Shown here in pieces: positions 1 through 64,000 of a stretch of DNA of 64,000 nucleotides. How positions within the stretch are numbered: the stretch's first letter is position 1; the number at the start of each line of letters is the position of its first letter. Origin of the DNA: Myxococcales bacterium (lineage in GTDB: Bacteria > Myxococcota > Myxococcia > Myxococcales > Myxococcaceae); the NCBI GenBank assembly GCA_030696265.1, contig JAUYSO010000017.1, positions 72,368-136,367 on the forward strand, in the 5' to 3' direction. The notes below the pieces were generated by a model, which was not told the origin of the DNA, did not search any database, and saw only the letters and a list, made by a program, of their open reading frames with translations. The position numbers were made by a program, and so were the translations under genes.

Positions 1-2298
<2,298 letters not shown>

Positions 2299-2352
2299 GA
2301 CCGCCTCCGTACACGATGGCCGACGGAGCGCACGTCATCGGTTTGTCGAGGG

Positions 2353-3081
<729 letters not shown>

Positions 3082-4186
3082 AGATGAAACGCCGAGCCTT
3101 TCCCCGGCCCTTCGCTCTCGGCCACCAGGTCTCCGCCCATCGCGCGCGCGAGCTGCCGCGACAAGTGCAGGCCCAGGCCGCTGCCATGCGTGACGCCTTC
3201 GCCTGACGACGCGCGCTCGACCTCGAACAACCGCTCCGCGTCTGCAGGCACGAAGCCGCGACCCGAGTCGGCGATCGAGATGCGCAGCCGTTCACCTTCG
3301 GCGACGCTGGTGACGGTCGTCTTCGCGCCGCCGTATTTGCGCGCGTTGTCGAAGAGGTTCTCGAGCACCACCCGCACGGCGTCGCGGTCCGCGCGCACCA
3401 GGCAGCTCTCGAGATCGCCGATGCGCACCTCTTCGCCGACGTGCGCGGTGCGCCGATGGTCGACGATGTTCAGCACCAGGCTCATCGCGTCTTCCTGGCC
3501 GAGCGCGCGCGGGTCGATGGCGCGGCTGCGCTGCAACACCAGCATCGAGTCGGTGAGGTGCTCGAGCGAGTCACACGCCTGGAGCCCGTGGTCGAGCAAC
3601 CGGGCCTGCGCGTCGGCCGGCACCTTGCCTGCTTTGAGCGCCTCGAGCAGCGCCTTGAGGCCCGCGACCGGCGTCTTGAACTCGTGGCCGGTGAACTGGA
3701 GCAGCCGCGCCATCTGCTGCGTGCGCCGCTGACGCTCCTGCGCGACGAGCCACAGCCCGATCACGAGCGCGACCAGCATCGACGCCAGCACCGCCGACTC
3801 GCCGACGATCATCAGCTCGAGCCGCTGCGCCCGCTCCAGCGCCTGCTCGGGCGGCATCACGGCGACCTGCTCCTGCAGCTGCAGGTTCTCGCCGATGAGC
3901 CGGCGACTGAAGACGTTCCACCAGCTGATGAGCACCCCGATGACCGCCAGCGCTCCGAGCAGAAGCGCGATGTCGAGCCATTGGACCTGCCGTCTGGAGG
4001 CCATGGATGCGGAGGTAGCGCCGGGTCTCCGAGGGAGTGTCATGTGTTCGTCAGAGGTCCGGCCTGAAGGTTGCTGAGTCGTCCAGTCGACCTCTACCCC
4101 AACTGTCTTTCCGATGGCTTGGGTCGTGGCGCTGACTGGCATTCACACCGTGCCAGTCAGTTTTGACAAGCTGACCGGGAGAGCCC

Positions 4187-5599
4187 ATGACCGAGGCGCG
4201 AATGAGCCGTGAGATTACGCGAGAGCTGCGGGTGTTGACCGACGACGACCTGTCGCCCCCGATGATTCGCGCGATGCGCATCGAGCGGCGCGGCCACCCG
4301 GCCCTCGTGCTGCCGCTGTACCCTGACGTCGAGTACGTCTTCGGCCGCAGCGGCGACTCGAGCGTGGTGTTCAGCGACGACGCGGTGTCTCGTCAGCACG
4401 GCCGGCTGTGGTGTGACGCGCAGCTTCGGTGGGTGTACCGCGATCTCTCCTCGAGCAACGGCAGCTTCCGCACGCCGAAGGGCCGGCCCGACGTGATGCT
4501 CGAGCTGCGCGGCTCGACGCCCGTGGGGTTGTCGGTCGGCGACGCGCTGCTGCTGGGCACCGAGCGGTCGCGCATCGTGCTGCTCGAGACGGCGCCAGTC
4601 AGAGAAGGCCGCGCGGTGCAGCAGTCGGCGCTCCAGTCGGAGGCCGCCCGTGCGCTCGAGGCGCGCGTGCAGATCGTCGCGCATCACCAACTGCCCGTCG
4701 TGCTCTTCGGCGCCTCTGGCACGGGGAAGACCTTCACCGCACGGCGCATTCACGAGCTGTCGGGGTGTGCCGGGCCCTTCATCCTCGTCAACTGCGGCCG
4801 GTTGCCACGTGACGTCGCCGCGCTGCAGAGCGAGCTGCTCGGTCACGTGAAGGGCGCGTACACCGGCGCAACGGGAGAGCGCCCCGGCAAGTTCTTCGCG
4901 GCGTCGAACGGCACGCTGTTCCTCGACGAGGTCGAGTCGCTGCCGCGCGAAGCGCAGGACTTTCTCATCGACGTGCTCGAGGGCACGGGGGCCTTCGCGC
5001 CGTTGGGCGCAGCGGCCGATGACCGGCCCGAGGCCCCGCGCTTCCGGCTCATCTCGGCCTCGAAGACGCCGCTGCGACAGACGACGCTCCGGCCCGACCT
5101 CGTCGAGCGCCTGCTCGGCGACCCGCTCACCATCCCATCGCTCGACCAGCGCCGGGAAGACATCGCGACGCTCGTCGCCCAGTTCCTCGCCAACCTGCGC
5201 ACCAAGCAGAACATCGACGCTGAGGTGACCCCCGAAGGCCTCGCGCTGCTGCAGACCCGGGGCTGGCCGGGACAGATTCGTGAGCTCGAGCGAGTCATCA
5301 ACGTCACCGCGCAGCGGCTCGCGGCCGAGCGGCGCGCGCACGGGCTCGACACCGAGCGGCTCACCATCGGCGTCGAGGCGCTCCGGAAGCACCTCGAGGA
5401 GCAGGAGCAGGTGCTCGGCGAGTCGAACACCGAGGTCGCGCCCACCTCGCAGTTCGCCGCCATTCGCAAGCGGCCGGCCGATCTCACCCGAGACGAAGTC
5501 GCCGCCGCAGTCGCCGCACATGGTGGGAACAAGACCCACGCCGCCGAGGCGCTCGGCATCGCGCTCAACACGCTCAAGAAGAAGCTGAAGCAGGAGTGA
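4187..5599 (+). CDS. Sigma-54-dependent transcriptional activator with an N-terminal FHA domain and a C-terminal Fis-type HTH
   Basis: FHA-like region (FGRSGDSSVVFSDDAVSRQHGRLW). AAA+ sigma-54 interaction domain with Walker A GASGTGKT, the GAYTGA loop (sigma-54 contact GAFTGA variant) and GWPGQIRELE. C-terminal HTH (HGGNKTHAAEALGIALNTLKKKLK). Divergent from the two-component pair. Confidence 0.9.
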   Translation: MTEARMSREITRELRVLTDDDLSPPMIRAMRIERRGHPALVLPLYPDVEYVFGRSGDSSVVFSDDAVSRQHGRLWCDAQLRWVYRDLSSSNGSFRTPKGRPDVMLELRGSTPVGLSVGDALLLGTERSRIVLLETAPVREGRAVQQSALQSEAARALEARVQIVAHHQLPVVLFGASGTGKTFTARRIHELSGCAGPFILVNCGRLPRDVAALQSELLGHVKGAYTGATGERPGKFFAASNGTLFLDEVESLPREAQDFLIDVLEGTGAFAPLGAAADDRPEAPRFRLISASKTPLRQTTLRPDLVERLLGDPLTIPSLDQRREDIATLVAQFLANLRTKQNIDAEVTPEGLALLQTRGWPGQIRELERVINVTAQRLAAERRAHGLDTERLTIGVEALRKHLEEQEQVLGESNTEVAPTSQFAAIRKRPADLTRDEVAAAVAAHGGNKTHAAEALGIALNTLKKKLKQE

Positions 5600-5629
5600 C
5601 GACGGAGTCGGGAGTAGACTCTGTTCCTC

Positions 5630-6064
5630 ATGAGCGACCTCGATCTCACCCAGCTGGCCAAAGCGTCGAAGCTCTTCGAGGCGCTCGACCCCGAAGCCCG
5701 CAAGGAGCTGCTCTCACGCTCGGGCCGCCAGAAGTTCCCCGCGGGCCACGTCCTCTGCCGCGAAGGCGAGTCAGGCGACGTGCTCTACGTGCTCGCGAAG
5801 GGTGAAGCGCGGGTGTCGCTCGATGACCTTGGCGAGGACAAGGAGGTCGGTCGCCTCTCTGCCGGCCACTTCTTCGGGGAGCAGGCGATGCTCTCGGGCT
5901 CGAAGCGCCAGGCGACCGTCACGGCGGTGACGGAGCTCGAGGTGGTGTCGTTTCCCCGCGCCGCGGTCGACGCAGTCCTGGCGAAGAACCCGTCGGCGCG
6001 CGCAGTGCTGGCCACCGTGGGCCTGCAGCGCAGTGAGGCGTCGATGCAGAAGCTGATGGAGTGA
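5630..6064 (+). CDS. Cyclic-nucleotide-binding (cNMP/CAP effector) domain protein
   Basis: 144 aa. Signature FGEQAMLSGSKRQATVTA (FGE...R.AT). Lies 30 nt downstream of the sigma-54 activator. Confidence 0.8.
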   Translation: MSDLDLTQLAKASKLFEALDPEARKELLSRSGRQKFPAGHVLCREGESGDVLYVLAKGEARVSLDDLGEDKEVGRLSAGHFFGEQAMLSGSKRQATVTAVTELEVVSFPRAAVDAVLAKNPSARAVLATVGLQRSEASMQKLME

Positions 6065-6068
6065 CGCC

Positions 6069-7052
6069 TCAGCGCCAGCACTCGTCGTAGCCGAGCTCGA
6101 CCGTGCCGCCCGTCGCTGGGCAGGTGTCCAATTCGATGCTGCCCTGCGGGTACGTGGTGTCGGGCGGCGTCGCGCGGAAGGTCGACGGCGCGCCGTTGAC
6201 GGTGACGCGCACGCGCCGGCTTCGGTCGAGCGGTCGCTTGAGGCCAATGATGCAGCGCTGGTTGACCAGTCGCCCGGCCGTCGTGCGGAGGATGTTGACG
6301 TAGTCGGTGGTGCACAACGCGAGCGTGCCCTCCTGCTTGAACAACGTGGGGAGCGTCGCCAACCGCCACCCGCGCACCAGCCCGGGGAAGAGACAGCCGT
6401 CGAGGCCGACGATGGACGTCACCGACAGCCGCTGGTCGCCGGTCTTGAGGCCACGCAGGAACATCTCGAACTCCGACAACGGGAAGGGCGACTGGTCGTC
6501 TTCGTCACCGAGGATGATCAACGCGAGGTCGGCGTTGTCTCGCAGGAAGTTCTTGTTGGTGCTCGACAGCAACGGCTCTGACAACGCAGCCCGGGCCGCG
6601 CCGAGCGCGCGCTCCTGAGCGCTGCCCTCACTGCCGACGTTCACCAGCTTCGAGAAGGCCTCCTCAGCGTTCGCCGTCTTGTCGGTGATGACCGGCCCTG
6701 CGAAACGGCCCTCTCTGGTGTCGTCGTCCATGTCGGTCGTCACGGCGGCGACGCGGAAGTCGACCTGGTTCGTCTTGAAGGAGCCGAAGAAGGCGTCGAA
6801 GTTCGCCGCCAGCGCCGCCTGGTCGTTCTCCATGCTGCAGGAGTCGTCGATGACGAACAGCACGTCGATGGGCTGCCGCTTGAACGGCTCCAACGTGTAC
6901 GCGTCGGTCGCGACCACCTGGCAGCCGTCGGGGGCGACGGTCACGTTGGTCATGGACTCGACGGTGTCGGGCACAGGTGGCGCCTGGAGCAACTCCGTGC
7001 GCCCGCAGCCGAGCGAGGTGACGATGAGGAGGATGAGGATTCGCGGGTTCAT
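6069..7052 (-). CDS. Lipoprotein with a von Willebrand factor A-like domain
   Basis: Signal peptide plus lipobox (LIVTSLGCG). vWA/MIDAS-like DxSxS motif (VIDDSCSM). 327 aa. Confidence 0.7.
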   Translation of the reverse strand: MNPRILILLIVTSLGCGRTELLQAPPVPDTVESMTNVTVAPDGCQVVATDAYTLEPFKRQPIDVLFVIDDSCSMENDQAALAANFDAFFGSFKTNQVDFRVAAVTTDMDDDTREGRFAGPVITDKTANAEEAFSKLVNVGSEGSAQERALGAARAALSEPLLSSTNKNFLRDNADLALIILGDEDDQSPFPLSEFEMFLRGLKTGDQRLSVTSIVGLDGCLFPGLVRGWRLATLPTLFKQEGTLALCTTDYVNILRTTAGRLVNQRCIIGLKRPLDRSRRVRVTVNGAPSTFRATPPDTTYPQGSIELDTCPATGGTVELGYDECWR

Positions 7053-7170
7053 GGGCTCGGTGTCGCTTCGGCCAACGGTTGTCTTTCAACCACACCTCTG
7101 GCGGTCAACGCGAACGACCCCAACCGATTTCACAGGGCCCTGACCGCGCCGGCGCTGGTAGAGCCACCCC

Positions 7171-10113
7171 ATGTCGGATGCGGTGACGTTACTCGAGGCG
7201 GTGCGCGGAGAAGCCAAGCCAGGCGTCTGGTCGAACGGCGTGAAGCTCGCGCGCGCGGGCGCCGTGGTGCAGGAGTCGACCGATGGCACCGAGATCGTCC
7301 TGCGCGTGAAGGCAGGCGGCCGGCCAGTGCCCTGGACGGTGGTGCTCACGCCGAAGGAGTCATCGTGGGAGTGCAACTGCCCGGCGCCGGTCGACCCCTG
7401 CGAGCACTCGGTCGCTGCGGCCATCACGCTCAAAGAAGCGGCCGAGTCGGGCACCACGCTGGCGTCCGTCGAGAGCCGGTACTCGCGCGTCGTCTACCGC
7501 ATCGTGCGCGTCGAGAGCGGGCTGCAGGTTCAGCGCGCCGTGGTGACGCCCGAGGGCGTCGAGACGCCGCTCGACTCACTCGCCGCGGCGCTCGCGAACC
7601 CGGCCACCGCGAAACAGCTGCAGGTGGAGCAGCACGACCTTCAGGCCGACCGGCTGCTCGAGAAGAAGACACGGCTCGCGTTGCCGCCCGAGCGGGTCGA
7701 CGCAGTGCTCGGCGTGTTGCAGCCCAGCCGCACCGTGCTGCTCGATGGGCGGCCGGTGGCCATCGCCTCGGAGCTGCTGCTCCCACGCGTGACGGTGAAG
7801 GACGACGCCGACAGCATCGTGGTGACGGTCGCGAAGGACTCACGCGTGACCGAAGTGCTCGGGGCCGGCGTCGCCGTCGCGGGTGACACGCTCTTCCGCC
7901 TCGGGGAGCAGTCCTTCACCGGCGCGTGGCTCGAGAAGCTGCCGGTGGTGAAGACGTTCTCGGCGGCGCAGGCCGGTGAGGTGAGCGCGACCGTGGTGCC
8001 GGAGCTCGCGCGCCGCTTCTCCGTCGAGGTCACGAGCTCGCGGTTGCCACGGGTCGACGCGCGCCTCGAGCCGCGCGTCGTGCTCGAGGTCAATCAGCTG
8101 GAGCAGGGCCTCTCGGTGCTCCCGACGCTCGTCTACGGCGCGCCGCCGACGGTGCGCATCGACGCAGGCCGCATGGTGTACTTGCGGGGGCCGGTGCCGG
8201 TTCGTGACGAAGCGCAGGAGCAGCGGCTGCTTCATCACCTGCGCGACACGCTGAACCTCGTGCCTGGTCGGCGCATGACGGTGAACGGTCCCGAAGCCAT
8301 TCGGTTCGCCGACTCGCTGCGAAAGTGGCGCGGCGGGTTGACGGGCGATGCGGCGCGCAAGCTGAGCCCCGACCTGAAGCTCATTCCCCGCATGAAGCTC
8401 GACGACCGGACCGGCGCGGGCGTGCCGTCGGTCGCGTTCTCCTTCGACTTCGAGCTGGTGGGTGGCACGGCCGGAATGCCGACGCAGGTCGACGGCGCCG
8501 CGGTGCTGCGGGCTTGGGAAGATGGTTACGGGCTGGTGCCCATCGAAGGTGGTGGCTGGGCGCAGCTGCCCTCTGAGTTCCTCGAAGCGCAGGGCGCCCG
8601 CATCGCTGCGCTGCTCGCCGCGAAGCAGGAGAACGGAACGCTCGCCAACCACGCGCTCCCCCGCCTCGCCGAGCTCTGCGACTCGCTCGAGCAGCCGACG
8701 CCGCTGGGCCTCGACAGACTCAAGCCGCTGGCCGACGGGTTCGAGTCGCTGCCTGAGCCCACGCTCCCCGCCGACCTCACCGCGACGCTGCGGCCGTACC
8801 AGGTGCAGGGCGTGGCGTGGCTCCAGTTCCTTCAGCGCGCGGGCCTGGGTGGCGTGCTGGCCGACGACATGGGCCTGGGCAAGACGCTGCAGACGGCGTG
8901 CGTGCTGGGGAAGAAGTCGCTGGTGGTGTGCCCGACGAGCGTGTTGCCGACGTGGCTCGCCGAGCTCAAGCGCTTCAGGCCCTCGCTCACCGTCAACGCG
9001 TACCATGGGCCCAACCGCGCCCTCGACGACGTCGACGTGACGGTGACGACGTACGCGATTCTGCGGCTCGACCTCGTGCAGCTGCAGGCGCGCGAGTGGA
9101 GCGCGCTGGTGCTCGACGAAGCGCAGAACATCAAGAACCCCGAGAGCCAGGCGGCGAAGGCATCGTTCGCGCTGAAGGCTCCGTTCCGGCTCGCGCTGTC
9201 GGGAACGCCCGTCGAGAACCGCCTCGACGAACTCTGGAGCCTGATGCACTTCAGCAACCAGGGTCTGCTCGGTGGCCGGCGTCAGTTCGACGAGACGCTC
9301 GCGCGCCCCATCGCCGAGGGGAACGCCACCGCGAGGCTCGAGTTGAGGAAGCGGCTCAAGCCGTTCGTCCTGCGCCGGTTGAAAAAAGACGTCGCGAAGG
9401 ATCTGCCGCCGCGCACCGAGGTGGTGCGCACGGTGACGCTCGATGAACGCGAACGCGCCACGTACGACGCCATCTTCGCTGCCACGAAGGATGAGGTGGT
9501 GAAGCTGCTCGGCCAGGGCGGGAGCGTGCTCAAGGCGCTCGAGGCGCTGCTGCGGTTGCGTCAGGCCGCGTGTCACCCGGCGCTGATTCCAGGCCAGCTG
9601 GCGAAGACCTCGTCGAAGGTGCAGACGCTCGTCGATGCGCTCGCGACGGCCGTGGCCGATGGGCACAAGGCGCTCGTGTTCTCGCAGTGGACGAAGCTGC
9701 TCGACCTCATCGAGCCCGAGCTGACCGCGGCGGGCGTGCGCTTCTCGAGGCTCGACGGCTCGACCCCGAATCGCGGCGAGGTGACGGCCGAGTTCCAGAC
9801 GGAGGCGGGCCCGCCGGTGATGCTCATCTCCCTGAAGGCGGGCGGCACCGGCCTCACACTCACGGCGGCGGATCACGTCTTCCTCGTCGACCCGTGGTGG
9901 AACCCGGCCGTCGAAGCCCAGGCCGCCGACCGGGCGCACCGCATCGGGCAGGACAAGCCGGTGTTCGTGTATCGCCTCGTCTCGCAGGGAACGGTCGAGG
10001 AGCGCATCCTCACGTTGCAGGACAAGAAGCGTGCGCTGTTCGAAGCAGCGCTCGGAGATGGACAGTCGGCCGGCGCGCTGACGAAGGACGACCTGCTGGA
10101 GTTGTTCGCGTAG
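7171..10113 (+). CDS. SNF2-family (RapA/HepA-like) DEAD/H helicase with an N-terminal SWIM zinc finger
   Basis: SWIM CxCx(n)CxH ([17 protein letters not shown]). Helicase motif I DDMGLGKT, motif [13 protein letters not shown], and a C-terminal helicase domain ([41 protein letters not shown]). 980 aa. Confidence 0.9.
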
Positions 10114-10151
10114 CTCGTCCGACGGTCCTCGCACCACGAGACGGAGAATGG

Positions 10152-11129
10152 TCACGCAGCCCGCGAGTGCGGGGCCGACAGCACCTTTCGAAGCTCGTCG
10201 ATGAGCTCGTCGGGCCGGTCATGAAGGGCCGCCCACGTCCACCGCAGCACCCGGTAGCCTCTCACCGTGAGCGCGTTGATTCTCTGCCGGTCTCGCTCGA
10301 ACGCGTCGACAGAGGAGTGCCACGCATACCCATCGGCCTCGAGGACGACCGCCGTTCCGGGGAACCTGAAGTCGAGCCGGTAGCGCCGGCCGCGCGCCGT
10401 CACCTTCTGCTGGAGCACTGGTCGCGGCATGCCGTGCTCATCGAGCAGCTCCAGCACTCGGGACTCGAGCTCGCTCTCGGGCACGCCGCCGAGCCCGGCG
10501 CGCCGCTGGGTGAGCCGGCGCAGCACCCGAATGCCTGGCGTCCCTCCTGCACGGTCGATGAACGCCGTCAGTCGCTCCGGGGTCGTGAGCTTGCGTCGAA
10601 GCGCGTCGTCGAGGGCAGTCGAGACGGCGGCCTCACGCTCCTCGGCGGCGAGGTCGAGCAACGTTCGCTCGATCGAGGTGACTCGAAGGCCACCGACCGT
10701 CGCCAGCTCTCGCGGCAGCAGCGCGCCCATTCGAAACACGCGGACACCGGAAGGGGCGCTCACGTGCCGGGTCGAGGCGATGACGATCGGCCCCGCGTCA
10801 TCGGAGAAACCAGAGAGTCCCCAGAGCGCCGCGGCGGTGCGATGCGAGAAGACACACCGTGGGCCGAACCACAGCGCGCTCGCTTTGAGACGTTGCCGCC
10901 ACGTCTCCGGGCTCCCTGCGATGACGCAGACGCCAGGGAACACGCGTCTCCAGCGCCCGGCGCGCACGCGGCGCTTCACTTGATCGACCGACATGCCGCG
11001 CTCGACGGCCTGCTCGACGCTGAAGACGCCGTGCTGACCCGCCGCCAACGTCACGACTGCCTGCTCTGCTGCACGCATCCCACCCTCCCCGCCCGTCCGA
11101 CGACTGGGAGTACCAGAGGGGGCTGACAT
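10152..11129 (-). CDS. AbiEi-like N-terminal domain plus DUF559 (restriction-endonuclease-like) protein
   Basis: N-terminal AbiEi_4-like helix-turn-helix region. C-terminal DUF559-like region (LEADGYAWHSS...DRQRINALTVRGYRVLRWTW). 325 aa. Confidence 0.65.
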   Translation of the reverse strand: MSAPSGTPSRRTGGEGGMRAAEQAVVTLAAGQHGVFSVEQAVERGMSVDQVKRRVRAGRWRRVFPGVCVIAGSPETWRQRLKASALWFGPRCVFSHRTAAALWGLSGFSDDAGPIVIASTRHVSAPSGVRVFRMGALLPRELATVGGLRVTSIERTLLDLAAEEREAAVSTALDDALRRKLTTPERLTAFIDRAGGTPGIRVLRRLTQRRAGLGGVPESELESRVLELLDEHGMPRPVLQQKVTARGRRYRLDFRFPGTAVVLEADGYAWHSSVDAFERDRQRINALTVRGYRVLRWTWAALHDRPDELIDELRKVLSAPHSRAA

Positions 11130-11186
11130 CGACTGGCACCGCGCGCGCGGAAACCGCCCGATTCGTGACGAGCGCTGCGGCTCGAG

Positions 11187-12098
11187 TCAGGTGCCGGTCT
11201 CGTGGCCGGTGACGTCCTTCACCCAGGCGTCGATCAACCGTCTCGCGATGCTCGCGCGGTGGAATTCGTGGCAGGCCGTCCGGCACCACCTCCCCCGAGA
11301 CCCAATCGGCCGTGAAGCCGATCATCAGCGAGTGCGGGAACGGCCAGGGCTGGCTCCCGAAGTATCGAACGTTGGCGACCTGGACGCCGACCTCTTCGTG
11401 CACCTCGCGCACCAGCGTCTCTTCGAGCGACTCGCCCACCTCGGAGAACCCGGCCAGGGTGCTGAAGAAGGCGACGGGGAACCGGCCCGAGTTCGCGAGC
11501 AGCGCCTCGTCTCCGCGACGCACGAGGGTGATGATGGCGGGCGTGATGCGCGGGTAGTTCACCTGCGCGCACACCGGGCACCGAATGGAGCGATCGGCCG
11601 CATCGCGAGGCGTCGGAGCCCCACACCGCCCACAGAACCGGTGCGTCGACGCGAAGTGCGCGAGCTGGTTCGCGCGCCCGGCGATGCCGAAGAGCGTCTC
11701 GTCGAGACGAGCCCACAGGCCTCGCAGCCCGACGAACTCGAACGCCTGTGGCACTGCGCTCCCTCGCGGCCAGCGCAGTGACAGACACGGCACCCATCGA
11801 GAAGCCCGACCATCGGAGCGTCGGCAGGGTCCAGCCCCAGGCTCGGCGAACGTGGGGAGCTGTTCGACGCCAACGCCTTCCCGCCGAAGCAGCACCTCGT
11901 TCTCCCCACACACGAACCAGTGGGCCACGGCAGGCAACGGCGACGGAATGACGACCTGCGGGAGGAACGGCCAGGGGGTGACTACCCCAGGCACGGCGCG
12001 TTCACCGTCAGCATCCGGGCGGAAACCGCACCAGAGGTGACACGCGGTGCGCTGCGTCAGCTCAAAACGGCCCCCTTGGTGCGATTCGCCGGAGTACA
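11187..12098 (-). CDS. nudC: NudC-like NADH pyrophosphatase (zinc ribbon + Nudix hydrolase) with an apparent frameshift near the 3' end
   Basis: Manual translation from the ATG at 12098. NudC N-domain (AHWFVCGENEVLL), Cys4 zinc ribbon (FCGRCGAP...CPVCAQVNYPRITP) and Nudix box (GFSEVGESLEETLVREVHEEVGVQV). After ...ADWVSGEVVPDG the NudC-type C-terminus (EFHRASIARRLIDAWV...stop at 11187) is in the +1 frame. The original frame instead runs on into the next gene. Confidence 0.6.
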
Positions 12099-12132
12099 TC
12101 GGAGGCCCCCTTCGCCCCGCCCAGGAGCCCCG

Positions 12133-13755
12133 ATGAACGGCCTCATGATGACGCAGCCGCTGCTCATCTCGTCGCAGCTCGAGTTCGCCGCCCGCTTTCA
12201 CCGCTCGGTCGAGATCGTCACCCGCACCGTCGAAGGGCCCATCGTTCGCACCACGTGGGCGGGCCTCGCCGACCGCGTGCGGCAGCTCGCGAACGCGTTG
12301 ACCGCCGCGGGCATCAAGCCCGGTGATGTGGTCGCGACGCTCGCGTGGAACACCCAGCGTCACCTCGAGCTCTACTTCGCCGTCTCGGGCATGGGCGCTG
12401 TCCTCCACACCATCAACCCGCGCCTGCCTCCAGACCAGCTCGCGTGGATCGCCAACGACGCGGGGGACGTGATGCTCTGCTTCGACACCACCTTCACCCC
12501 GCTCGCGAAGCACCTTGCCTCGGTGCCCGGGCCCATCACGCAGTTCATCGCCCTCACTGACGAAGCGCACCTGCCGAAGGACACTGGCATCGCGGGCCTT
12601 CGCGCCTACGAGTCGTTGCTCCCGGGCCAGCCGACGACCTTCTCGTGGCCGGCCCTCGACGAGAACACCGCCAGCTCGCTCTGCTACACGTCGGGCACCG
12701 TGGGGATGCCGAAGGGCGTCCTCTACTCGCACCGCAGCACCGTGCTGCACAGCTACGCCATCTGCATGGCCGACGCGCTCGCCATCTCGGCGCAGGACGT
12801 CACGCTCCCCGTCGTGCCGATGTTCCACGTCAACGCGTGGGGTGTGCCGTACGCCGCGGCGATGGTGGGCTCGAAGCTGGTGATGCCGGGTCCCGCGCTC
12901 GACGGCGTGAGCCTGCTCGACCTCATTCAGGCCGAAGGGGTCACCAGCGCGCTCGGCGTGCCGACCGTGTGGCTCGGCCTGCTGGCGGCGGCGAAGACGA
13001 AGCAGGTCACCATGTCGACGCTCACCAAGGTCACCATCGGCGGCTCGGCCTGCCCGCCTTCGATGATCACCGCGTTCCAGGAAGAGCACGGCGCGCGGGT
13101 GCTGCACGCCTGGGGCATGACGGAGCTGTCGCCGCTGGGGACCGCGTGCGTGCTCCTGCCCAACCACCACGCCCTCTCGAAGGAGCAGCGCCTCGCCATT
13201 CAGCTCAAGCAGGGCCGGCCCATCTTCGGCGTCGACCTGCGCCTCGTCGATGACGACGGCAAGGTCGTGCCTCACGACGGTAAGACGTCAGGCCACCTGC
13301 AGGCGAAGGGCGGCTGGGTGGCGAGCGCGTACTTCCACTCCGACGACCGCTCGCATCACGACGGAGACTGGTTCGCCACCGGTGACATCGCCACCATCGA
13401 CGGCGAGGGCTACATGCAGATCACCGACCGCAGCAAAGACGTCATCAAGTCGGGCGGAGAGTGGATCAGCTCCATCGACGTCGAGCACGCGGCCACCCTG
13501 CACCCGGCCGTCGCGCAGGCCGCGGCCGTCGGCATTCCTCACCCGCGCTGGGTCGAGCGCCCCCTGCTCGTCGTCGTGAAGCACAAAGACCAGGACGTCT
13601 CGAAGGCCGAGCTCCAGGCGTTTCTCGAGACGAAGCTGGTGAAGTGGTGGCTACCCGATGCCATCGAGTTCGTCGACGCGCTGCCGCTGGGCCCGACGGG
13701 AAAGGTCCTGAAGCGTCAGCTGCGCGATCGGTTCAAGGACTTCGCGTTGCCTTGA
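12133..13755 (+). CDS. AMP-dependent synthetase/ligase (fatty-acid--CoA ligase family)
   Basis: AMP-binding motif [24 protein letters not shown], and the C-terminal [11 protein letters not shown] lysine motif. Start chosen at MNGLMMTQ (12133) instead of the ORF-track ATG at 11920, because upstream residues are low-complexity and overlap nudC. Confidence 0.85.
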
Positions 13756-13865
13756 CAGGGCTCGTCCGTGGAGCCCGGACCAGTCCAGCGCATCGTGCAA
13801 GGAACGCGGACGTGAGCGCGGGTCTCGATGACGACGTCGAAGGCGCAGGTCCTGAAACGTCAGCC

Positions 13866-14306
13866 TTAACGGAACGTGTACTTCAGGCCGGGGCCGGTCC
13901 AGAGCACCTTGCCCGACGCAGACTCGCGGGTCTCGATGACGACGTCGAAGGCGCCACGCTCGTCGGTGCGCGACAGGAAGCCCTGCGTGAGGTTCCACAC
14001 CTCTTCAGGGTGAAACGTCACCCGCGGCCACACCTGCTCGTTCATCACGCTGCCGTCGGCACGCACCGCGCGGAGAATCACGTCGACCACCACCAGCTGA
14101 TTGGAGCGGCTCGACAGCTCGAGGTTCAGGTTCACCATGCGACCCGCCACCGGCGCCGTCGGGTTCACCTGCACCTCGGCGAAGAACTCGTAGCGGGCGA
14201 GCTCCTCAGGCGTCGCGGAGTACTCCCCTGCGCACGCAGCGGAGAGCAGGACGACGATGGTGAGGAGCAGAACGCGCACGGTGGATTCCCCTTCGCGGGA
14301 CTCCAT
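13866..14306 (-). CDS. Small hypothetical lipoprotein
   Basis: 146 aa. Signal peptide with lipobox (RVLLLTIVVLLSAAC). High GC3. Confidence 0.55.
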   Translation of the reverse strand: MESREGESTVRVLLLTIVVLLSAACAGEYSATPEELARYEFFAEVQVNPTAPVAGRMVNLNLELSSRSNQLVVVDVILRAVRADGSVMNEQVWPRVTFHPEEVWNLTQGFLSRTDERGAFDVVIETRESASGKVLWTGPGLKYTFR

Positions 14307-14605
14307 TGCGAGCGCCTTGCCAACTTTTGAGAGAGCGCCGAAAACATCAGGTGTTTCAGACGTTTCAGACCCGGACCGCGGGTGCCCATGTCAGGTCCCT
14401 TGGCGTTTCTGGACGGTCGGAGCACCAACACCTCCGTGCACTGGTCCGGGCACCTGTTGCATCGACTGCACACGAGCTCACCGTCGCGGCCTCTTCGCGC
14501 CTCTGTGCACGCGATGCGCACCGCACTGCTCCTCACTTTACGCTCGTCTCCGAAGCAAACGTCGATGGGAGACAGCAACTCACCACCGTCTCTCTGCGCG
14601 GCACG

Positions 14606-15156
14606 ATGCTGCGGGTCCTGGTCGAGACGGGGAAGACGCCCACCGTCCTCTTCCTTCGCGACACGGCCTCGGGCGTCACCGTCATCTCGGAGCCCGTCGA
14701 GAACAGCGTTCGGCGCATCGTCGATACCCTGACCCGGCGGTTGCGCCGTCAGGCGATCGACTCGTCTATCGCTTCGAGCGCCAACCTTCGAAGCGGCGCC
14801 TGCTGGGGCGCGAATGCATCGAGCACCTGGCAGCGGCAAGCTCGCCGGAGCTCAGCTTCAGTGGCTGCTACACGCCGTGGAGCGCGGCCGGCCTCGACGC
14901 GGTGTCCTTCGGGCGCCTCTTTCCTTCGACGAAGACGATGGCGTGGTTCCCGCTGCTGGTGCTGATGACGACGACGTGGACCGGCCTGCACCCGAGCTTC
15001 GCCGGCGAGCTGCCTGGCGTTCCGCTGGAGTGCTCCCAGAAGCTCTGGAACGGCCCGACCAGAAAGGTCAGCTCGCGCGTGAAGAAGCTCCGACCGACGG
15101 CGCTCGACGCCAGCCTCTTCGCCTGGCCCACCATTCCCGATGCTGGAGCGCGGTGA
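14606..15156 (+). CDS. Hypothetical ORF with coding-like GC3 that switches reading frame near 14790-14810 (possible frameshifted or unannotated small gene(s))
   Basis: Frame of 14606 (MLRVLVETGKTPTVLFLRDTASGVTVISEPVENSVRRIVDTLTRRL...) has high third-position GC to about 14790. From about 14800 to the stop at 15156 the high-GC3 frame is +1 (…ECIEHLAAASSPELSFSGCYTPWSAAGLDAVSFGRLFPSTKTMAWFPLLVLMTTTW...). No family recognised. Confidence 0.25.
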
Positions 15157-15162
15157 GCTGGC

Positions 15163-15951
15163 TCAGCGACTGTCTTGCTTCTCGGGCTCGGGCTCAGGGC
15201 CTGTCGGGCGCGGCGCCGAGAGCTCGAGGTTGAACGGCTTCGCGGCGCCGTTGCCGGCGGCGTCGTACAGCTCGACCACCAGCCGGTAGGCGCGCCCATC
15301 ATCGAAGCCAAAGCTCCCGGAGCAGACGTCATGGCCGAACACCACCGCGTCGCTGTCGAGCGGCACGGGGTACTGCTGCTTCGCGGCCACTCCGCGCGCG
15401 CGCTGCATCGTCACCAGCAGGTAGGCGGCGCCGATGTCGTTGACCTGCGTGCGCAGCTTCAGCGTGCGGGTCAACCCGTCGCGCGTGCGCTGATAGAACC
15501 CCTCTGACACGGCGGGCTTGGTGAGGAACTTCGGCGCGACGGTGTCGGCCGAGGGGCCCGTCTTCCACCGCGCGGTGTTGTCGCCCCAGGTGTCGTTGAG
15601 CAGCTTCACCATGGGCAGCGCGCGGCCGATGGTGAGCGTGTACTCGGTGTTCGGCTGGAGCGGCCGCGTCGGCTTCAGCTTCACCGCGACGCGGTTCATC
15701 GTCGACGACCAGCCCTTCTCGACCGTCACGCCGACCGGGTCTCCGCCGCCGAGGAGCGCGAGCTCGGACGAGCCGACGAGCTTCGACACGCGCTCCTGCT
15801 CGTTGAGCACCCCTTCGAGCACGAAGTGCACGTTGGTCGGCACCGTCGCGCCGGGCGAAGGAAACAACCGAATGCCGTCTTCGCAGGCGGCGTGGGCGCG
15901 AGGCGCAGCCGCCGCCACCAGGGCGAGCGCACACCACAGCCACGTGGACCT
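15163..15951 (-). CDS. Hypothetical secreted protein
   Basis: Start at the internal ATG (MRSTWLWCALALVAAAAPRAHA signal peptide). 262 aa. High GC3. No recognisable domain. Confidence 0.6.
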   Translation of the reverse strand, partial: RSTWLWCALALVAAAAPRAHAACEDGIRLFPSPGATVPTNVHFVLEGVLNEQERVSKLVGSSELALLGGGDPVGVTVEKGWSSTMNRVAVKLKPTRPLQPNTEYTLTIGRALPMVKLLNDTWGDNTARWKTGPSADTVAPKFLTKPAVSEGFYQRTRDGLTRTLKLRTQVNDIGAAYLLVTMQRARGVAAKQQYPVPLDSDAVVFGHDVCSGSFGFDDGRAYRLVVELYDAAGNGAAKPFNLELSAPRPTGPEPEPEKQDSR

Positions 15952-16003
15952 CATCGACGGCATCGACCGCTGCGACGCTCCGGCGCTCACCACATTCACG
16001 CCC

Positions 16004-16294
16004 TCAGTGCACTGGAGTGCCGGGGTCGATGAGCTCCACCGGCCCGAACTTCGACTCATACTTGGCGAGGTTCTCTTGAATCGCCATCAACAGGCGCTTC
16101 ATGTGCTTGGGGTTGGTGATGATGCGCGAGAGCACCTTCGCGCGAGGCTGCTGCGGCTGCACGTAGATGAAGTCGAGCGTGAACTCGGTCTCGGTGTGGT
16201 TGACGAGCGCCATGTTCGCGTAGCGGCCGTTGGCCACGTCGTCGTCGAGCTGAATCTGGAGCTGAATCTCGGGGGGCTTCGGTGTTTCACTCAT
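16004..16294 (-). CDS. DUF3467 family small protein
   Basis: 97 aa: MSETPKPPEIQLQIQLDDDVANGRYANMALVNHTETEFTLDFIYVQPQQPRAKVLSRIITNPKHMKRLLMAIQENL. This is the conserved DUF3467 pattern. The upstream part of the 350-aa ORF-track entry is low-complexity and rejected. Confidence 0.75.
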   Translation of the reverse strand: MSETPKPPEIQLQIQLDDDVANGRYANMALVNHTETEFTLDFIYVQPQQPRAKVLSRIITNPKHMKRLLMAIQENLAKYESKFGPVELIDPGTPVH

Positions 16295-17165
16295 GATGCT
16301 CCACGGTGTACCCCGGGGACCGCACGAGGTGAACCCTCGGAAGTGCAAACGTGTTGCGCTGGCACGCGGGCCTGTCACCATCGGCGCGCTCGTCGTGTCC
16401 TTCCCTCTCGACCCCGCCCGCACGTCGTCGTTCGACCTCGGCCCGCCTGACGCGAGCACCGCGGTGCTGCTGCTCCATGGCTTCACGGGGAGCCCGTGGG
16501 AGGTGCGGCCGCTGGCCGAGTCGCTCGCGGCCCGCGGCTTTTTCGTTCGCGCGCCCAGGCTCCCCGGCCACGGCACCACGCCCGAGGACATGCTGTGGGT
16601 GACGTGGCGGGAGTGGCTCGCTGCCGCCGAGGCCTCGTTCGACTCCCTCACGCGGTTCCCAAGGGTGTGCATCGCGGGGCTGTCGATGGGCGGGCTGCTG
16701 GGGCTGTTGCTGGCCGAACGGCACGGCGCGCGGGTGTCGAAGCTGGTGTTGATGGCGCCGGTGATGCGGGTGCAGCGGCGCGCTGGCCGGCTGCTCGAGC
16801 GGCTGGGGCCGGGCGCGCTGCAGGGCTTTGCCGCGAAGTGGCTCGAGAAGACGACGACCGACCTCGAAGACGACGCGGCGCGCGCCCAGTCTCCCGTACT
16901 GCCCAGGTACCCGCTCGGCCGGCTGCTCGACCTGTTCGAGCTGCAGCGGCTGGCGCGGCGCGCGGCTCCGCGGGTGAAGGCACCGACGCTCATCGCGGCG
17001 GCCGTGCAGGACCACGTCGTGCAACTCGAGAGCATCGAGGCGCTGCACGCCGACATGCCCGGGTCGCGCTTCCTGGTGCTCCAGCGCGGCTTTCACATTC
17101 TGACTCATGATGTCGACCGCGCCCGGCTCACGGCCGAGGTGGCGGAGTTCATCGACGAGCCGTAG
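16293..17165 (+). CDS. Alpha/beta-hydrolase fold carboxylesterase/lysophospholipase-like protein
   Basis: LLLHGFTGSPWE, nucleophile elbow GLSMGG, and a C-terminal His region (GFHILTHDVD). The true start may be a downstream GTG/ATG (about 16370), because the first 25 codons overlap the DUF3467 gene. Confidence 0.8.
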   Translation: MMLHGVPRGPHEVNPRKCKRVALARGPVTIGALVVSFPLDPARTSSFDLGPPDASTAVLLLHGFTGSPWEVRPLAESLAARGFFVRAPRLPGHGTTPEDMLWVTWREWLAAAEASFDSLTRFPRVCIAGLSMGGLLGLLLAERHGARVSKLVLMAPVMRVQRRAGRLLERLGPGALQGFAAKWLEKTTTDLEDDAARAQSPVLPRYPLGRLLDLFELQRLARRAAPRVKAPTLIAAAVQDHVVQLESIEALHADMPGSRFLVLQRGFHILTHDVDRARLTAEVAEFIDEP

Positions 17166-17204
17166 CGCCGTGCTCGTGACATCCCCCGCGAGCCGAAGGA
17201 CACC

Positions 17205-17475
17205 GCAACCCGTCACGGCGCGTGCGGAAGCCGCCCCAATCGTGACACTCGTTGCCCATGGCGGAGCGCACCCTCGCGTGTTCCCTCATCCAGAACCGGC
17301 CTCCTCCTGCAGAGGGCGGGAGGCGCGTCGCGTCACTGCCGTGCGCTTCGGGAAGGGCACCGTCCGTCACGCCGCGCGGAATGCGCGCCGGTCGTTGCAC
17401 CGAGCCGGCGGCCGCGCGTGAGCCGAACGAGTGTCACGATTGGGGCGGTTTCCGCGCGAGGCGTGACGAGCGGCG
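17205..17475. repeat. Long imperfect inverted repeat (about 45-nt arms, 23-nt perfect core, about 170-nt spacer) in a 3' intergenic region
   Basis: Core ccgccccaatcgtgacactcgtt (17231-17253) and its exact reverse complement aacgagtgtcacgattggggcgg (17425-17447). The arms extend with about 80% identity. The same peptide (ECHDWGGFR) appears in spurious ORFs on both strands. Confidence 0.8.
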
Positions 17476-17642
17476 AGTGCTTCACGCCAGAGACCGTGAC
17501 GAGCGAAGAAGCGGCTCCGCGGTGAAGGAGGCGTCGTGCGGCCCCAGAAGCAGGGCAGGGAGCCACCTCTTCACTGCGAAAAGAACTCACTCGTCGAGAG
17601 CGGTGACTCGTCGGAGCGTGCTCCGCTTCCGTGTGCGATGGC

Positions 17643-19223
17643 TCAGGGCGCGCAGACCTTCCGCACCCGAATCGAGGCCATGTCGCGCCAGCCGACGAAC
17701 AGCCACCCGGGCTCCACCGACGAGGCCACCACCGCCGGCACGCCTGCGCCGCCGTCGAGATTTCTCAGCCGGAAGCTGAAGGTGTCACCGACTGGCACCG
17801 ACGTGCCCACGACGATCTGCTGCCCACCGCCGGGCACGCGCTCCTGCATCGCGACGTTCAGGTCGCCCGACTGCGTGCGGAACGCCGACGCGGCGCCCCA
17901 CTGCTGGGCGAGGAACGACGCGGCCGCCGCCACCTCGGAGAGCCCGCGCGTCAGGTCGGGAAGAAAGTACACCCCTGAGAGCGACGAGTTGGTGTCGGAG
18001 TACGCGTAGGTCGCCGACACGCCCGCGTCCCACTCGTGGAGCTCGGCGTCGAGGCCTCCGTAGTACGGCGGGCTCCACACGCCGCCGTCACCGAGCCGAA
18101 TGAGCTGCCTCACCGTGTCGCCGTCCGCGTCGTCGGCGCTGTAGATGACGAAGTGGCCACGGTCGCTCAGGTTGACCGAGTTGAGCGTGACGTTCGGCGG
18201 AACGCCGGGCCCCACGTTCACGTCGCGAATCTGCGAGAGCCCACCATCGAACTCCCAGATCAGCAGGCGCGCCCGGTTGCCGTTCGTGTCCGCGAGGAAG
18301 GTGCTGACGGCCTGCTCGCCCACGCCGAGGCGCAGACCGCCCCAGAAGCCCGCGTCGACCAGCGTCTCGAAGCCCTCGAGGCCCGCGTCACCAGCCAGCA
18401 GCGTGTTCACCCGCGTGAGGCCGACGCCACCATCGGTCGTCGTCGCGACGAAGACGGACTCACCGAGCGAGCGCGCCTGGAACTGCGCCGGCGGAGGCCG
18501 CGCGACGACGTGGCTGCGTTGAAAGACGAAGGCCTCGTCGTACCGGGCGACGATGAGCTCGGGCGTGCCCGCCGTGGGTCGGCGCTCGAAGACCAGCGAG
18601 AAGCCCTGCGGCATCGCGAGCAGCTGGAACGGCGCCGTCGTCGAGGCTTCGTTGGTCAACACCGAGAGCGCGCGGACGTCGGTGAAGCCGTCACAGTCGT
18701 TGTCGAGCGAATCGCAGCGCGCCTCGGCGACCTGGTACGCAGACCCGTAGTCGGAGGCGTCGCACACCAACTGCTCACCGGACTCACAGCGGTTCTTCCT
18801 GCCGGCGCAGACGCCCAGCGTGAGCGTGCACGCCTGGGTGTCCGTCACCTCATCGTCGACCAGCCCATCGCAGTCGTCGTCCTTGTTGTTGCAGACCTCG
18901 ACCGAGGGGCGGCCCTCGTTGACGCAGACGCCGCTCCACACACGCTCCGAGGTGCAGACCTCCGTGCCCTTCTTGCACTCGCCGCGTCCACCACCACACT
19001 CGCGCGTGTCGCCCAGCTTGCACGCGCAGTCGCCCATCGACGACTCGAGGCGGCAGAACCCGTTGCGGCACGTCGTGCCTCCGGGGCAGGGGCCGCTCTC
19101 GCCACACGTGATGGCGCAGTCGACGATGGTGGGGGAATAGAACGAGCAGCCCGCCGCCGTGCCGAGCACCAGCGCCGCGCCGAACGCCAGCCCGTGAGCC
19201 CGTCTCAGAAGCGGGTTGACCAT
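17643..19223 (-). CDS. Cysteine-rich secreted lipoprotein (myxobacterial putative metal-binding CxxC...DNDCDG repeat region plus a large C-terminal domain)
   Basis: Start at the internal ATG at 19223 (MVNPLLRRAHGLAFGAALVLGTAAGCS, lipobox). Repeated C-x-C/DCDG motifs (CNNKDDDCDGLVDD, CDSLDNDCDGFTD). 526 aa. Confidence 0.7.
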   Translation of the reverse strand: MVNPLLRRAHGLAFGAALVLGTAAGCSFYSPTIVDCAITCGESGPCPGGTTCRNGFCRLESSMGDCACKLGDTRECGGGRGECKKGTEVCTSERVWSGVCVNEGRPSVEVCNNKDDDCDGLVDDEVTDTQACTLTLGVCAGRKNRCESGEQLVCDASDYGSAYQVAEARCDSLDNDCDGFTDVRALSVLTNEASTTAPFQLLAMPQGFSLVFERRPTAGTPELIVARYDEAFVFQRSHVVARPPPAQFQARSLGESVFVATTTDGGVGLTRVNTLLAGDAGLEGFETLVDAGFWGGLRLGVGEQAVSTFLADTNGNRARLLIWEFDGGLSQIRDVNVGPGVPPNVTLNSVNLSDRGHFVIYSADDADGDTVRQLIRLGDGGVWSPPYYGGLDAELHEWDAGVSATYAYSDTNSSLSGVYFLPDLTRGLSEVAAAASFLAQQWGAASAFRTQSGDLNVAMQERVPGGGQQIVVGTSVPVGDTFSFRLRNLDGGAGVPAVVASSVEPGWLFVGWRDMASIRVRKVCAP

Positions 19224-20371
19224 GTCGCCAGCGCTCCGTTCACGGAAGGGGTGATGAAGAAGTGCGCCTCGGACTCTTCGCTCGGGCCCGCGAGGCTGAC
19301 GATGGTGGCGATGACGCCGCCCACGATGGCCGCGCCGGAGAGGCCGATGAAGACGCCCGCGAGGGTCTGGTCGCGACGGCCGCCCTGCTCCACCGCGATG
19401 CGCATCGGGTCCCACGGGCCGCCGATGCGGAAGAACTCGGAGACCTGCCGGGACGCATTGGTGGACTGCACCGCGAAGAGCACCGCGAGGCCGCCCGCCA
19501 CGACGCCAGCGCCGAAGAGCACGACGCCGACCACGGGGAAACGGCCGCGCGGCCCACCACCCCCGGCCGAAGCGCCGCCTGCGACGAGCTTGAGCTTCAC
19601 GGTGCGCGGCTTGCCGGGCTCGACCATCACGTCGGTGCGGGTCGACTGAAAGCCATCGAGCTCGGCGATGAGCTCGTGGGAGCCCGGCGTCAGCTCGACC
19701 TTCGTTGGCGAGAGCCCGGCCAGCTTGCCATCGAGCATCAGCACGGCGTCGCGGGGGTCGGTCTCGATGGTGATCTCCACCGGCCCCGACGCCGCCTTCG
19801 GCTTGAGTACGAGGTTCACGTCCTTCGTCGAGCCTGACGCGAGCTCGAACGTCTCTTCGGCTTCGGGCTCACCGTCACGCGTGGCGCGAATGGTGTGCTT
19901 GCCGGGGCCCAGCAGAATCGGGTCGGCGAGCGGCGAGCTGCCCACCTCTTCACCATCGACGAACACCTTCGCGGGAGCACCTTCGACCTTCACGTTGATC
20001 TTCGAGGTCAGCGCGCGAATCTGCGACAGCTCGGTCTCGACGCTCTCGCGGCGATCGGCGGGCACCTTCTTGCCGCCCTCCTCGAGGTATCGGTTGAGGG
20101 TCTTCACGGCCTGGCCGTACTTGAAGAGCCGGCGCTCGGTGAGGCCGAGGTTGTAGAGCACCTCGAAGCCGGGCACGGCCTGGTACGCAGCGCGGAACTC
20201 GGCGAGGGCCGACGCGAAGTCGCCTTCTTTGAAGAGCGCGACGCCCTTCTTGTAGTGGTCGGCGGCCTCAGCCTTCTTCGCGGCCGCCTCTTTCTTCGCG
20301 GCGGCGCCCTGGGCGAACGCAAGCGGCGACGAGAGCAGCGTCAGCGCGAGCAGCCAGCGGGTGAGGAGCAC
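19205..20371 (-). CDS. Secreted TPR-repeat plus tandem PEGA-domain protein with a C-terminal TM segment
   Basis: Signal peptide (LLALTLLSSPLAFAQ). TPR-like N-terminus. Two PEGA motifs (AKVFVDGEEVGSSP; AVLMLDGKLAGLSPT). Glycine-rich TM region near the C-terminus. Confidence 0.8.
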   Translation of the reverse strand: MLLTRWLLALTLLSSPLAFAQGAAAKKEAAAKKAEAADHYKKGVALFKEGDFASALAEFRAAYQAVPGFEVLYNLGLTERRLFKYGQAVKTLNRYLEEGGKKVPADRRESVETELSQIRALTSKINVKVEGAPAKVFVDGEEVGSSPLADPILLGPGKHTIRATRDGEPEAEETFELASGSTKDVNLVLKPKAASGPVEITIETDPRDAVLMLDGKLAGLSPTKVELTPGSHELIAELDGFQSTRTDVMVEPGKPRTVKLKLVAGGASAGGGGPRGRFPVVGVVLFGAGVVAGGLAVLFAVQSTNASRQVSEFFRIGGPWDPMRIAVEQGGRRDQTLAGVFIGLSGAAIVGGVIATIVSLAGPSEESEAHFFITPSVNGALATWSTRF

Positions 20372-20399
20372 GAGCGAGAGCCTACCCCGAAGTCATCGC

Positions 20400-22031
20400 T
20401 CACTCGTACGGGTTCGTCTCGTCGACGGTCAGCTTGCCGCCCTTCTTCCCTCCAAGCGGAGGAGGTGGCCTCGTCTTCGGGTACCGCGGCTCCTGGGTCG
20501 TCGGCGCGACGGCGGCGACGAGGCGGGTCAACGTCACGCGCACGTCGCGGGGCTCGGTGAAGGCGAGCTGCATCGAGCGCGGCTCGAACCCCTGAGCGGT
20601 CGTCACCACCGACGCGCCGCTGCCCTTCTCCCGCGTGAGCGTGACGGGGTTGCCCTCGAGCTTCTCGCCGTCGACCTCGAAGCGGGCGCTCGCAGGTTCG
20701 GCCGTCAGCGTCAGTACGACAGGCGTCGGAATGGCGTTCACCGGCTCTTCTGGAGGCGCCACCGTCTGAGCCTTCGTCGGCGGCGTGACGACCACGGGCG
20801 CGGCTGGAGCGTCGGCTGACGTGCCGAGCACGAGGAAGAGGCCTGCGCCGACGATGAGGCCCACCATCGCGATGACGACGGCCGCGGCGAGGCCCGAGCG
20901 ACGCGGCGGCCGCTCCGCGACGGGGTCGAGCGAGGGGGCGGTCGGAGGCGGTGTCCTTGGCGTCTTCGCGGCTGGCCGCTTCGGAGGCGGGCGCGGCGAC
21001 GCGTCATCATCGACCGTCACGTGCGCGGCGGGCATGCGGGTGACCGAGTTCCTTCGGCCGGGAGACGTGGCGGGCAGGCGCGCGGGCCCCGATGGAGGCC
21101 GAGGCGTGCCACCCGACTGGGTTCGCACCGCCGCCTCCTGCGCGAGGTCGAAGAGGCTGGAGAGGTCTCCAGCCTTCACGAGGGCGATGAGTGACTCCTT
21201 CACCTTCGCGGCGTCCTTCGCGCGGCGCTCGGGCTCCTTCACGAGCAGCGCGTCGACGAAGCCACACAGCCGCGTGGGGAGCTCGGGCCGGACCTCGATG
21301 AGCGGCTGGTGCTCCTCTTTCAGGAGCTTCGCGAGCGTCGCGATGTCGCTGTCGGCGTCGTACGGCGCGCGTCCACCGAGCAGCTCGTAGAGCACCGCGC
21401 CCACCGAGTAGATGTCGGCCGAGGGGCCGAGGGTCTTCTCTCCGAGCAGCTGCTCTGGCGCCATGTACTTGGGCGTGCCGACCGCGGTGCCCGAGTGGGT
21501 CAACCCCGTGCTCTGCCCGAAGCGCGAGATGCCGAAGTCGAGGAGCTTCACGAGGCGCTGCGGCTTCGTGCACAGGAAGATGTTCGCAGGCTTGATGTCG
21601 CGGTGAATGACGTTCGCCTGGTGCGCGGCAGCCAGCGCGTCGAGCAGCGGCAGAATGACGCCCACCGCCTGCGCCGGCGCGAAGATGCCGTGCTTCTTGA
21701 AGACGACCTTCAGCGTCGCACCTTCGAGGTGCTCCATGACGATGAAGGGCTCGCCGTCTTCCGTCTCGCCCATGTCGAGCACGTCGACGATGCCGGGGTG
21801 GTTGATGACGGCCGCCGCGCGCGCCTCGAGCGAGAAGCGCGCCTTGATGTCGTCACGATCGGCGAGGTCTGCGACGAGCACCTTGATGGCGACGCGCCGG
21901 CCGATGGACTGGTTGGTCGCTGAATACACCGCGCCCATGCCGCCTTTGCCGAGCACGCCGTCGATCAGGTACTTGCCGGCAAACGTGGTGCCGGGCTCGA
22001 GGACAGTCACAGGCCCGTCAGTGTACCCCAA
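20400..22031 (-). CDS. Eukaryotic-type Ser/Thr protein kinase with a Pro-rich linker, TM helix and C-terminal extracytoplasmic domain
   Basis: Subdomain I GKGGMGAVY, K in VAIK, catalytic loop HRDIKPANIFL, DFG, GTPKYMAPEQ. The following Pro-rich segment and TM helix (LAAAVVIAMVGLIVGAGLFLVLG) are present. Lies 28 nt upstream of the PEGA/TPR gene. Confidence 0.9.
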   Translation of the reverse strand: MGYTDGPVTVLEPGTTFAGKYLIDGVLGKGGMGAVYSATNQSIGRRVAIKVLVADLADRDDIKARFSLEARAAAVINHPGIVDVLDMGETEDGEPFIVMEHLEGATLKVVFKKHGIFAPAQAVGVILPLLDALAAAHQANVIHRDIKPANIFLCTKPQRLVKLLDFGISRFGQSTGLTHSGTAVGTPKYMAPEQLLGEKTLGPSADIYSVGAVLYELLGGRAPYDADSDIATLAKLLKEEHQPLIEVRPELPTRLCGFVDALLVKEPERRAKDAAKVKESLIALVKAGDLSSLFDLAQEAAVRTQSGGTPRPPSGPARLPATSPGRRNSVTRMPAAHVTVDDDASPRPPPKRPAAKTPRTPPPTAPSLDPVAERPPRRSGLAAAVVIAMVGLIVGAGLFLVLGTSADAPAAPVVVTPPTKAQTVAPPEEPVNAIPTPVVLTLTAEPASARFEVDGEKLEGNPVTLTREKGSGASVVTTAQGFEPRSMQLAFTEPRDVRVTLTRLVAAVAPTTQEPRYPKTRPPPPLGGKKGGKLTVDETNPYE

Positions 22032-22144
22032 GGCCGCCTCACGTCTGCTTCGGTGGGATGATCAGGGAGGCCGTGTCGCTCGACGGGCCACACGCTTTCA
22101 CTGAGGTGGCATCGCAGGGCGGTTGCGGCATAACGCCGACCTCC

Positions 22145-23056
22145 ATGCGCCACCTCGCGGCTCTCTCGTGTGTCCTGCTCGCGTGCGCCGCGCCCATTCG
22201 TGTTCCCGAGGCGAGCGTCGTCGCTGCGTCGACGGGTACCGGCCGAGGCGTCGAGGTCTGCATCCTGATGCAGGAGCGGCTGGTGCGCTCACGCGTCGAA
22301 GGCGTCGCCGAGTGGAGCTTCGAGCCGTGGCAGTACGGCATCGCGTCGGTGATGGTGAAGCACCCGGCGGGGCTGGTGATGATCGACCCGGCGTTCGGCC
22401 GTGACGTGGCGCTCGACCTCGCGCGCGGGCCAAAGCTGTTCGCGATCGCGATGGGCCCCGCCCGCACCAAACAGCCGCTCGTCGAGGTGATGAAGACCGC
22501 GGGGATCGACCCGAACGACATCACGCTCGCGCTGGCGACGCACACGCACTGGGACCACATCGGCGCGCTCGGCGACCTCCCCAACGCGCGCGTCGTGCTG
22601 GCCCGCGCCGAGCTCGAGTGGGCGCGCGGGCTGAGCCGCTCCCTCGACGAAGGCGTGATGCCGCACCACCTCGCGCGCGTGAAGGAGCGCCTGTACGCCT
22701 TCGAGTTCAACGGCCCGGCGAGAGACGGCTTCGCTTCCTCCTTCGACGTGTTTGGAGATGGCTCGATCGTCGCGGTCCCGCTCCCGGGGCACACGCCGGG
22801 GAGCACCGCGTTCCTCGTGACGCTCCCCGACGGCCGCACCGCGTTGTTCTCGGGCGACACCTCGTGGACGAGCCGCGGCGTCGAGGCGCCGGTGCACAAG
22901 AACCCGCTGGTGCGTCTCGACAGCGACGTCGACCAGACCGGAGACGGCCTCGGCCTGCTGCACGCCATCTCGAAGGCGCGGCCCGACGTGCTCGTCATTC
23001 CCGCCCACGACGCAGCAGCGCTCGAGCAACTGCCCGCGTGCACCTCGACCCCATGA
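22145..23056 (+). CDS. MBL-fold metallo-hydrolase (secreted)
   Basis: HxHxDH motif (ATHTHWDHIGALGD) and a downstream His (PLPGHTPGS). Signal-peptide-like start MRHLAALSCVLLACAAP chosen over the ORF-track ATG at 22058. Confidence 0.75.
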   Translation: MRHLAALSCVLLACAAPIRVPEASVVAASTGTGRGVEVCILMQERLVRSRVEGVAEWSFEPWQYGIASVMVKHPAGLVMIDPAFGRDVALDLARGPKLFAIAMGPARTKQPLVEVMKTAGIDPNDITLALATHTHWDHIGALGDLPNARVVLARAELEWARGLSRSLDEGVMPHHLARVKERLYAFEFNGPARDGFASSFDVFGDGSIVAVPLPGHTPGSTAFLVTLPDGRTALFSGDTSWTSRGVEAPVHKNPLVRLDSDVDQTGDGLGLLHAISKARPDVLVIPAHDAAALEQLPACTSTP

Positions 23057-23886
23057 GCGCGCTCCTGTGCTTCATCGTGGCCGCCGCGCCCATGAAGATC
23101 GGCGTGACGCTCCACCCGTACTACTCGTGGACGGCACGCGTCACCGAAGGGCTGCCGGTCGAGCTCGTGCCCGTGGTGCCCGGTGATGTCGACATCGGGA
23201 GCTACCAGCCGCGGCCGCAGGACGTCGCGACGCTGACGACGCTCGACGTGTTGGTGGAGAACGGCCTGGGCCACGACGCCTTCCTCGACGAGATGGTGCG
23301 CGCCGCCGGCAACGAGACGCTCACGCGGATCAAGCTGAATGAGGGCACGCCGCTCTTGAAGAGTCACCCAGGCGCCGCGCCGAACTCGCACACGTTCCTC
23401 TCGATGGGGAACGCGGCGCTGCAGGCGTACACGCTGGCCCGCGCGCTCGCACAGCTGAGGCCCGAGTGGCGGCCGGCGCTCGAGCGCAACGCCGCGGCCT
23501 TCGCGAAGCGCCTGCGCGCGATGCGGGCGAACACGGTGTCAGCGCTCTCGGGCGTGAAGCAACGCCGTGTCATCACCGTGCACGATGGGTACGCGTACCT
23601 GCTCCAGGAGCTGGGCCTCGAGGTGGCTGGCGTCGTCGAGCCCGCCCATGGGTTGCTCCCCTCGGCCTCGGAGCTCGGCGACGTGGTGCAGCTGCTGAAG
23701 GCGCGGCAGGTCAGCGTCGTGTTCTCGGAAGAGACGTTTCCTTCGGCGATGGCGAAGGTGCTCGAAGAGGCCGGCGCGCGGGTGGTGGTGGTGAGCCACA
23801 TCGCGACGGGAGCCTTCACGCCCGAGCGCTTCGAAGTCGAGCTGCAACGAAACCTCGACGCCATCGTGCAGGTGATGACGCGATGA
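23053..23886 (+). CDS. Metal (Zn/Mn) ABC transporter substrate-binding protein (ZnuA/TroA family)
   Basis: Start MSALLCFIVAAAPMKIGVTLHPY (ATG 23053) overlaps the MBL stop (ATGA). Family pattern HPYYSW...HTFLS...VHDGYAYL. 277 aa. Confidence 0.75.
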   Translation: MSALLCFIVAAAPMKIGVTLHPYYSWTARVTEGLPVELVPVVPGDVDIGSYQPRPQDVATLTTLDVLVENGLGHDAFLDEMVRAAGNETLTRIKLNEGTPLLKSHPGAAPNSHTFLSMGNAALQAYTLARALAQLRPEWRPALERNAAAFAKRLRAMRANTVSALSGVKQRRVITVHDGYAYLLQELGLEVAGVVEPAHGLLPSASELGDVVQLLKARQVSVVFSEETFPSAMAKVLEEAGARVVVVSHIATGAFTPERFEVELQRNLDAIVQVMTR

Positions 23887-24497
23887 GTGAGCGGGTGCTC
23901 GTCGCGAAGGACGTCGCGGTGCCGGGCCGGTTGCGCCCACTCTCCCTCGAGCTGGCGCGCGGCGAGGTGCACGCGCTGGTCGGCCCCAACGGTTGCGGGA
24001 AGTCGACCTTCCTCGACTGTGTGCTGGGCCTGGTGCCCTTCTCAGGCACGCTGGAGCTCGCTGCGAACGAGACGCTCGCCATCGTGCCGCAACGCTTCGA
24101 GGGCCTCGCGGCGACACCCGTCACGGTGCTCGAGTTCCTCGCGGCCTCGCGCACGTCACGGCCTTCCTGGCTCGGCGTGCCTCGAGAGACGCGGCGGGCC
24201 GTCGAGCAGGCGCTGGAGCTGACGGGCTGCTCCGCGCTGCTCGGCGCGCTGCTGTCGGAGCTGTCGGGAGGGGAGCTGCGACGCGTGCTGCTGGCCGACG
24301 CGCTCTCGACGAAGCCCACGCTGCTGTTGCTCGACGAACCGGAAGCTGGCCTCGACACAGCCTCACGCGCGCGGCTGCTCACCGCGCTGAAGGACGCTCG
24401 GGACACCGGGCTCGCGACGCTGTTCATCTCGCACGACCTCGACGCCGTGGGCGCGCTCGCCACCCAAACCACCACGGTCACCGGGAGCCCTGAATGA
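23883..24497 (+). CDS. Metal ABC transporter ATP-binding protein
   Basis: Walker A GPNGCGKST, signature LSGGELRRV, Walker B LLLLDEPEAGLD, H-loop ISHDL. ATGA overlap with the upstream gene. Confidence 0.85.
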   Translation: MSERVLVAKDVAVPGRLRPLSLELARGEVHALVGPNGCGKSTFLDCVLGLVPFSGTLELAANETLAIVPQRFEGLAATPVTVLEFLAASRTSRPSWLGVPRETRRAVEQALELTGCSALLGALLSELSGGELRRVLLADALSTKPTLLLLDEPEAGLDTASRARLLTALKDARDTGLATLFISHDLDAVGALATQTTTVTGSPE

Positions 24498-25315
24498 CGC
24501 AGGCGCTCTCGCTCGACTTCGTGCAGCGCGCGCTCCTGGCGGTGGTGCTGGCCGCGCCGATGCTCGGGCTGTTGTCCCCGCTGGTCTTGACGAGGCGACT
24601 CGCCTTCTTCTCCGCCGCGCTCGGGCAGGCCGTGCTGACTGGCGTCTCGCTGGGAGTGCTGCTCGGCGAGCCGGTCGACGCGCCGTGGGCCAGCGTGCTC
24701 GGCTTCTCGCTGCTGTGTGGCGTCGGGCTCGTCTTCGTCCGGCGGCGTTCGTCACTCCCCTCCGACACGCTGGTCGGCGTCCTGCTCGCCTTCACGCTCG
24801 GGCTCGGCGTGCTGCTGCTCGTCGTGGTGACGAAGCGCTTCAACGTGCACCAACTCGAAGCGGTGATGTTCGGTTCCGTCCTGACGGTGAACCGGGTCGA
24901 CCTCATCGTCCTCGGCGTCACGCTGGCGGTGGTGCTGGCGGTGCTGGCGAGATGGCACAACGCGCTGCTCATCGACGCGCTCGACGCCCGAACGGCTGCC
25001 GCGCGACGCCTCCCTTCCGCGGCGCTGGAGTACGGACTCGTCGCGCTGCTCACCCTCGTCATCGTCGCGTCGGTGAAGGTGCTGGGCGCGTTGATGGTCG
25101 AGGCGATGTTGCTCGTGCCCGCGGCAGCCGGACGAAACGTGGCGCGCAGCGTGGCCGGCCTGACGTGGGCCAGCGTCGTCGTCGCGACGGTGAGCGGCGT
25201 CGGCGGCGTGCTGGTCTCGACGCGCCTCAACGCGCCATCGGGCGCCGCCATCGTGCTGCTGCTCGCGCTGTGTTTCGTGGTGACGCTGCCGTTCGCGCGC
25301 GCGCGTCGCCGGTAG
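24494..25315 (+). CDS. Metal ABC transporter permease (ABC-3 family)
   Basis: 273 aa, about 8 predicted TM helices. ATGA overlap with the ATPase stop. Confidence 0.8.
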   Translation: MTQALSLDFVQRALLAVVLAAPMLGLLSPLVLTRRLAFFSAALGQAVLTGVSLGVLLGEPVDAPWASVLGFSLLCGVGLVFVRRRSSLPSDTLVGVLLAFTLGLGVLLLVVVTKRFNVHQLEAVMFGSVLTVNRVDLIVLGVTLAVVLAVLARWHNALLIDALDARTAAARRLPSAALEYGLVALLTLVIVASVKVLGALMVEAMLLVPAAAGRNVARSVAGLTWASVVVATVSGVGGVLVSTRLNAPSGAAIVLLLALCFVVTLPFARARRR

Positions 25316-25320
25316 CGCCG

Positions 25321-25773
25321 TCACCGCAACTGCGCCGCAAAGTCCCGGTGCTCGGCGTCCCACCAGGCCAGGGCGGCCTCGAGGTTGATGCGCCCCCGCT
25401 CGCTCAGCACTTCTCCCAGGCCGAACGCCCACCCTCGAATCGCCAGGACCCTCGCGTGAGGTGCAGCCTTGCCGGTGATGCGCTCGAAGACGGCCAGGAG
25501 CGCCCCCGGCGACAGGTGATGCGTGGTGAACGTCACCTTCGGCCCGGGCGTGACGTCGAACACCTCGAAGGGCTCTGGCGTCGACGTGCTGGCGTCGACG
25601 AAGAGCACCTCTTCGCGGCCCACGAGGTCCAGCGCGTGCTCCGGCTGCAGCTGGTAGTCGACGAGCAGCTCGACGCCAGGCTTCCTGGTGGCCTCGCCCA
25701 CGAACGCGGGGCCCAGGCCATCATCACCACGTGAAGGGTTGCCCCAGCCAAAGACGAGCATGCGTGACTTCAT
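25321..25773 (-). CDS. Hydrogenase maturation protease family protein (HyaD/HybD-like)
   Basis: MKSRMLVFGWGNPSRGDDGLGP is the family N-terminal signature (GxGNxxxxDDGxG). About 150 aa from the internal ATG at 25773. Confidence 0.7.
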   Translation of the reverse strand: MKSRMLVFGWGNPSRGDDGLGPAFVGEATRKPGVELLVDYQLQPEHALDLVGREEVLFVDASTSTPEPFEVFDVTPGPKVTFTTHHLSPGALLAVFERITGKAAPHARVLAIRGWAFGLGEVLSERGRINLEAALAWWDAEHRDFAAQLR

Positions 25774-26032
25774 GGACCGTCCCTTCTCATCGCGCCGACA
25801 CGCTGCGACCGCGTGGCATCCCCCCGGTGCGCGTCGAGAATGTCGGCGATGGAGCGCACGCTCGAGGGCATTGCACGCCACGCGCCGACCGCTGCGCGCT
25901 GCATCGACTCAGCGGATCTGCGCAAGGGTTGCGTTCAGGAAGGCCGGGGCCCCTGTTCTGTGCGCACTGATCTGAAGTGCCTTGGGGCTGCATTCGACTA
26001 GGCTTCCGCGCTTCATCACTGGGGGTTGACCG

Positions 26033-27181
26033 ATGCTGCTCGCCGCTACACTCGCCACGCTGCTCAGCCAGGCCGCACCCGCGATGGCCGACGTCGCTCG
26101 CGCCGCTGATGGGAACACCAACCCGAAGATGGCGGTGCCTGACTTCCAGACGTCAGCCGGCAACGAATCACTCGCGGCGATGATGGCAGGCTCGGTGGCG
26201 ACCGAGATCGACCGCACCGGCCTCTTCGTCGTCACCACCTCGGACCAGGTGCGCGCGCTGCTGTCGCTGGACCGCCAGCGCCAGCTGCTGGGCTGCAACG
26301 ACGACTCCTGCAACAGCAACATCGCGGAGCAGCTCGGCGTCGACTTCATGGTGAACGGCCGCCTGACGCGCCTCACCGACGCGACGAAGGCCACCACCGG
26401 CCTGACGCTCGACCTCGCCATCATCGACACGAAGACGGGCAAGCGGGTCAGCTCGCGTGAGGTGAAGGGCACCTCCGAGGCCGACCTCGTCAGCAAGCTC
26501 ACCGAGAACGTCGCCGCGCTCATCGCGCCGCTCCTCACCGGCCGTCAGGGCTTCATCGTCGTCATCGCGTCGGAGGACGGCTCGGTGGTGAAGATCGATG
26601 GCACGCAGCTGGGCACCACGCCGATGACGCAGCGCCTGCAGGTGCCCGGCGGGCCCCACGTCTTGCGCATCGAGAAGGAGGGCTTCACCTCGGTGCAGAA
26701 GCAGGTGCGGGTCGCGCCAGATCAGGTGACGGAAGAGGCCGTGCGCTTGATGCCCAGCCCCGACTTCATCGAGGGCTACGAGAAGAAGCAGTGGGGCCTG
26801 CGCATCGGCGCCTTCATCGCGGTAGGCGTCGCGGTCGCCGGCATCGCCACGTTCGGCATCATGCAGGGGCAGGCGCAGGCGTCGTACGGCACCGGCCGCA
26901 GCGACTCCACGGAGACGTTCCTGAAGCTCCGCGAGTCTCTGGTTGCAGATGGTGAGAACGCCGAGGTGCGCAAGAAGGCCGAGGACCTGCGGAACACGAT
27001 CAACAGCCAGCTCGCCATCTCGTACGTCGCTGGTGGGCTCGGGCTCGCAGGCGCCATCACCGCGACCGTGCTCTTCCTCATCGGCGAGGACCCGAACAAG
27101 TACCAGTCGTACCGCGGGCCGAAGGCGACGGCGTGGCTGCTCCCGACGGGCGCTGGCGGCGCGCTGTCGTGGGACTTCTGA
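26033..27181 (+). CDS. Secreted PEGA-domain protein (CsgG/LpoB-like N-terminal region, PEGA, C-terminal TM)
   Basis: Signal peptide MLLAATLATLLSQAAPAMA. PEGA motif (VKIDGTQLGTTP). TM segment (IGAFIAVGVAVAGIATFGI). 382 aa. Confidence 0.75.
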   Translation: MLLAATLATLLSQAAPAMADVARAADGNTNPKMAVPDFQTSAGNESLAAMMAGSVATEIDRTGLFVVTTSDQVRALLSLDRQRQLLGCNDDSCNSNIAEQLGVDFMVNGRLTRLTDATKATTGLTLDLAIIDTKTGKRVSSREVKGTSEADLVSKLTENVAALIAPLLTGRQGFIVVIASEDGSVVKIDGTQLGTTPMTQRLQVPGGPHVLRIEKEGFTSVQKQVRVAPDQVTEEAVRLMPSPDFIEGYEKKQWGLRIGAFIAVGVAVAGIATFGIMQGQAQASYGTGRSDSTETFLKLRESLVADGENAEVRKKAEDLRNTINSQLAISYVAGGLGLAGAITATVLFLIGEDPNKYQSYRGPKATAWLLPTGAGGALSWDF

Positions 27182-27237
27182 AGGCCGTTCCGAAAAAGTC
27201 ACTGAGGCGAGCCGGCGGCTCGACGTAGCGTCGCTGC

Positions 27238-28638
27238 ATGGCCCGAAACACGACGTACGACGAGCTCGTCATCGGCGCGACCGCGTCGATTCAACGACAG
27301 GTGACCGCGAATGACCTCTGGGTCTTCGCGAGCGCGAGCGGCAACTCGAACCCGCTGGTGCTGCCGACCTTCGACTCCGATGGAGACGGCAAGAGTGACG
27401 CCGTGGCGCCCGCCTTGTGGGCCGGCGCGCAGGTCTCGGCAGTGCTCGGCAATCGGCTCCCCGGCCCGGGGACGCGCTACCTCGCCCAGAACTTCCGCTT
27501 CCCCGACCGCGCGCGCGTCGGCGACACCGTCACGGCGAAGGTCACGGTGAAGGCGAAACACGGTGATGGCCGCGTCACCTTCGACACCCAGGTCACCACG
27601 GCCGACGGCCGGGTCGTCGCCGTAGGAGAGGCCGAAGTGACGGCGCCCTCGACGCGCATCGAGGTCTCCGATGACGAGCTGCCCGCCATCACCGTCGTGC
27701 GTCACCAGCACATCGAGCGGCTGATGAAGGCGTGCGAGCCGCTCGAGCCGCTGGCGACCGCGGTGGTGTGCCCTGAAGACGACGCGTCGCTCGGCGGGGC
27801 ACTGCTCAGCTTCAAGCACGAGCTGATCCGGCCGGTGCTGATTGGTGACGTGGCGAAGATTCGCGCGGTGGCGAAGAACCTCGGCGCCTCGCTCGAGGGG
27901 CTCGAGCTGATCGAGGCCCTGGGCCCGATCGCTGCCGCCGAGAAGGCCGTCTCGCTCGCGAACCAGGGCGTGGTGCAGGCCGTCATGAAGGGCAAGCTCC
28001 ACACCGACGAGCTGCTCAAGCCCATGGTGCGCAAAGACGGCGGGCTGCGAGGGGTGCGCCGCATCAGCCACGTCTTCGTGATGGACGTGCCGGGCCTGCC
28101 CGAGCTGCTGCTCGTCACCGACGCCGCCATCAACATCGCGCCGACGCTCGAAGAGAAGGTCGACATCGTGCAGAACGCCATCTTCCTCGCGCAGGCGCTG
28201 GGCTTCACGCAGCCCAAAGTGGGCGTGCTGTCGGCGGTGGAGATCGTCAACCCCGCGATGCAGTCGACCCTCGACGCGGCGGTGCTGTCGAAGATGGCGG
28301 AGCGCGGGCAGATCGTCGGCGGCATCGTCGACGGCCCCCTCGCGATGGACAACGCGTTGTCGCTCAAAGCCGCGCGCACCAAGGGCATCACGTCACTCGT
28401 CGCAGGCCGCGCGAACGTCTTGATGGTGCCGAACATCGAGGCGGGCAACATGCTGGCGAAGGAGCTCGCCTTCGTGGCGCACGCGGAAGGCCCCGGGCTG
28501 GTGGTGGGCGCGAAGGTGCCCATCATGCTCACCAGCCGCGCCGACGACGACAGCACCCGCCTCGCGAGCTGCGCCGTCGCCGTGCTCGAGGCCCACTTCC
28601 GCCGGACCGGGAAGTCGGCGGTGCCTCCGACGCCATGA
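27238..28638 (+). CDS. MaoC-like (hotdog) dehydratase domain fused to phosphate acetyl/butyryl-transferase
   Basis: N-terminal about 150 aa hotdog-like region. C-terminal Pta/Ptb domain (MVPNIEAGNMLAKEL, SRADD). 466 aa. Confidence 0.8.
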   Translation: MARNTTYDELVIGATASIQRQVTANDLWVFASASGNSNPLVLPTFDSDGDGKSDAVAPALWAGAQVSAVLGNRLPGPGTRYLAQNFRFPDRARVGDTVTAKVTVKAKHGDGRVTFDTQVTTADGRVVAVGEAEVTAPSTRIEVSDDELPAITVVRHQHIERLMKACEPLEPLATAVVCPEDDASLGGALLSFKHELIRPVLIGDVAKIRAVAKNLGASLEGLELIEALGPIAAAEKAVSLANQGVVQAVMKGKLHTDELLKPMVRKDGGLRGVRRISHVFVMDVPGLPELLLVTDAAINIAPTLEEKVDIVQNAIFLAQALGFTQPKVGVLSAVEIVNPAMQSTLDAAVLSKMAERGQIVGGIVDGPLAMDNALSLKAARTKGITSLVAGRANVLMVPNIEAGNMLAKELAFVAHAEGPGLVVGAKVPIMLTSRADDDSTRLASCAVAVLEAHFRRTGKSAVPPTP

Positions 28639-29723
28639 CGCCCGCGATTCTCACGCTCAACGCGGGCAGCTCGACGGTGAAGTACGCGCTGTTCTCTGGC
28701 GATGGGGTCACCGAGCTCACCCGCGGCACCATCGAAGAGACGGGCGCAGTGGCGATGGCGAAGGCGCTCGAGGTGACGAAGGCGGCAGGCGTCACGGTCG
28801 TCGGGGTCGGTCACCGCGTCGTGCACGGCGGCACGCGCTTCTCGGCGCCGGTCCTCATCGATGACGAGGCGCTGGGCCTGCTCGAGGGTTTCGTGCCGCT
28901 CGCGCCGCTCCATCAGCCGCACAACGTCTCGGGCATCAAGGCCGCGCGCGCCGCGTTTCAGGGCGTGCGGCAGCTCGCCTGCTTCGACACCGCGTTTCAC
29001 CGCACCCACGACTTCCTCGAAGAGACGTACGCGCTGCCCCGGCGGTACTACGACGACGGCATCAGGCGCTTCGGCTTTCACGGGCTCTCGTACCAGTTCA
29101 TCGCGACGCGGCTGCGCGAGCTCGCCCCAGAGGTCGCCGCCGGGAAGGTCGTCGTCGCGCACCTCGGGAGCGGCGCGTCGATGTGCGCCATGTCGAACGG
29201 GCGCAGCGTCGCGACGACGATGGGCTTCTCGACCATCGACGGCCTTCCGATGGGCACCCGCACGGGCACCATCGACCCCGGCGTGCTGCTCTACCTGCTC
29301 AACCAGAAGGGCATGACCCTCGGAGCACTCGAGGCGCTGCTCTACAAGGAGTCGGGGTTGAAGGGACTCTCTGGCGTGTCCAACGACATGCGCACCCTGC
29401 TCGCGACGGACACGCAGGAAGCCAGAGACGCGGTGGAGTACTTCGTCAGGCGTTGCGCTCGCGAGGTGGCGTCACTCGCGACGGCCCTCGGAGGCCTCGA
29501 TGCGGTCGTCTTCACCGCCGGCATCGGCGAGCGCTCCGCGGTGATTCGCGCGCGCATCGTGGGACACCTCGCGTGGCTGGGCCTGTCGATCGACGAAGCG
29601 GCCAACACGTCGAACGCGCTCGTCATCTCGACGCCGTCGTCGCGCGCGAAGGTGCTGGTGGTGCCGACGAACGAAGAGCGGTGCATCGCCGAAGCCGTGG
29701 CGCGGTTGGCTCAGCCCGGCTGA
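28635..29723 (+). CDS. ackA: Acetate/propionate kinase
   Basis: N-terminus ILTLNAGSSTVKYALF; VGHRVVHGG; AHLGSGASMCA; GFSTIDGLPMGTRTGTIDPG. ATGA overlap with the pta-like gene. Confidence 0.85.
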   Translation: MTPAILTLNAGSSTVKYALFSGDGVTELTRGTIEETGAVAMAKALEVTKAAGVTVVGVGHRVVHGGTRFSAPVLIDDEALGLLEGFVPLAPLHQPHNVSGIKAARAAFQGVRQLACFDTAFHRTHDFLEETYALPRRYYDDGIRRFGFHGLSYQFIATRLRELAPEVAAGKVVVAHLGSGASMCAMSNGRSVATTMGFSTIDGLPMGTRTGTIDPGVLLYLLNQKGMTLGALEALLYKESGLKGLSGVSNDMRTLLATDTQEARDAVEYFVRRCAREVASLATALGGLDAVVFTAGIGERSAVIRARIVGHLAWLGLSIDEAANTSNALVISTPSSRAKVLVVPTNEERCIAEAVARLAQPG

Positions 29724-30232
29724 ACCGTGAGGTTCAGGAAGAAGAGCGTGCGGCTCAGGCGCTCCAGGGCGGCCGTCGCCTCTTCGCCCAGCAGGCCTGC
29801 GGCGGCCTGCGCGCGGGCGAGGGCGAGCGCGTGCACCTCGTCCTCGAAGCCCATCACCTCGGCGAGCCGGCGGCGACGCGCGAGCGCTTCATTCACCAGC
29901 TCCTGCGCTTCATCCTCGGTGAGCTCGCCCGCCTCGAGCTGCTCGAGCGCGAGGCAGCGGAACTTCCGGCACACCGCTGGGCGGTCTTCGTAGACGCCGC
30001 ACTTCCGCTCCGAGAGCGCGCGACACGGCTGCACGAGCGAGCCGTCTTCTTCCGAGAGCCGCACCCGCGCTCCCAGCCGGGCGCCTTCACCGGGCTCGAG
30101 CGGGACTCGACGAAACAGCGTGCCGTCACAACAGAGGCCACAGCTCAGACACAGCGACACGATGGACCTCCACGCCAGTCGAGAATGATGGACCATGCCG
30201 GACAACGCGCTCGGTTGCTGCAGCGCTTCCAC
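29711..30232 (-). CDS. YkgJ-family cysteine-cluster protein (UPF0153)
   Basis: CLSCGLCCDGTLF plus downstream CRALSERKCGVYEDRPAVCRKFRC, typical of UPF0153. The true start may be the internal ATG (MVHHS). Confidence 0.65.
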   Translation of the reverse strand: MEALQQPSALSGMVHHSRLAWRSIVSLCLSCGLCCDGTLFRRVPLEPGEGARLGARVRLSEEDGSLVQPCRALSERKCGVYEDRPAVCRKFRCLALEQLEAGELTEDEAQELVNEALARRRRLAEVMGFEDEVHALALARAQAAAGLLGEEATAALERLSRTLFFLNLTVQPG

Positions 30233-30373
30233 GGGCGCGATGCCGCGCCGACCCGTGACAGACCTGTCAGAGAATCGGGCGTTGGGCTCGTGCGGTTCGA
30301 GTCAACCAATCGGGTTTTCGACGACGCCTCTGTCGGCCTTCGTGCTGGCGCGCCGTTTGCTCGAAGGCCGCTC

Positions 30374-30871
30374 ATGCGCTTCGCACCCTTCTTCATCTTC
30401 CTGCCGGTCCTCGCCACGGCCTGCCTCTCTCCCCGCTTCGGCGAGTGCCTCGGCAACGCCATCGGAACCTCCATTGGGGGCGCCATTGGCGCTCGCCTCG
30501 GAGAGTCCTTCGCAGCGGTGACTGGAGGGCGCGGTAACCCCAACGCCCCAGACGTCGCGCGCGTCGTCGACGGTGGCACCTTTGTCTCCGTCACGCATGA
30601 AGGCGGTCGCCTCGAGCTTCAGTTCACGACGGGCCTTCGGCCTGGGGTGCTCCCTCGCTACGACCCTGACTGCAGCCTGACCGACCTCGCCCTGTTTCAC
30701 GACGCCGATGGAGGCCTGGCGACCGTGAAGCTGAACGTCACCACGGCGAGCGCGCAACCGGTCGACGGCGGCACGCGAGTGCAGCTCACCTGTACAGCCA
30801 TCGAGCGCCGCGTGCCGGACGGAGGCTTCGAGCCGATGAGCGACCGGGCCATCGACGTCGTCGCGCCCTGA
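30374..30871 (+). CDS. Hypothetical lipoprotein
   Basis: MRFAPFFIFLPVLATACLS (lipobox). 165 aa. High GC3. This is the C-terminal in-frame part of the long ORF-track entry 29183..30871, whose upstream part is spurious. Confidence 0.6.
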   Translation: MRFAPFFIFLPVLATACLSPRFGECLGNAIGTSIGGAIGARLGESFAAVTGGRGNPNAPDVARVVDGGTFVSVTHEGGRLELQFTTGLRPGVLPRYDPDCSLTDLALFHDADGGLATVKLNVTTASAQPVDGGTRVQLTCTAIERRVPDGGFEPMSDRAIDVVAP

Positions 30872-30957
30872 GCGCTCCGGTCTGGAGCGCCTGGTCTCTG
30901 GCTTTGCGCCGTCGTGGCGCAGCGCGCTGACAACCCCGCGCAGTCGGTGGCTCCGCA

Positions 30958-30976
30958 GCTGGCACCCGACTCGCAC
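30958..30976 (+). promoter_or_regulatory. Candidate sigma-54 (-24/-12) promoter upstream of the MVP-like gene
   Basis: CTGGCACccgacTCGCA at 30959-30975 matches TGGCAC-N5-TTGCA with one mismatch in the -12 element. It lies 38 nt upstream of the ATG at 31014. Confidence 0.45.
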
Positions 30977-31013
30977 AGCTCCCCTGCACCACTCGCAGCA
31001 CGGGAGCACCACC

Positions 31014-40296: not shown

Positions 40297-40544
40297 AGGG
40301 ATCTCGTTCGCGTCGGCCAGGGGGCCGCGCGTGATGGTGGAAAGTCTGCTGAACGCGGAGAGGTCGGTCGACGGGCGCGCAGGCGCCTGGACTCGAGGTG
40401 AAGGACGGTCGTCGGTCACCCGAGTGCGCGGAACTTCAGCGCGCCCGGACCAGAGCTTCGAGCAGCACCAGGCTGCGCTGCGAGCTGACGACGAGCGGAG
40501 GCATGGTCAGCGTGACGTCCAAGTCATCGAAGGCTGACGACACC

Positions 40545-42557
40545 TCAACCCGCGTCGGGCAGCACGAGTTCGTCGGGCGCACCACCGTCACCACTCTCGG
40601 CTTCGATGACTGCGCCGCCATCGAAGTCGAACGTCTCCACGTCCGGCTCGACGGTCTCTTCGCGCGGCACATGGGGCGCGGCAGCGCTCAACGGCAGACA
40701 CGTCCACGGCTCGAAGAGCGTCGCCTTGCGGCTCAGCTGCAGCCCCGCCTGGAAACACAGCCGCCGCCGTTGAATGAGCTCGTTCTCTCGCCACGAGACG
40801 TCACCGTTGCGAACCCACGTGCGGTCGTACTCGTCGAGCGAGCTCTCGGGCCCCGGCCGATAGCGGAGCACGAGCCTCGGGTACTCCTCTGCTGGCTCGG
40901 CTGACACCTCGATGCCGTACCACTCGTCTTGCGTCACCAGCTTCGTCTGCGGCCGCGGGAGCGCATCGACCAGCGCGCGTCGTGCCTCGAGCGTCTTCTC
41001 GACCGCCGCGAAGAAGTCGTCGGCGACGAGCGACAGGTCCATGCCCGCCAGCTGGAACGTCGCCTGCCACAACGCCGCACCGCCCAGCTTCGGCGGCAGC
41101 TGCTCGTCCCCGAACGCGCGGAGCAGCTTGTGAATCGACGTGGGCCCGTACCGCTTCACCATCGCGTCGATGAGCCCGCGGCCGATGACGTACTTGAGGT
41201 CGTCGTCCCCGTTCCGAGTGAAGGTCTCGAAGTCGATGATGTCGGTGAGGTGCAGCTCGTTTCGGTCGAGGAGCGCCGCGAGCACCAGCTGCTCCTCGTC
41301 GGGGTGCGTGAGGAAGTGGCCTTCGACCCACGACGCCAGGCCCTCGTCGAGCACCCGCGCGTTCGACCAGCGCCTGAAGCCCTCTTCTCCGATGAGCCGG
41401 CGGGCGACGACGTGGCTGGTCTCGTGCGCCAACGTCGCGACGGCTTCGTCATCGGCGCGCATGCGGATGCGGTCCATGAAGGCGGTGCCCACGGTGTTCC
41501 GCATCGAGCCCGAGAGGTCGACGAGAATGGGCGTGCCACCGTCGGCGCCGAGCAGCTCGCTCACCTGCACGAACGTCGCGTCAGCCTTCTCGGCGAGCTC
41601 GAGCGCGGCCTTCGACTCGATGCTCGGGTAGCTGAACTCGTAGTGCGCGGTGGTGGTGCTTGCCGGGGCCGACTCGGGGACGTTCTCGAGGTCGGGCTCG
41701 TTCGACGTCGCGCTGCCGCCCGAGTCCGTCTTCCACCAGAGCGCGAGCGCCCAGACGATGGCGCCGAGGGTCAGCAAGGTGACGAGGGCTCCGACGACGG
41801 GCCGGTTCACGGTGATGGAGCGGCTGCGGCCCGCGCGAACGAACAGGCCCCACGAGACGAGCGTGCACGCCGTCGCGATCGCCGCCTGGGCGCCGATGAC
41901 CTCGAGCTCGTAGTTCCACCTGACGCCCTCGACGCCCGACTCCACCAGCCGCAGCGGGTCGAGCATGGCCAGCCGCGGCACGAAGTGAATGAGCCGCTGC
42001 AGGCCCGCCGCGACGACGCCGACCAGCATCCACGTGAGGCTCCGCGCGAAGCCCAGCAGCGTGCCAGCCGCCAGGAACGTGGCCATCAACTGCAGCTGCA
42101 TGAGGAACGCACCCAGCAGGATGTTCCAGTGAAACGGCGCATCGAGGCTGCCTCGCGCGAAGGCGTGCTCGAAGACGGCCCAGCCGAGCTGAAAGAACGG
42201 AAACGCCGACAGCACCAGCATCGCGGCCAGCAGCTTCACGAAGAAGACGCGGCTGCGCGTCACCGGCAACGCATCGAGGAACGCGAGCGTGCCTTCATCG
42301 CGCTCCTTCACCGAGACGCCAGTGCCGAGCGCCAGCGCCACGATGCCGAAGATGAGCGGCAGCGGCATCGACGCGACAGAGGAGAACGTCTCCGCCAGCG
42401 AGCGGAACGCAGACTCGGTCACCACGACGTCGAACACCGTCGCGCCCATCAGGACGACGGCGAAGACGAGGTACGGCCGCAGCGCTCGGAGCTCCTTGAG
42501 GAGCAGCGTCTTCGTCACGGGAGCACCCGCCACGACTGCAGCACGCGCGCGCTGCAC
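40545..42557 (-). CDS. ABC-2-type exporter permease fused to a periplasmic HExxH (zincin-like) domain
   Basis: N-terminal about 270 aa with 6 TM helices, a seventh TM, then a large soluble domain containing HETSH (AHETSHVVARR) with a downstream Glu (DEGLASWVEGHF). 670 aa. Confidence 0.7.
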   Translation of the reverse strand: MQRARAAVVAGAPVTKTLLLKELRALRPYLVFAVVLMGATVFDVVVTESAFRSLAETFSSVASMPLPLIFGIVALALGTGVSVKERDEGTLAFLDALPVTRSRVFFVKLLAAMLVLSAFPFFQLGWAVFEHAFARGSLDAPFHWNILLGAFLMQLQLMATFLAAGTLLGFARSLTWMLVGVVAAGLQRLIHFVPRLAMLDPLRLVESGVEGVRWNYELEVIGAQAAIATACTLVSWGLFVRAGRSRSITVNRPVVGALVTLLTLGAIVWALALWWKTDSGGSATSNEPDLENVPESAPASTTTAHYEFSYPSIESKAALELAEKADATFVQVSELLGADGGTPILVDLSGSMRNTVGTAFMDRIRMRADDEAVATLAHETSHVVARRLIGEEGFRRWSNARVLDEGLASWVEGHFLTHPDEEQLVLAALLDRNELHLTDIIDFETFTRNGDDDLKYVIGRGLIDAMVKRYGPTSIHKLLRAFGDEQLPPKLGGAALWQATFQLAGMDLSLVADDFFAAVEKTLEARRALVDALPRPQTKLVTQDEWYGIEVSAEPAEEYPRLVLRYRPGPESSLDEYDRTWVRNGDVSWRENELIQRRRLCFQAGLQLSRKATLFEPWTCLPLSAAAPHVPREETVEPDVETFDFDGGAVIEAESGDGGAPDELVLPDAG

Positions 42558-44329
42558 TTCAGCTCGGGGTCGTCGACCTCGATGGCCACGAAGAGCCGCT
42601 CGCCAGACGAGAACGTCGACGCCGCCATCGCCTCGCCGCCGCGCGCGTCGACGCGGGCCGCTTCGCTGTCACCGATGCCCTGCTGCCAGGGGCCGGTCGA
42701 CGCCGTGAGCCCGCGCCACCGAGACACCGGCTCACCGTGCTTCGTCAGGGAGAACCTCAGCCGGGTCTGCCCGCCACCTTGCGGCACCAGCTCGACTCCG
42801 CCCTCGTACCCGAGCGAACCACCCGCGTTGCGGCGAGCCGCATCAGCGCGCGCCACCAGCGCTTCGAAGGGCACCTTCTTCTCAGCGAGCATCGCGACGA
42901 GCTTCTTCTCGAAGAGCATGTCTCGCAGGTCGCGGTGCGGCTTCACGAAGGTGCTCCGGGCCAGCTCGATGACCTGCGCCTCGCCGAGTTCGTCGATGAG
43001 CGCGTCGACCAGGGTGAAGCTGATGCCCATGCCGAAGCAGTCTCCCGCCGCTTCGAACGTCTCGTTCCATCGCTGCACCGACTCGACCGTCAGCCCGATG
43101 GGCGAGGCCGCCGCGCGCTTCCTCAGCAGCGCACGAGCGTCGGCATCTCCGCGCACCGTCCAGTACGAGGCGAAGCCGTCGAGCAGCCAGTGCCGGTCCT
43201 CCTCCAGCGCCCGCGACGCCGTCACGTCGCCGACGATGGAGTGGAGGATGCGGTAGCGCAGGTTGATGGCGTCGAAGCGCGGGTCGGCGAGGTTCGCGCG
43301 GTAGACGATGCCGTCCTTCTCTCCCAGCGGCACGCGGAGCATCACGTCGGGGTCGAGCCCTCGCTGCGACACCACGTAGACGCCGGCCAGCTTCGGGTAC
43401 TGCATCGCCTGCACGAAGGTGACGACGTCGACGGCCATCGACTCGACCAGCGCCTCCGCCACCTCGTCGCTCACGCCGTCTCCGGGCAACACGCCGATGG
43501 GCCCCACGGGAGAGTCCTTCGGCGTCACCGACTCGAGCGCGAACGCGGGCCGGTCTCGATGCCGCGTCAGCACGCTGAAGAGCATGAAGCCGACGAGCAC
43601 CACGCTGAACGAGAGGATTCGCTCGCGTGACGTCATGCGGCCCGAGAGCGTCGCGGCGATGCTGCCCTCGCCGGCCGTCGCGAGCAGCAGCCCCAGCCCC
43701 AGGCCCAGCGCCGTGATGACGAGACAGGCGACGACGTCGATGGTGGCGGGCCACGCGTTCGCGACGGCGAGGGCTTCGGAGACGATGTGGAACGGCGGCG
43801 TCTCCATCACCTGTACCTGACCGACCTCGTCGAGCGCGTAGAGGAGCAACCCGAAGACGACCCAGAAGAGCAGCCGGTAACGCCCGAGCAGGCCCGCGAC
43901 GAAGCACGTCGACCAGAACGTGGTGAGCCACAGCAGCGCAGGCACCAGCGCGTGGAGCGCGTCTTCGAACGGCACTGGCAGCGTGCGCGCCTGCCACCAC
44001 CACGTCGCGCCCCAGGCAGACGCGGCCGCGAGCGACACCCAGCCCCACCCGAAGAGCCACTTCGCCAGCGCGACGCGTAGCCGGCTGATGGGCAGCACCT
44101 CGAGGAACAGCTGCGTCTTGCCGGTGTACTCGCGCACCACGAGGCGGTTGCCGGCGACGAGCGCCGCGACGAGGCCGTAGGTGAGGAGGAAGTCCTTCAG
44201 CGCCGAGAAGCGGCCGCCCTCTTCGTCACCGCGGTTGAGCGACACGGCGAGGCCCAAGCCGAAGAGGACGAAGAGCACGGAGAGGACCCAGCCGTGCTCA
44301 CGCAACTCCTTGAGGACGATGCGTCTCAT
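42515..44329 (-). CDS. ABC-2-type exporter permease paralog with a degenerate zincin-like domain
   Basis: Start at the internal ATG at 44329 (MRRIVLKELREHGWVLSVLFVLFG). Same architecture as 40545..42557, but the HExxH position reads ILHSIVGD. 604 aa. Confidence 0.65.
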   Translation of the reverse strand: MRRIVLKELREHGWVLSVLFVLFGLGLAVSLNRGDEEGGRFSALKDFLLTYGLVAALVAGNRLVVREYTGKTQLFLEVLPISRLRVALAKWLFGWGWVSLAAASAWGATWWWQARTLPVPFEDALHALVPALLWLTTFWSTCFVAGLLGRYRLLFWVVFGLLLYALDEVGQVQVMETPPFHIVSEALAVANAWPATIDVVACLVITALGLGLGLLLATAGEGSIAATLSGRMTSRERILSFSVVLVGFMLFSVLTRHRDRPAFALESVTPKDSPVGPIGVLPGDGVSDEVAEALVESMAVDVVTFVQAMQYPKLAGVYVVSQRGLDPDVMLRVPLGEKDGIVYRANLADPRFDAINLRYRILHSIVGDVTASRALEEDRHWLLDGFASYWTVRGDADARALLRKRAAASPIGLTVESVQRWNETFEAAGDCFGMGISFTLVDALIDELGEAQVIELARSTFVKPHRDLRDMLFEKKLVAMLAEKKVPFEALVARADAARRNAGGSLGYEGGVELVPQGGGQTRLRFSLTKHGEPVSRWRGLTASTGPWQQGIGDSEAARVDARGGEAMAASTFSSGERLFVAIEVDDPELKCSARVLQSWRVLP

Positions 44330-45186
44330 GCCGCAGTGGCGAGCGCGTCGGTGCGTGCGAAGGCGAGGAAGACGTCTTCGAGGCTGAGCGGCTCGATGAC
44401 GGTGCCCTCGGGGAAGAGTGTGGCGCTCCAGACTTCCGGCGTCGCGCGCCAGACGTCTCCACGCACCACCTCGAAGCCTGGCGGGAGCTCGACCAACGGC
44501 TCGGGCGGGCGCACCCGCTTCACCGACTCGAGCAGCCACGGCACCTCACCCTCGATGCGCATCTTGCCCGACTGGATGATGCCGACGCGGTGGGCCACCT
44601 GCTGCACCTCGTCGACGAGGTGCGAGGACAGGAAGGCGGTGCAGCCGCGCTCCTTCACGATGGTGGAGACGAGGTCGTTGAACTCGCGGCGCGCGACGGG
44701 GTCGAGGCCGGTGGTGGGCTCGTCGAGCAGCAGCAGGTCAGGCCGTGGCGCCAGCGCGAGCGCGAGGCCCAGCTTGGTGCGCGTGCCTCCGGAGAGCTCC
44801 TGCGCGCGTTTGTCGAGCGAGACGTCGAGCAGCTTCGCGAGCCGCTCGAACTCGGGCTGGTCCCACGTCGGGTAGAAGCCCTTCACGAAGCGGCCGAGCT
44901 CTCGGCCCGTCATCCACGGGTAGAAGTGCTGCTCCTGCGAGACCGAGCCGATGCGGCGCTTCAGCTCGACGGGCACCTTCTTCAGCTGCTGGCCGAGCAG
45001 CTCGACCGTTCCCGCGTCGGCGTGCAGCACCCCGGTGAGGATGCGCAGCGTCGTCGTCTTGCCCGCGCCGTTGCGGCCCAGGAAGCCGTAGATTTCGCCC
45101 TGCCGTACCGCGAGCGAGAGTCCGTCGAGGGCGATGGCTTTTCCAAACCGTCGCCGTACGTCGGTCAGCCTCAATGCGTCAGTCAC
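44326..45186 (-). CDS. ABC transporter ATP-binding protein
   Basis: Walker A GRNGAGKTT, signature LSGGTRTKL, Walker B LLLLDEPTTGLD. Overlaps the following permease start by 4 nt. Confidence 0.9.
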   Translation of the reverse strand: MTDALRLTDVRRRFGKAIALDGLSLAVRQGEIYGFLGRNGAGKTTTLRILTGVLHADAGTVELLGQQLKKVPVELKRRIGSVSQEQHFYPWMTGRELGRFVKGFYPTWDQPEFERLAKLLDVSLDKRAQELSGGTRTKLGLALALAPRPDLLLLDEPTTGLDPVARREFNDLVSTIVKERGCTAFLSSHLVDEVQQVAHRVGIIQSGKMRIEGEVPWLLESVKRVRPPEPLVELPPGFEVVRGDVWRATPEVWSATLFPEGTVIEPLSLEDVFLAFARTDALATAA

Positions 45187-45215
45187 GGCGAGCAGTATGG
45201 CACCCCGTCAGCGCG

Positions 45216-46229
45216 TCACCACTGCTCGGGCGTCGGCTCCTTCGCGGCTTTTCGCTCGATCGTGCTGTCTCGGTACGCCGAGCTGCGAGCGCGCATCATC
45301 GCGCCGAGGGGCCGGAACTCGACGGGCGCGTGCCACGGGTCGAACGAGAAAGACTCGACGAGCGCCGACAGCGCCCTGCCCTGCTCGCTCCCCGGGTCCT
45401 GCACCGGCACGGAGACGTCGGCGATGTCGGTCCACGGCGATTCCCACACCTTCGTCGGATCTTCGATGGGCGTCTGCGCTTCGCTCTCGAACGGCTGAAT
45501 GCGCAGCGCCCACTTCAGCGGAGCGGCCGTCACACGCGCGCGCACGTCATCGGCGAAGCGCGTGTGCTCGTTCGTCACCGGCGTCGCAGGCTTCGGAGGA
45601 TTCACCGGCACGAAGCCGTACTTCACCGCCGCGTCGCCCCAGCGAATCGGGAGCACGGAGTAGAACGGCTGCTCGACCATCGAGTCGACGCGCTCGGCCA
45701 TGCCCTTCTGCAGCACGCCGAGCACTCGAAAGGCATCGAGCCCGAGCGTTCCCAGAATGCGGGGCAAGGCGAGCAGCTTCGGCCCGTTCGCGGCGCGCAC
45801 CACGCCGACGAAGTCTCCCGGCGTCTTGAACGGCATCGACTGCGTGAGGATGCCGAGGAAGTCCATCGTGGGCGCGGCCTCCATGCCGGGGATGAGCTTG
45901 GTGCCACCCACGCCGGTCATTTTCAGCGCGAGCCCGCGCACGTCGGGCGCCTTGTCGCTCGCGTGCACCGGACTGCCATTCGAGAGCCGCAGCCACGCCT
46001 TGAACGTCGCAGGCGCCGCGAACGGCCCGACGCGCGCCCACTCGGGCAACCCGTCACGCACCGTCACCTCGGCCTTGAGCCCGACGTGCTGCTTCGCGTG
46101 GAGCGCGCGGCTGACGCTCCCGTGCGCCTTCTCTTTGGCGCGCTGCACCTCACGCAGCACGGCAGCGAGGCCGTCGAACAGCGCTCGCTCGTTGGGGGCG
46201 ACGACTTCTTTCCAATCAGTGGCGGGCAT
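45216..46229 (-). CDS. Catalase-related haem protein (small catalase-family/peroxidase-like)
   Basis: Catalase distal-site motif RALHAKQHVG; APDVRGLALK; proximal Tyr region RARSSAYRDS. About 337 aa from the internal ATG at 46229. Confidence 0.7.
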   Translation of the reverse strand: MPATDWKEVVAPNERALFDGLAAVLREVQRAKEKAHGSVSRALHAKQHVGLKAEVTVRDGLPEWARVGPFAAPATFKAWLRLSNGSPVHASDKAPDVRGLALKMTGVGGTKLIPGMEAAPTMDFLGILTQSMPFKTPGDFVGVVRAANGPKLLALPRILGTLGLDAFRVLGVLQKGMAERVDSMVEQPFYSVLPIRWGDAAVKYGFVPVNPPKPATPVTNEHTRFADDVRARVTAAPLKWALRIQPFESEAQTPIEDPTKVWESPWTDIADVSVPVQDPGSEQGRALSALVESFSFDPWHAPVEFRPLGAMMRARSSAYRDSTIERKAAKEPTPEQW

Positions 46230-46308
46230 GCGGCGCCTTCCACACCACCCTCGCCACTCGAGCAAGCCGCTTTCTTGAGCGCGGCCACAGCGTCGCTACC
46301 CTGTGCGC

Positions 46309-46761
46309 ATGGACAAGCACTTCCTCGCCATGCAGCTGCAGACGAAGCTCCGCGCGGCGTACGAGACGGCGTTGCGCTACGCCGAAGACGCCCGGGTCGA
46401 TGCCCAGTCGGGCGCGCCACGCGCGGTGAACATCGCCTCGGCCGCGAAGACGCGCCTGCAGGCCGCCGAGGCGTCGTGGGCCGCCGCCGCCGACTTCAAG
46501 CCCGTGCCGCTGAAGAAGGGCTCGCTCATCGGCCTGGGTGCGCTCGTCGAGGTCGAAGACGGTGACGCGGGCAAGACGCTCTTCGTCGCTCCGGCGGGCG
46601 CAGGTGAAGAGCTCACCGGGCCTGATGGAGACGGCTTTCTGCACGTGGTGACGCCCGGCTCGCCGCTCGGCAAGGCCCTCGTCGGCCGCAAGGTGGGCGA
46701 CGTCGTCGAGGTGATGGTGAAGGGCGAGCTCGCCGAGTGGGAGATCACCTGGGCGTCGTGA
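46309..46761 (+). CDS. GreA/GreB-family elongation factor-like protein
   Basis: C-terminal FKBP-like Gre domain (VVTPGSPLGKALVGRKVGDVVEV...GELAEWEI). The N-terminal helical hairpin lacks the conserved acidic tip residues. 150 aa. Confidence 0.65.
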   Translation: MDKHFLAMQLQTKLRAAYETALRYAEDARVDAQSGAPRAVNIASAAKTRLQAAEASWAAAADFKPVPLKKGSLIGLGALVEVEDGDAGKTLFVAPAGAGEELTGPDGDGFLHVVTPGSPLGKALVGRKVGDVVEVMVKGELAEWEITWAS

Positions 46762-46764
46762 GCG

Positions 46765-48186
46765 CTACCTGATGAGCGCGTCGATGGGCACAGGCGACTG
46801 GTTCGAGATGTGCCCGAACGACAGCCCCATCGACTTCAGCAGCGTCGCGTGAACGTCAGGCGGGCGAATCACGTTGCCGCTCGCCGCGTTGAGGGCGCCG
46901 TTCGCGAAGTTCCACTTCGTCACACCCATGCCGGTGTTGGTCGACGCGCCGAAGACGGTGTTGCCCCTGATGCCGGGGCCCGCCACGAGGCAGCTCGAGA
47001 CGAGGTGGTGATCGCGGCCTTCACGCGTGTTGATCATCGGCGTGCGCGAGAACTCGCTGAACACCATCAGGTTGGTGCACTGCCACATGTTCTTCGCGGT
47101 GCCCGGCGCCTGCTTCGTCTTGAGGTACGCGATGAGGCGGCCGAGCGCGTCGAAGCCGGTGCGCAGCGACGCCGGCTGCTGCGTCGACCAGTCGAAGTGG
47201 TCGTCGAGGTCTTCGCCGAGGGTGACGGAGACGACCTGTGAGACGCCGCTCGCGAGCGCCTGCGCCGCGACGGCCGCACGGCCACGAGGCCCGGTGAGGT
47301 CGGATGCGGTGGTGAGGCCGAATGCGCTGAAGAGGTCGGTCAGCGGCGCTGGCGGCGGCAGCACGAAGTTGAACAGCGAGGCCTTCGTGGGGTTCATCAG
47401 GTTGCGGCCGAGCGCGCGCGCGTCTTTGAACGCGTCGGTCAGCCCGTTGGCGTTGAAGCCGTGCGCCGTGCACGAGTCGGGCGTCGTCATCTCGTACGAG
47501 GTGAGCGCGGTGTTCGAGGCGGCGGGCAACGTGGCGCCGGCCTGCGGCTGCATGACGGTGAGCAGGTCGCGGAAGCTGGCGACGCTGACCGCGCTCGCGC
47601 TCGGAGGCAGACCTTCGTTGTAGGTCTCGACGTTCATCGCCAGGTTCGGCACGTCGGTCTGCGCGCCCATCTGCGCGGCGAACGCGGTGTTGAGGCTCGA
47701 GCCCGACGCGACGAGGCCGCGGGGGAACTTGCCGGTGATGAGGTACCGGCGGCCCACCTCGTGGGTCAGCGTGTCCATCTGCATGCCGCGAATGATGGCG
47801 AGGTCGGGCGCGTGCTGGAGGAGCGACTGCGGCACCGCGGGACCGAAGGAGAGGTTGCCGCTCGTCTGAACGCCCGAGCCGCCCGTCGCGGTCAGCACCT
47901 GGGCCACGCCCGTGTCGTCGGCGCCGGCGAGATCGTACGCAGGCTGAATACGCGTCGCCGGTGCGCGGCCGGCGATGACCTGGAACTGCGGGTCGTTCTG
48001 CGGCCGGGGGTCGAGCGCGAGCAGCTGGTCCCACCCGCCCGCGAAGTAGACGACGAGCAGGTACTTCGGGTCGCCGCCCGCCTGCGCGAAGGCCTGGCTG
48101 CCGAGCGGCGACTGCTGAAGGACGAGGCCTCCACCGGCCACGCTGAGGATCTCGAGGAAGTTGCGACGCGAGAGGGAAGGCTTCAT
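46765..48186 (-). CDS. Tat-exported DUF1501-type (sulfatase-like) protein
   Basis: Twin-arginine signal (SRRNFLEILSVAGGGLVL). YFAGGWDQLLALDPRP resembles the DUF1501 GGxSQxDTFDPKP block. 473 aa. Confidence 0.6.
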   Translation of the reverse strand: MKPSLSRRNFLEILSVAGGGLVLQQSPLGSQAFAQAGGDPKYLLVVYFAGGWDQLLALDPRPQNDPQFQVIAGRAPATRIQPAYDLAGADDTGVAQVLTATGGSGVQTSGNLSFGPAVPQSLLQHAPDLAIIRGMQMDTLTHEVGRRYLITGKFPRGLVASGSSLNTAFAAQMGAQTDVPNLAMNVETYNEGLPPSASAVSVASFRDLLTVMQPQAGATLPAASNTALTSYEMTTPDSCTAHGFNANGLTDAFKDARALGRNLMNPTKASLFNFVLPPPAPLTDLFSAFGLTTASDLTGPRGRAAVAAQALASGVSQVVSVTLGEDLDDHFDWSTQQPASLRTGFDALGRLIAYLKTKQAPGTAKNMWQCTNLMVFSEFSRTPMINTREGRDHHLVSSCLVAGPGIRGNTVFGASTNTGMGVTKWNFANGALNAASGNVIRPPDVHATLLKSMGLSFGHISNQSPVPIDALIR

Positions 48187-48205
48187 GGCGGTCGTCTCGT
48201 GTGAA

Positions 48206-48964
48206 TCAGTAGAGGTGGTACTCAGGAGCCATCAGGAGCGCGACGCACACGGTGCGCCACCCTTCCCTCACGTGCGCGGCGGTCGGCGTCGCAGTGCCGG
48301 CAGCCCCCTTCACGGCGTCGTCGAACAGCTTGCGCAGCGGCGCCAGCGTCGCGTCGTCACCCGCCGCGACCTTCATGCCGTGGAAGCGCAGCTTGAGGTG
48401 CATCAGGTTCTGGTCGATGGCCGTGCGGTTGGTCGCCAGCGTGTCGGTCAACGAGACCGTCTTGTAGAGCACACGCAGGTTGGGGGCCTTCGTCTGGTCG
48501 GCCGTGACGGTGCGGGTGCACGCGTCCTTGGCGGCGTCGTCCATGAACTTCAGGAAGAGCGACGACGGCTCGAGGTTCTCGTCGACGACCGAGATGTAGT
48601 CGGGCTCGCCCAGCGTGCGGCTGCGGCTGGTGAAGCCGTTCGTGTTCCCCACCATCCACGTCGAGCCGCCGAGCGCGATGGTCATCGAGTTCGCGAGCTG
48701 CCGAACCGACAGGCGCTGCGAGCCGGCAGACGCCGGGCCCGTCATCACCATGCCGCCACCAGCCGAGCCACCACCGGCAGCGCCGCCACCCGACGCTCCA
48801 CCACCCGCGCCGCCCCCGAGAATCGCAGGGTGGTCGAACGGCAACGCCGGGCCGTCAGGCGTGATGACGATCGACGGGTCCTTCACCACCGGCGGCGGCT
48901 CCACGGGCGCCTGGGTGCACGCGCCCAACACCACCACCAGACACCCAGCGCTCAAGCGCTTCAT
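48206..48964 (-). CDS. Hypothetical lipoprotein with a Gly-rich linker
   Basis: Start at the internal ATG 48964 (MKRLSAGCLVVVLGACTQ lipobox), poly-Gly linker, 253 aa. The upstream part of the ORF-track entry is Arg/His-rich junk. Confidence 0.55.
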   Translation of the reverse strand: MKRLSAGCLVVVLGACTQAPVEPPPVVKDPSIVITPDGPALPFDHPAILGGGAGGGASGGGAAGGGSAGGGMVMTGPASAGSQRLSVRQLANSMTIALGGSTWMVGNTNGFTSRSRTLGEPDYISVVDENLEPSSLFLKFMDDAAKDACTRTVTADQTKAPNLRVLYKTVSLTDTLATNRTAIDQNLMHLKLRFHGMKVAAGDDATLAPLRKLFDDAVKGAAGTATPTAAHVREGWRTVCVALLMAPEYHLY

Positions 48965-50592
48965 CGGACCCTCCGGTACTGCGGCTGCGTGACGATCTGC
49001 TCGACGAGCCACGGCAGGCTGTAGTTGTTCGTCTTGAAGCCGGCAGAGAGCGACTCGAGCGTCGCGAGCTCGTCGGTCGCGGCTCCCGAGATGCGCATGT
49101 CGCGCTTCATGAGGCTCGTCCACGCGCGCTTCACGGTGCAGCGGGCGAAGGTGCCGTTGGCGAGCGACTCGTTGACGCGCTTGCGAGGGCCGCCGGCGAG
49201 CGCGCTGGTGATGTCGGGGTGCTGCGCATCGGCGAACTGGTACGGCAGCAGCGCGCCCTTGTTGTCGGCGTCGTTGCTCGTCACGTAGAAGCGGTTGCAG
49301 ATGGCGTTGGAGCTGCCCACGCAGTTGGTCCGCATGCGGGGCCACGCGGTGAGGTCGGTCAGCAGCGAGGTGCCGGCCTCGGCGAACTGGCCCCAGTGAC
49401 TCGACAGCGGCTCGAGGCCCCGGTGGCAGCCACGGCACGTGCAGCGCCTCGTCAAGTCGTCGGAGTCGGCCGAGCAGTTGTCGGCGGCCGGCTCTTCGAG
49501 GCGAGACGGCGGCACGTACGACTCACACTCGAAGTCGACGCGGTAGCGGTTGCCACGCGCACGGTTCGTCTGAAAGCGCAGCAGGTAGGCCATCGAGGTC
49601 AACGCACCGGCGTGCAGGTCCGAGCCGCGGTCGACGGTGGTCCACGTCGTGTCCGAGAACGGCTTGGCCACTGCGGGCTCCGTCGGGTCGGGGATCGACC
49701 AGATGCGGTTGACCGACAGGTTCGCGGCGAGGTCGCGCTTCCAGTGCGCGAGCGGGCCGTTGACGGGCACGCTGCGGGTCAGCACCAGGTCGGTGTACGG
49801 CTGGCCGCCGGTCGAGACGCGGTCGACGAGCAGGTTGAGCTGCTCACGCGCCGAGCTCGCGATGACGCTGCGCACCGCAGCCGTCGGCCCGAAGCAGAAC
49901 TTGAGGCCGGCGCCACACCCGCAGGCGATGTTGCCGTTGGTCTCGTAGTGGCCGCACGACAGCGTGCGCGCGGCGGTGCCCGTGCCGATGGTGACGGTCT
50001 CGGTCTCTTGCGCGTCGTAGGCGCAGACCTTGATGGGCGTGGTCGACCAGTACGGCGTCACCATGCGCCAGCCCTCTTGCCGGACCGTGACGGTGCCCAC
50101 CACCGTGGTGCGAATGCCGGCCGGGTCGGGGCGGAAGCCGCCACCGGGCAGGAACATCGTCTGCTGAAAGTCACCGCACTGCAGGCCGTGCGTGGTGTTG
50201 GCGTCGCTGACGCCGCGGAAGGTGCGGCGACGGCCCGTCGAGCTCAACGAGTTCACCTCGGGGGGGTTGCCCGCCGTGGTGAGCTGCGAGTTGACGTTGT
50301 TGAGCGCGAGGTTGCTGATGTTCGGCCAGAACAGCTCTTCGTGGTACCGGCGCATCACCAGGCGGAAGTCGTCGCTCCCGAGGTACGCGCGAATCACCGA
50401 CGCCGGCACTGCGGTCTCGGTCTCGAGGGCCTCGTACTCGGTGACGTCGGGAATGCGGCCGCGCAGGTCGAGCGAGAGGCGGCGCAGCTCCTGGTACTTG
50501 TCGATGGCGCGGGGCTGCTGGCACTCGGCCGCCGTCTGGGCGAACGCGGTGGCCGTCAGCGCCAGCACGAGAGTGAAGACGGCTCGTCGCAT
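48961..50592 (-). CDS. Secreted cysteine-rich protein with a CxxCH motif (putative partner of the DUF1501 protein)
   Basis: Signal peptide (MRRAVFTLVLALTATAFAQ). Cys clusters (CGCGAGLKFC; CTCRGCH). 544 aa. The family assignment (DUF1549/1553/DUF1800-like) could not be made by eye. Confidence 0.55.
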   Translation of the reverse strand: MRRAVFTLVLALTATAFAQTAAECQQPRAIDKYQELRRLSLDLRGRIPDVTEYEALETETAVPASVIRAYLGSDDFRLVMRRYHEELFWPNISNLALNNVNSQLTTAGNPPEVNSLSSTGRRRTFRGVSDANTTHGLQCGDFQQTMFLPGGGFRPDPAGIRTTVVGTVTVRQEGWRMVTPYWSTTPIKVCAYDAQETETVTIGTGTAARTLSCGHYETNGNIACGCGAGLKFCFGPTAAVRSVIASSAREQLNLLVDRVSTGGQPYTDLVLTRSVPVNGPLAHWKRDLAANLSVNRIWSIPDPTEPAVAKPFSDTTWTTVDRGSDLHAGALTSMAYLLRFQTNRARGNRYRVDFECESYVPPSRLEEPAADNCSADSDDLTRRCTCRGCHRGLEPLSSHWGQFAEAGTSLLTDLTAWPRMRTNCVGSSNAICNRFYVTSNDADNKGALLPYQFADAQHPDITSALAGGPRKRVNESLANGTFARCTVKRAWTSLMKRDMRISGAATDELATLESLSAGFKTNNYSLPWLVEQIVTQPQYRRVR

Positions 50593-50621
50593 GGTCCCTC
50601 CGGGAATCGAAACAGTCGTGC

Positions 50622-51845
50622 TCATGGCAACATCCCTCCCTGCACCCACCGCGCGAGCACGGCGTACTGGCTGGGACGCAGCAGGCCCGAGCTCGCAGGA
50701 GGCATCGGCGTGTCGCCGTTCTCGGCGCGGGCCAACGACTGCACGGCCCACTGCTTCGCTTTGGCGTAGGTGGCGAAGTCGATGATGGGTGCGTAGTTCG
50801 CGCCCGAGCGGTGGCAGCTCACACAGTGCGCCGTGAAGAAGGGCTTCACGTCGGCGAAGACGACCGGCTGCTCCTCAGCCGTCGTCGCGAGGCGCTCGAG
50901 CGTCTGCCCATCGAGGGTGAAGATGGCGCCCGCGGTATCTCGCACCACGCCGCTCACCACCGGGGCCGCGACGTCACCGAGCACCTTCACCTCGTCGACC
51001 AGCATCGAGAACAGCTGCCCGTTCGACTGCACCAGCGCGCCGTCACCATCGACGGCGACGTCAGTCACGGCAGCGGCGGCCCCGAAGAGCATCAGCGAGA
51101 CGTCGTTCGACGGCGCCACGCGCACCAGGCCGTCGGTGGTGGCGAAGACGACGTGGCCATCACCCAGGCGCGCGCTCTGCGTCACGGCCCCGAGGCCCTT
51201 CGCGAGCACGGTCACCTTCGGGGCGGCGACCTCGACGAGGTACAGGCGCTCGCCTCGCACGACCACCGCGGTCGACGCGTCACGTCCGACGACGGCCTTC
51301 AGCAGGCCGCTGCCGTTCGGGTCGTCGAGCTCGATGGAGTCGAGCGCGCCACCCGACACCCGCAACAGCGCGGCGTCGGTGCGCACCCACCACGTCTCGG
51401 CGACACCCTCGCCAACGACGTCGATGGCCTTCACCTGCGGCAGCGGCAGCGAATCAGAGATGGGCGAGCGGAGCAGCCGGCCCGCGCGCTCGAGGAACAC
51501 GCCCGTCGACGTCAGCCAGAGCGACGCCGCGCCGCGACGGCCGATGAGGCGCACCGTGCCGAGGGAGTCAGCGCCCATCGGACCGACGGGAACCGGCGTC
51601 ATCGTGGTGCCGGTGCGAACGGCCACGCCGTCGATGGCGACGACCGCGACCTGGCCCGAGACCAGCGACAGCCCCACCGCAGAGACCGACGACATCACCG
51701 TCGACGACATCGGACGCGTGGTGTCGACAGGCGTGACGGTCACCCGCGTCAGCGCGGGCGGCTCGACCGGCGCGGGCGGCGGCATGATGATCTGCCCCGG
51801 CGCGCAGGCCGCAAACACGACGAAGGAGAACAGGAGTGCTCGCAT
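50622..51845 (-). CDS. Lipoprotein with a C-terminal cytochrome-c-like (PSCyt1-type CxxCH...MPP) domain
   Basis: Start at the internal ATG 51845 (MRALLFSFVVFAACAPGQ lipobox). C-terminus FFTAHCVSCHRSGANYAPI...GDTPMPP matches the planctomycete-type cytochrome c domain pattern. 407 aa. Confidence 0.6.
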   Translation of the reverse strand: MRALLFSFVVFAACAPGQIIMPPPAPVEPPALTRVTVTPVDTTRPMSSTVMSSVSAVGLSLVSGQVAVVAIDGVAVRTGTTMTPVPVGPMGADSLGTVRLIGRRGAASLWLTSTGVFLERAGRLLRSPISDSLPLPQVKAIDVVGEGVAETWWVRTDAALLRVSGGALDSIELDDPNGSGLLKAVVGRDASTAVVVRGERLYLVEVAAPKVTVLAKGLGAVTQSARLGDGHVVFATTDGLVRVAPSNDVSLMLFGAAAAVTDVAVDGDGALVQSNGQLFSMLVDEVKVLGDVAAPVVSGVVRDTAGAIFTLDGQTLERLATTAEEQPVVFADVKPFFTAHCVSCHRSGANYAPIIDFATYAKAKQWAVQSLARAENGDTPMPPASSGLLRPSQYAVLARWVQGGMLP

Positions 51846-52030
51846 CGGACGTGACGTAAAGCAAGCCGGCGGCCAGGCACTTTCATCAAGTGATTCAGGC
51901 TGTTGGGCGCTCCCGACCCGCACGCAGCCTGGCGCCTGGCACGTCGAGGCGCACGCAGTCGTCCTCTGGCTGAGGACAGACTCCACAGCCCTCGAGGCCC
52001 TTCCGCACACTGTCAGCGCTGAGATACACC

Positions 52031-53455
52031 GTGCGCATGGCGGAGCTCGACCTCGACGCGCTGTCCCGGCACCCGGTGGTTCGGAAGCTGACCGAGAAGG
52101 TGAAGGACAGCCTGGGCCTGACGTTCCTGTTCGTCTCTCCGAAGGCGCGGGTCGAGGGCATTCCGTCGGGGCAGTACATGCCGACGAACAACGCGCTGTG
52201 TACGCGCATCTGCACCGACCGGAAGAAGGGCATGAAGGCGTGCCTGTCGGCGGGCACCGCGCTGTTCGCGGCGAAGCGGCTGTCGTCGGGCGACTTCACG
52301 CAGAAGCCCTGTCACATCGGCCTGCAGACCCTCGGAGCGCCCATCGTCGTCGACGGCCAGTTCCTCGGCGTCATCGCCACCTGCGGCTTCATGCGCGCCG
52401 AGCACGTCTTCGAAGAAGAACAGGCCGTCGCCCATCGCGCGGCACGGCAAGGCTGGGCGCCGGGCTTCGACGAGGCGCTCTCGCAGCTCCGTCAGACGCC
52501 ATCACTCAACGTGCGCGAGGTGCGCATCGCCGCCGACCTGATGCAGCTGCTCGTCGAGCAGCTCATTCACTTCTCGCGCTCGAGCGAAGCCGACGCCGAG
52601 GCCTTGCAGCGCGCGTGGCAGGCGCTCGAGGTGTCGTGTCCCGAGTCGCCGCTCATCGGAGACTCCGAGGCGATGCGGGCGGTCGCCGCCGTGGTGGAGC
52701 GCTCTGCCTCCAAGCGCCTCCCGACGCTCATCAGCGGCCCGCAAGGCGCGGGCGCGACGCACCTGTCTCGGCACCTGCACCGCGCTGGAGGTTTTCTGCG
52801 CACGCCCTTCGTCAGCCTCGAGGCGCGCGACGGCGTGACGACCGTGAAGGGGCTCTTGCGCAAGGGCTTCACCGGCACGCTGGTGCTCGAGCACCTCGAG
52901 CGCGCGTCCGCCTCCACCGTCGACGAACTGGTCGAGCTGATGCGCACCAGGCCCGACGTGTTCTGGGTCAGCACCACGCGCGGGCCGCTCGAGCCGAACG
53001 TCGCCGCGGCCGTGGGCGTCGTGCAGGTGACGCTGCCTCCGTTGAGCGCGCGCCCGCAAGACGTGGCGGCGCTGGCCGACTCGCTCATCTCGAAGCTGGG
53101 AACGTCTCTCACCGTCTCGCCCTCGGTGCTTTCGGCGCTCGAGCGGTACGGCTGGCCCGGCAACGTCGCCGAGCTCGAGGCCGTGCTCCGGCGCGCGCTC
53201 GCGCTTGGAGGGCTGTCGCTCGCGCACCTGCCGAGGGAGCTCGCCATTCTCTCGGCCCGCACGCGGCGCCGCGCCGGGTTTCATGACGAGGTGCTGCAGT
53301 TCAAGACCGAGCTGGTCGCCGAGACGCTCCAGCGCACCAACGGCAACGTCAGCCAGGCCGCGCGCGAGCTGGGCCTGCAGCGCACGTATCTGCACCGGCT
53401 GATGAACGAGCTCGGCGTGCACCCGCAGCGTGAAGAGAAGGTCGCTCCGAGCTGA
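52031..53455 (+). CDS. PocR-sensor domain plus degenerate sigma-54-activator-like AAA+ domain plus Fis-type HTH regulator
   Basis: N-terminal PocR-like region (Cys-containing, GLTFLFVSPK...CTRIC). Central domain with atypical Walker A GPQGAGAT and GWPGNVAELE, but no GAFTGA loop. C-terminal HTH (NGNVSQAARELGLQRTYLHRLM). Confidence 0.7.
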   Translation: MRMAELDLDALSRHPVVRKLTEKVKDSLGLTFLFVSPKARVEGIPSGQYMPTNNALCTRICTDRKKGMKACLSAGTALFAAKRLSSGDFTQKPCHIGLQTLGAPIVVDGQFLGVIATCGFMRAEHVFEEEQAVAHRAARQGWAPGFDEALSQLRQTPSLNVREVRIAADLMQLLVEQLIHFSRSSEADAEALQRAWQALEVSCPESPLIGDSEAMRAVAAVVERSASKRLPTLISGPQGAGATHLSRHLHRAGGFLRTPFVSLEARDGVTTVKGLLRKGFTGTLVLEHLERASASTVDELVELMRTRPDVFWVSTTRGPLEPNVAAAVGVVQVTLPPLSARPQDVAALADSLISKLGTSLTVSPSVLSALERYGWPGNVAELEAVLRRALALGGLSLAHLPRELAILSARTRRRAGFHDEVLQFKTELVAETLQRTNGNVSQAARELGLQRTYLHRLMNELGVHPQREEKVAPS

Positions 53456-53558
53456 TGCGGGAGCGCACGCGACGTGCCTGCAGCGCGGCCTCGACCTTCA
53501 GCGCCTCCCGGCCACGCCAGCAGCCTCCCAGATGAGCCAGACGCTAGACTGACGCCTC

Positions 53559-54254
53559 GTGGGAGCGCTCTTCATCACCGTGCTGCTGACTCAAGCGACC
53601 CAACCGCCGCTGGTGAACGCCGACTCGCCGACGACGCCGCTGCCGCCACCGCCAGTCACCGTCATCGCGAATCCCGTCGACGCCGGCGTTCGCGAACTCT
53701 CCACGCCACCGGTCTTCACCAGCGACGTTCCCGTCGACGTGCCCGTCGCCGCGCCTCCACCGAAAGAGACGCCGAGCGAGCCCGAGCGCACGGCGATTCT
53801 CCACTTCTCTCCGCTGAGCCTGTTCGCGACGCACCTCTCGTTCGAGCTCGAGAAGGCCGTCTCGAAGACGGTGACGGTGTTCGGTGCGCTCGGCGCGAGC
53901 CTCATTCCGCAGGTGGGCTTCGACCTCGGCCTGCGCGTCTACGTCGGCGACCATCTGCTCGAGGGCCCGTTTCTGGCGGTGCAGGGCTCGGTGTTCTGGT
54001 TCTCTCCAGCGTCGACGCTCCTCGTCGGGCCCGGCGCGATGTTCGGCTACGTGTTTCGCCCGAAAGGAGCGCTCACGTTGTCCATCGGCGCAGGGCTGCA
54101 GGTATGGAACCAGCCGACGCCCGACACGAGCGTGCGCGTGCTCGGCATTCAGCCGCAGACCAGCGTGATGCTGCTGCCAGGGTTTCAGCGGCCGGGCATG
54201 GGCGTGTGGGGGCCGCAGCCGATGCTGCGCTTCACGGTCGGCCCCGCGTTCTGA
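53559..54254 (+). CDS. Hypothetical exported protein (Pro-rich N-terminus, beta-rich C-terminus)
   Basis: 231 aa. High GC3. Alternating hydrophobic pattern in the C-terminal 150 aa. No family recognised. Confidence 0.45.
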   Translation: MGALFITVLLTQATQPPLVNADSPTTPLPPPPVTVIANPVDAGVRELSTPPVFTSDVPVDVPVAAPPPKETPSEPERTAILHFSPLSLFATHLSFELEKAVSKTVTVFGALGASLIPQVGFDLGLRVYVGDHLLEGPFLAVQGSVFWFSPASTLLVGPGAMFGYVFRPKGALTLSIGAGLQVWNQPTPDTSVRVLGIQPQTSVMLLPGFQRPGMGVWGPQPMLRFTVGPAF

Positions 54255-54258
54255 CGCG

Positions 54259-55551
54259 TCACTGACCCGAGCGCTTGAAGACGAACGGGTACGAGACCGT
54301 GAAGCCCGCCTCGGCCTGCTTCGCTGCAGGGAAGCGCCAGGTGCGTACGCGGCCTGCCAGACAGGTGCCGAGCTCTGCGCTCTGCGCCGTCGACGAGACG
54401 ACCTCTGACGCATCGACGATGCCGCCACCCGTCACGTGCCACTTCACGACGACGCGGCCGTTCAGGTTCGGCATGCGCGGCAACAGCTGCTCGTAGCAGT
54501 AGCGCACCTGGCCGAGGTGCTCGCGCACGATGCGGCGAATGAGCTCCTTGTCGAGGCAGCCCACCGCAGCGCAGGAGATGACCGGCGGGGTGGTGTCGGG
54601 CTCCGGCCCCTCACCTTCCATCTTCTTCAGCGTGTAGTCCGGCCCACCACCCGGAGGCCCCACCTTGAGGCCGATGCCGCCGATGCGGAGCGGACCGCCG
54701 AGGTCACCACCACCGCCGGTGCCGCGCAGCCTGATGCCACCGAGCCCATCGGCGTTTCCGACGACGTTGCCCAGCGCGTGGGTGAGCTCCTTCGCGAGCT
54801 CGCCGTTGCCCATCACGCCCTGCCCGCCCAGTTCGGCGAAGAGCTTGCGAATGTCGGGACCGAGGGCGCGTGGGCCACCGTCACCGCGCGTCACCGGCGT
54901 GGGCTTCGGCTTCGGGCTGCCCTCGGCGGCGGCCTGCTTCTGCTGCGTGAGGCGTTCGGGCGCCTGCTCGACCGGCGCGCGCTGCAGCTTCGGCGGCTTC
55001 TCGGCCGTCACCAGCACGCGCCGCAGCGTCACCGCCGACGCCGACACGCCGTCATCATCGACGTCGCCGCCTTCCATCGCGAACAGCTCGAAGCGCAGCA
55101 CGAGGAGCAACGCGACCATCACCGTCGCCATCAACACGTTGAGCCAGCGGTAGTCCCACACGGCGTTCATCACGCCGACGCGCAGCGGCGCCTTCATCGG
55201 CCACGCCTCGACCGCGACGTTCCCGAACTCGAGCACCACGCCATCGCGGCGGCCGAGGGGCAACGTCCACCCTTCCTTCTCTTCATGCGCGAGCCCGCGG
55301 TGAATCACGTCCGACATCGGCAGCTCGGTCTCACCGTTGCGGAACACCTGGCCGCGCACGCCATCGGTGAAGTGCACCACCGGCCCATCACCGCCGAACG
55401 AGAACGAGGCCTGCCCTGCACGAGGCATGGGCACGTCACTGCCGGGAGCGCCGCCGAGCGAGAAGACCCGCTTGTCGTGCGCGCGCAGCACGTGCGAGCT
55501 GATCAGCCGATCTCCCCACCGCACCGAAATGGCCAACGCCGTCGTCGACAT
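54259..55551 (-). CDS. Membrane protein with a Pro-rich periplasmic linker and a TonB-C/AgmX-PglI-like C-terminal domain
   Basis: Start at the internal ATG 55551 (MSTTALAISVRWGDRLISSHVL). TM helix (WLNVLMATVMVALLLVL), PKPKPTP linker, C-terminal IRRIVREHLGQVRYCYEQLL...GRVVVKWHVTGGGIV...FTVSYPFVF. The first about 270 codons of the ORF-track entry are low-complexity antisense and rejected, as is the overlapping plus-strand ORF 54436..56361. Confidence 0.65.
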   Translation of the reverse strand: MSTTALAISVRWGDRLISSHVLRAHDKRVFSLGGAPGSDVPMPRAGQASFSFGGDGPVVHFTDGVRGQVFRNGETELPMSDVIHRGLAHEEKEGWTLPLGRRDGVVLEFGNVAVEAWPMKAPLRVGVMNAVWDYRWLNVLMATVMVALLLVLRFELFAMEGGDVDDDGVSASAVTLRRVLVTAEKPPKLQRAPVEQAPERLTQQKQAAAEGSPKPKPTPVTRGDGGPRALGPDIRKLFAELGGQGVMGNGELAKELTHALGNVVGNADGLGGIRLRGTGGGGDLGGPLRIGGIGLKVGPPGGGPDYTLKKMEGEGPEPDTTPPVISCAAVGCLDKELIRRIVREHLGQVRYCYEQLLPRMPNLNGRVVVKWHVTGGGIVDASEVVSSTAQSAELGTCLAGRVRTWRFPAAKQAEAGFTVSYPFVFKRSGQ

Positions 55552-55666
55552 GGGTACCGCCTTCCGTGGACCTCTCGACACCAACGTCCAGGTCGGGTTC
55601 CCGAGGCGGTACTCTGGTGGTGTGTGCAGAAGTTCCCTTCCACCCGGGCCGGAGTAGACGTTCGAT

Positions 55667-56689
55667 ATGCGTGCGCTGGTGGGGCTGCTCGTTCTGACGT
55701 CGTGCGTGACGGCGAAGCCGATTCCCGAGCCCGTCGAGCCGCTGGTGCCCGCGCCGCGCGCGAACGCGGTGCGGGTTCGAGCCCTGGCCTTCGATGTGAG
55801 CGCGTGTGCGAAGCCGGTCCCGCCGAGCGGCCTGACGAACGAGACGCTCGCGGCGTTCCTCGAGCTCGAGCGCCCGCGCTTCGAGGCGTGTCTGGCGCCG
55901 CCGACCAGCCGGGAGCGCCCAGACGCCAGCGCCGACCTCGAGGTGACCGTCTCGGCGACGGCGAGCGCGCGCGTGACGCCACGCAACGTGACCGCAGAGG
56001 GTGTGGCCTGCCTCGAGGCCCGCGTGAAGGACCTCACGCTGACCGGCGCCGCCTCGACGCCCCTGGTGAACGTGCTGGTCGTCGCGCCTCCGGTGGGTGC
56101 TCCGGACCCATCGCTCGAGCTGTTGCCCGAGGTGAACGCCCTCCGCGCCGCGGTGACGAGCGCCTGTTCGTGCTTCGTGGCGCTCGGCGTGAACGCGCCT
56201 CCGCAGCTCGTCCTCACGCACCTGCCCGACGCCCCCATCGACGTCGTCACCTCATCGGACCCGCTCGCCGACGCCGTGGAGCGCTGCCTCGAAGCCGCGC
56301 TGCAGGCCCAGCCCCGCACCGCGCTCGAGCTCACCGTCGACCTGCCGCTGCTCAACGGTGACGCCACGCAGGAGAGCCCGGACGCGGCGGCCGACGTGGT
56401 GAAGGCGCAGACCGAGGCGATGCGCCGGCGTCACGCCGCGCACGTGAAGCTGTTGGTGGCGCGACACGCCGCGAACCAGAAGCAGCTCGAGACCGTGGCG
56501 GCCTCGTACAAGCGCAAGCCCACGCCGAAGCTCGCGCGCAGCCGGGTGGCCTTGTGTGGCGAGCTGCGGAGCATCGAGGCCGAGCTGCCCGCTGCACTCG
56601 AGCGCGCGAAGAGCCCCACGCTGAACGGGTCGGCGAACGTCGTCCCGACGACCTTGTGCGCCTCGGTGAAGAGCGACGAGGTGGAGTAG
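55667..56689 (+). CDS. Hypothetical lipoprotein
   Basis: MRALVGLLVLTSCVTA (lipobox). 340 aa. High GC3. Confidence 0.6.
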   Translation: MRALVGLLVLTSCVTAKPIPEPVEPLVPAPRANAVRVRALAFDVSACAKPVPPSGLTNETLAAFLELERPRFEACLAPPTSRERPDASADLEVTVSATASARVTPRNVTAEGVACLEARVKDLTLTGAASTPLVNVLVVAPPVGAPDPSLELLPEVNALRAAVTSACSCFVALGVNAPPQLVLTHLPDAPIDVVTSSDPLADAVERCLEAALQAQPRTALELTVDLPLLNGDATQESPDAAADVVKAQTEAMRRRHAAHVKLLVARHAANQKQLETVAASYKRKPTPKLARSRVALCGELRSIEAELPAALERAKSPTLNGSANVVPTTLCASVKSDEVE

Positions 56690-56702
56690 GCTCGCCAGAC
56701 CC

Positions 56703-57500
56703 GTGAATGGTTTCTTCCGCGACCTGCAGCAGTTGATCGACGAGGGGCACCCCTTCGTCCTCTGCACCGTCATCGCGTCGCATGGCTCGACCCCGCAGAA
56801 GCCTGGCAGCAAGCTGGTGGTGAAGGCCGATGGCTCGCTCGTCGGCACCGTGGGCGGCGGCGCCATCGAGAAGCAGATCGTCGACGCGGCCCTGGCGCTC
56901 CTGCAGTCGTCCACCACCACCTCGACCCTCGACACGCACCTCACGCACGAGCTCGGCATGTGCTGCGGCGGGCGCATGACGGTGTTCCTCGAGAAGCACG
57001 CCGCCGCGCCGGCCCTCGTCCTCTTCGGCGCGGGCCACGTCGCGAAGGAGCTCTCGGCCCTCGCCGTCGCCGCAGGCTTCGACGTCACCGTCGCCGACGA
57101 GCGCACCGAATGGGCGACCGACGCACGGTTCCCCGGCGCGCGGGTGCTGGTGCGCCCGGCCGATGACGTCGCGCGCGAACACGCCGGAGGACCCGACACG
57201 TATTTCGCCGTCGCCACGCACGACCACCCGCTCGACCAACGCTGCGTCGAAGCGCTCCTCGACAAGCCGTGGAGCTACCTCGGCGTCATCGGGAGCCGCC
57301 GCAAGGCCGAGCGGTTTCGTCAGCGGCTCCTCGCGGGGGGCTTCTCGAAGGACCGCGTCGAGGCGCTCGAGTGCCCCATGGGCCTCGACATCGGAGCGTT
57401 GACGCCGGTCGAGATTGGGCTGTCGATCGCCGCGCGCCTGGTGGCGGTTCGCCGGGCCGAGCGGGTCAAAGCCAAGGCGCGTCACCTCGCGTCGGTGTAG
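56703..57500 (+). CDS. XdhC/CoxI-family molybdenum-cofactor insertion accessory protein
   Basis: VIASHGSTPQKPGSKLVV...GTVGGG; Rossmann LVLFGAGHVAKELSALA; HDHPLD. 265 aa. Confidence 0.8.
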   Translation: MNGFFRDLQQLIDEGHPFVLCTVIASHGSTPQKPGSKLVVKADGSLVGTVGGGAIEKQIVDAALALLQSSTTTSTLDTHLTHELGMCCGGRMTVFLEKHAAAPALVLFGAGHVAKELSALAVAAGFDVTVADERTEWATDARFPGARVLVRPADDVAREHAGGPDTYFAVATHDHPLDQRCVEALLDKPWSYLGVIGSRRKAERFRQRLLAGGFSKDRVEALECPMGLDIGALTPVEIGLSIAARLVAVRRAERVKAKARHLASV

Positions 57501-57511
57501 GGTGCGCGCTC

Positions 57512-58777
57512 GTGCGTCGCCTTCTCGCCATCAGCGTCGTTGCCCTCACCGCCTGCCCTCCGCCGATGATGATGGTGACGCCTGACGCGTCCATCACGCC
57601 AGTGGTCGATGCGGGAGACGTCGAGCCTGAAATCGACGCGGGCCGCATGCGCTTCGACGGCGGCACGGTCGACGCCGGCTTCACCCTGGCGACGGCGGCG
57701 ACGTGGTGCCGCACGAAGGCGCTGGCGACCTGCCTGCGACAGGTGCGCTGCCTGAGCCTCTCGGAGTCCTCGCTCACCGACTGCGTGGTGCGCACGGCCG
57801 ACAGCTGCGACCAGCTGGCCTTCGACACCGGCGTCGACGCAGGCCGGCTGGTGTTCGACTCGACGCGCGCCGTCACCTGCCTCAACGCCTACGCCACCGG
57901 CAGTTGCACCCGGGAGCCTGCTTCGTGCGCAGGCCTCTTCTCCGGCCGCGTTCCCGCCGATGGCGGCTGCGTCATCGCCGACGACTGCAGCGCCGGCAGC
58001 TACTGCGACATCTACACGGGCACCTGCCCCTACCCCTGCCGCGCCTTCCGCGCTGCGGGCGAGACCTGCGACTTCTTCCGCCGCTGCGAGCCGACGCTCG
58101 GGTGTTACCGCGCCGACAGTGGCGTCGAGATGTGCAACCCGCTCAAGCGCGCGGGCGACTCGTGCGTCGACTTCGACGAGTGCGGCGCCGAGGGCGCGTG
58201 CATCAACCAGCGGTGCGTCGCGCGCCGGGCCGATGCCGGCGAGGTGTGCGGCGCGACGAGCGGGTACCCGTTCTGCGCCGACGAGTACTTCTGCCGTCAG
58301 GGCCCGCCCGCGATGGAAGGTGAGCCGCCCCCGCCTGGAACCTGCCAGCGGCGAACGGGCCTCAACGGCACCTGCGCCGGGAGCGGAACGTGCCTGCCGT
58401 CGCTGCGCTGCTCCACCGTCATCACCACCGGCACCTGCCTCGCCCGCGCTCGACGTGGCGAGACGTGCTCCGTCTACAACGACTGCGAAGATGGGCTGTT
58501 CTGCTCCAACGTGAACCAGCGCTGCGAGCCTTTCCCCGGCGATGGTGGGGACTGCGGCTACACGGTGGGCAGCAGCGGGCGATGTCTGACGGGCTACTTC
58601 TGCCAGTTCAGCGGCTCGGACGACCGTCGCTGCACACGCCGGCGTGCGCCGGGTGACGACTGCGACTATGATGGCATGTGCCTGTCGAATGAATGCGAGT
58701 TCGGCCGTCGCCCCGACGGTGGTTTTGGCGGGACGTGCGGAATCGCCTGCTCGCTGAAGGCCGACGCCGGGCTGTAG
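57512..58777 (+). CDS. Cysteine-rich lipoprotein with Dickkopf-N-like repeats
   Basis: Proposed GTG start at 57512 (VRRLLAISVVALTACPP lipobox; no in-frame ATG before the signal peptide). Repeated modules of the type CxxxxxCxxGxYCxxxxxxCxxPC...CxxxxxC. 421 aa. Confidence 0.65.
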   Translation: MRRLLAISVVALTACPPPMMMVTPDASITPVVDAGDVEPEIDAGRMRFDGGTVDAGFTLATAATWCRTKALATCLRQVRCLSLSESSLTDCVVRTADSCDQLAFDTGVDAGRLVFDSTRAVTCLNAYATGSCTREPASCAGLFSGRVPADGGCVIADDCSAGSYCDIYTGTCPYPCRAFRAAGETCDFFRRCEPTLGCYRADSGVEMCNPLKRAGDSCVDFDECGAEGACINQRCVARRADAGEVCGATSGYPFCADEYFCRQGPPAMEGEPPPPGTCQRRTGLNGTCAGSGTCLPSLRCSTVITTGTCLARARRGETCSVYNDCEDGLFCSNVNQRCEPFPGDGGDCGYTVGSSGRCLTGYFCQFSGSDDRRCTRRRAPGDDCDYDGMCLSNECEFGRRPDGGFGGTCGIACSLKADAGL

Positions 58778-58789
58778 GAAGCGTTTGCA

Positions 58790-60142
58790 GTGACGACCTC
58801 ACACGCCTTCGTCATCGGACTCATCGCGGGCGTCATCGTGGCGTGCAGCCCCGTGCCTCCACCGCTGCTGGTCCTCCCCGACGGCGGCATCGGCGCCGGC
58901 GGCGTGGGCGGCGGCTCATCGGGCACGGGCGGTGGCTCGGCTGACGGAGGGCTTCCGCTGAGGAGCGCCTGTGCCACCTTGAACGCCCGGCGCTGCGAGA
59001 CGTTGCGCACCTGCGGCGTCATCGACGACACGACCGACGCCTACCGCGCGTGCGTGGCGTGGCTCACCGCGACCTGGTGCGGCCCCACCCAATGGCCCTC
59101 ACGCGTCGAGGTGGGCACGCTGCGCTACGACGCGATTCGTGCGCAGACGTGCGCGACCGACTGGGCCACCCGCTCGTGCAGCGACTGGGCGATGGAGCCG
59201 GCCTCGTGCAAGAGCTTCCTGCTCCCGGCCGTCTCGCTCGGTGGCCGCTGCTACGACGGCTACCAGGAGTGCTCCGACGGCGTGTGTCGCGGCGGCGGCT
59301 GCCCGCGCAAGTGCCTGGCCCGTGGCGCCATCGCAGAGGTCTGCCTCACCACCGCCGACTGCCAGGCGAACCTCTACTGCCGGCCGCCCCTGGGCGCGTC
59401 GGGCTCGAGCCAGTGCAGCCAGTTCGGGGCCGAGTCTGCGCCGTGTGGCCCGACCCAGCTGTGCGCCCCGGGCCTCGTCTGCAGCGCCGGAGCGTGTCGT
59501 CGCCTGCCCGTCGCCGAGCAGCCCTGTGTCGTCGGCCGCTGCGACGACTCGGCGTTCTGCGTCGCGTCGGCGGACGGCGGCGTGTGCGAGTCGCGCCGCG
59601 ACGCAGGCCTCGGCTGCAACGACGACTCTCAGTGCGGCCCGAGCCTGGTGTGCGACGCCATCACCCAGTCGTGCGTCGCGTCGTCGGCCCCCATCGGCGC
59701 CGAGTGCTCCCCGCGGCAACAATGCCCTCAGGGTGCGACGTGCCTCATCGAGACCGGTCAGCAGCGCGGCGTGTGCTCCGTGCTCAAGCGCGCGACGGAG
59801 CCCTGCCGCGTCGCCAGTGACTGTCAGGGCCACCTCACCTGCGTCGAGGCCGACGGCGGTCGAAGCTGCGCGCCGCTGCTGAAGAACGCGTCGGTCTGCA
59901 GCACCTCGCGCGACTGTCTGGCGTTGAGCGCCTGCGTCGCAGGCAACTGTGTGGGGCTCCCTGCGCTGGGCGAGCCGTGTTCGACGACCAGGCCGTGTCT
60001 GTGGGGCGCGTGCCTCGATGGCGCTGACGGCGGCGCGGTGTGCATCGAGCCGCAGGGCCCGGGCCAGGCGTGTCGCACGGGCGCTGACTGCGCGTCGGGG
60101 CGGTGTGAGCAGGGCCTGTGCGCGGCGGCGTGTCTTCCGTAG
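58790..60142 (+). CDS. Cysteine-rich lipoprotein paralog (Dickkopf-N-like repeats)
   Basis: MTTSHAFVIGLIAGVIVACS (lipobox), Gly-rich linker, then about 8 Cys-rich modules similar to the upstream gene (e.g. CxxDxxCxxGLxCxxxxCxxLP). 450 aa. Confidence 0.7.
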   Translation: MTTSHAFVIGLIAGVIVACSPVPPPLLVLPDGGIGAGGVGGGSSGTGGGSADGGLPLRSACATLNARRCETLRTCGVIDDTTDAYRACVAWLTATWCGPTQWPSRVEVGTLRYDAIRAQTCATDWATRSCSDWAMEPASCKSFLLPAVSLGGRCYDGYQECSDGVCRGGGCPRKCLARGAIAEVCLTTADCQANLYCRPPLGASGSSQCSQFGAESAPCGPTQLCAPGLVCSAGACRRLPVAEQPCVVGRCDDSAFCVASADGGVCESRRDAGLGCNDDSQCGPSLVCDAITQSCVASSAPIGAECSPRQQCPQGATCLIETGQQRGVCSVLKRATEPCRVASDCQGHLTCVEADGGRSCAPLLKNASVCSTSRDCLALSACVAGNCVGLPALGEPCSTTRPCLWGACLDGADGGAVCIEPQGPGQACRTGADCASGRCEQGLCAAACLP

Positions 60143-60426
60143 CGGTCGAAGGCGAGTGCGCTCCGTGCGCATCCTGATGCCTGCTCCCAAGTCACCCGAA
60201 GCCTCCAGCGGCGCGGGAGTGCAAGTCCGAAGTTCGCCGCCCGCGGAGCAGGCTCGAGGCGCGTGGCCACGCGGGCTTTCGAGGTCGAGTGCCGTCATCG
60301 CGCGCCCGTGACGAGGGCCGCGGGCGACGCGCAGGGCGATGCAGCTCCCGCGTCAAGCGGCAGACCCGCGAAGCCCTCACGACCCTGCGCTGCCGTGCGT
60401 GTGATGCGTGGAAGATCGACGGCGCG

Positions 60427-61068
60427 TCACGACGAGGAGAAGTCGCTCCACGGGTAGCCGCTCCACGCAGGCACTCCCACCGGCGACGGCAGCTCGAGCA
60501 GGGTGCGCTCGAGGTCGAAGTGACAGCGCCAGAGCGTGCGGCAGAGCGCATCGAGGACGTACCGGAGCGCGCGGTGCTGGGGCCGCTCGAGTTCCTCGAG
60601 GAACGGCAGCACATCGTGGATTCCGAGCAGACGCCGCACGCTGCCTCGGGAGAGCGGCTGCTGGCTGCGCTCGTCGACGATGGCCTGGCGGCTCAGCACG
60701 TCATTCACCAGCGCGTGGCCCCCTCGCACCTCGAGCACCTCGCGCAAGACGTTCGCGACGTGCCCACGATCGAGGAGGCGTCGACGCCGCTTCCACGGGA
60801 TCCGGGGGCGCAGGTCGAACGGCGCATGCCGCTCGAGGTGGCTCAACGCGTGGTCGCCGATGAGACCCTTTGGCAACACGCCGCGCAGGTGATGCAGCCG
60901 CGACGGCTTCGGCAGGTGCTTCGTCGTCTGCGTCGCCCAGCGGATGAAAGGGTTCACCTTGTCGGAGGAGCGACGACGCCACACCACGGCGCGCACCTCG
61001 ATCGTGCTGTCGTCGAACACGCCGTCGGCGTCGTCCCAGGCGTCGGGGTCGGCCGACAACGTCGCCAT
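60427..61068 (-). CDS. Hypothetical protein
   Basis: Start at the internal ATG 61068 (MATLSADPDAWDD...). 213 aa with normal composition. The upstream 110 codons of the ORF-track entry are discarded. Divergent from the ECF sigma gene. Confidence 0.4.
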   Translation of the reverse strand: MATLSADPDAWDDADGVFDDSTIEVRAVVWRRRSSDKVNPFIRWATQTTKHLPKPSRLHHLRGVLPKGLIGDHALSHLERHAPFDLRPRIPWKRRRRLLDRGHVANVLREVLEVRGGHALVNDVLSRQAIVDERSQQPLSRGSVRRLLGIHDVLPFLEELERPQHRALRYVLDALCRTLWRCHFDLERTLLELPSPVGVPAWSGYPWSDFSSS

Positions 61069-61323
61069 CACCTGTGACACCTCACGGCGCGTCGAGCGCC
61101 TGGCCTGAGCTTTGGCTCGCGCAGCCCCCCGCCACCTCGAGGGCAACAGCGACCGCGCCATGTCCCTCTCTTTGTCGGAGTGCATGGCCGGGCAGACGAC
61201 GCGCCCCCAGACACCTGACCCTGCACCCGAAAAGGCAGTCGTTTCGCGGACCTGCTTGAAATCGGGGCCAACAACCCCCATGAAACACCCGGAGCCCTCC
61301 ACCGTAGGGAGAACTGAGCCGGC

Positions 61324-61866
61324 ATGCAGAGTCCGAGCGATGAGGAGCTCATGGAGCGCTACCAACAGGGAGACGCACGCGCGATGGAAGCGCTCTTCGA
61401 GCGTCATGCCTCGGGCGTTCACGCGTTCCTCGGCCGCATGGTGAACGACCGCGCGCTCGCGGACGATCTGCTCCAGACGACGTTCCTGTCAGTGGTGCGC
61501 TCGGCTGATCGGTTTCAGCCGGGCCTCAAGCTCGTGCCATGGCTGCTCACCATCGCCGGCAACGCCGCGCGCGACACCCTTCGACGCAAGAAGCTGCAGG
61601 TCGAAGTGCTCCACGACGACGACGACGGCCCGGCGCTCGAGCCGTCGGTCGAGCCCGCCATGTCGGACCCCGGGCAGCGCCGGCGCATCGAGGCCGCGTT
61701 CGCGAAGCTGCCAGAGCAGCAGCGGGAGTGTGTGGTGCTGCACAAGCTCGAGGGCCTCTCGTTCGAGCAGATCGCCCAGATGCTGGAGATCAGCGAGACG
61801 GCGGCGCGAATCCGGGCGCACCGCGGCTACGAAAAGCTGCGCGAGCTTCTGGACGAACCCAATTGA
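61324..61866 (+). CDS. ECF-type RNA polymerase sigma-70 factor
   Basis: Region 2 (DLLQTTFLSVVRSADRFQ...WLLTIAGNAARD) and region 4 HTH (LSFEQIAQMLEISETAARIRAHRGYEKLR). 180 aa. Confidence 0.9.
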   Translation: MQSPSDEELMERYQQGDARAMEALFERHASGVHAFLGRMVNDRALADDLLQTTFLSVVRSADRFQPGLKLVPWLLTIAGNAARDTLRRKKLQVEVLHDDDDGPALEPSVEPAMSDPGQRRRIEAAFAKLPEQQRECVVLHKLEGLSFEQIAQMLEISETAARIRAHRGYEKLRELLDEPN

Positions 61867-61872
61867 GGCGCA

Positions 61873-62517
61873 ATGAGTGACGTGACGTTTCCAGCGCCGA
61901 ACCCTCCGACGAGTGACGCCCTCGCCAAGGCGCGCGCGGCGATGATGGCCGAGGCGACGTTGCCAAAGCGCGCCGGGTGGAAGGCGGGCGTCCTCAAGGC
62001 GTCTGGCACCGTGCTCGGCCTGGCGGCGGCGGTCGCGGGCGTGTTGCTCGCGGTCGGCGCCTGCACCCTCGACATGTTCTCGTCACGCGCCGTCACGCTG
62101 GCGGGGCTGTTGACCGTGGGCATCGTCACGATGTGGGCGTCGCTCCGGCCGCAGGGCCACGTGGCGCGGCTCGTCTCGCTGGGCCTGGTCGTTCTGTCGG
62201 CGGCGTTCATCGTGCTGGTTCGCGGCGCGGGCGCACCGTCACCTCAGCCAGAGTGGGTCTGCACCGTGAGCCATCTCGCCGTCGGCATCGCGCCGGCTGC
62301 GGTCGTCATCATGTTGCTCCGTGGTATGGCGCCGAACCGGCTGCGCAGCGTGCTGGCGGGCCTCGCCGCGGGCACGACGGGCGCCATCGTCGGAGAGTTC
62401 GGCTGTGGGCAGTCGGCTGGCCACGTCGCGCTGTTTCATCTCTCGGCGTGGGCGGCAGTCGCGCTGGTGGTCACCGTCATCTCGTCGAAGCTGACGCCGC
62501 GCTCGTACGCGCCGTAG
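61873..62517 (+). CDS. Anti-sigma factor, membrane (NrsF/DUF1109-like)
   Basis: Lies 7 nt after the ECF sigma gene. 214 aa with 6 predicted TM helices after a cytoplasmic N-terminal segment. Confidence 0.7.
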   Translation: MSDVTFPAPNPPTSDALAKARAAMMAEATLPKRAGWKAGVLKASGTVLGLAAAVAGVLLAVGACTLDMFSSRAVTLAGLLTVGIVTMWASLRPQGHVARLVSLGLVVLSAAFIVLVRGAGAPSPQPEWVCTVSHLAVGIAPAAVVIMLLRGMAPNRLRSVLAGLAAGTTGAIVGEFGCGQSAGHVALFHLSAWAAVALVVTVISSKLTPRSYAP

Positions 62518-62676
62518 CTCGAAGAGGCCGCAGCACGCGTCCACACTCGAGCCCGCGTTGCCTGAGCGAGGTGGCCGACCCCAGCGCGACGCCAGGGAGC
62601 TCGTGGTTGACGTGAAATCGCGTCAACTTCGATGCGCCCGGCGTCTGCGACCCCGCGCCTTCCGATGCCGACCCGG

Positions 62677-63858
62677 TCAGTTACGCCGGTACATCGTCAT
62701 CACGCACGCGCCGCCGAGGCCGAGGTTGTGCTGCAGCGCGACCTTCGCGTTCGGAACCTGGCGCTCCCCGGCCGTTCCACGCAGGTGCCAGACGAGCTCG
62801 GTGCACTGGGCGAGGCCGGTCGCGCCGAGTGGGTGGCCCTTGGAGAGGAGCCCGCCCGACGGGTTGACGACGAACTTGCCGCCGAAGGTGTTGTCACCGT
62901 CCCAGATGAACTTCTCGGCTTCGCCCTCGGTGCACAGGCCAATCGCCTCGTAGGTGAGCAGCTCGTTGGTGGTGAAGCAGTCGTGCAGCTCGACGACCTG
63001 CACGTCCTTCGGGCCCAGGCCCGCCTTCTCGTAGAGCTGGCTCGCGGCCGACTTCGCCATGTCGTAGCCGATCATCTTGATCATCGACTGCCCCTCGAAG
63101 CTGGTGGGGAAGTCGGTCGTCATGGTCTGCGCGGCGATGAAGACCGGGTTCGAGACGCCCTTCTTCTTCGCGAACTCGTCGCTGCAGAGGATGACGGCCG
63201 CGGCGCCACACGTCGGCGGGCAGCACTGGTACCGGGTGAGCGGATCGAACACGTCGGCGGACGCGAGGATCTCCTCGACCGACAACACCTCACGGAAGAG
63301 CGCGTACGGGTTCTTCGCGGCGTGCGTGCGCGCCTTCGCGGCGATCTTCGCGAACGTCTCCCGCCTGGTGTCGTACTTCCACCGGTACTCACGGCCGGCG
63401 CCACCGAACATCTGCGCGGCGAACGGCGCCTCGTTGACGCCCTGCTGCGCGTTCATCACGTCGACGTGTTTGTCGAGCGGGTTGGTGCGGTCGCTCCACT
63501 TGGCGGCGAGCGCGCCCTTCTCCATCTGCTCGAAGCCGACGGCCAGCACGCACTCGGCGAGCCCGCCTTCGATGGCCTGCCGCGCGAGGTAGAGCGCCGA
63601 GCTGCCGGTGGAGCAGTTGTTGTTCACGTTGATGACGGGAATGCCGGTCTGGCCGACGGCGTAGACGGCGCGCTGACCGCACGTGCTGTCACCGAAGACG
63701 TAGCCCGCGTACGCCTGCTCGAACTCCTTGAAGTCGACGCCGGCGTCCTTCATCGCCTCTTTGATGGCTCCGCTCGCCATCACCTCGTAGCCGTCGGAAG
63801 CGCCGGGCTTCTGGAACTTCACCATCCCCACGCCGATGACATTGACCTTGCGACCCAT
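62677..63858 (-). CDS. SCP-x-type (lipid-transfer-protein-like) thiolase
   Basis: Thiolase Cys region (VNNNCSTGSSAL); C-terminal CGAAAVILCSD, NPSGGLLSKGHPLGATGL, GLGGACV. 393 aa. Confidence 0.85.
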   Translation of the reverse strand: MGRKVNVIGVGMVKFQKPGASDGYEVMASGAIKEAMKDAGVDFKEFEQAYAGYVFGDSTCGQRAVYAVGQTGIPVINVNNNCSTGSSALYLARQAIEGGLAECVLAVGFEQMEKGALAAKWSDRTNPLDKHVDVMNAQQGVNEAPFAAQMFGGAGREYRWKYDTRRETFAKIAAKARTHAAKNPYALFREVLSVEEILASADVFDPLTRYQCCPPTCGAAAVILCSDEFAKKKGVSNPVFIAAQTMTTDFPTSFEGQSMIKMIGYDMAKSAASQLYEKAGLGPKDVQVVELHDCFTTNELLTYEAIGLCTEGEAEKFIWDGDNTFGGKFVVNPSGGLLSKGHPLGATGLAQCTELVWHLRGTAGERQVPNAKVALQHNLGLGGACVMTMYRRN

Positions 63859-63886
63859 GATGTGTGCCTTTCGTTGAAGGGGAAGT

Positions 63887-64000
63887 TCAGACCAGCTGCT
63901 TGAGGAACCCGAGGCGGTGCATCGGCTTCATCGAGCCGTCGATGCGCATGCCGCCGTGTTGGTAGAGGTCCTGCACGGCGCCGGTCTTCGCCAGCTCGGC
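63887..64000 (-). CDS. 3' end of a gene continuing beyond the right edge (hypothetical)
   Basis: Reverse translation reads ...AELAKTGAVQDLYQHGGMRIDGSMKPMHRLGFLKQLV-stop (TGA at 63887-63889), 28 nt upstream of the thiolase start. High GC3. Confidence 0.4.
   Translation of the reverse strand, partial: AELAKTGAVQDLYQHGGMRIDGSMKPMHRLGFLKQLV

Follow-up and report, generated by a model that had tools for sequence, protein, structure and literature searches.

Several described families of non-coding repeats offer points of comparison for the locus analyzed here. Correia and ERIC elements are non-coding intergenic repeats with inverted termini that are able to form RNA hairpins; MITEs of this type have a full length of 100-170 bp and many copies, some with target-site duplications. 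Mycobacterial MIRU-VNTR loci are intergenic tandem direct repeats of 40-110 bp, located at dispersed loci and polymorphic in copy number between close strains. The REP and BIME sequences of enterobacteria and pseudomonads are short imperfect palindromes with conserved flanking bases, extragenic and present at many loci, single or clustered; their number at a given site differs from strain to strain, and they often follow closely on a stop codon. REPINs are REP doublets that form hairpins and are mobilised by RAYT transposases (PMC3116915, PMC3337134); they are the replicating unit, with tens to hundreds of copies and characteristic spacers of 34-110 bp (PMC3337134).

In a 64-kb stretch of Myxococcales DNA (hereafter the window), a long inverted repeat, A/B, lies between two convergent genes. 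We consider it likely that A and B are two opposed copies of a dispersed ~50-nt palindrome within a REP/BIME- or MIRU-like cluster, brought face to face by a local inverted duplication. The unit itself is an interspersed extragenic palindromic repeat outside any named family.

The inverted repeat and its gap

The original prediction placed the repeat in a 477-bp non-coding gap flanked by the 3' ends of two genes, and we indeed found the gap at 17166-17642, bounded by the stop codons of two convergent genes (Table 1). Homologues of the left gene, a hydrolase, come from Myxococcaceae/Myxococcales MAGs, and its TAG stop abuts the repeat cluster. Orthologues of the right gene, which encodes a 590-aa MopE-like protein, adjoin the hydrolase gene in the related loci L003, L005, L107, L108, L111 and L114. 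A coding role for the gap was rejected: the open reading frames 17252-17779, 17107-17421, 17333-17590 and 17149-17400 gave no Pfam match, and the ATG-proximal frame is not maintained in L001. Near the right edge, a terminator-like stem (17602-17588) followed by AGTTCTTTTC is separate from the A/B inverted repeat and, with 1 site against 0.5 expected, constitutes weak evidence.

Table 1. Features of the gap, of its flanking genes and of the solo units, in window coordinates
Feature	Position	Strand	Basis
Solo unit C	11132-11183	+	nhmmer, E = 2.2e-10
Solo unit D	12004-12054	+	nhmmer, E = 2.3e-9
Left gene, alpha/beta hydrolase (carboxylesterase-like)	16293-17165	+	Pfam Hydrolase_4/Abhydrolase_1
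Truncated remnant of first unit, CGCC..GTGCTCGTGACATC	17166-17184	+	directly 3' of hydrolase stop
Unit A, left arm: GTCACG-N6-GCGG-AAG-CCGC-N6-CGTGAC + ACTCGTT tail	17204-17253	+	inverted-repeat scan; 26-copy profile (nhmmer 17210-17257, E = 7.8e-14)
Locus-specific linker inside the inverted repeat	17254-17359	none	no copy elsewhere in window or loci
Degenerate direct unit E, GTCACGCCGCGCGGAATGCGCGCCGGTCGTTGCAC	17360-17400	+	pairs imperfectly with arm B
Unit B, right arm	17426-17475	-	inverted-repeat scan; nhmmer 17472-17426, E = 1.4e-13
Inverted linker block, one reversed array module together with unit B	17476-17540	-	alignments to L001/L013/L108
Terminator-like hairpin + T-run, 3' of minus-strand gene	17578-17602	-	consensus scan
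Conserved right edge of gap, GCGGTGACTCGTCGGAGCG	17600-17618	+	19-nt exact match to L108 4211-4229, direct
Right gene, 590 aa, sub-threshold MopE-type metal-binding motif	17643-19415	-	ORF list, Pfam

The two arms measure 50 nt each and are 86% complementary (7 mismatches in 50), with 172 nt between them, in line with the imperfect arms of about 45 nt and about 80% identity and the separation of about 170 nt that had been predicted. The predicted perfect 23-nt core, CCGCCCCAATCGTGACACTCGTT, was recovered at 17231-17253 and, reversed, at 17426-17448; with up to 3 mismatches allowed, it occurs at these two sites only in the window and at none in 100 shuffles. Among the four inverted repeats of at least 28 nt within 1 kb detected by a scan of the window, A/B is by far the strongest, the three others being 71-74% complementary. 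Outward, its complementarity fades and is weak up to ~17193 and ~17486, and the arms are best conserved at their inner ends, not at the outer ones. We also counted 8 GTGAC/GTCAC sites in 17166-17520, where at least 8 half-sites within 300 bp had been predicted; this is the window maximum per 350 nt, for a mean of 3.9 per kb.

When folded, the A/B region was much more stable than shuffled sequences, both strands giving z-scores of -5.2 to -5.9 whether treated as RNA or DNA. Equal stability on both strands is as expected from any DNA inverted repeat. The centre between the arms is not self-complementary, and a search of the rest of the window and of ~0.8 Mb of related loci gave no significant match to its sequence (17254-17425). 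Reading the sequence directly, we found no target-site duplication, that is, no direct repeat beside 17193/17486 or 17204/17475. The window itself contains no array detected by TRF.

A dispersed 50-nt palindromic unit

Each arm of A/B is one copy of a nested imperfect palindrome of ~50 nt, with the layout GTCAC-N-GCGGAAACCGC-N-GTGAC followed by an ACTCGTT(T)CGG tail. The unit was initially defined over ~35 nt, GCGGAAACCGCCCnnnTCGTGACACTCGTT, from arm-like sequences at ~11140 and ~12010 obtained in a sensitive self-search of the window, and a first six-copy profile gave no match in the orthologous loci of relatives at 80-82% protein identity. The consensus of 26 copies reads CGTCAC(C/G)-N6-GCGGAAACCGCC-CnnnT-CGTGAC-ACTCGTT(T)CGG. 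When these 26 copies were aligned with long flanks, only ~50 nt were common to unrelated loci. Two stems compose the unit, an outer one (GTCAC/GTGAC) and an inner one ((G)GCGG/CCGC(C)); pairing was observed in 77% of cells across the 26 copies versus 32-44% in shifted registers, and single units folded into the nested-stem structure as expected. The GTGAC/GTCAC half-sites are nothing other than the outer stems of palindromic units and of unit remnants. Neither GTAG nor CTAC is present in the 26-copy consensus, where the conserved flank is instead ACTCGTT(T)CGG.

Two patterns were used to look for the unit more widely. Pattern 1, applied as an exact scan of 185,579 species-representative genomes, gave 28 matches; only two Myxococcales MAGs (JAUXRI01 and JBBAQZ01) also had the tail, which the pattern did not require, with extra copies nearby, and the remaining matches were singletons without tail. 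Pattern 2, anchored on the tail, was scanned over metagenome contigs, and its matches carry the left half of the unit, which this pattern did not demand. Conservation beyond the search patterns concerns the ACACTCGTT tail for pattern 1, and GGAAA together with the upstream GTCAC for pattern 2. Since the upstream GTCAC was in neither pattern, it provides independent evidence for the dyad. A plasmid collection contained no match to the unit, and viral contigs gave only pattern-level chance matches without the other features of the family. Neither the unit nor its family was found in Rfam or in a full-text literature sequence search, and literature queries on the motif strings, and on REP, MITE or RAYT in myxobacteria, returned nothing relevant.

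With the 26-copy profile, we observed four clear units in the window, all within 6.3 kb (nhmmer E of 1e-14 to 1e-7), and elsewhere decayed remnants only. Unit C has a frameshifted NudC-like gene on one side and an AbiEi/DUF559 gene on the other; it is identical to its L012 orthologue at 43/45 positions, with flanks 92% identical. Solo units, as unit C illustrates, show no hypervariability. Unit D precedes an acyl-CoA synthetase gene and occupies the divergent region there; its tail has a 12-nt deletion, and that of the L012 orthologue is intact. Units were also present in L001, L012, L013, L024, L027, L032, L108 and L114, and in the metagenome loci L041, L043, L044, L072, L087 and L097, so that the unit recurs at at least 10 unrelated intergenic loci in related uncultured Myxococcales. 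One species-representative MAG, reached via 5 exact pattern matches, had 10 units on 4 contigs.

Wherever a unit is clear, it is bordered by GC3-supported ORFs; units take either orientation and occur after stop codons, before start codons or between convergent genes, and their distance and orientation relative to gene starts and ends are inconsistent. The genes beside them share no functional theme: they include NorQ-like and NorD-like genes, an AddB-like nuclease, a PAP2 phosphatase, an M28 peptidase, an HDOD protein, multihaem cytochromes, and regulators of the LysR and MmyB types, in addition to the NudC-like and AbiEi/DUF559 genes. Units decay by point mutation and deletion. A second array was observed in L024 (4 units, period 75), between NorQ-like and NorD-like genes, and its orthologue L043 has 2 units. 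Arrays at two loci and units at many indicate that the unit is dispersed and prone to tandem amplification with a local linker. It is an interspersed repeat of intergenic DNA and, judged from sequence comparisons, is restricted to a narrow clade of uncultured Myxococcales.

We considered that the cluster might be an array of sites for a DNA-binding protein (a GTCAC-N25-GTGAC operator, or sites for a nucleoid or partition-type protein), the units being kept for binding. The 8 GTGAC/GTCAC sites in 355 nt would fit such an array, as would the conserved dyad of the unit, and few, clustered copies are more in keeping with a regulon or a group of sites than with a selfish repeat of high copy number. 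However, nested palindromes of ~37 nt with a conserved asymmetric tail typify hairpin-forming repeats rather than dimeric operators, the neighbouring genes have no functional theme, and orientation and distance to gene ends are inconsistent. Moreover, copy number ranges from 0 to 7 at one site among close relatives, and the units decay by point mutation and deletion. From these sequence features, selection for protein binding seems quite unlikely.

Other assignments of the unit were examined and rejected. An ECF-type promoter (GGAAAC ... CGTT) would have an 18-nt spacer, and its "-10" is unconserved in copies C and D; furthermore, the whole unit is conserved, not two hexamers, and its orientation to downstream genes is inconsistent. 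Resemblance to attC, parS or MrpC sites, judged by inspection, was discarded because the defining motifs are absent from the unit consensus.

The same gene junction in related genomes

Starting from hydrolase homologues and the members of its 90% identity cluster, we collected at least 20 orthologous loci; all the relatives come from metagenome assemblies, where arrays of repeats may be put together wrongly. In L003/L004, L005, L008, L107 and L111-L113, at 73-87% nucleotide identity, the site is empty, with the convergent genes 3-35 nt apart. The filled sites form one clade of at least 94% nucleotide identity and measure 477 nt in the window, 484 in L108, 315 in L013, at least 259 in L001 (contig end) and 774 in L114. 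The number of units at this hydrolase/MopE-like junction thus varies from 0 to 7 among relatives: L108, L013 and L001 each possess 2-3 direct units, the first directly 3' of the TAG stop, and L114 has an array of 7 direct units (TRF period 107, 3.4 copies, 81% matches). Such an array is not a CRISPR, as the units differ mutually and the linkers are homologous, the TRF consensus with its 81% matches spanning unit and linker; a CRISPR-DR9 match reached 17.7 bits against a gathering score of 45. Derivation of the array linker from the 35-nt spacer that is ancestral at empty sites was not supported either, local alignments being no better than with shuffled sequences (p = 0.02-0.8).

Several parts of the window's gap find a counterpart in these arrays. 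The remnant next to the hydrolase stop aligns with the complete post-TAG units of L001 (3317-3353) and L013 (7492-7456). The 23-nt core of unit A is identical to L108 unit 1. The linker that follows has a weak direct-orientation likeness to the array linkers of the relatives, with short stretches that match L108 4110-4120 and 4223-4232 directly, along with weak HSPs to L114. Unit E, a weak match to the profile (E = 14), can be aligned to the second units of L013 and L001; its pairing with arm B, 17373-17400 versus 17431-17458, is 75% complementary. At the right edge, window 17585-17632 is 83% identical to L108.

Unit B is the sole inverted unit in any locus examined. It shares a 24-nt exact match with L108 unit 1 in reverse orientation, and the adjoining block (17476-17540) is the reverse complement of L001 3510-3571 (82%) and of L013 7396-7448. 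Over a longer span, window 17375-17540 aligns to L108 4061-4238 in reverse only (69% over 181 nt, E = 2e-16), and its matches to L001 3438-3571, L013 7341-7448 and several L114 modules are likewise all reversed. Every unit of the relatives is direct, and the inverted module was observed in the window only. As the relatives are all direct, even L108 with flanks differing by less than 1%, the A/B hairpin is strain-specific. The linker block 17476-17540 exists only in this array, which indicates that it was copied locally and not from another locus; likewise, the L108 gap filled with direct units indicates that the inverted structure arose in place.

The comparison with L108 revealed a marked discrepancy between the gap and its flanks. 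The hydrolase genes differ by one mismatch in 770 nt, and the flanks at 29/3773 nt on the left and 24/2508 on the right, whereas the edges of the gap are ~75-80% identical and its middle (375 nt in the window, 377 nt in L108) is unalignable, a divergence more than 10x faster than in other intergenic stretches. In other words, genomes with ~99% identical flanks have gaps that diverge by ~20-25% or do not align at all. Module shuffling, gene conversion, quasi-palindrome-templated mutation, allele replacement and metagenome strain mixtures are all possible causes of this divergence.

These comparisons bear directly on the nature of the inverted repeat. The prediction of a MITE-like element of about 300 bp holds for the arms, which are multi-copy, and fails for the element as a whole, in which only the ~50-nt unit repeats, the centre is single-copy and no target-site duplication is found. 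The picture of 50-nt inverted arms around a short non-coding core in an intergenic region, with a multi-copy arm sequence and a gap that is an insertion relative to more distant relatives, does speak for a discrete MITE-like element. Nevertheless, the 172-nt centre is single-copy across the window and ~0.8 Mb of related loci, the inverted unit pair recurs at no other locus, no plausible arm boundary shows a direct repeat, arm conservation is highest at the inner end and not the outer, and the closest relative, L108, has direct units in the same gap. We regard a MITE as very improbable, and this reading as already largely refuted. The repeat-element reading was nonetheless right in spirit because the arms do have other copies, even if the whole ~300-bp element has none.

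The original prediction had also proposed a long-stem sRNA or riboregulator. A structured non-coding RNA, whether such an sRNA or a cis-regulatory element, dependent on the A/B hairpin would agree with the very stable fold predicted on both strands (z ~-5.2 to -5.5) and with the position in a 3' UTR/convergent intergenic region. Against this, the hairpin is missing from four close relatives, L108, L013, L001 and L114, whose units are all direct, and both strands are equally stable. The suggested covariation check revealed no compensatory change: among the 26 unit copies, 0 pairs were altered on both sides, and mutated copies lose pairing. No sigma-70-like promoter was found. Rfam gave no match at the gathering score over the whole window nor, beyond chance level, at a permissive threshold (E <=10) for 17000-17800 and the L114 array. 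A dedicated RNA gene or element is accordingly a highly improbable explanation.

Could the arms be recombination sites of an invertase flipping the 172-nt centre? A short segment between inverted repeats, and a gap middle of near-equal length in the window and L108 yet unalignable, would recall such an inverton. However, no L108 segment matches the centre in reverse complement, the reversal being limited to unit B and its linker, and no recombinase gene is adjacent, the neighbours being the hydrolase and the MopE-like protein. In addition, the site lies between two 3' ends, so a promoter flip would have nothing to control. We hold this possibility to be extremely slight. The idea that the entire 375-nt middle was flipped once with respect to L108 was rejected as well, since the reverse-match coordinates do not fit; an inserted or duplicated inverted module, with other rearrangements, is favoured over a simple inversion.

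Finally, the inverted module could be an assembly artefact, made by a fold-back or a chimeric join at a palindromic repeat. A palindromic unit in a diverged tandem array is difficult for short-read assemblers, and the window arrangement is unique among the five filled alleles. A fold-back, however, gives perfect inverted copies; the arms being 86% and not 100% complementary, and the centre not self-complementary, argues against it. Besides, the inverted block is just 69-87% identical to any direct module. An artefact therefore has, in our view, very little probability.

Relationship to known repeats and proposed origin

Two opposed copies of a dispersed palindrome, our preferred reading of A/B, invite comparison with the systems introduced above. 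The unit resembles REP and BIME sequences as a short imperfect palindrome with conserved flanking bases, extragenic and found at many loci, alone or in clusters; the number of copies at one site varies from strain to strain, and copies often come right after a stop codon. In contrast to REP, it has no GTAG/CTAC head, it is longer (~50 nt) and its stem is double and nested. Its apparent copy number is also low next to the tens to hundreds per genome that characterize REP; as counted in the 64-kb window and on one MAG's matching contigs, it looks low for a REP-type family. The clusters, unlike BIMEs, are direct tandem repeats with a linker and not alternating orientations. No RAYT gene was seen near the units, and the host phylum is Myxococcota. 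With regard to transposases, none of the Y1/HUH type was present among ~40 ORFs scanned around units, the sole transposase-like match being a frameshifted YhgA-like Transposase_31 at ~290 nt from a unit in L072.

The A/B repeat has exactly the geometry of a REPIN, two inverted palindromic repeats with a less conserved spacer forming a long hairpin. It differs from REPINs as a one-off doublet with a 172-nt spacer, absent from near-identical relatives; in the family, singlets and direct arrays are the rule, with no second inverted pair in the family-bearing loci. Given the unique doublet, the missing GTAG head and the low-looking copy number, we file the unit outside the named families despite the REPIN-like geometry. 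The arrays are of the interspersed VNTR kind and recall MIRU-VNTR loci, with 0, 2-3 or 7 units at the junction studied here and 4 versus 2 at the norQ-like/norD-like junction, but the unit has no sequence relationship to MIRU and its core is palindromic; moreover, the period of 107 cannot be divided by three and there are no overlapping small ORFs. Like Correia and ERIC elements, A/B is intergenic, non-coding, hairpin-capable and bounded by inverted termini; unlike them, only the ~50-nt arm is repeated. The behaviour of the arrays is closest to that of BIME clusters and mycobacterial MIRU-VNTR loci. In itself the object is ordinary, a lineage-specific interspersed palindromic repeat with a polymorphic repeat cluster.

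We propose the following sequence of events. A unit was acquired at the hydrolase/MopE-like junction in the ancestor of the clade of at least 94% identity, and then amplified, together with a linker of ~55-60 nt, into a tandem array whose unit number and sequence came to differ in each genome examined. In the genome of the window, one module (unit B and its linker, ~17401-17540) is reversed, so that reversed unit B pairs with direct unit A across 172 nt to form a long hairpin. Spread to new sites may be REP-like, a single-stranded DNA hairpin being recognised by a transposase acting in trans; the arrays may grow and shrink by slippage or unequal recombination; and the inverted module may result from a local inverted duplication or from a template switch at the quasi-palindromic unit. 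Since no clean single-unit insertion with defined ends was captured, we infer mobility from the distribution of the unit alone. As its sole likely effect, the hairpin, formed in DNA or in hydrolase read-through RNA, could pause or terminate transcription or protect the 3' end of the hydrolase mRNA; we regard it as probably neutral.

The divergence of the gap is not readily accounted for by slippage alone. It is conceivable, although unlikely, that the unit is the substrate of a dedicated Myxococcota machinery that inserts, amplifies, inverts and scrambles units. A RAYT-like single-strand transposase, or hairpin-directed recombination or mutagenesis, are candidates for such a machinery. If it exists, it would explain a scrambled gap between flanks (6 kb) differing by less than 1%, and would represent a hitherto undescribed REP-like system, active at present, in hosts other than the classical proteobacterial ones.

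The locus also carries a caution: a striking, stable hairpin may mislead as an RNA gene or a MITE if its arms are members of a repeat family. Since the arrays change copy number and orientation between ~99% identical strains, they could serve as VNTR-type strain markers. Overall, the combination of near-identical flanks with a scrambled gap makes this junction a place to study the evolution of quasi-palindromic repeats, and a place to seek a REP-mobilising enzyme in Myxococcota.

Insertion between the SNF2 helicase and acyl-CoA synthetase genes

In the related locus L002, the SNF2 helicase and acyl-CoA synthetase genes are separated by 45 nt only. By comparison, we observed an insertion of about 2 kb in the window (10152-11911), with the SNF2 helicase gene (7171-10113) on one side and the acyl-CoA synthetase gene (11920-13755) on the other. 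As presented in the table, two genes were found within this insertion, and the NudC-like NUDIX gene carries a 39-nt deletion in comparison with the copy of the related locus L012, which is intact. Of the two solo copies of the repeat unit, C lies at the middle of the insertion and D at its right edge.

Genes within the insertion of about 2 kb
Gene	Coordinates	Strand	Remark
AbiEi_4 + DUF559/REase_MTES_1575	10152-11129	-	lower GC3 (0.81)
NudC-like NUDIX	about 11187-11911	-	frameshifted

Divergence and rearrangement next to the hydrolase gene

When the window was compared with its closest relative, L108, the gap between the hydrolase and MopE-like genes (17166-17642; L108 3772-4255) was 20-25% diverged or unalignable, while the 6.3 kb flanking it differed by less than 1% and the other intergenic stretches by 1-2% only. 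Repeats aside, the junction at the 3' end of the hydrolase gene is also a hotspot for rearrangements, as observed in other relatives. In L009/L010 (10801-11718), an additional TPR gene is inserted at this junction, and in L109 (3772-3843) the MopE-like/PEGA/kinase block is absent, so that a metallo-beta-lactamase-fold/ZnuA/ABC cluster comes next.

Direct repeat and ORF-poor stretch

We also observed a 30-nt exact direct repeat, CGCGGGTCTCGATGACGACGTCGAAGGCGC, at 13817-13846 and 13925-13954 (spacing of 108 nt), one copy being intergenic and the other within the 3' end of the gene at 13866-14306 (- strand); it is present in L108 as well. Further along, no ORF between 57500 and 60427 (about 3 kb) passed the GC3 filter used for the rest of the window, the single marginal ORF of this stretch being 57269-58777 (GC3 0.82, GC2 0.63).

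Genes neighboring the repeat units in related loci

Among about 40 ORFs scanned around the repeat units, the only transposase-like gene was a YhgA/Rpn-like Transposase_31 gene split between two frames (metagenome locus L072, 676-1712), about 290 nt from a unit. Tandem arrays of the palindromic unit of about 50 nt, with a period of 75, were found in the orthologous loci L024 (four copies, 1058-1332) and L043 (two copies, 3942-4065). Both arrays lie within a nitric-oxide-reductase-like gene cluster, between a NorQ/CbbQ-like AAA gene and a VWA (NorD-like) gene, and their units are antisense to both genes.

Follow-up and report, generated by a model that had tools for sequence, protein, structure and literature searches.

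In enteric bacteria the NtrC site reads TGCACCA-N3-TGGTGCA, and at promoters of the glnAp2 type such sites stand at -108 and -140. Among the myxobacteria it is Myxococcus from which the tie of the sigma-54 regulon to development and stress is known. Myxococcus also offers a precedent for sigma-54 promoters with several dyad upstream activating sequences (UASs) within ~100 bp (PMC11841059, PMC12754779). The NmpR promoters of Myxococcus xanthus (mxan_4236 and pilR) consist of a sigma-54 site and two dyad enhancers within ~100 bp, placed between genes and in the orientation of the gene; the enhancer sites have the sequence GCGCA-N5-TGCGC, are 14-15 bp apart, and the NmpR regulon concerns oxygen utilisation (PMC11841059). 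PexR and sigma-54 act on ahpC and katB, where promoter and dyad UASs (CACCG-N6-CGGTG repeats) are found phylum-wide before a stress gene and pexR adjoins its target, and this system is a precedent for the phylum-wide conservation of modules of sigma-54 site and UAS (PMC12754779). Leaderless mRNAs, defined as lacking a Shine-Dalgarno sequence and starting no more than 5 nt ahead of the start codon, have been reported in myxobacteria as well, for a sigma-A promoter (PMC12754779). [quoted passage not shown]

The locus analysed here is part of a 64-kb stretch of DNA, called the window below, and the positions of its features are collected in Table 1. On the evidence of its sequence, the product of the target gene belongs to the same major vault protein family as the homologues described in Myxococcales: its best PDB matches are to the major vault protein (E = 1.2e-29), with residues 198-706 corresponding to residues 293-858 of MVP. 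An independent gene call in L060 agrees with this gene, and an identical protein is present in NCBI as a 'hypothetical protein' of a Myxococcales MAG, which is how the bacterial MVP homologues are annotated. Since the next gene downstream is convergent, the MVP-like gene is monocistronic. On the upstream side the gene order was corrected: a listed ORF of 562 aa (29183-30871), which is made up of ackA in another frame, a CxxCxxCC-family gene read in antisense and a small lipobox ORF, was rejected as a shadow-frame artefact of GC-rich DNA on the basis of GC3 profiles, homology and independent gene calls. As a separate observation on this neighbourhood, Pta has an N-terminal match to a MaoC-like dehydratase, and only the closest relatives (L001, L002, L003 and L005) retain pta-ackA in linkage with the MVP-like gene.

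Table 1. Features of the window around and related to the putative promoter of the MVP-like gene (EBP, enhancer-binding protein)
Feature	Position	Strand	Remarks
Sigma-54 (-24/-12) promoter element TGGCACCCGACTCGCA	30960-30975	+	letters read directly
Predicted transcription start	30985-30987	+	from canonical sigma-54 geometry, ~12 nt past the C of GC (GC = -13/-12)
Shine-Dalgarno sequence GGGAG	31002-31006	+	letters read directly; 7 nt before the ATG
Proximal enhancer (UAS) candidate, 17-bp dyad TGCGCCGTCGTGGCGCA	30905-30921	none	centred at ~-73 from the predicted start
Distal enhancer candidate, perfect palindrome CGCTCCGGTCTGGAGCG	30873-30889	none	centred at ~-105
MVP-like gene	31014-33164	+	716 aa; Pfam MVP_shoulder (3.7e-30) and Vault_3 (3.7e-07)
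Hydrolase gene	33166-34188	-	downstream, convergent
pta-ackA pair	27238-29723	+	directly upstream in the corrected gene order
CxxCxxCC protein gene	29711-30160	-	in the corrected gene order
Lipobox ORF	30374-30871	+	165 aa; lipoprotein signal (…PVLATAC…); also called as a gene in L060
Second sigma-54-like site TGGCGCGCCGTTTGCT	30346-30361	+	one mismatch to the canonical consensus
Palindrome TGACAGACCTGTCA	30256-30269		starts 90 nt upstream of TGGCGCGCCGTTTGCT
EBP1	4187-5599		FHA, Sigma54_activat, AAA_lid and HTH_8 domains (HTH_8 at residues ~420-470)
EBP2	52031-53455	+	PocR, HTH_8 and AAA lid

A near-consensus sigma-54 motif had been placed by the earlier note 38 nt before the start of the MVP-like gene, and direct reading of the letters confirmed it. 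The element TGGCACCCGACTCGCA is located in an intergenic region of 142 nt, on the plus strand and oriented to the MVP-like gene; its GG (30961-30962) and GC (30973-30974) have the exact GG-N10-GC spacing, the gap to the ATG covers 38 nt (30976-31013), and the C of the GC stands 40 nt before the ATG. Compared to TGGCACG-N4-TTGCW, 10 of the 12 specified positions match and both invariant doublets are kept, with a C instead of a T at position -14. Counting both strands, it is the one exact match of the window to TGGCAC-N5-TYGCW, where 0.26 would be expected and 24 of 100 shuffled windows have at least one; the canonical consensus shows no enrichment in the window when two mismatches are allowed (4 found versus 10.7 expected). 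The motif is therefore only modestly unlikely by chance in the window, and the sequence alone is no proof of function. Other sigma-54-like sites in the window, such as those at 3618 (+) and 54370 (-), were not counted as promoters; the latter, although it scores 10/10 on the scale introduced below, falls within the 3' end of an ORF of 702 aa and was set aside as a chance match.

From the predicted transcription start a 5' UTR of ~27-29 nt is predicted for the mRNA of the MVP-like gene; it would contain the GGGAG, and from ~30986 onwards it is unstructured in the fold prediction (z = +1.59). A scan of 30500-33500 for promoters of the sigma-70 type found none. Myxococcota generally carry rpoN, which is essential in Myxococcus xanthus. 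A search for the RpoN box in the 64-kb window gave no hit, and the use of sigma-54 by this lineage is indicated by the window itself, which encodes an EBP with both Walker A and GAYTGA.

The conservation of the element was analysed in 59 loci encoding relatives of the MVP-like protein, one genome per species, with protein identities from 99% to ~50%. These loci are mostly from Myxococcota MAGs, with a few from Planctomycetota and Acidobacteriota and one labelled Clostridia, and all the relatives are uncultured MAGs or metagenome contigs. Sites were scored out of 10 against YGGCAC-N5-T.GCW, where the GG and the GC were required and the site had to be at most 130 nt from the start codon. A motif of at least 9/10 was present in 40 of the 51 Myxococcota loci, the window included, and reached 10/10 in 22, counts that overstate the number of independent events since the loci are phylogenetically related. 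In 200 dinucleotide-preserving shuffles of the same regions only 1.16 +/- 1.09 loci had a motif of at least 9/10 (maximum 6), the opposite strand of these regions had it in no locus, and among control regions taken 467-600 nt upstream it was present in 1 of 50.

The orthologue sites amount to 36 distinct 16-mers. When the closest relatives were aligned, TGGCACC..ACTCGCAC was invariant in surroundings that could barely be aligned, and in an alignment anchored on the motif the information content peaks at the sigma-54 positions only. The conserved columns are YGGCAC, then five variable positions, then T.GCW, among which the GG and the GC are invariant by the construction of the scan. The motif was found neither in three Myxococcota loci (L025-L027) nor in any of the 8 non-myxobacterial loci. 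In two of the Planctomycetota loci, L021 and L029, a pair TTGACG/TTGACC-N17-TAGAGT/TAGATT was noticed by eye in place of the sigma-54 motif, 30-70 nt before the start of the match at 4001; judged from its sequence, this pair seems to be a -35/-10 of the sigma-70 type, and the class of the promoter of the MVP-like gene seems to differ between the phyla.

The N-terminus of the MVP-like orthologues is conserved, MA(E/D)RD.RERDIL, so the start codons are comparable between the loci; in six loci the SD-scoring script had picked an internal GTG as the start, and there the distances were reduced by 15. Two layouts, intermixed over the clades, can be distinguished. In 22 of the 48 myxobacterial loci (L008, L012-L018, L020, L030, L032, L038-L041, L046, L051, L052, L054, L055, L058 and L059; ~30 nt ahead of where the match starts) the C of the GC precedes the A of the ATG by 14-15 nt, which leaves no room for a Shine-Dalgarno sequence. 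The distance is 25-56 nt in the other 26, to which the window belongs with its 40 nt, apart from a single locus at 114, and a GGAG is usually present there. A sequence resembling the Shine-Dalgarno was detected in 23 of 28 'leadered' orthologues versus 3 of 20 'leaderless' ones, these 20 being the members of the 14-15-nt class that were scored.

With the GC at -13/-12, a distance of 14-15 nt to the ATG gives a predicted leader of 2-3 nt, which is leaderless by the definition of at most 5 nt mentioned above, and leaderless sigma-54 transcripts are predicted for the orthologues of this class. Such a fixed distance between promoter and ATG is difficult to account for if the element does not set the point at which transcription begins, and a fixed 14-nt class is a requirement of a promoter making leaderless mRNA. 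For specialists there is the minor point that the same promoter alternates between layouts led by a Shine-Dalgarno sequence and apparently leaderless ones, and a limited literature search turned up no leaderless sigma-54 transcripts.

The leaderless-type spacing recurs within the locus itself. In the second sigma-54-like site, TGGCGCGCCGTTTGCT, the GC is exactly 14 nt before the ATG (30374) of the lipobox ORF. This ORF, together with ~620 bp surrounding it, is missing in L001, the MVP-like protein of which is 99% identical, and no homologue of it was found in any related locus. The unit looks like a strain-specific insertion which brought its own sigma-54 promoter of the leaderless type; if it has such a promoter, the locus would have two promoters in tandem, and transcripts could read through into the MVP-like gene. 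The palindrome TGACAGACCTGTCA was noticed upstream of this second site as well and might serve another EBP as its enhancer, a suggestion resting on one sequence.

Upstream of the promoter element of the MVP-like gene two dyads were recognized as candidate enhancers. The proximal one, TGCGCCGTCGTGGCGCA, is the sole 10/10 match to TGCNCC-N5-GGNGCA in the 64-kb window. The distal one, CGCTCCGGTCTGGAGCG, begins 2 nt past the stop codon of the upstream ORF, and three helical turns (32 bp) separate it from the proximal dyad; it scores 8/10 and is both weaker and less conserved, with 6/10 in the nearest relative, L001 (by eye). In many orthologues second dyad sites are found 21-43 bp from the first. 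A dyad of at least 8/10 is present in 38 of 48 orthologue promoters versus 7.2 +/- 2.3 in shuffles of the same upstream regions, and one of at least 9/10 in 16 of 48 loci versus 0.7. Measured from the -24 element, the dyads gather around offsets of -47, -57, -68, -79 and -89, that is with a periodicity of 10.5-11 bp (Rayleigh R ~0.7, 48 loci). Positions outside the selection are constrained too, position 6 being R in 58 of 64 and position 10 being Y in 59 of 64, and the centre of the dyad is AT-rich (49% against a background of 32%), from which the consensus was refined to YGCNCCR-N3-YGGNGCR. The combination of motif and dyad occurs once in the window and, over ~1 Mb of related loci, is almost confined to the promoter of the MVP-like gene; no further credible combination, which could point to other members of a regulon, was found in the window or in the related loci. 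These data suggest the dyads as candidate enhancer sites of the NtrC type, located on a fixed face of the helix.

The alternative that survives best accepts the sigma-54 promoter and disputes the role of the dyads, which could be the operator of a repressor or a site of the gene upstream or of a divergent one, while the EBP would act from elsewhere or from solution. GC-rich palindromes are common indeed, with a background of 1e-3 per nt at 8/10 or better, the intergenic region serves also the divergent CxxCxxCC gene in close relatives, and 10 of the 48 loci are without a dyad of at least 8/10. However, the dyads are enriched over the shuffles 5-fold at 8/10 and more than 20-fold at 9/10, they persist where the upstream neighbour is a different one, and it is the -24 element, rather than this neighbour, with which they are in phase. 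Furthermore, the architecture equals that of the enteric NtrC site and resembles the tested tandem dyad UASs of NmpR and PexR (PMC11841059, PMC12754779). We consider it unlikely that the dyads are anything but the enhancer of this promoter.

As for the described systems, the locus shares with the enteric NtrC/glnAp2 type the spacing of the -24 GG and -12 GC, the two 17-bp dyads of the form TGCNCC(R)-N3-(Y)GGNGCA and their fixed helical face, and the same strict dependence on an activator is expected here. It differs in that the dyads are closer to the start (~-73 and ~-105), the half-sites are GC-rich variants, and the target is an MVP-like gene instead of nitrogen assimilation, with nothing to indicate nitrogen control. 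With the NmpR promoters it has in common the phylum, the sigma-54 site with two dyad enhancers within ~100 bp and their location between genes in the orientation of the gene; the dyad sequence is another one, the starts of the sites are at multiples of ~10.5 bp instead of 14-15 bp apart, and the MVP-like target is unlike an oxygen utilisation regulon (PMC11841059). The conservation of promoter and dyad UASs over the phylum is shared with PexR, whose repeats differ from the dyads here and whose gene adjoins its target, in contrast to the present locus where no EBP gene is syntenic (PMC12754779). Three known Myxococcus EBP sites were considered as the identity of the dyad and rejected, since those of NmpR (GCGCA-N5-TGCGC), Nla28 (CT(C/G)CG(C/G)AG) and PexR (CACCG-N6-CGGTG) all differ from it.

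If the dyads are an enhancer, an EBP encoded in the window could be the one that binds them. The earlier note had counted two EBPs of the sigma-54 type in the window; both ORFs are found where it placed them, and only one of the two keeps the expected character. In EBP1 the Walker A motif (GASGTGKT) and the loop contacting sigma-54 (GAYTGA) are both intact, and from its sequence the protein looks competent for sigma-54 activation. In EBP2 the match to the Sigma54_activat profile is limited to positions 1-57 of 168, and GPQGAGAT takes the place of Walker A; lacking both the GAFTGA and the Walker-A lysine, the protein is unlikely to be a sigma-54 activator and is probably a degenerate regulator resembling the EBPs.

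That one of these two genes, the FHA-EBP (EBP1) or the PocR-EBP (EBP2), activates the promoter of the MVP-like gene, a link which the earlier note had implied, has in its favour that both are within 27 kb of the promoter and that EBP1 possesses Sigma54_activat, AAA_lid and HTH_8 domains besides Walker A and GAYTGA. Myxobacterial genomes contain some 50 EBP genes each, so proximity on the scale of 27 kb carries little weight. The link found no support in the comparison either: EBP1 is 26 kb and EBP2 21 kb away, and neither is syntenic across the 59 loci, where tblastn with both proteins detected within 4 kb of the MVP-like gene a single match only, to an unrelated EBP in L041. In addition, there is no copy of the dyad of at least 9/10 near either gene, and EBP2 is defective in the two respects described above. 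Activation by one of them is thus very unlikely.

A different kind of objection is that the conserved block binds something other than sigma-54, e.g. another transcription factor or an ECF-type sigma factor, or that it functions as an RNA-level element, and that its likeness to the consensus is coincidental. Conservation alone is silent on which protein binds, and GCTCCC (30978-30983) is complementary to the Shine-Dalgarno region GGGAGC (31002-31007), with similar pairs in several relatives. On the other hand, the conservation falls on precisely the positions of sigma-54 promoters, the block lacks palindromic symmetry, and upstream dyads in helical phase are the signature of enhancer-dependent promoters. 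With respect to RNA, the predicted folds are no better than those of shuffles (z from -1.3 to +1.6), an Rfam search of 30500-31300 at E <= 1 matched no family, and the block reaches to 14 nt from the ATG in 22 loci, where no space is left for a UTR element. The particular hairpin in the 5' UTR between GCTCCC and GGGAGC was rejected as well, on account of its folding and since the anti-Shine-Dalgarno sequence is upstream of the predicted start, so that only read-through transcripts would contain it. On this evidence a function of the block apart from sigma-54 is highly improbable.

It is hardly conceivable that the element is a chance near-consensus 16-mer in GC-rich DNA and the MVP-like gene is transcribed from another, unrecognised promoter: exact matches do turn up in 24 of 100 shuffled windows, the window shows no excess of looser versions of the consensus, and its other sites of 9-10/10 are inside coding regions (e.g. 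54370 (-)), but 40 of 51 orthologue loci against ~1 expected have the motif, on the correct strand only, in diverged flanks, at stereotyped distances from the start codon and together with phased dyads, and 30500-33500 holds no promoter of the sigma-70 type.

It is therefore our view that 30960-30975 is very probably a genuine, functional sigma-54 (RpoN) promoter of the MVP-like gene. The proposal of the earlier note, namely that a sigma-54 promoter serves this gene and that its expression is hence conditional, is supported by what the computational analysis established, i.e. by the motif with its geometry and position, its conservation over the phylum in 40 of 51 loci with diverged flanks, the phased dyads, and the absence of a sigma-70-type promoter; from these we infer the binding of sigma-54, the start site, the identity of the activator as an EBP, and the existence of a signal. 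In the proposed mechanism the sigma-54 holoenzyme would bind the GG (-24) and the GC (-12) of the element and stay in a closed complex, while the two 17-bp dyads, centred ~73 and ~105 bp before the start, would be occupied by dimers of an EBP of the NtrC family. Upon a signal the EBP would oligomerise into an ATPase ring, which might touch sigma-54 by means of a short, phase-dependent DNA loop and so open the promoter. Transcription would then proceed from ~30986, the UTR of ~28 nt would expose the GGGAG, and translation would begin at the ATG at 31014.

Promoter and enhancer are textbook in kind, an ordinary sigma-54 promoter with an enhancer of the NtrC type, and what is new is the target gene; the value of the finding is thus in this target and in a clean comparative signal, and not in a new mechanism. 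To our knowledge, the function of vaults has been unclear ever since their discovery. A sigma-54 promoter that depends on an activator would leave the MVP-like gene off by default and induced by whatever the EBP senses, and its conservation over the myxobacteria suggests that the gene requires a specific signal to be turned on.

A wider reading is possible, if on balance somewhat doubtful: the MVP homologues of Myxococcota may be the core of a dedicated, ancient regulon, in which a single physiological signal would cause one orthologous activator of the NtrC family, acting on YGCNCCR-N3-YGGNGCR dyads, to turn the gene on at its sigma-54 promoter, the mRNA being leaderless in about half of the lineages. 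If this is true, the sensor domain of the activator would reveal the bacterial role of the vault-like protein. Independently of the regulon, a strictly activator-dependent promoter which is conserved together with its enhancer over the phylum would mean that production of the protein is limited to a particular condition. This condition could be found through the EBP that binds the dyads and then through its sensory domain, and in this way the promoter would provide a handle on when the bacterial vault-like protein is made.

Follow-up and report, generated by a model that had tools for sequence, protein, structure and literature searches.

The window, that is, the whole stretch of 64,000 nucleotides analysed here, contains three adjacent genes which, like all the features described below, lie on the minus strand. 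The first encodes an ABC ATPase of 286 aa (44326..45186), the second a permease of 604 aa, hereafter permease A (42515..44329), with seven predicted transmembrane (TM) helices, a pseudo-peptidase domain and a beta-sandwich, and the third a permease of 656 aa, permease B (40545..42518), with seven TM helices, a gluzincin domain, a beta-sandwich and a disordered acidic tail. The list of open reading frames (ORFs) places the three ORFs where an initial annotation of this DNA had put them. For permease B that annotation had taken the listed ORF at its full extent (40545..42557, 670 aa); the ORF itself stands, whereas its start at 42557 gives way to the GTG at 42518 (VTKTLLLKEL), 13 codons inside it. 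Judging from the sequence, this GTG is almost certainly the start codon, since it overlaps the stop codon of permease A (GTGA) and homologs of 640-656 aa share the same initial motif. In addition, the ATG of permease A overlaps the stop codon of the ATPase gene (ATGA). A promoter scan found none.

The ATPase matches the Pfam model PF00005 with an E-value of 1.6e-29, and its nearest NCBIfam models (DrrA, PmtA, GldA and NodI) each stay below their own cut-off. Reading the translation, we found a Walker A motif (GRNGAGKTT), a signature motif (LSGGTRTKL), a Walker B motif (LLLLDEPT) and an H-loop (SSH), all of them intact, as in a cognate ATPase of an ABC-2/type V transporter. The gene lies upstream of that for permease A in nearly all the related loci in which the flank is present.

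Both permeases begin with a membrane domain, which covers aa 1-256 in permease A (43562..44329) and aa 1-266 in permease B (41721..42518). The estimate of about six TM helices per permease given in the initial annotation proved one too low, as we found seven hydrophobic helices in each protein: the six of the type V ABC fold and an additional TM7 (aa ~234-256 in permease A, aa 239-266 in permease B). Seven helices, together with a K/R bias of 13/5 in permease B and 15/4 in permease A, indicate an N-in, C-out topology for both proteins. TM7 is thus predicted to place in the periplasm the ectodomain of each permease, and the soluble domain of about 350 aa expected after the TM helices was indeed found in A and B, on the periplasmic side according to the helix count and the K/R bias.

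In the AF2 models (pLDDT 86.9 for permease A and 85.8 for permease B), the six-helix type V fold superposes on solved members. The TM fold is NosY/ABCG-like (type V), with NosY as the closest solved TM domain, and both permeases keep the NosY-like coupling motif E-x4-T-x6-LP, in the form REYxGKTQLFLExLPIxR in permease A and ERDDGTLAFLDxLPVxR in permease B. A sequence-profile search of the PDB returned marginal matches only, to NosY (E 0.02) and to M1 (E ~1). Permease B matches PF12679 with 33.2 bits (cut-off 27.2); the permease A of the window reaches a sub-threshold 13.7 bits with PF12730, and several of its orthologs carry precomputed PF12679/PF12730 matches. The word 'exporter', as applied to this ATPase-A-B system, should be taken as an assignment of fold.

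The periplasmic domain of permease B (aa ~285-520; 40959..41666) is a predicted zinc metallopeptidase, which we describe as an unclassified gluzincin. The HETSH motif on which the initial annotation had drawn occurs once in the protein, at aa 378 of the 670-aa ORF, that is, at residues 365-369 counted from the GTG (41412..41426), and is predicted to supply two zinc ligands (H365 and H369) and the catalytic base (E366). The downstream Glu of the same annotation is E392 (41343..41345), in the motif N/D-E-G-L-A, here LDEGLA; it lies on the next helix, 22 residues past H369, and is presumably the third zinc ligand. An HExxH motif followed by such a Glu in a thermolysin-like fold is what distinguishes gluzincins (clan MA(E)). 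None of these four residues varies among the orthologs taken from genome loci (43/43) or across the alignment of 34 sequences, and G393, next to E392, is equally invariant. Y443 (41190..41192), present in 41/41 sequences having a residue at that position, is spaced like the Tyr that stabilises the transition state in M1 enzymes and may play the same role. The domain is followed by a C-terminal beta-sandwich (aa ~522-612; 40683..40955; strands in the AF2 model at 524-609), whose two invariant cysteines, C588 (40755-40757) and C607 (40698-40700), likely form a periplasmic disulfide, as fits an oxidising compartment. At phylum distance the peptidase domain is the best-conserved part of permease B (~35-52%, the TM part reaching 27-36%).

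Scanned against Pfam and NCBIfam, the window proteins matched no peptidase family at threshold. Zincin-family matches among all 34 permease B members were sub-threshold as well: PF01433 (M1) was matched by 13 of the 34, with a best E-value of 1.2e-3, and PF13485 (Peptidase_MA_2) by 6 of the 34 (best E 3.8e-4), the window protein giving no match to the latter at E <= 10. Since no peptidase model is matched at threshold, the case for catalysis is made by motif, fold and conservation, which point to a complete zinc metallopeptidase. We considered and rejected a placement in family M1: GxMEN is missing, the conserved upstream strand reading SGSxRNTxGTAF, the spacing is X22 and not that of HExxH-X18-E, and the ectodomain opens directly with the catalytic domain, without the M1 N-terminal beta-domain. 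Family M30 (hyicolysin) was likewise rejected at the sequence level, by family HMM. The lack of the GxMEN exopeptidase motif makes endopeptidase activity more likely for permease B than aminopeptidase activity. The peptidase ectodomain gave 551 matches among 1.84 billion representatives, almost only in proteins of ~620-645 aa with this architecture.

In permease A, the corresponding periplasmic domain (aa ~275-502; 42824..43507) is followed by an FN3/Ig-like C-terminal beta-sandwich (aa ~505-604; 42518..42817). BLASTP aligned the two permeases over their TM regions only (E 5e-6), a result which alone would wrongly imply unrelated soluble domains, so that a profile comparison was required. An hhalign comparison of the two ortholog families extended over 519 columns, soluble domains included, with a probability of 99.6% and an E-value of 1e-23, and paired H365/E366/H369/E392 of permease B with H363/S364/D368/D384 of permease A. 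The ILHSIV segment of permease A (aa 361-366; 43232..43249) is therefore the degenerate counterpart of HETSH, in the same register as initially annotated: H363 is kept, Ser364 stands where permease B has the Glu, and Asp368 where it has the second His. Similarly, LLDGF (aa 382-386; 43172..43186), the counterpart of LDEGL, carries Asp384 in place of the third-ligand Glu, within the conserved A-family motif ExxRHWLLDGFxxWW, and a Met stands opposite Y443.

A census of the alignment columns (43 B and 45 A orthologs; 61 permease A homologs were collected) found HExxH at the aligned site in 0/45 permease A orthologs, in which these positions are variable. With the permease B residues invariant in every ortholog, the contrast is not due to chance. 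Structure comparison finds the gluzincin fold in both ectodomains; permease A, which lacks HExxH and the Glu of clan MA(E), has retained the fold without the catalytic residues and is thus a pseudo-peptidase. Its domain is less conserved (19-42%) than that of permease B, yet it is retained everywhere. The ectodomain of permease A is best described as an ancient paralog of that of permease B which has lost the catalytic set. The proposal of one intact and one degenerate peptidase lobe holds on each point on which the initial annotation had made it depend: the soluble domains align to each other, a zincin fold is found, and HETSH is predicted to lie in neither a TM nor a cytoplasmic segment.

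ATPase, A and B follow one another in this order at nearly all those of 48 genome loci where the flank is long enough, and again in Planctomycetota and in a further distant lineage; the lineages with this order include Myxococcota, Gamma- and Betaproteobacteria, Verrucomicrobiota and Planctomycetota. All-against-all clustering of the flanking ORFs of these 48 loci yielded no further gene, be it for a substrate, a regulator or an outer-membrane partner, that is conserved with the three, the only recurring flanking ORFs being antisense shadow ORFs of the ATPase, A and B genes. An EF-G paralog, a GreA-like gene and a 349-aa ORF beside the module were rejected as parts of the system, their conservation being limited to close relatives within the Myxococcaceae. 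As no gene for a substrate is conserved beside the module, the neighbourhood indicates neither a cargo nor a cleavage target. Some family members add periplasmic Sel1-like repeats. The proteins currently carry no annotation beyond 'ABC transporter permease' or 'hypothetical protein'; members are known in cultured Massilia, Herbaspirillum and Steroidobacter strains, which makes genetics feasible.

Taken together, these data suggest a self-contained three-gene type V (ABC-2, NosY/ABCG-like) ABC transporter module, in which an ATPase homodimer would power a heterodimeric membrane part made of one A and one B. We infer this heterodimer and its stoichiometry from the strict co-occurrence of the two permeases, their fixed order, the stop/start overlaps and the single ATPase gene. 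Driven by ATP binding and hydrolysis, the membrane domains would take a peptide-like substrate, by extraction or export, out of the membrane or the cytoplasm and pass it to a chamber made by the two ectodomains, in which the single active site, that of permease B, would cut it; permease A would offer a non-catalytic wall or a substrate-binding surface, like the alpha subunit of the mitochondrial processing peptidase. We consider it rather probable that such an F2·A·B machine extracts or exports a peptide-like substrate and cleaves it at one periplasmic site, with catalysis, the kind of substrate and the link between transport and cleavage as predicted parts of the model. In favour of the model, a functional link to membrane proteolysis is described for the ABC-2 transporter Ecs (PMC2996298). 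Several points count against it: the neighbourhood offers no conserved substrate gene, no peptidase model is matched at threshold, the His-to-Glu spacing of permease B (22 residues) equals none of those of M1, M4 and M9 exactly, type V transporters normally manage without an ectodomain, and the protein with the closest TM structure, NosY, is perhaps no classical exporter.

The three proteins might also act without any transport, as FtsEX or MacB-type systems do, ATP hydrolysis in the cytoplasm only reshaping the ectodomains so that the B site is gated against A and an envelope protein is cleaved on demand. The periplasm is devoid of ATP, and a fused ectodomain pair on an ABC engine follows the logic of FtsEX-type regulators; a gene for an exported substrate is not conserved nearby at the 48 loci, the best TM match, NosY, is no simple pump but acts together with a periplasmic partner (NosDFY), and Sel1-like repeats are typical protein–protein interaction modules. 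However, the TM helices adopt the type V fold (NosY, ABCG, Wzm, PmtD) and not the four-helix type VII of FtsX/MacB, and those type V members whose function is known mostly transport substrates; we regard a purely mechanical role as possible but doubtful. It is improbable, in our judgement, that A and B form two homodimeric transporters, A2·F2 and B2·F2, sharing one ATPase for different jobs and with no pairing of an active with a pseudo-active domain. Many ABC-2 permeases are homodimeric (NosY, Wzm and PmtD), and the A-B contact is a prediction, but the two genes are adjacent, in fixed order and with overlapping stop and start codons, and occur together in every locus with sufficient flank, in at least five phyla. 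Obligate heteromers such as ABCG5/G8 and LptF/G show this pattern, and a homodimer of a dead enzyme would have no evident role.

The resemblance to NosY could also be taken to mean that the ectodomain of permease B is a metal-binding or delivery module, engaged in a NosFY-like maturation of a cofactor or metal, with HExxH...E as a Zn/Cu site. The annotation label in its favour reflects TM-domain similarity only, nos or copper-enzyme genes are not conserved nearby, and the general-base Glu and the Tyr are invariant beside the ligands, which favours catalysis over mere binding; we give this idea very little credence.

Proteolysis that consumes energy is well understood for the cytoplasm; how energy is put into it elsewhere is much less clear, and the periplasm is devoid of ATP. 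A bolder reading, which we advance tentatively, is that the module is an ATP-powered protease for this compartment, in which the ABC engine, beyond exporting a cargo, would feed or gate a chamber of one live and one dead gluzincin. Membrane-embedded or envelope polypeptides would be fed mechanically into this chamber, or gated at it. If true, the module would be the functional counterpart, outside the cytoplasm, of FtsH/AAA+ proteases, with a type V ABC transporter as its frame, and it might clear signal-peptide remnants or membrane-inserted antimicrobial peptides.

In conclusion, the module physically joins an ABC motor to a predicted periplasmic zinc protease, and several phyla of diderm bacteria have preserved this fixed pairing of an active with an inactive domain. 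With only three genes, it is a convenient system for testing whether ABC transport and extracytoplasmic proteolysis can be mechanically coupled, and for examining the contribution of a conserved pseudo-protease. In addition, the module defines a gluzincin family without a model in current protein-family libraries.

Searches of the literature turned up neither a study of this family nor a characterised fusion of an ABC-2 permease with a peptidase, the sole relevant text being a TCDB-based description (PMC3924187). The closest described architecture, compared by family description, is TCDB 3.A.1.145, an ABC-2 permease with a C-terminal M1 zinc aminopeptidase and an uncharacterised function, exemplified by Myxococcus xanthus Q1D520, with 1200 aa and 13 TMS (PMC3924187). 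Hence the coupling of a zinc peptidase to an ABC-2 permease, initially described as unusual, has an architectural precedent. Both systems have an ABC-2 membrane domain covalently joined to a C-terminal HExxH zinc-peptidase, both occur in myxobacteria, and both receive a 'multi-copper enzyme maturation' label through TM similarity. Judged against the family description, permeases A and B are not single polypeptides of ~13 TMS with one M1 domain: two chains of seven TMS each carry an ectodomain, and the bona fide M1 enzyme is replaced by a non-M1 gluzincin, one of the pair being a conserved pseudo-enzyme.

Among other type V transporters, NosFY (NosDFY), ABCG2, Wzm-Wzt, PmtCD and CcmAB lack a fused periplasmic peptidase domain borne by a TM7, and NosY, Wzm and PmtD are homodimers, unlike the heterodimer proposed here. 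The type VII systems (FtsEX/MacB/LolCDE) were rejected as an identity for the module, which lacks their four TM helices and large TM1-TM2 periplasmic domain. The ectodomains share 8-15% sequence identity with the M30 enzymes hyicolysin and lugdulysin, M1, the M9 collagenases and M4 thermolysin, which are soluble or secreted and not fused to a transporter, in contrast to the permease-borne domain of B. Peptidase-containing ABC transporters (PCATs) also couple cargo cleavage and ABC transport in one polypeptide, but with an N-terminal cytoplasmic cysteine peptidase (C39), a type IV exporter fold and a fused NBD, and they cut before export, whereas here cleavage would come after or during extraction; a PCAT identity was rejected, there being no C39 match, a separate ATPase chain, a type V fold and a C-terminal zinc peptidase. 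Finally, the mitochondrial processing peptidase (M16), with its alpha and beta subunits, likewise keeps a catalytically dead paralog as the obligatory partner of the active subunit, although that enzyme has an M16 inverzincin fold, is soluble and is associated with no transporter.

The module consists of three tandem minus-strand ORFs, which encode an ABC ATPase (44326-45186, 286 aa), permease A (42515-44329, 604 aa) and permease B (40545-42557). The ATPase stop codon overlaps the permease A ATG (ATGA), and the permease A stop codon overlaps a GTG at position 42518 (GTGA), from which the permease B reading opens with VTKTLLLKELRALRP. Given this second overlap, and since B homologs are 640-656 aa long with their first residues at a conserved K-E-L-R motif, the real permease B most likely spans 40545-42518 (656 aa). 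It would therefore be 13 codons shorter than in the initial annotation, whose coordinates for the ATPase and permease A hold. The module is a three-gene operon with translational overlaps. The closest locus in public data belongs to a Myxococcales MAG and shares 94-99% protein identity over the module, which places the source organism within or close to the Myxococcaceae. Many long antisense ORFs cover the three genes (40545-45186), for example 40929-43256 on the plus strand (775 aa). Such ORFs are usual in DNA of 69% G+C, approximately the value of the whole window, and in related loci they merely mirror the conserved genes and are no evidence of genes.

A BLASTP comparison of A with B aligned 126 residues of the transmembrane part only (E 5e-6). 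A search for orthologs then gave 143 hits with B and 61 with A, from which 34 B and 32 A members were aligned. Compared with each other, the resulting profiles match across 519 columns (probability 99.6%, E 1e-23), in an alignment that covers the membrane and soluble helical domains and reaches into the C-terminal beta domain. HETSH occurs once in B (41412-41426), and the proposed register, in which the ILHSIV of A (43232-43249) faces it, was reproduced by the profile alignment. Specifically, H365-E366-T-S-H369 of B (numbered from the GTG at 42518) lies opposite H363-S364-I-V-G-D368 of A, E392 of B (L-D-E-G-L-A) opposite D384 of A (L-L-D-G-F-A), and Y443 of B opposite a Met.

In B, H365, E366, H369, E392 and G393 are invariant in 43/43 orthologs from genome loci, and Y443 is present in all 41 orthologs with a residue at that position. 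C588 and C607 are kept wherever the region is present, and three B sequences missed by the initial regular-expression pattern also carry HETxH. The A columns facing this set are variable among 45 orthologs (H in 25; S/A/E; D or W; D or R), none of which has HExxH at the equivalent site; the equivalent helix of A carries its own conserved motif, ExxRHWLLDGFxxWW. Among orthologs separated at phylum level, B is most strongly conserved in its peptidase domain (about 35-52% identity versus 27-36% for the transmembrane part), while the pseudo-domain of A is less kept (19-42%), yet always present; this pattern would be expected of one catalytic and one non-catalytic but functional domain. The alignments also show one putative catalytic set absolutely conserved in B and its counterpart lost in A.

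The AlphaFold models are confident overall (mean pLDDT 85.8, B; 86.9, A) and share one organization: seven transmembrane helices are joined by a low-confidence linker to a small beta/alpha subdomain, after which come a helical subdomain and a beta-sandwich. Hydropathy likewise gives seven helices per permease, rather than the approximately six first proposed. In a comparison with known peptidases, with two figures per enzyme, the values were 14.0 and 12.6 for M1 ERAP1, 13.0 and 11.4 for M1 LTA4H, 12.9 and 12.0 for M1 aminopeptidase N (9cam), 13.0 and 12.7 for M9 collagenase (7wss), 12.1 and 11.7 for M9 ColT, 10.7 and 9.4 for M61, and 9.3 and 9.6 for M4 thermolysin. On this comparison, both ectodomains, as modelled, have the gluzincin catalytic fold. 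In the HMM search suggested for the zincin-like assignment, no peptidase model (Pfam, NCBIfam) matched A or B of the window at E <= 1, and the 34 B members scanned gave only sub-threshold zincin matches, to Peptidase_M1 (13/34, best 1.2e-3), Peptidase_MA_2 (6/34, best 3.8e-4), M36 and M48. Membership of B in M1 was rejected, as B is below the model threshold, lacks GxMEN and the M1 N-terminal domain, and has X22 instead of X18 spacing. Nor did these searches place its ectodomain in any other modelled family.

Both permeases carry a NosY-like cytoplasmic coupling motif after TM2 (E-x4-T-x6-L-P), and the seventh helix is preceded by an Arg-rich loop (RAGRSRSITVNRP in B). The Lys+Arg distribution, inside/outside, is 13/5 for B and 15/4 for A, and both ectodomains are therefore predicted to be periplasmic, as first supposed; the invariant Cys pair of B is consistent with this location.

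A scan of one genome per species yielded 48 loci, in Myxococcota MAGs, Gammaproteobacteria (Steroidobacter agaridevorans and many MAGs), Betaproteobacteria (nine Massilia strains or MAGs, and Herbaspirillum) and Verrucomicrobiota. The order ATPase, A-type, B-type is kept in nearly all loci with enough flank. Remote A homologs revealed the same order on a Pirellulaceae contig and in another distant lineage, with B partners carrying HETTH or HETAH followed by EG[VM]A. Searching 1.84 billion proteins with the B ectodomain profile returned 551 cluster representatives. Of the best 150, almost all are proteins of 600-650 aa in which the domain lies at about 285-620, or fragments of such proteins; a few carry added C-terminal Sel1-like repeats. 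The ectodomain is thus essentially confined to this permease architecture. In four family members from this search, the beta-sandwich is followed by C-terminal Cys-rich Sel1/TPR-like repeats or a ~330-aa extension, which would point to additional modules for protein binding in the periplasm of some lineages.

Clustering of flanking ORFs left only the ATPase, A and B common across lineages; the downstream EF-G paralog and the upstream 349-aa ORF and GreA-like gene adjoin the module only in close relatives. The EF-G paralog (38314-40419, minus strand), 125 nt downstream of B, is full-length (GTP_EFTU, EFG_II-IV, EFG_C) with a ~45-aa N-terminal extension, and is found beside the module only in close Myxococcaceae relatives. 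Since the region's one strong terminator-like hairpin (38256-38290) lies past this gene, co-transcription with the transporter is possible. The 349-aa ORF (45216-46265, minus strand) matches no Pfam model; its end lies 29 nt upstream of the ATPase start, and it is kept there only in seven loci of the closest relatives. Beyond it lie a DUF1501 protein (46765-48186, minus strand) and two large ORFs without Pfam hits (48206-49438 and 48961-50751). Elsewhere in the window, a 716-aa protein (31014-33164, plus strand) matches PF11978 (Major Vault Protein shoulder domain, E 3.7e-30) and PF17795 (vault repeat), which marks a predicted vault-protein-like gene in a bacterium. Two enhancer-binding-type regulators, one with FHA and sigma-54 interaction domains (4187-5599, plus strand), the other with a PocR sensory domain, AAA+ lid and Fis-type HTH, and no Sigma54_activat hit listed (52031-53455, plus strand), a Ser/Thr protein kinase (20400-22031, minus strand) and a SNF2-family helicase (7171-10113, plus strand) are typical myxobacterial content.

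Besides an intact ATPase, the module has a pair of paralogous type V permeases, both extended by an extra helix and a predicted periplasmic gluzincin-fold domain. Their fixed adjacency, overlap and co-occurrence suggest that A and B would pair as a heterodimer, bound to a homodimer of the ATPase; complexes of A2 and B2 separately are improbable. B would be an active endopeptidase, to which the transporter would hand its substrate. PmtCD, a structural relative, removes amphipathic peptides from the membrane. Ecs, an ABC-2 transporter, is described as needed for intramembrane proteolysis in Bacillus (PMC2996298). By analogy with these two systems, we favour peptide extraction or export, with the peptide then cleaved in a chamber enclosed by the live and the dead ectodomain. 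The main rival is mechanotransmission, in which ATP would gate the protease and nothing would be transported, and we give it a minor though real chance. A metal-handling role, suggested by the label 'multi-copper enzyme maturation', is very improbable, as this label arises only from the NosY-like transmembrane domain.

The initial observation is thus confirmed as to the ORFs, HETSH and the ILHSIV register, and its interpretation as a heterodimeric permease with one catalytic and one pseudo-peptidase lobe is supported. The module lends itself to testing whether extracytoplasmic proteolysis can be coupled to ATP, and what a pseudo-protease partner contributes. A full-text literature search found no work on this permease family. 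Among described architectures, the nearest is the functionally uncharacterised TCDB 3.A.1.145 (M. xanthus Q1D520), in which one chain combines a 13-TMS ABC-2 permease with an M1 peptidase at its C-terminus (PMC3924187). In contrast to that single chain, the present system has two 7-TMS chains, a distinct, unmodelled gluzincin in place of M1, and a putative active domain paired with a conserved pseudo-enzyme.

Follow-up and report, generated by a model that had tools for sequence, protein, structure and literature searches.

A putative split, σ54-driven Myxococcota variant of the DUF1501 and PSCyt/PSD module, predicted to encode an envelope ester hydrolase with a dedicated electron carrier

In PVC bacteria, genes for DUF1501 proteins with Tat signals lie beside PSCyt1, PSCyt2, and PSD1 genes; in this module, described from Planctomycetes, Verrucomicrobia, and Lentisphaerae, the DUF1501 protein has a secreted CxxCH partner, the system includes a cytochrome c domain, the clusters contain up to four genes, and the function is uncharacterised (Kamneva et al. 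2012, PMC3542564). The DUF1501 and PSCyt/PSD proteins are among the most abundant uncharacterised families of Planctomycetes and Verrucomicrobia and have been flagged since 2004-2012 as an unexplained "conserved machinery" (PMC3542564, PMC5615132). PSCyt2 and PSCyt3 genes each have a neighbour from an uncharacterised family of their own, and a link with carbohydrates has been suggested (PMC5615132); proteins with the arrangement PSD3-PSD5-PSD4-PSCyt3-PSD2 (DUF1587/1595/1592/1588/1585) are usually encoded beside the second of these families (He et al. 2017, PMC5615132). DUF1501 genes are also paired with DUF1800 genes in Proteobacteria and other groups (PMC5122149). We read the operon described here as a new, split, σ54-driven Myxococcota variant of the DUF1501 and PSCyt/PSD module, whose product would probably be an ester hydrolase of the envelope that works with an electron carrier of its own.

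The operon lies in the window, the whole stretch of 64,000 nucleotides that was analysed, of which 21.4 kb is 100% identical to Logan assembly contig SRR13727522; the NCBI MAG contig JAUXZV010000023.1 is 98.9% identical to the window, and a protein identical to g1 (P0291) is present in an NCBI MAG record. The initial annotation had described four consecutive minus-strand genes, and all four open reading frames, with the motifs ascribed to them, are present between 46765 and 51845. The first, g4 (50622..51845), encodes a lipoprotein of 407 aa in which a variable N-terminal domain (∼320 aa) is followed by a monohaem cytochrome c domain; g3 (48961..50592) encodes a Cys-rich, Sec-exported protein of 543 aa (554 aa if started at 50625); g2 (48206..48964) encodes a lipoprotein of 252 aa that contains a Gly-rich linker and, at its C terminus, a conserved domain of ∼175 aa; and g1 (46765..48186) encodes a Tat-exported DUF1501 protein of 473 aa that has the fold of the alkaline phosphatase superfamily and is predicted to be the catalytic subunit. 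Genes g4 and g3, and likewise g3 and g2, share an ATGA in which the start codon of one overlaps the stop codon of the other, and 19 nt separate g2 from g1. Because homologues are numerous and the named motifs are invariant across the families, g1 to g4 are real genes and not chance open reading frames.

A σ54-type promoter element, TGGCCGCCGGCTTGC (−24 GG, −12 GC; 51861..51875, minus strand), ends 15 nt before the ATG of g4, which implies a leader of only ∼5 nt. The TGGC-N7-TTGC site of the window is not significant alone, as the window contains 2 matches where 1.8 would be expected; of 50 homologous loci, however, 26 have the strict form of this site no more than 130 nt upstream of g4, against 0.1 expected, and the sequence surrounding it is not conserved. 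The conserved promoter is found upstream of g4 only.

The gene order g3-g2-g1 is kept in all 56 Myxococcota MAG loci with enough flanking sequence, down to ∼31% identity in g3; the same order is present in the more distant members L073 and L075. The DUF1501 gene adjoins the partner gene in the same 56 loci and in L073, L074, and L075. Thus g3, g2, and g1 always co-occur and in the same order. That four unrelated genes should be adjacent by chance has next to no probability: this possibility is refuted by the conservation of gene order, and the overlapping start and stop codons, the fusion of g3 with g2 in another genome, and the restriction of the promoter to g4 also stand against it. All carrier genomes found so far are uncultured MAGs, and they have one or two copies of the system, whereas PVC genomes contain large paralogous families (PMC3542564). 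The genes flanking the loci give no hint of the substrate.

The assignment of the 473-residue protein to DUF1501 by the initial annotation is borne out, g1 scoring 81.2 bits with PF07394 (cut-off 27) through a match of residues 41-456 to profile positions 2-364 of 390. Homologues of g1 number 530, and every one listed has a precomputed PF07394 assignment. HXXSHH (DUF1552), the family that accompanies the PSD3-PSD5-PSD4-PSCyt3-PSD2 proteins, gives only a stray match to g1 (E 0.067). The expected Tat signal is also seen, as the motif SRRNFLE (48151..48171, minus strand, translation): twin arginines occur in 37 of 37 homologues, with Arg7, Arg8, and Leu11 invariant and Phe10 and Glu12 nearly so, and the TIGR01409 score of g1 is 14.4 bits (E 0.037), under the cut-off of 16.7 bits. 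The protein has the α/β core fold that is common to NPP, alkaline phosphatase, and the sulfatases, and the structure that matches it best is that of an NPP-type phosphodiesterase. The topological positions of the metal ligands and nucleophile of the alkaline phosphatase superfamily are taken by invariant Asp, Thr, and His residues. Thus g1 belongs to DUF1501, is marked for Tat export, and has the fold of the alkaline phosphatase superfamily. It should be noted that its identity with NPP/PafA-type phosphoesterases (PDB 7mw8, 5too, 4lr2) is only 11-18%, and that similarity of g1 to PDB chains is not detectable at the sequence level; g1 also differs in the large helical insertions present in the model (residues 205-312), and the NPP/PafA enzymes act alone, with neither a cytochrome nor a partner subunit.

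The description of g1 as sulfatase-like in the initial annotation stands for the fold but not for the chemistry. A formylglycine-type sulfatase accompanied by maturation or helper proteins is very improbable: the formylglycine motif [CS]xPxR is absent anywhere in g1, the nucleophile position lies in the invariant sequence DTLTHE and is taken by an invariant Thr, and the operon encodes neither a formylglycine-generating enzyme nor a radical-SAM maturase. That reading is disfavoured on these three grounds.

The initial annotation had also predicted a Cys-rich secreted protein with CTCRGCH and a Gly-linker lipoprotein, both of which were recognised, in g3 and g2. The family of g3 is large, with at least 279 homologues in a word-indexed search and 1649 cluster representatives at E ≤ 1e-3. 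The Sec signal of g3 is MRRAVFTLVLALTATAFAQ, and CTCRGCH (49423..49443, minus strand, translation) is a CxCxxCH motif, a candidate site of haem c attachment or metal binding, that is present in 31 of 31 sequences, with Cys383, Cys385, Cys388, His389, Leu392, and Pro394 invariant; it is retained in the most distant relatives (P0262, P0241, P0200, and L069). Pfam matches along g3 occur in the order PSCyt2 N terminus, PSD4, PSCyt3, and PSD2, the last overlapping PSD1 at its start and DUF1800 in part. These matches are collinear in up to 31 of 31 members, but nearly all are under the gathering score, the sole exception being PSD2. With PSCyt2/DUF1549 (PF07583), window g3 scores 19 bits (E 1.4e-3; positions 13-74 of 209; cut-off 29.8), and 31 of 31 members match at E ≤ 0.1 with a top score of 29.6 bits; on this evidence g3 is remotely homologous to the N-terminal third of the PSCyt2 model only. 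With PSD1/DUF1553 (PF07587), it scores 10.1 bits (E 0.51; positions 13-83 of 244; cut-off 28.5), and 6 of 31 members match at E ≤ 0.1. PSCyt3/DUF1588 (PF07627) matches 12 of 31 members at E ≤ 0.1 with 13-17 bits, under its cut-off of 27, and the matching region includes CxCxxCH. PSD2/DUF1585 (PF07624) has no match in window g3 but matches 16 of 31 members at E ≤ 0.1, and its cut-off of 25.8 bits is exceeded by P0066 (28.0), P0099 (27.1), and P0200 (32). The C-terminal ∼70 residues of the family give weak matches to DUF1800 (profile positions 224-292).

The g3 protein is thus remotely related to the PSCyt2/PSD4/PSCyt3/PSD2 set of modules; the initial annotation of the neighbours as PSCyt/PSD-like holds for remote, collinear kinship, but nearly all the matches fall short of the Pfam cut-offs and the architecture is mixed. 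It is a hybrid, and its profile matches look nearer to the usual partner of DUF1552 than to a plain DUF1549-DUF1553 protein. Like the PSD3-PSD5-PSD4-PSCyt3-PSD2 proteins, it has weak collinear matches to the PSD4 C terminus, to PSCyt3 (CxxCH..[DE]P), and to the whole of PSD2, and the C terminus of g2 weakly matches PSD5; unlike them, its enzyme neighbour is DUF1501 and not DUF1552, its N terminus is PSCyt2-like, and the gene for the PSD5-like module follows that of the main protein, where in those proteins the module precedes the PSD4-like region. The likeness to the DUF1800 and DUF1501 pairs (PMC5122149) lies in a Tat-exported DUF1501 protein with an adjacent secreted partner and in the weak DUF1800 matches, but g3 is far richer in Cys and has CxCxxCH, and a dedicated electron carrier gene is present.

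The lipoprotein g2 has the lipobox LGAC and the linker GGGAGGGASGGGAAGGGSAGGG, and its gene is found after g3 in 56 of 56 loci. In P0262 a g2 domain is fused to the C terminus of a g3-like protein (residues 626-800, E 4e-39), with no signal peptide between the two; g2 is thus a detachable C-terminal module of a g3-type protein. The PSD5/DUF1595 (PF07637) matches to g2 are weak (5 of 33 members, best E 1e-3, cut-off of 34.2 bits not reached), those scored having 13-15 bits over the last ∼50 residues (profile positions 17-59 of 62). With g2 as a detached piece and the cytochrome on a lipoprotein of its own, the initial proposal that the modules are split over separate polypeptides was confirmed. 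The outcome named as refuting the initial annotation, a 473-residue protein outside DUF1501 with neighbours devoid of PSCyt-like domains, did not come about.

The lipobox of g4 is FAAC, and Cys14 is invariant among homologues. The class I cytochrome c domain (50625..50879, minus strand) contains CVSCH at 50811-50825 and, in MPP at 50697-50705, a candidate axial Met; CxxCH is present in 39 of 39 sequences, its two Cys and its His being invariant together with a Trp, and Met-Pro in at least 90%. Cytochrome_CBB3 (PF13442) matches 36 of 39 members (best E 5.7e-8), window g4 itself scoring 24.6 bits, just short of the 27-bit cut-off, and the family profile matches cytochrome c6 (4gyd) across the whole domain with E 4.8e-5. 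Some homologues are named "mono/diheme cytochrome c family protein" by JGI. Where a cytochrome c of the planctomycete type had been proposed, the HCVSCH/MPP domain is present but the type is not upheld: PSCyt1 (PF07635) matches 1 of 39 members (E 0.094) and gives no match to the window copy. From these profile matches, the C-terminal domain of g4 is a generic class I cytochrome c, predicted to bind haem, which shares CxxCH and the distal Met-Pro with other monohaem cytochromes c of this class but is attached to a lipoprotein part of ∼320 aa. The Myxococcota system thus resembles the PVC module (PMC3542564) in its Tat-exported DUF1501 protein beside a secreted CxxCH partner with PSCyt2/PSD-type regions, in its cytochrome c domain, in its four genes, and in being uncharacterised; it differs in that the cytochrome is a separate lipoprotein that is not PSCyt1 by HMM, g3 is under the PSCyt2 and PSD1 cut-offs with most of both models missing, g2 is an extra small lipoprotein that has been split off, the promoter is of the σ54 type, and the hosts are Myxococcota MAGs.

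A CxxCH protein homologous to g4 abuts g3 in 54 of 61 loci, and in two more, L068 and L069, a tandem Rieske [2Fe-2S] protein (E 2e-20 and 3e-23) stands in its place, so that a redox protein lies directly beside g3 in 56 of 61. The Rieske replacement supports an electron-carrier role for this slot, which can be filled by cytochrome c or a tandem Rieske protein or be empty, as in the three-gene forms L041, L054, L055, L073, L074, and L075. In these forms the redox partner is dispensable or encoded elsewhere, which counts against a coupled redox explanation, as does the point that no alkaline-phosphatase-superfamily enzyme is known to need a cytochrome.

A possible mechanism can be outlined as follows. 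The g1 protein would fold and load its metals in the cytoplasm before leaving by Tat, and g3 would leave by Sec and gain its disulfides in the periplasm, whereas g2 and g4 would be lipid-anchored and tether the complex to the membrane, probably the outer membrane, given that both lack a retention residue at position +2. The catalytic subunit, g1, would have an NPP/PafA-like two-metal site (Asp53, Asp329/His330, Asp392/His393, and His446) and, as nucleophile, a Thr (Thr141 or Thr139) at the N terminus of the helix after the second core strand; it would cleave a phosphate or sulfate ester through a covalent phospho- or sulfo-threonine intermediate, as opposed to formylglycine chemistry. In such a complex, g3 and g2 may be the substrate-binding or capping partner of g1, and the g4 haem (Cys341, Cys344, His345, Met381) would pass single electrons to or from it, perhaps by way of a further haem or metal site in the CxCxxCH motif of g3, so that ester cleavage would be coupled to, or gated by, a redox step, the coupling being on the same substrate. 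The composite proposal that the four genes are a single σ54-transcribed operon with coupled translation, and that their products form an enzyme complex of the DUF1501 and PSCyt/PSD class in the cell envelope that works by this mechanism, is a tentative one, with slightly less in its favour than against it.

Alternatively, the complex may be a plain nutrient-scavenging envelope phosphodiesterase or phosphatase in which all the chemistry is performed by g1, g3 and g2 bind or escort the substrate, CxCxxCH is a structural disulfide or metal site, and the cytochrome or Rieske protein is an accessory outside catalysis, for example in sensing or stability. NPP and PafA are the closest folds to g1, partner-free forms occur, the fold of g3 resembles that of no cytochrome, and DUF1501 and DUF1800 pairs are widespread. 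To our knowledge the DUF1800 partners have no haem motif, which speaks against electron transfer being indispensable for the chemistry of DUF1501. However, a redox protein abuts g3 in nearly all loci, the exchange of cytochrome for Rieske preserves the property of an electron carrier alone, CxCxxCH stays invariant out to the most distant relatives, and the partner protein of PVC bacteria carries the cytochrome domain as a fusion (PMC3542564). Such a hydrolase is possible but rather doubtful.

It is unlikely that the complex is a periplasmic dehydrogenase and not a hydrolase, in which g1 would bind a reduced or esterified oxyanion-type substrate and g3 and g4 would hand the released electrons on to the respiratory chain. 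Dedicated, co-transcribed carriers such as the class I cytochrome c or the Rieske protein, both of typically high-potential types, are characteristic of periplasmic substrate dehydrogenases; Tat export of g1 fits a redox-active metal centre loaded in the cytoplasm, and Escherichia coli alkaline phosphatase is able to oxidise phosphite. Against this, no alkaline-phosphatase-superfamily enzyme is known to be coupled to a cytochrome, the operon has no protein with flavin, molybdopterin, or another two-electron cofactor, and forms without a redox partner occur. A similarly low probability is given to the broader proposal that DUF1501 and PSCyt/PSD systems, the split Myxococcota form among them, constitute a novel class of redox-coupled enzymes with the alkaline phosphatase fold. 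A subunit with the Thr and two metals would act jointly with a Cys-rich partner that bears haem, either oxidising an oxyanion-type substrate, esterified or reduced, or cleaving it reductively, and a dedicated cytochrome c or Rieske subunit would deliver the electrons to the respiratory chain; if this is true, a protein family that is among the largest uncharacterised ones of Planctomycetes and Verrucomicrobia would gain its first function. The Myxococcota form is a minimal, low-copy system with its modules on separate proteins, and it therefore offers three comparative insights that the fused PVC proteins deny, namely an interchangeable carrier slot, a detachable small lipoprotein, and a defined σ54 promoter; its split parts are clean targets for expression, haem analysis, and reconstitution.

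A divergent PocR-domain regulator (52031..53455, plus strand) is a possible local regulator of the operon, its membership of the system being uncertain. It has PocR (E 4.4e-13), AAA_lid_14, and HTH_8 domains, but Sigma54_activat spans profile positions 1-57 of 168 only, the Walker A sequence is GPQGAGAT with no Lys, and KGFTG is found where GAFTGA is expected. Because of these changes, and because there is no open reading frame with an intact GAFTGA anywhere in the window, the activator of the σ54-type promoter must be encoded elsewhere. The initial annotation of a divergent PocR-type regulator is thus correct as to the PocR domain, but the AAA+ region is degenerate, and the gene is a neighbour of the operon in the closest clade only (L004, L006-L010, and L027).

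All four of the consecutive minus-strand genes that the initial annotation claimed at 46765–51845 are present, and the motif coordinates of g1–g4 were all verified by translation. They comprise g4 (50622–51845, 407 aa, N terminus MRALLFSFVVFAAC), a cytochrome c lipoprotein with the C terminus HCVSCH...MPP...W; g3 (48961–50592, 543 aa, N terminus MRRAVFTLVLALTATAFAQ), a Cys-rich protein containing CTCRGCH; g2 (48206–48964, 252 aa, N terminus MKRLSAGCLVVVLGAC), a small lipoprotein with a 22-residue Gly-rich linker; and g1 (46765–48186, 473 aa, N terminus MKPSLSRRNFLE), a DUF1501 protein. The genes form an operon, with ATGA overlaps at the g4/g3 and g3/g2 junctions and a spacing of 19 nt between g2 and g1. 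If g3 is instead read from another ATG, at 50625, the product is 554 aa long, and a GGAGGG Shine-Dalgarno sequence is also found 5' of the ATG at 50592. The GC content is ∼0.69 throughout the window, which is matched by a Logan assembly contig (100% identity over 21.4 kb) and by the NCBI MAG contig JAUXZV010000023.1 (98.9% identity). Scans of 46200–52200 for σ70 promoters and intrinsic terminators found none.

The identity and fold of g1 are clear, and a protein identical to it carries the NCBI label [quoted passage not shown]; an NCBIfam scan returned the Tat signal and otherwise added nothing. Residues that are invariant among 37 homologues include Asp53, Thr139, Thr141, His142, Asp328, Asp329, and His330, as well as Asp392, His393, His394, Asp444, and His446. 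In the predicted secondary structure, Asp53 comes after the first core strand, Thr139 and Thr141 lie at the N terminus of the helix that follows strand 129–136, and the DDH triplet comes after strand 318–327; these would be the metal-ligand and nucleophile positions known in the superfamily. The earlier description of g1 as sulfatase-like holds for its fold alone, since g1 lacks the formylglycine motif [CS]xPxR, and the closer resemblance is to Thr-nucleophile, two-metal enzymes of the NPP/PafA type.

None of the homologues of g3, of which there are at least 279, has a functional name, and a profile built from 31 of them retrieves 1649 cluster representatives at E ≤ 1e-3. The alignment contains 15 invariant Cys and the invariant motif R-C-x-C-x-x-C-H-x-x-L-E/D-P. 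By itself, the protein in the window has matches to just two models, PSCyt2 (19 bits, E 1.4e-3) and PSD1 (E 0.51), but a clearer picture comes from a Pfam scan in which each of the 31 members was searched singly. PSCyt2 (DUF1549) is then matched by 31/31 members (best E 6e-7), PSD2 (DUF1585) by 16 (best E 1.8e-6), PSCyt3 (DUF1588) by 12 (best E 0.0093), PSD1 (DUF1553) by six (best E 0.002), PSD4 (DUF1592) by five (best E 0.027), and DUF1800 by one (E 0.019); the PSD2 cut-off is passed by three g3 relatives, two of them within the alignment. The matches are collinear along g3: residues ∼20–95 align with positions 12–80 of 209 in PSCyt2, residues ∼235–287 with 81–125 of 128 in PSD4, residues ∼343–414, which include CxCxxCH, with 29–94 of 98 in PSCyt3, and residues ∼466–548 with 6–72 of 74 in PSD2, the last stretch being shared with PSD1 (16–83) and DUF1800 (224–289). 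A 1048-aa protein from the representative search (P0200), in which 660 N-terminal residues resembling a molybdopterin oxidoreductase with Tat export precede the last two thirds of a g3-like protein, was set aside as a possible chimeric assembly; the alternative is that the fusion is real but unusual.

The g2 protein of the window has no Pfam or NCBIfam match. Its homologues from related loci all end in ...GW[RH]xVCVALLTxPE[FY]HLY, and weak matches to PSD5 (DUF1595) occur in 5 of 33 (best E 1e-3); when 10 sequences were re-scanned, three matched PSD5 with their last ∼50 residues (profile 17–59 of 62, 13–15 bits). The relationship of g2 to g3 is seen in an 800-aa homologue, P0262 (locus L074, 1672–4074, GCA_036496765.1), in which the g2 domain (residues 626–800, E 4e-39) is joined directly to a g3-like C terminus (..SPEYRGVSDRSPRRLSGEQL..) and a DUF1501 gene follows immediately. 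The lack of a signal peptide where the two parts meet suggests that the g3–g2 fusion is genuine, and g2 is therefore a detachable module of a g3-type protein. The proposal that the modules are split over separate polypeptides in the window is borne out by this fusion and by the location of the cytochrome on a protein of its own.

Scanning a single genome for each species identified 66 loci with the g3 family, all in MAGs of Myxococcota or under older labels for the same group; cultured isolates and cultured myxobacterial species representatives are not among the 66, but it should be noted that a pattern-based scan may miss divergent copies. The order g3, g2, g1 is present in all 56 loci with enough flanking sequence, and the association of the three genes is thus obligate. 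Some MAGs contain two paralogous clusters (L025 and L061, L024 and L059, L045 and L067, L032 and L040), the copies of which are divergent, those at L061 and L059 having ∼32–34% g3 identity. Among the flanking genes, no family is shared between clades; only kinases and clade-specific synteny were found, and these provide no clue to the substrate.

The C-terminal 85 residues of g4 are a class I cytochrome c domain; all of 39 sequences have its CxxCH and a Trp, and at least 90% have Met-Pro. Cytochrome_CBB3 is matched by 36/39 members (best E 5.7e-8) and Cytochrom_C by 22/39, and the family profile aligns with cytochrome c6 (4gyd) over the entire domain (E 4.8e-5). The cytochrome had been thought to be of the planctomycete type, an assignment that is not upheld, PSCyt1 being matched by only 1/39 members (E 0.094). 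The N-terminal ∼320 residues of g4 are fast-evolving, and no match to them was found. An open reading frame with a C-terminal CxxCH adjoins g3 upstream in 54/61 loci. Equivalents of g4 with non-canonical haem motifs are a 150-aa lipoprotein with CSASGCH (CX4CH; L002, 7552–8004) and a protein with CANSCH (CX3CH; L048, 2–466). A single frame that covers g4-like and g3-like genes (L061, 660–3650) was rejected as a fusion: after GDMPRC it departs from its orthologue at L059 and the g3 signal peptide is then in frame, which suggests a probable frameshift in an assembly of long reads. At the position upstream of the g3-like gene, two distant Myxococcota/Polyangiales loci instead have a tandem Rieske [2Fe-2S] protein with an RR-type signal, a lipobox, and two PF00355 domains (L068, 5234–6274, and L069, 5797–6858, both on the plus strand; E 2e-20 and 3e-23). 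Cytochrome and Rieske proteins thus interchange in this position, and the swap is the strongest argument for an electron-transfer role. No redox gene is found in this position in L041, L054, L055, L073, and L075, and these partner-less forms, together with pairs of DUF1501 and DUF1800 proteins, which are not known to carry haem motifs, argue most strongly against an essential role of electron transfer.

These features are consistent with a mechanism in which g1 would be loaded with metal and then exported by the Tat system, g3 would be exported by the Sec system before disulfide formation, and g2 and g4 would be lipid-anchored. The Thr/two-metal site of g1 would act on a phosphate or sulfate ester, with g3 and g2 as the putative substrate-binding partner, and single-electron transfer might proceed via g4, possibly relayed by the CxCxxCH motif of g3.

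The nearest described system is the module of DUF1501 and PSCyt1/PSCyt2/PSD1 genes of Planctomycetes, Verrucomicrobia, and Lentisphaerae, which has Tat signals, up to four genes per cluster, and no assigned function (PMC3542564). Genes for PSCyt2 and PSCyt3 each adjoin a distinct unknown family of their own, and a link with carbohydrates has been suggested (PMC5615132). No functional study of the DUF1501, DUF1800, or PSCyt/PSD families was found in the literature searched. We rate the present cluster as a Myxococcota variant of this module type. It differs in its hosts, in having its modules on separate proteins, in the hybrid domain make-up of the partner protein, in a cytochrome that is generic rather than PSCyt1, and in a promoter of the σ54 type.

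The σ54-type element, TGGCCGCCGGCTTGC, is located upstream of g4 at 51861–51875 on the minus strand, with 15 nt between its end and the ATG. The window by itself has two σ54 motif matches versus 1.8 expected, which is not significant; across loci the motif is significant, since 26/50 have a strict TGGC-N7-TTGC in the 130 nt preceding g4, versus 0.1 expected, in flanking sequence that is otherwise unconserved. TTGC is 12–18 nt from the g4 ATG in most motif-bearing loci (the window and 25 others), so that the leader would be very short, ∼4–7 nt, with no Shine-Dalgarno sequence; this implies a near-leaderless transcript from the predicted σ54 promoter. The divergent regulator (52031–53455, plus strand) has a PocR domain, as noted previously, together with a truncated σ54-activator domain, AAA_lid_14, and HTH_8. 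Its adjacency to the cluster is confined to the closest clade. The AAA+ domain of the regulator is degenerate, with a Walker A sequence (GPQGAGAT) that lacks the lysine, KGFTG where GAFTGA is expected, LVLEHLE as Walker B, and ∼60 residues absent; judged from these motifs, it is probably unable to activate σ54 itself and is an unlikely activator of the operon. Because of this degeneracy and the limited adjacency, and because no open reading frame in the 64-kb window contains GAFTGA, the true activator is probably encoded elsewhere.

On the other side of the cluster, a gene convergent with g1 (46303–46761, plus strand) encodes a small protein that has the C-terminal domain of GreA/GreB (E 3e-8), and its reading frame ends 4 nt away from the stop codon of g1; homologues close to the cluster were restricted to L024 and L025. 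A further open reading frame (45216–46265, minus strand; 337–349 aa) has no Pfam match at E ≤ 0.01 and contains catalase-like motifs recognized by eye (RALHAKQHVG and RLSNGS); it may encode a small catalase-related haem protein.
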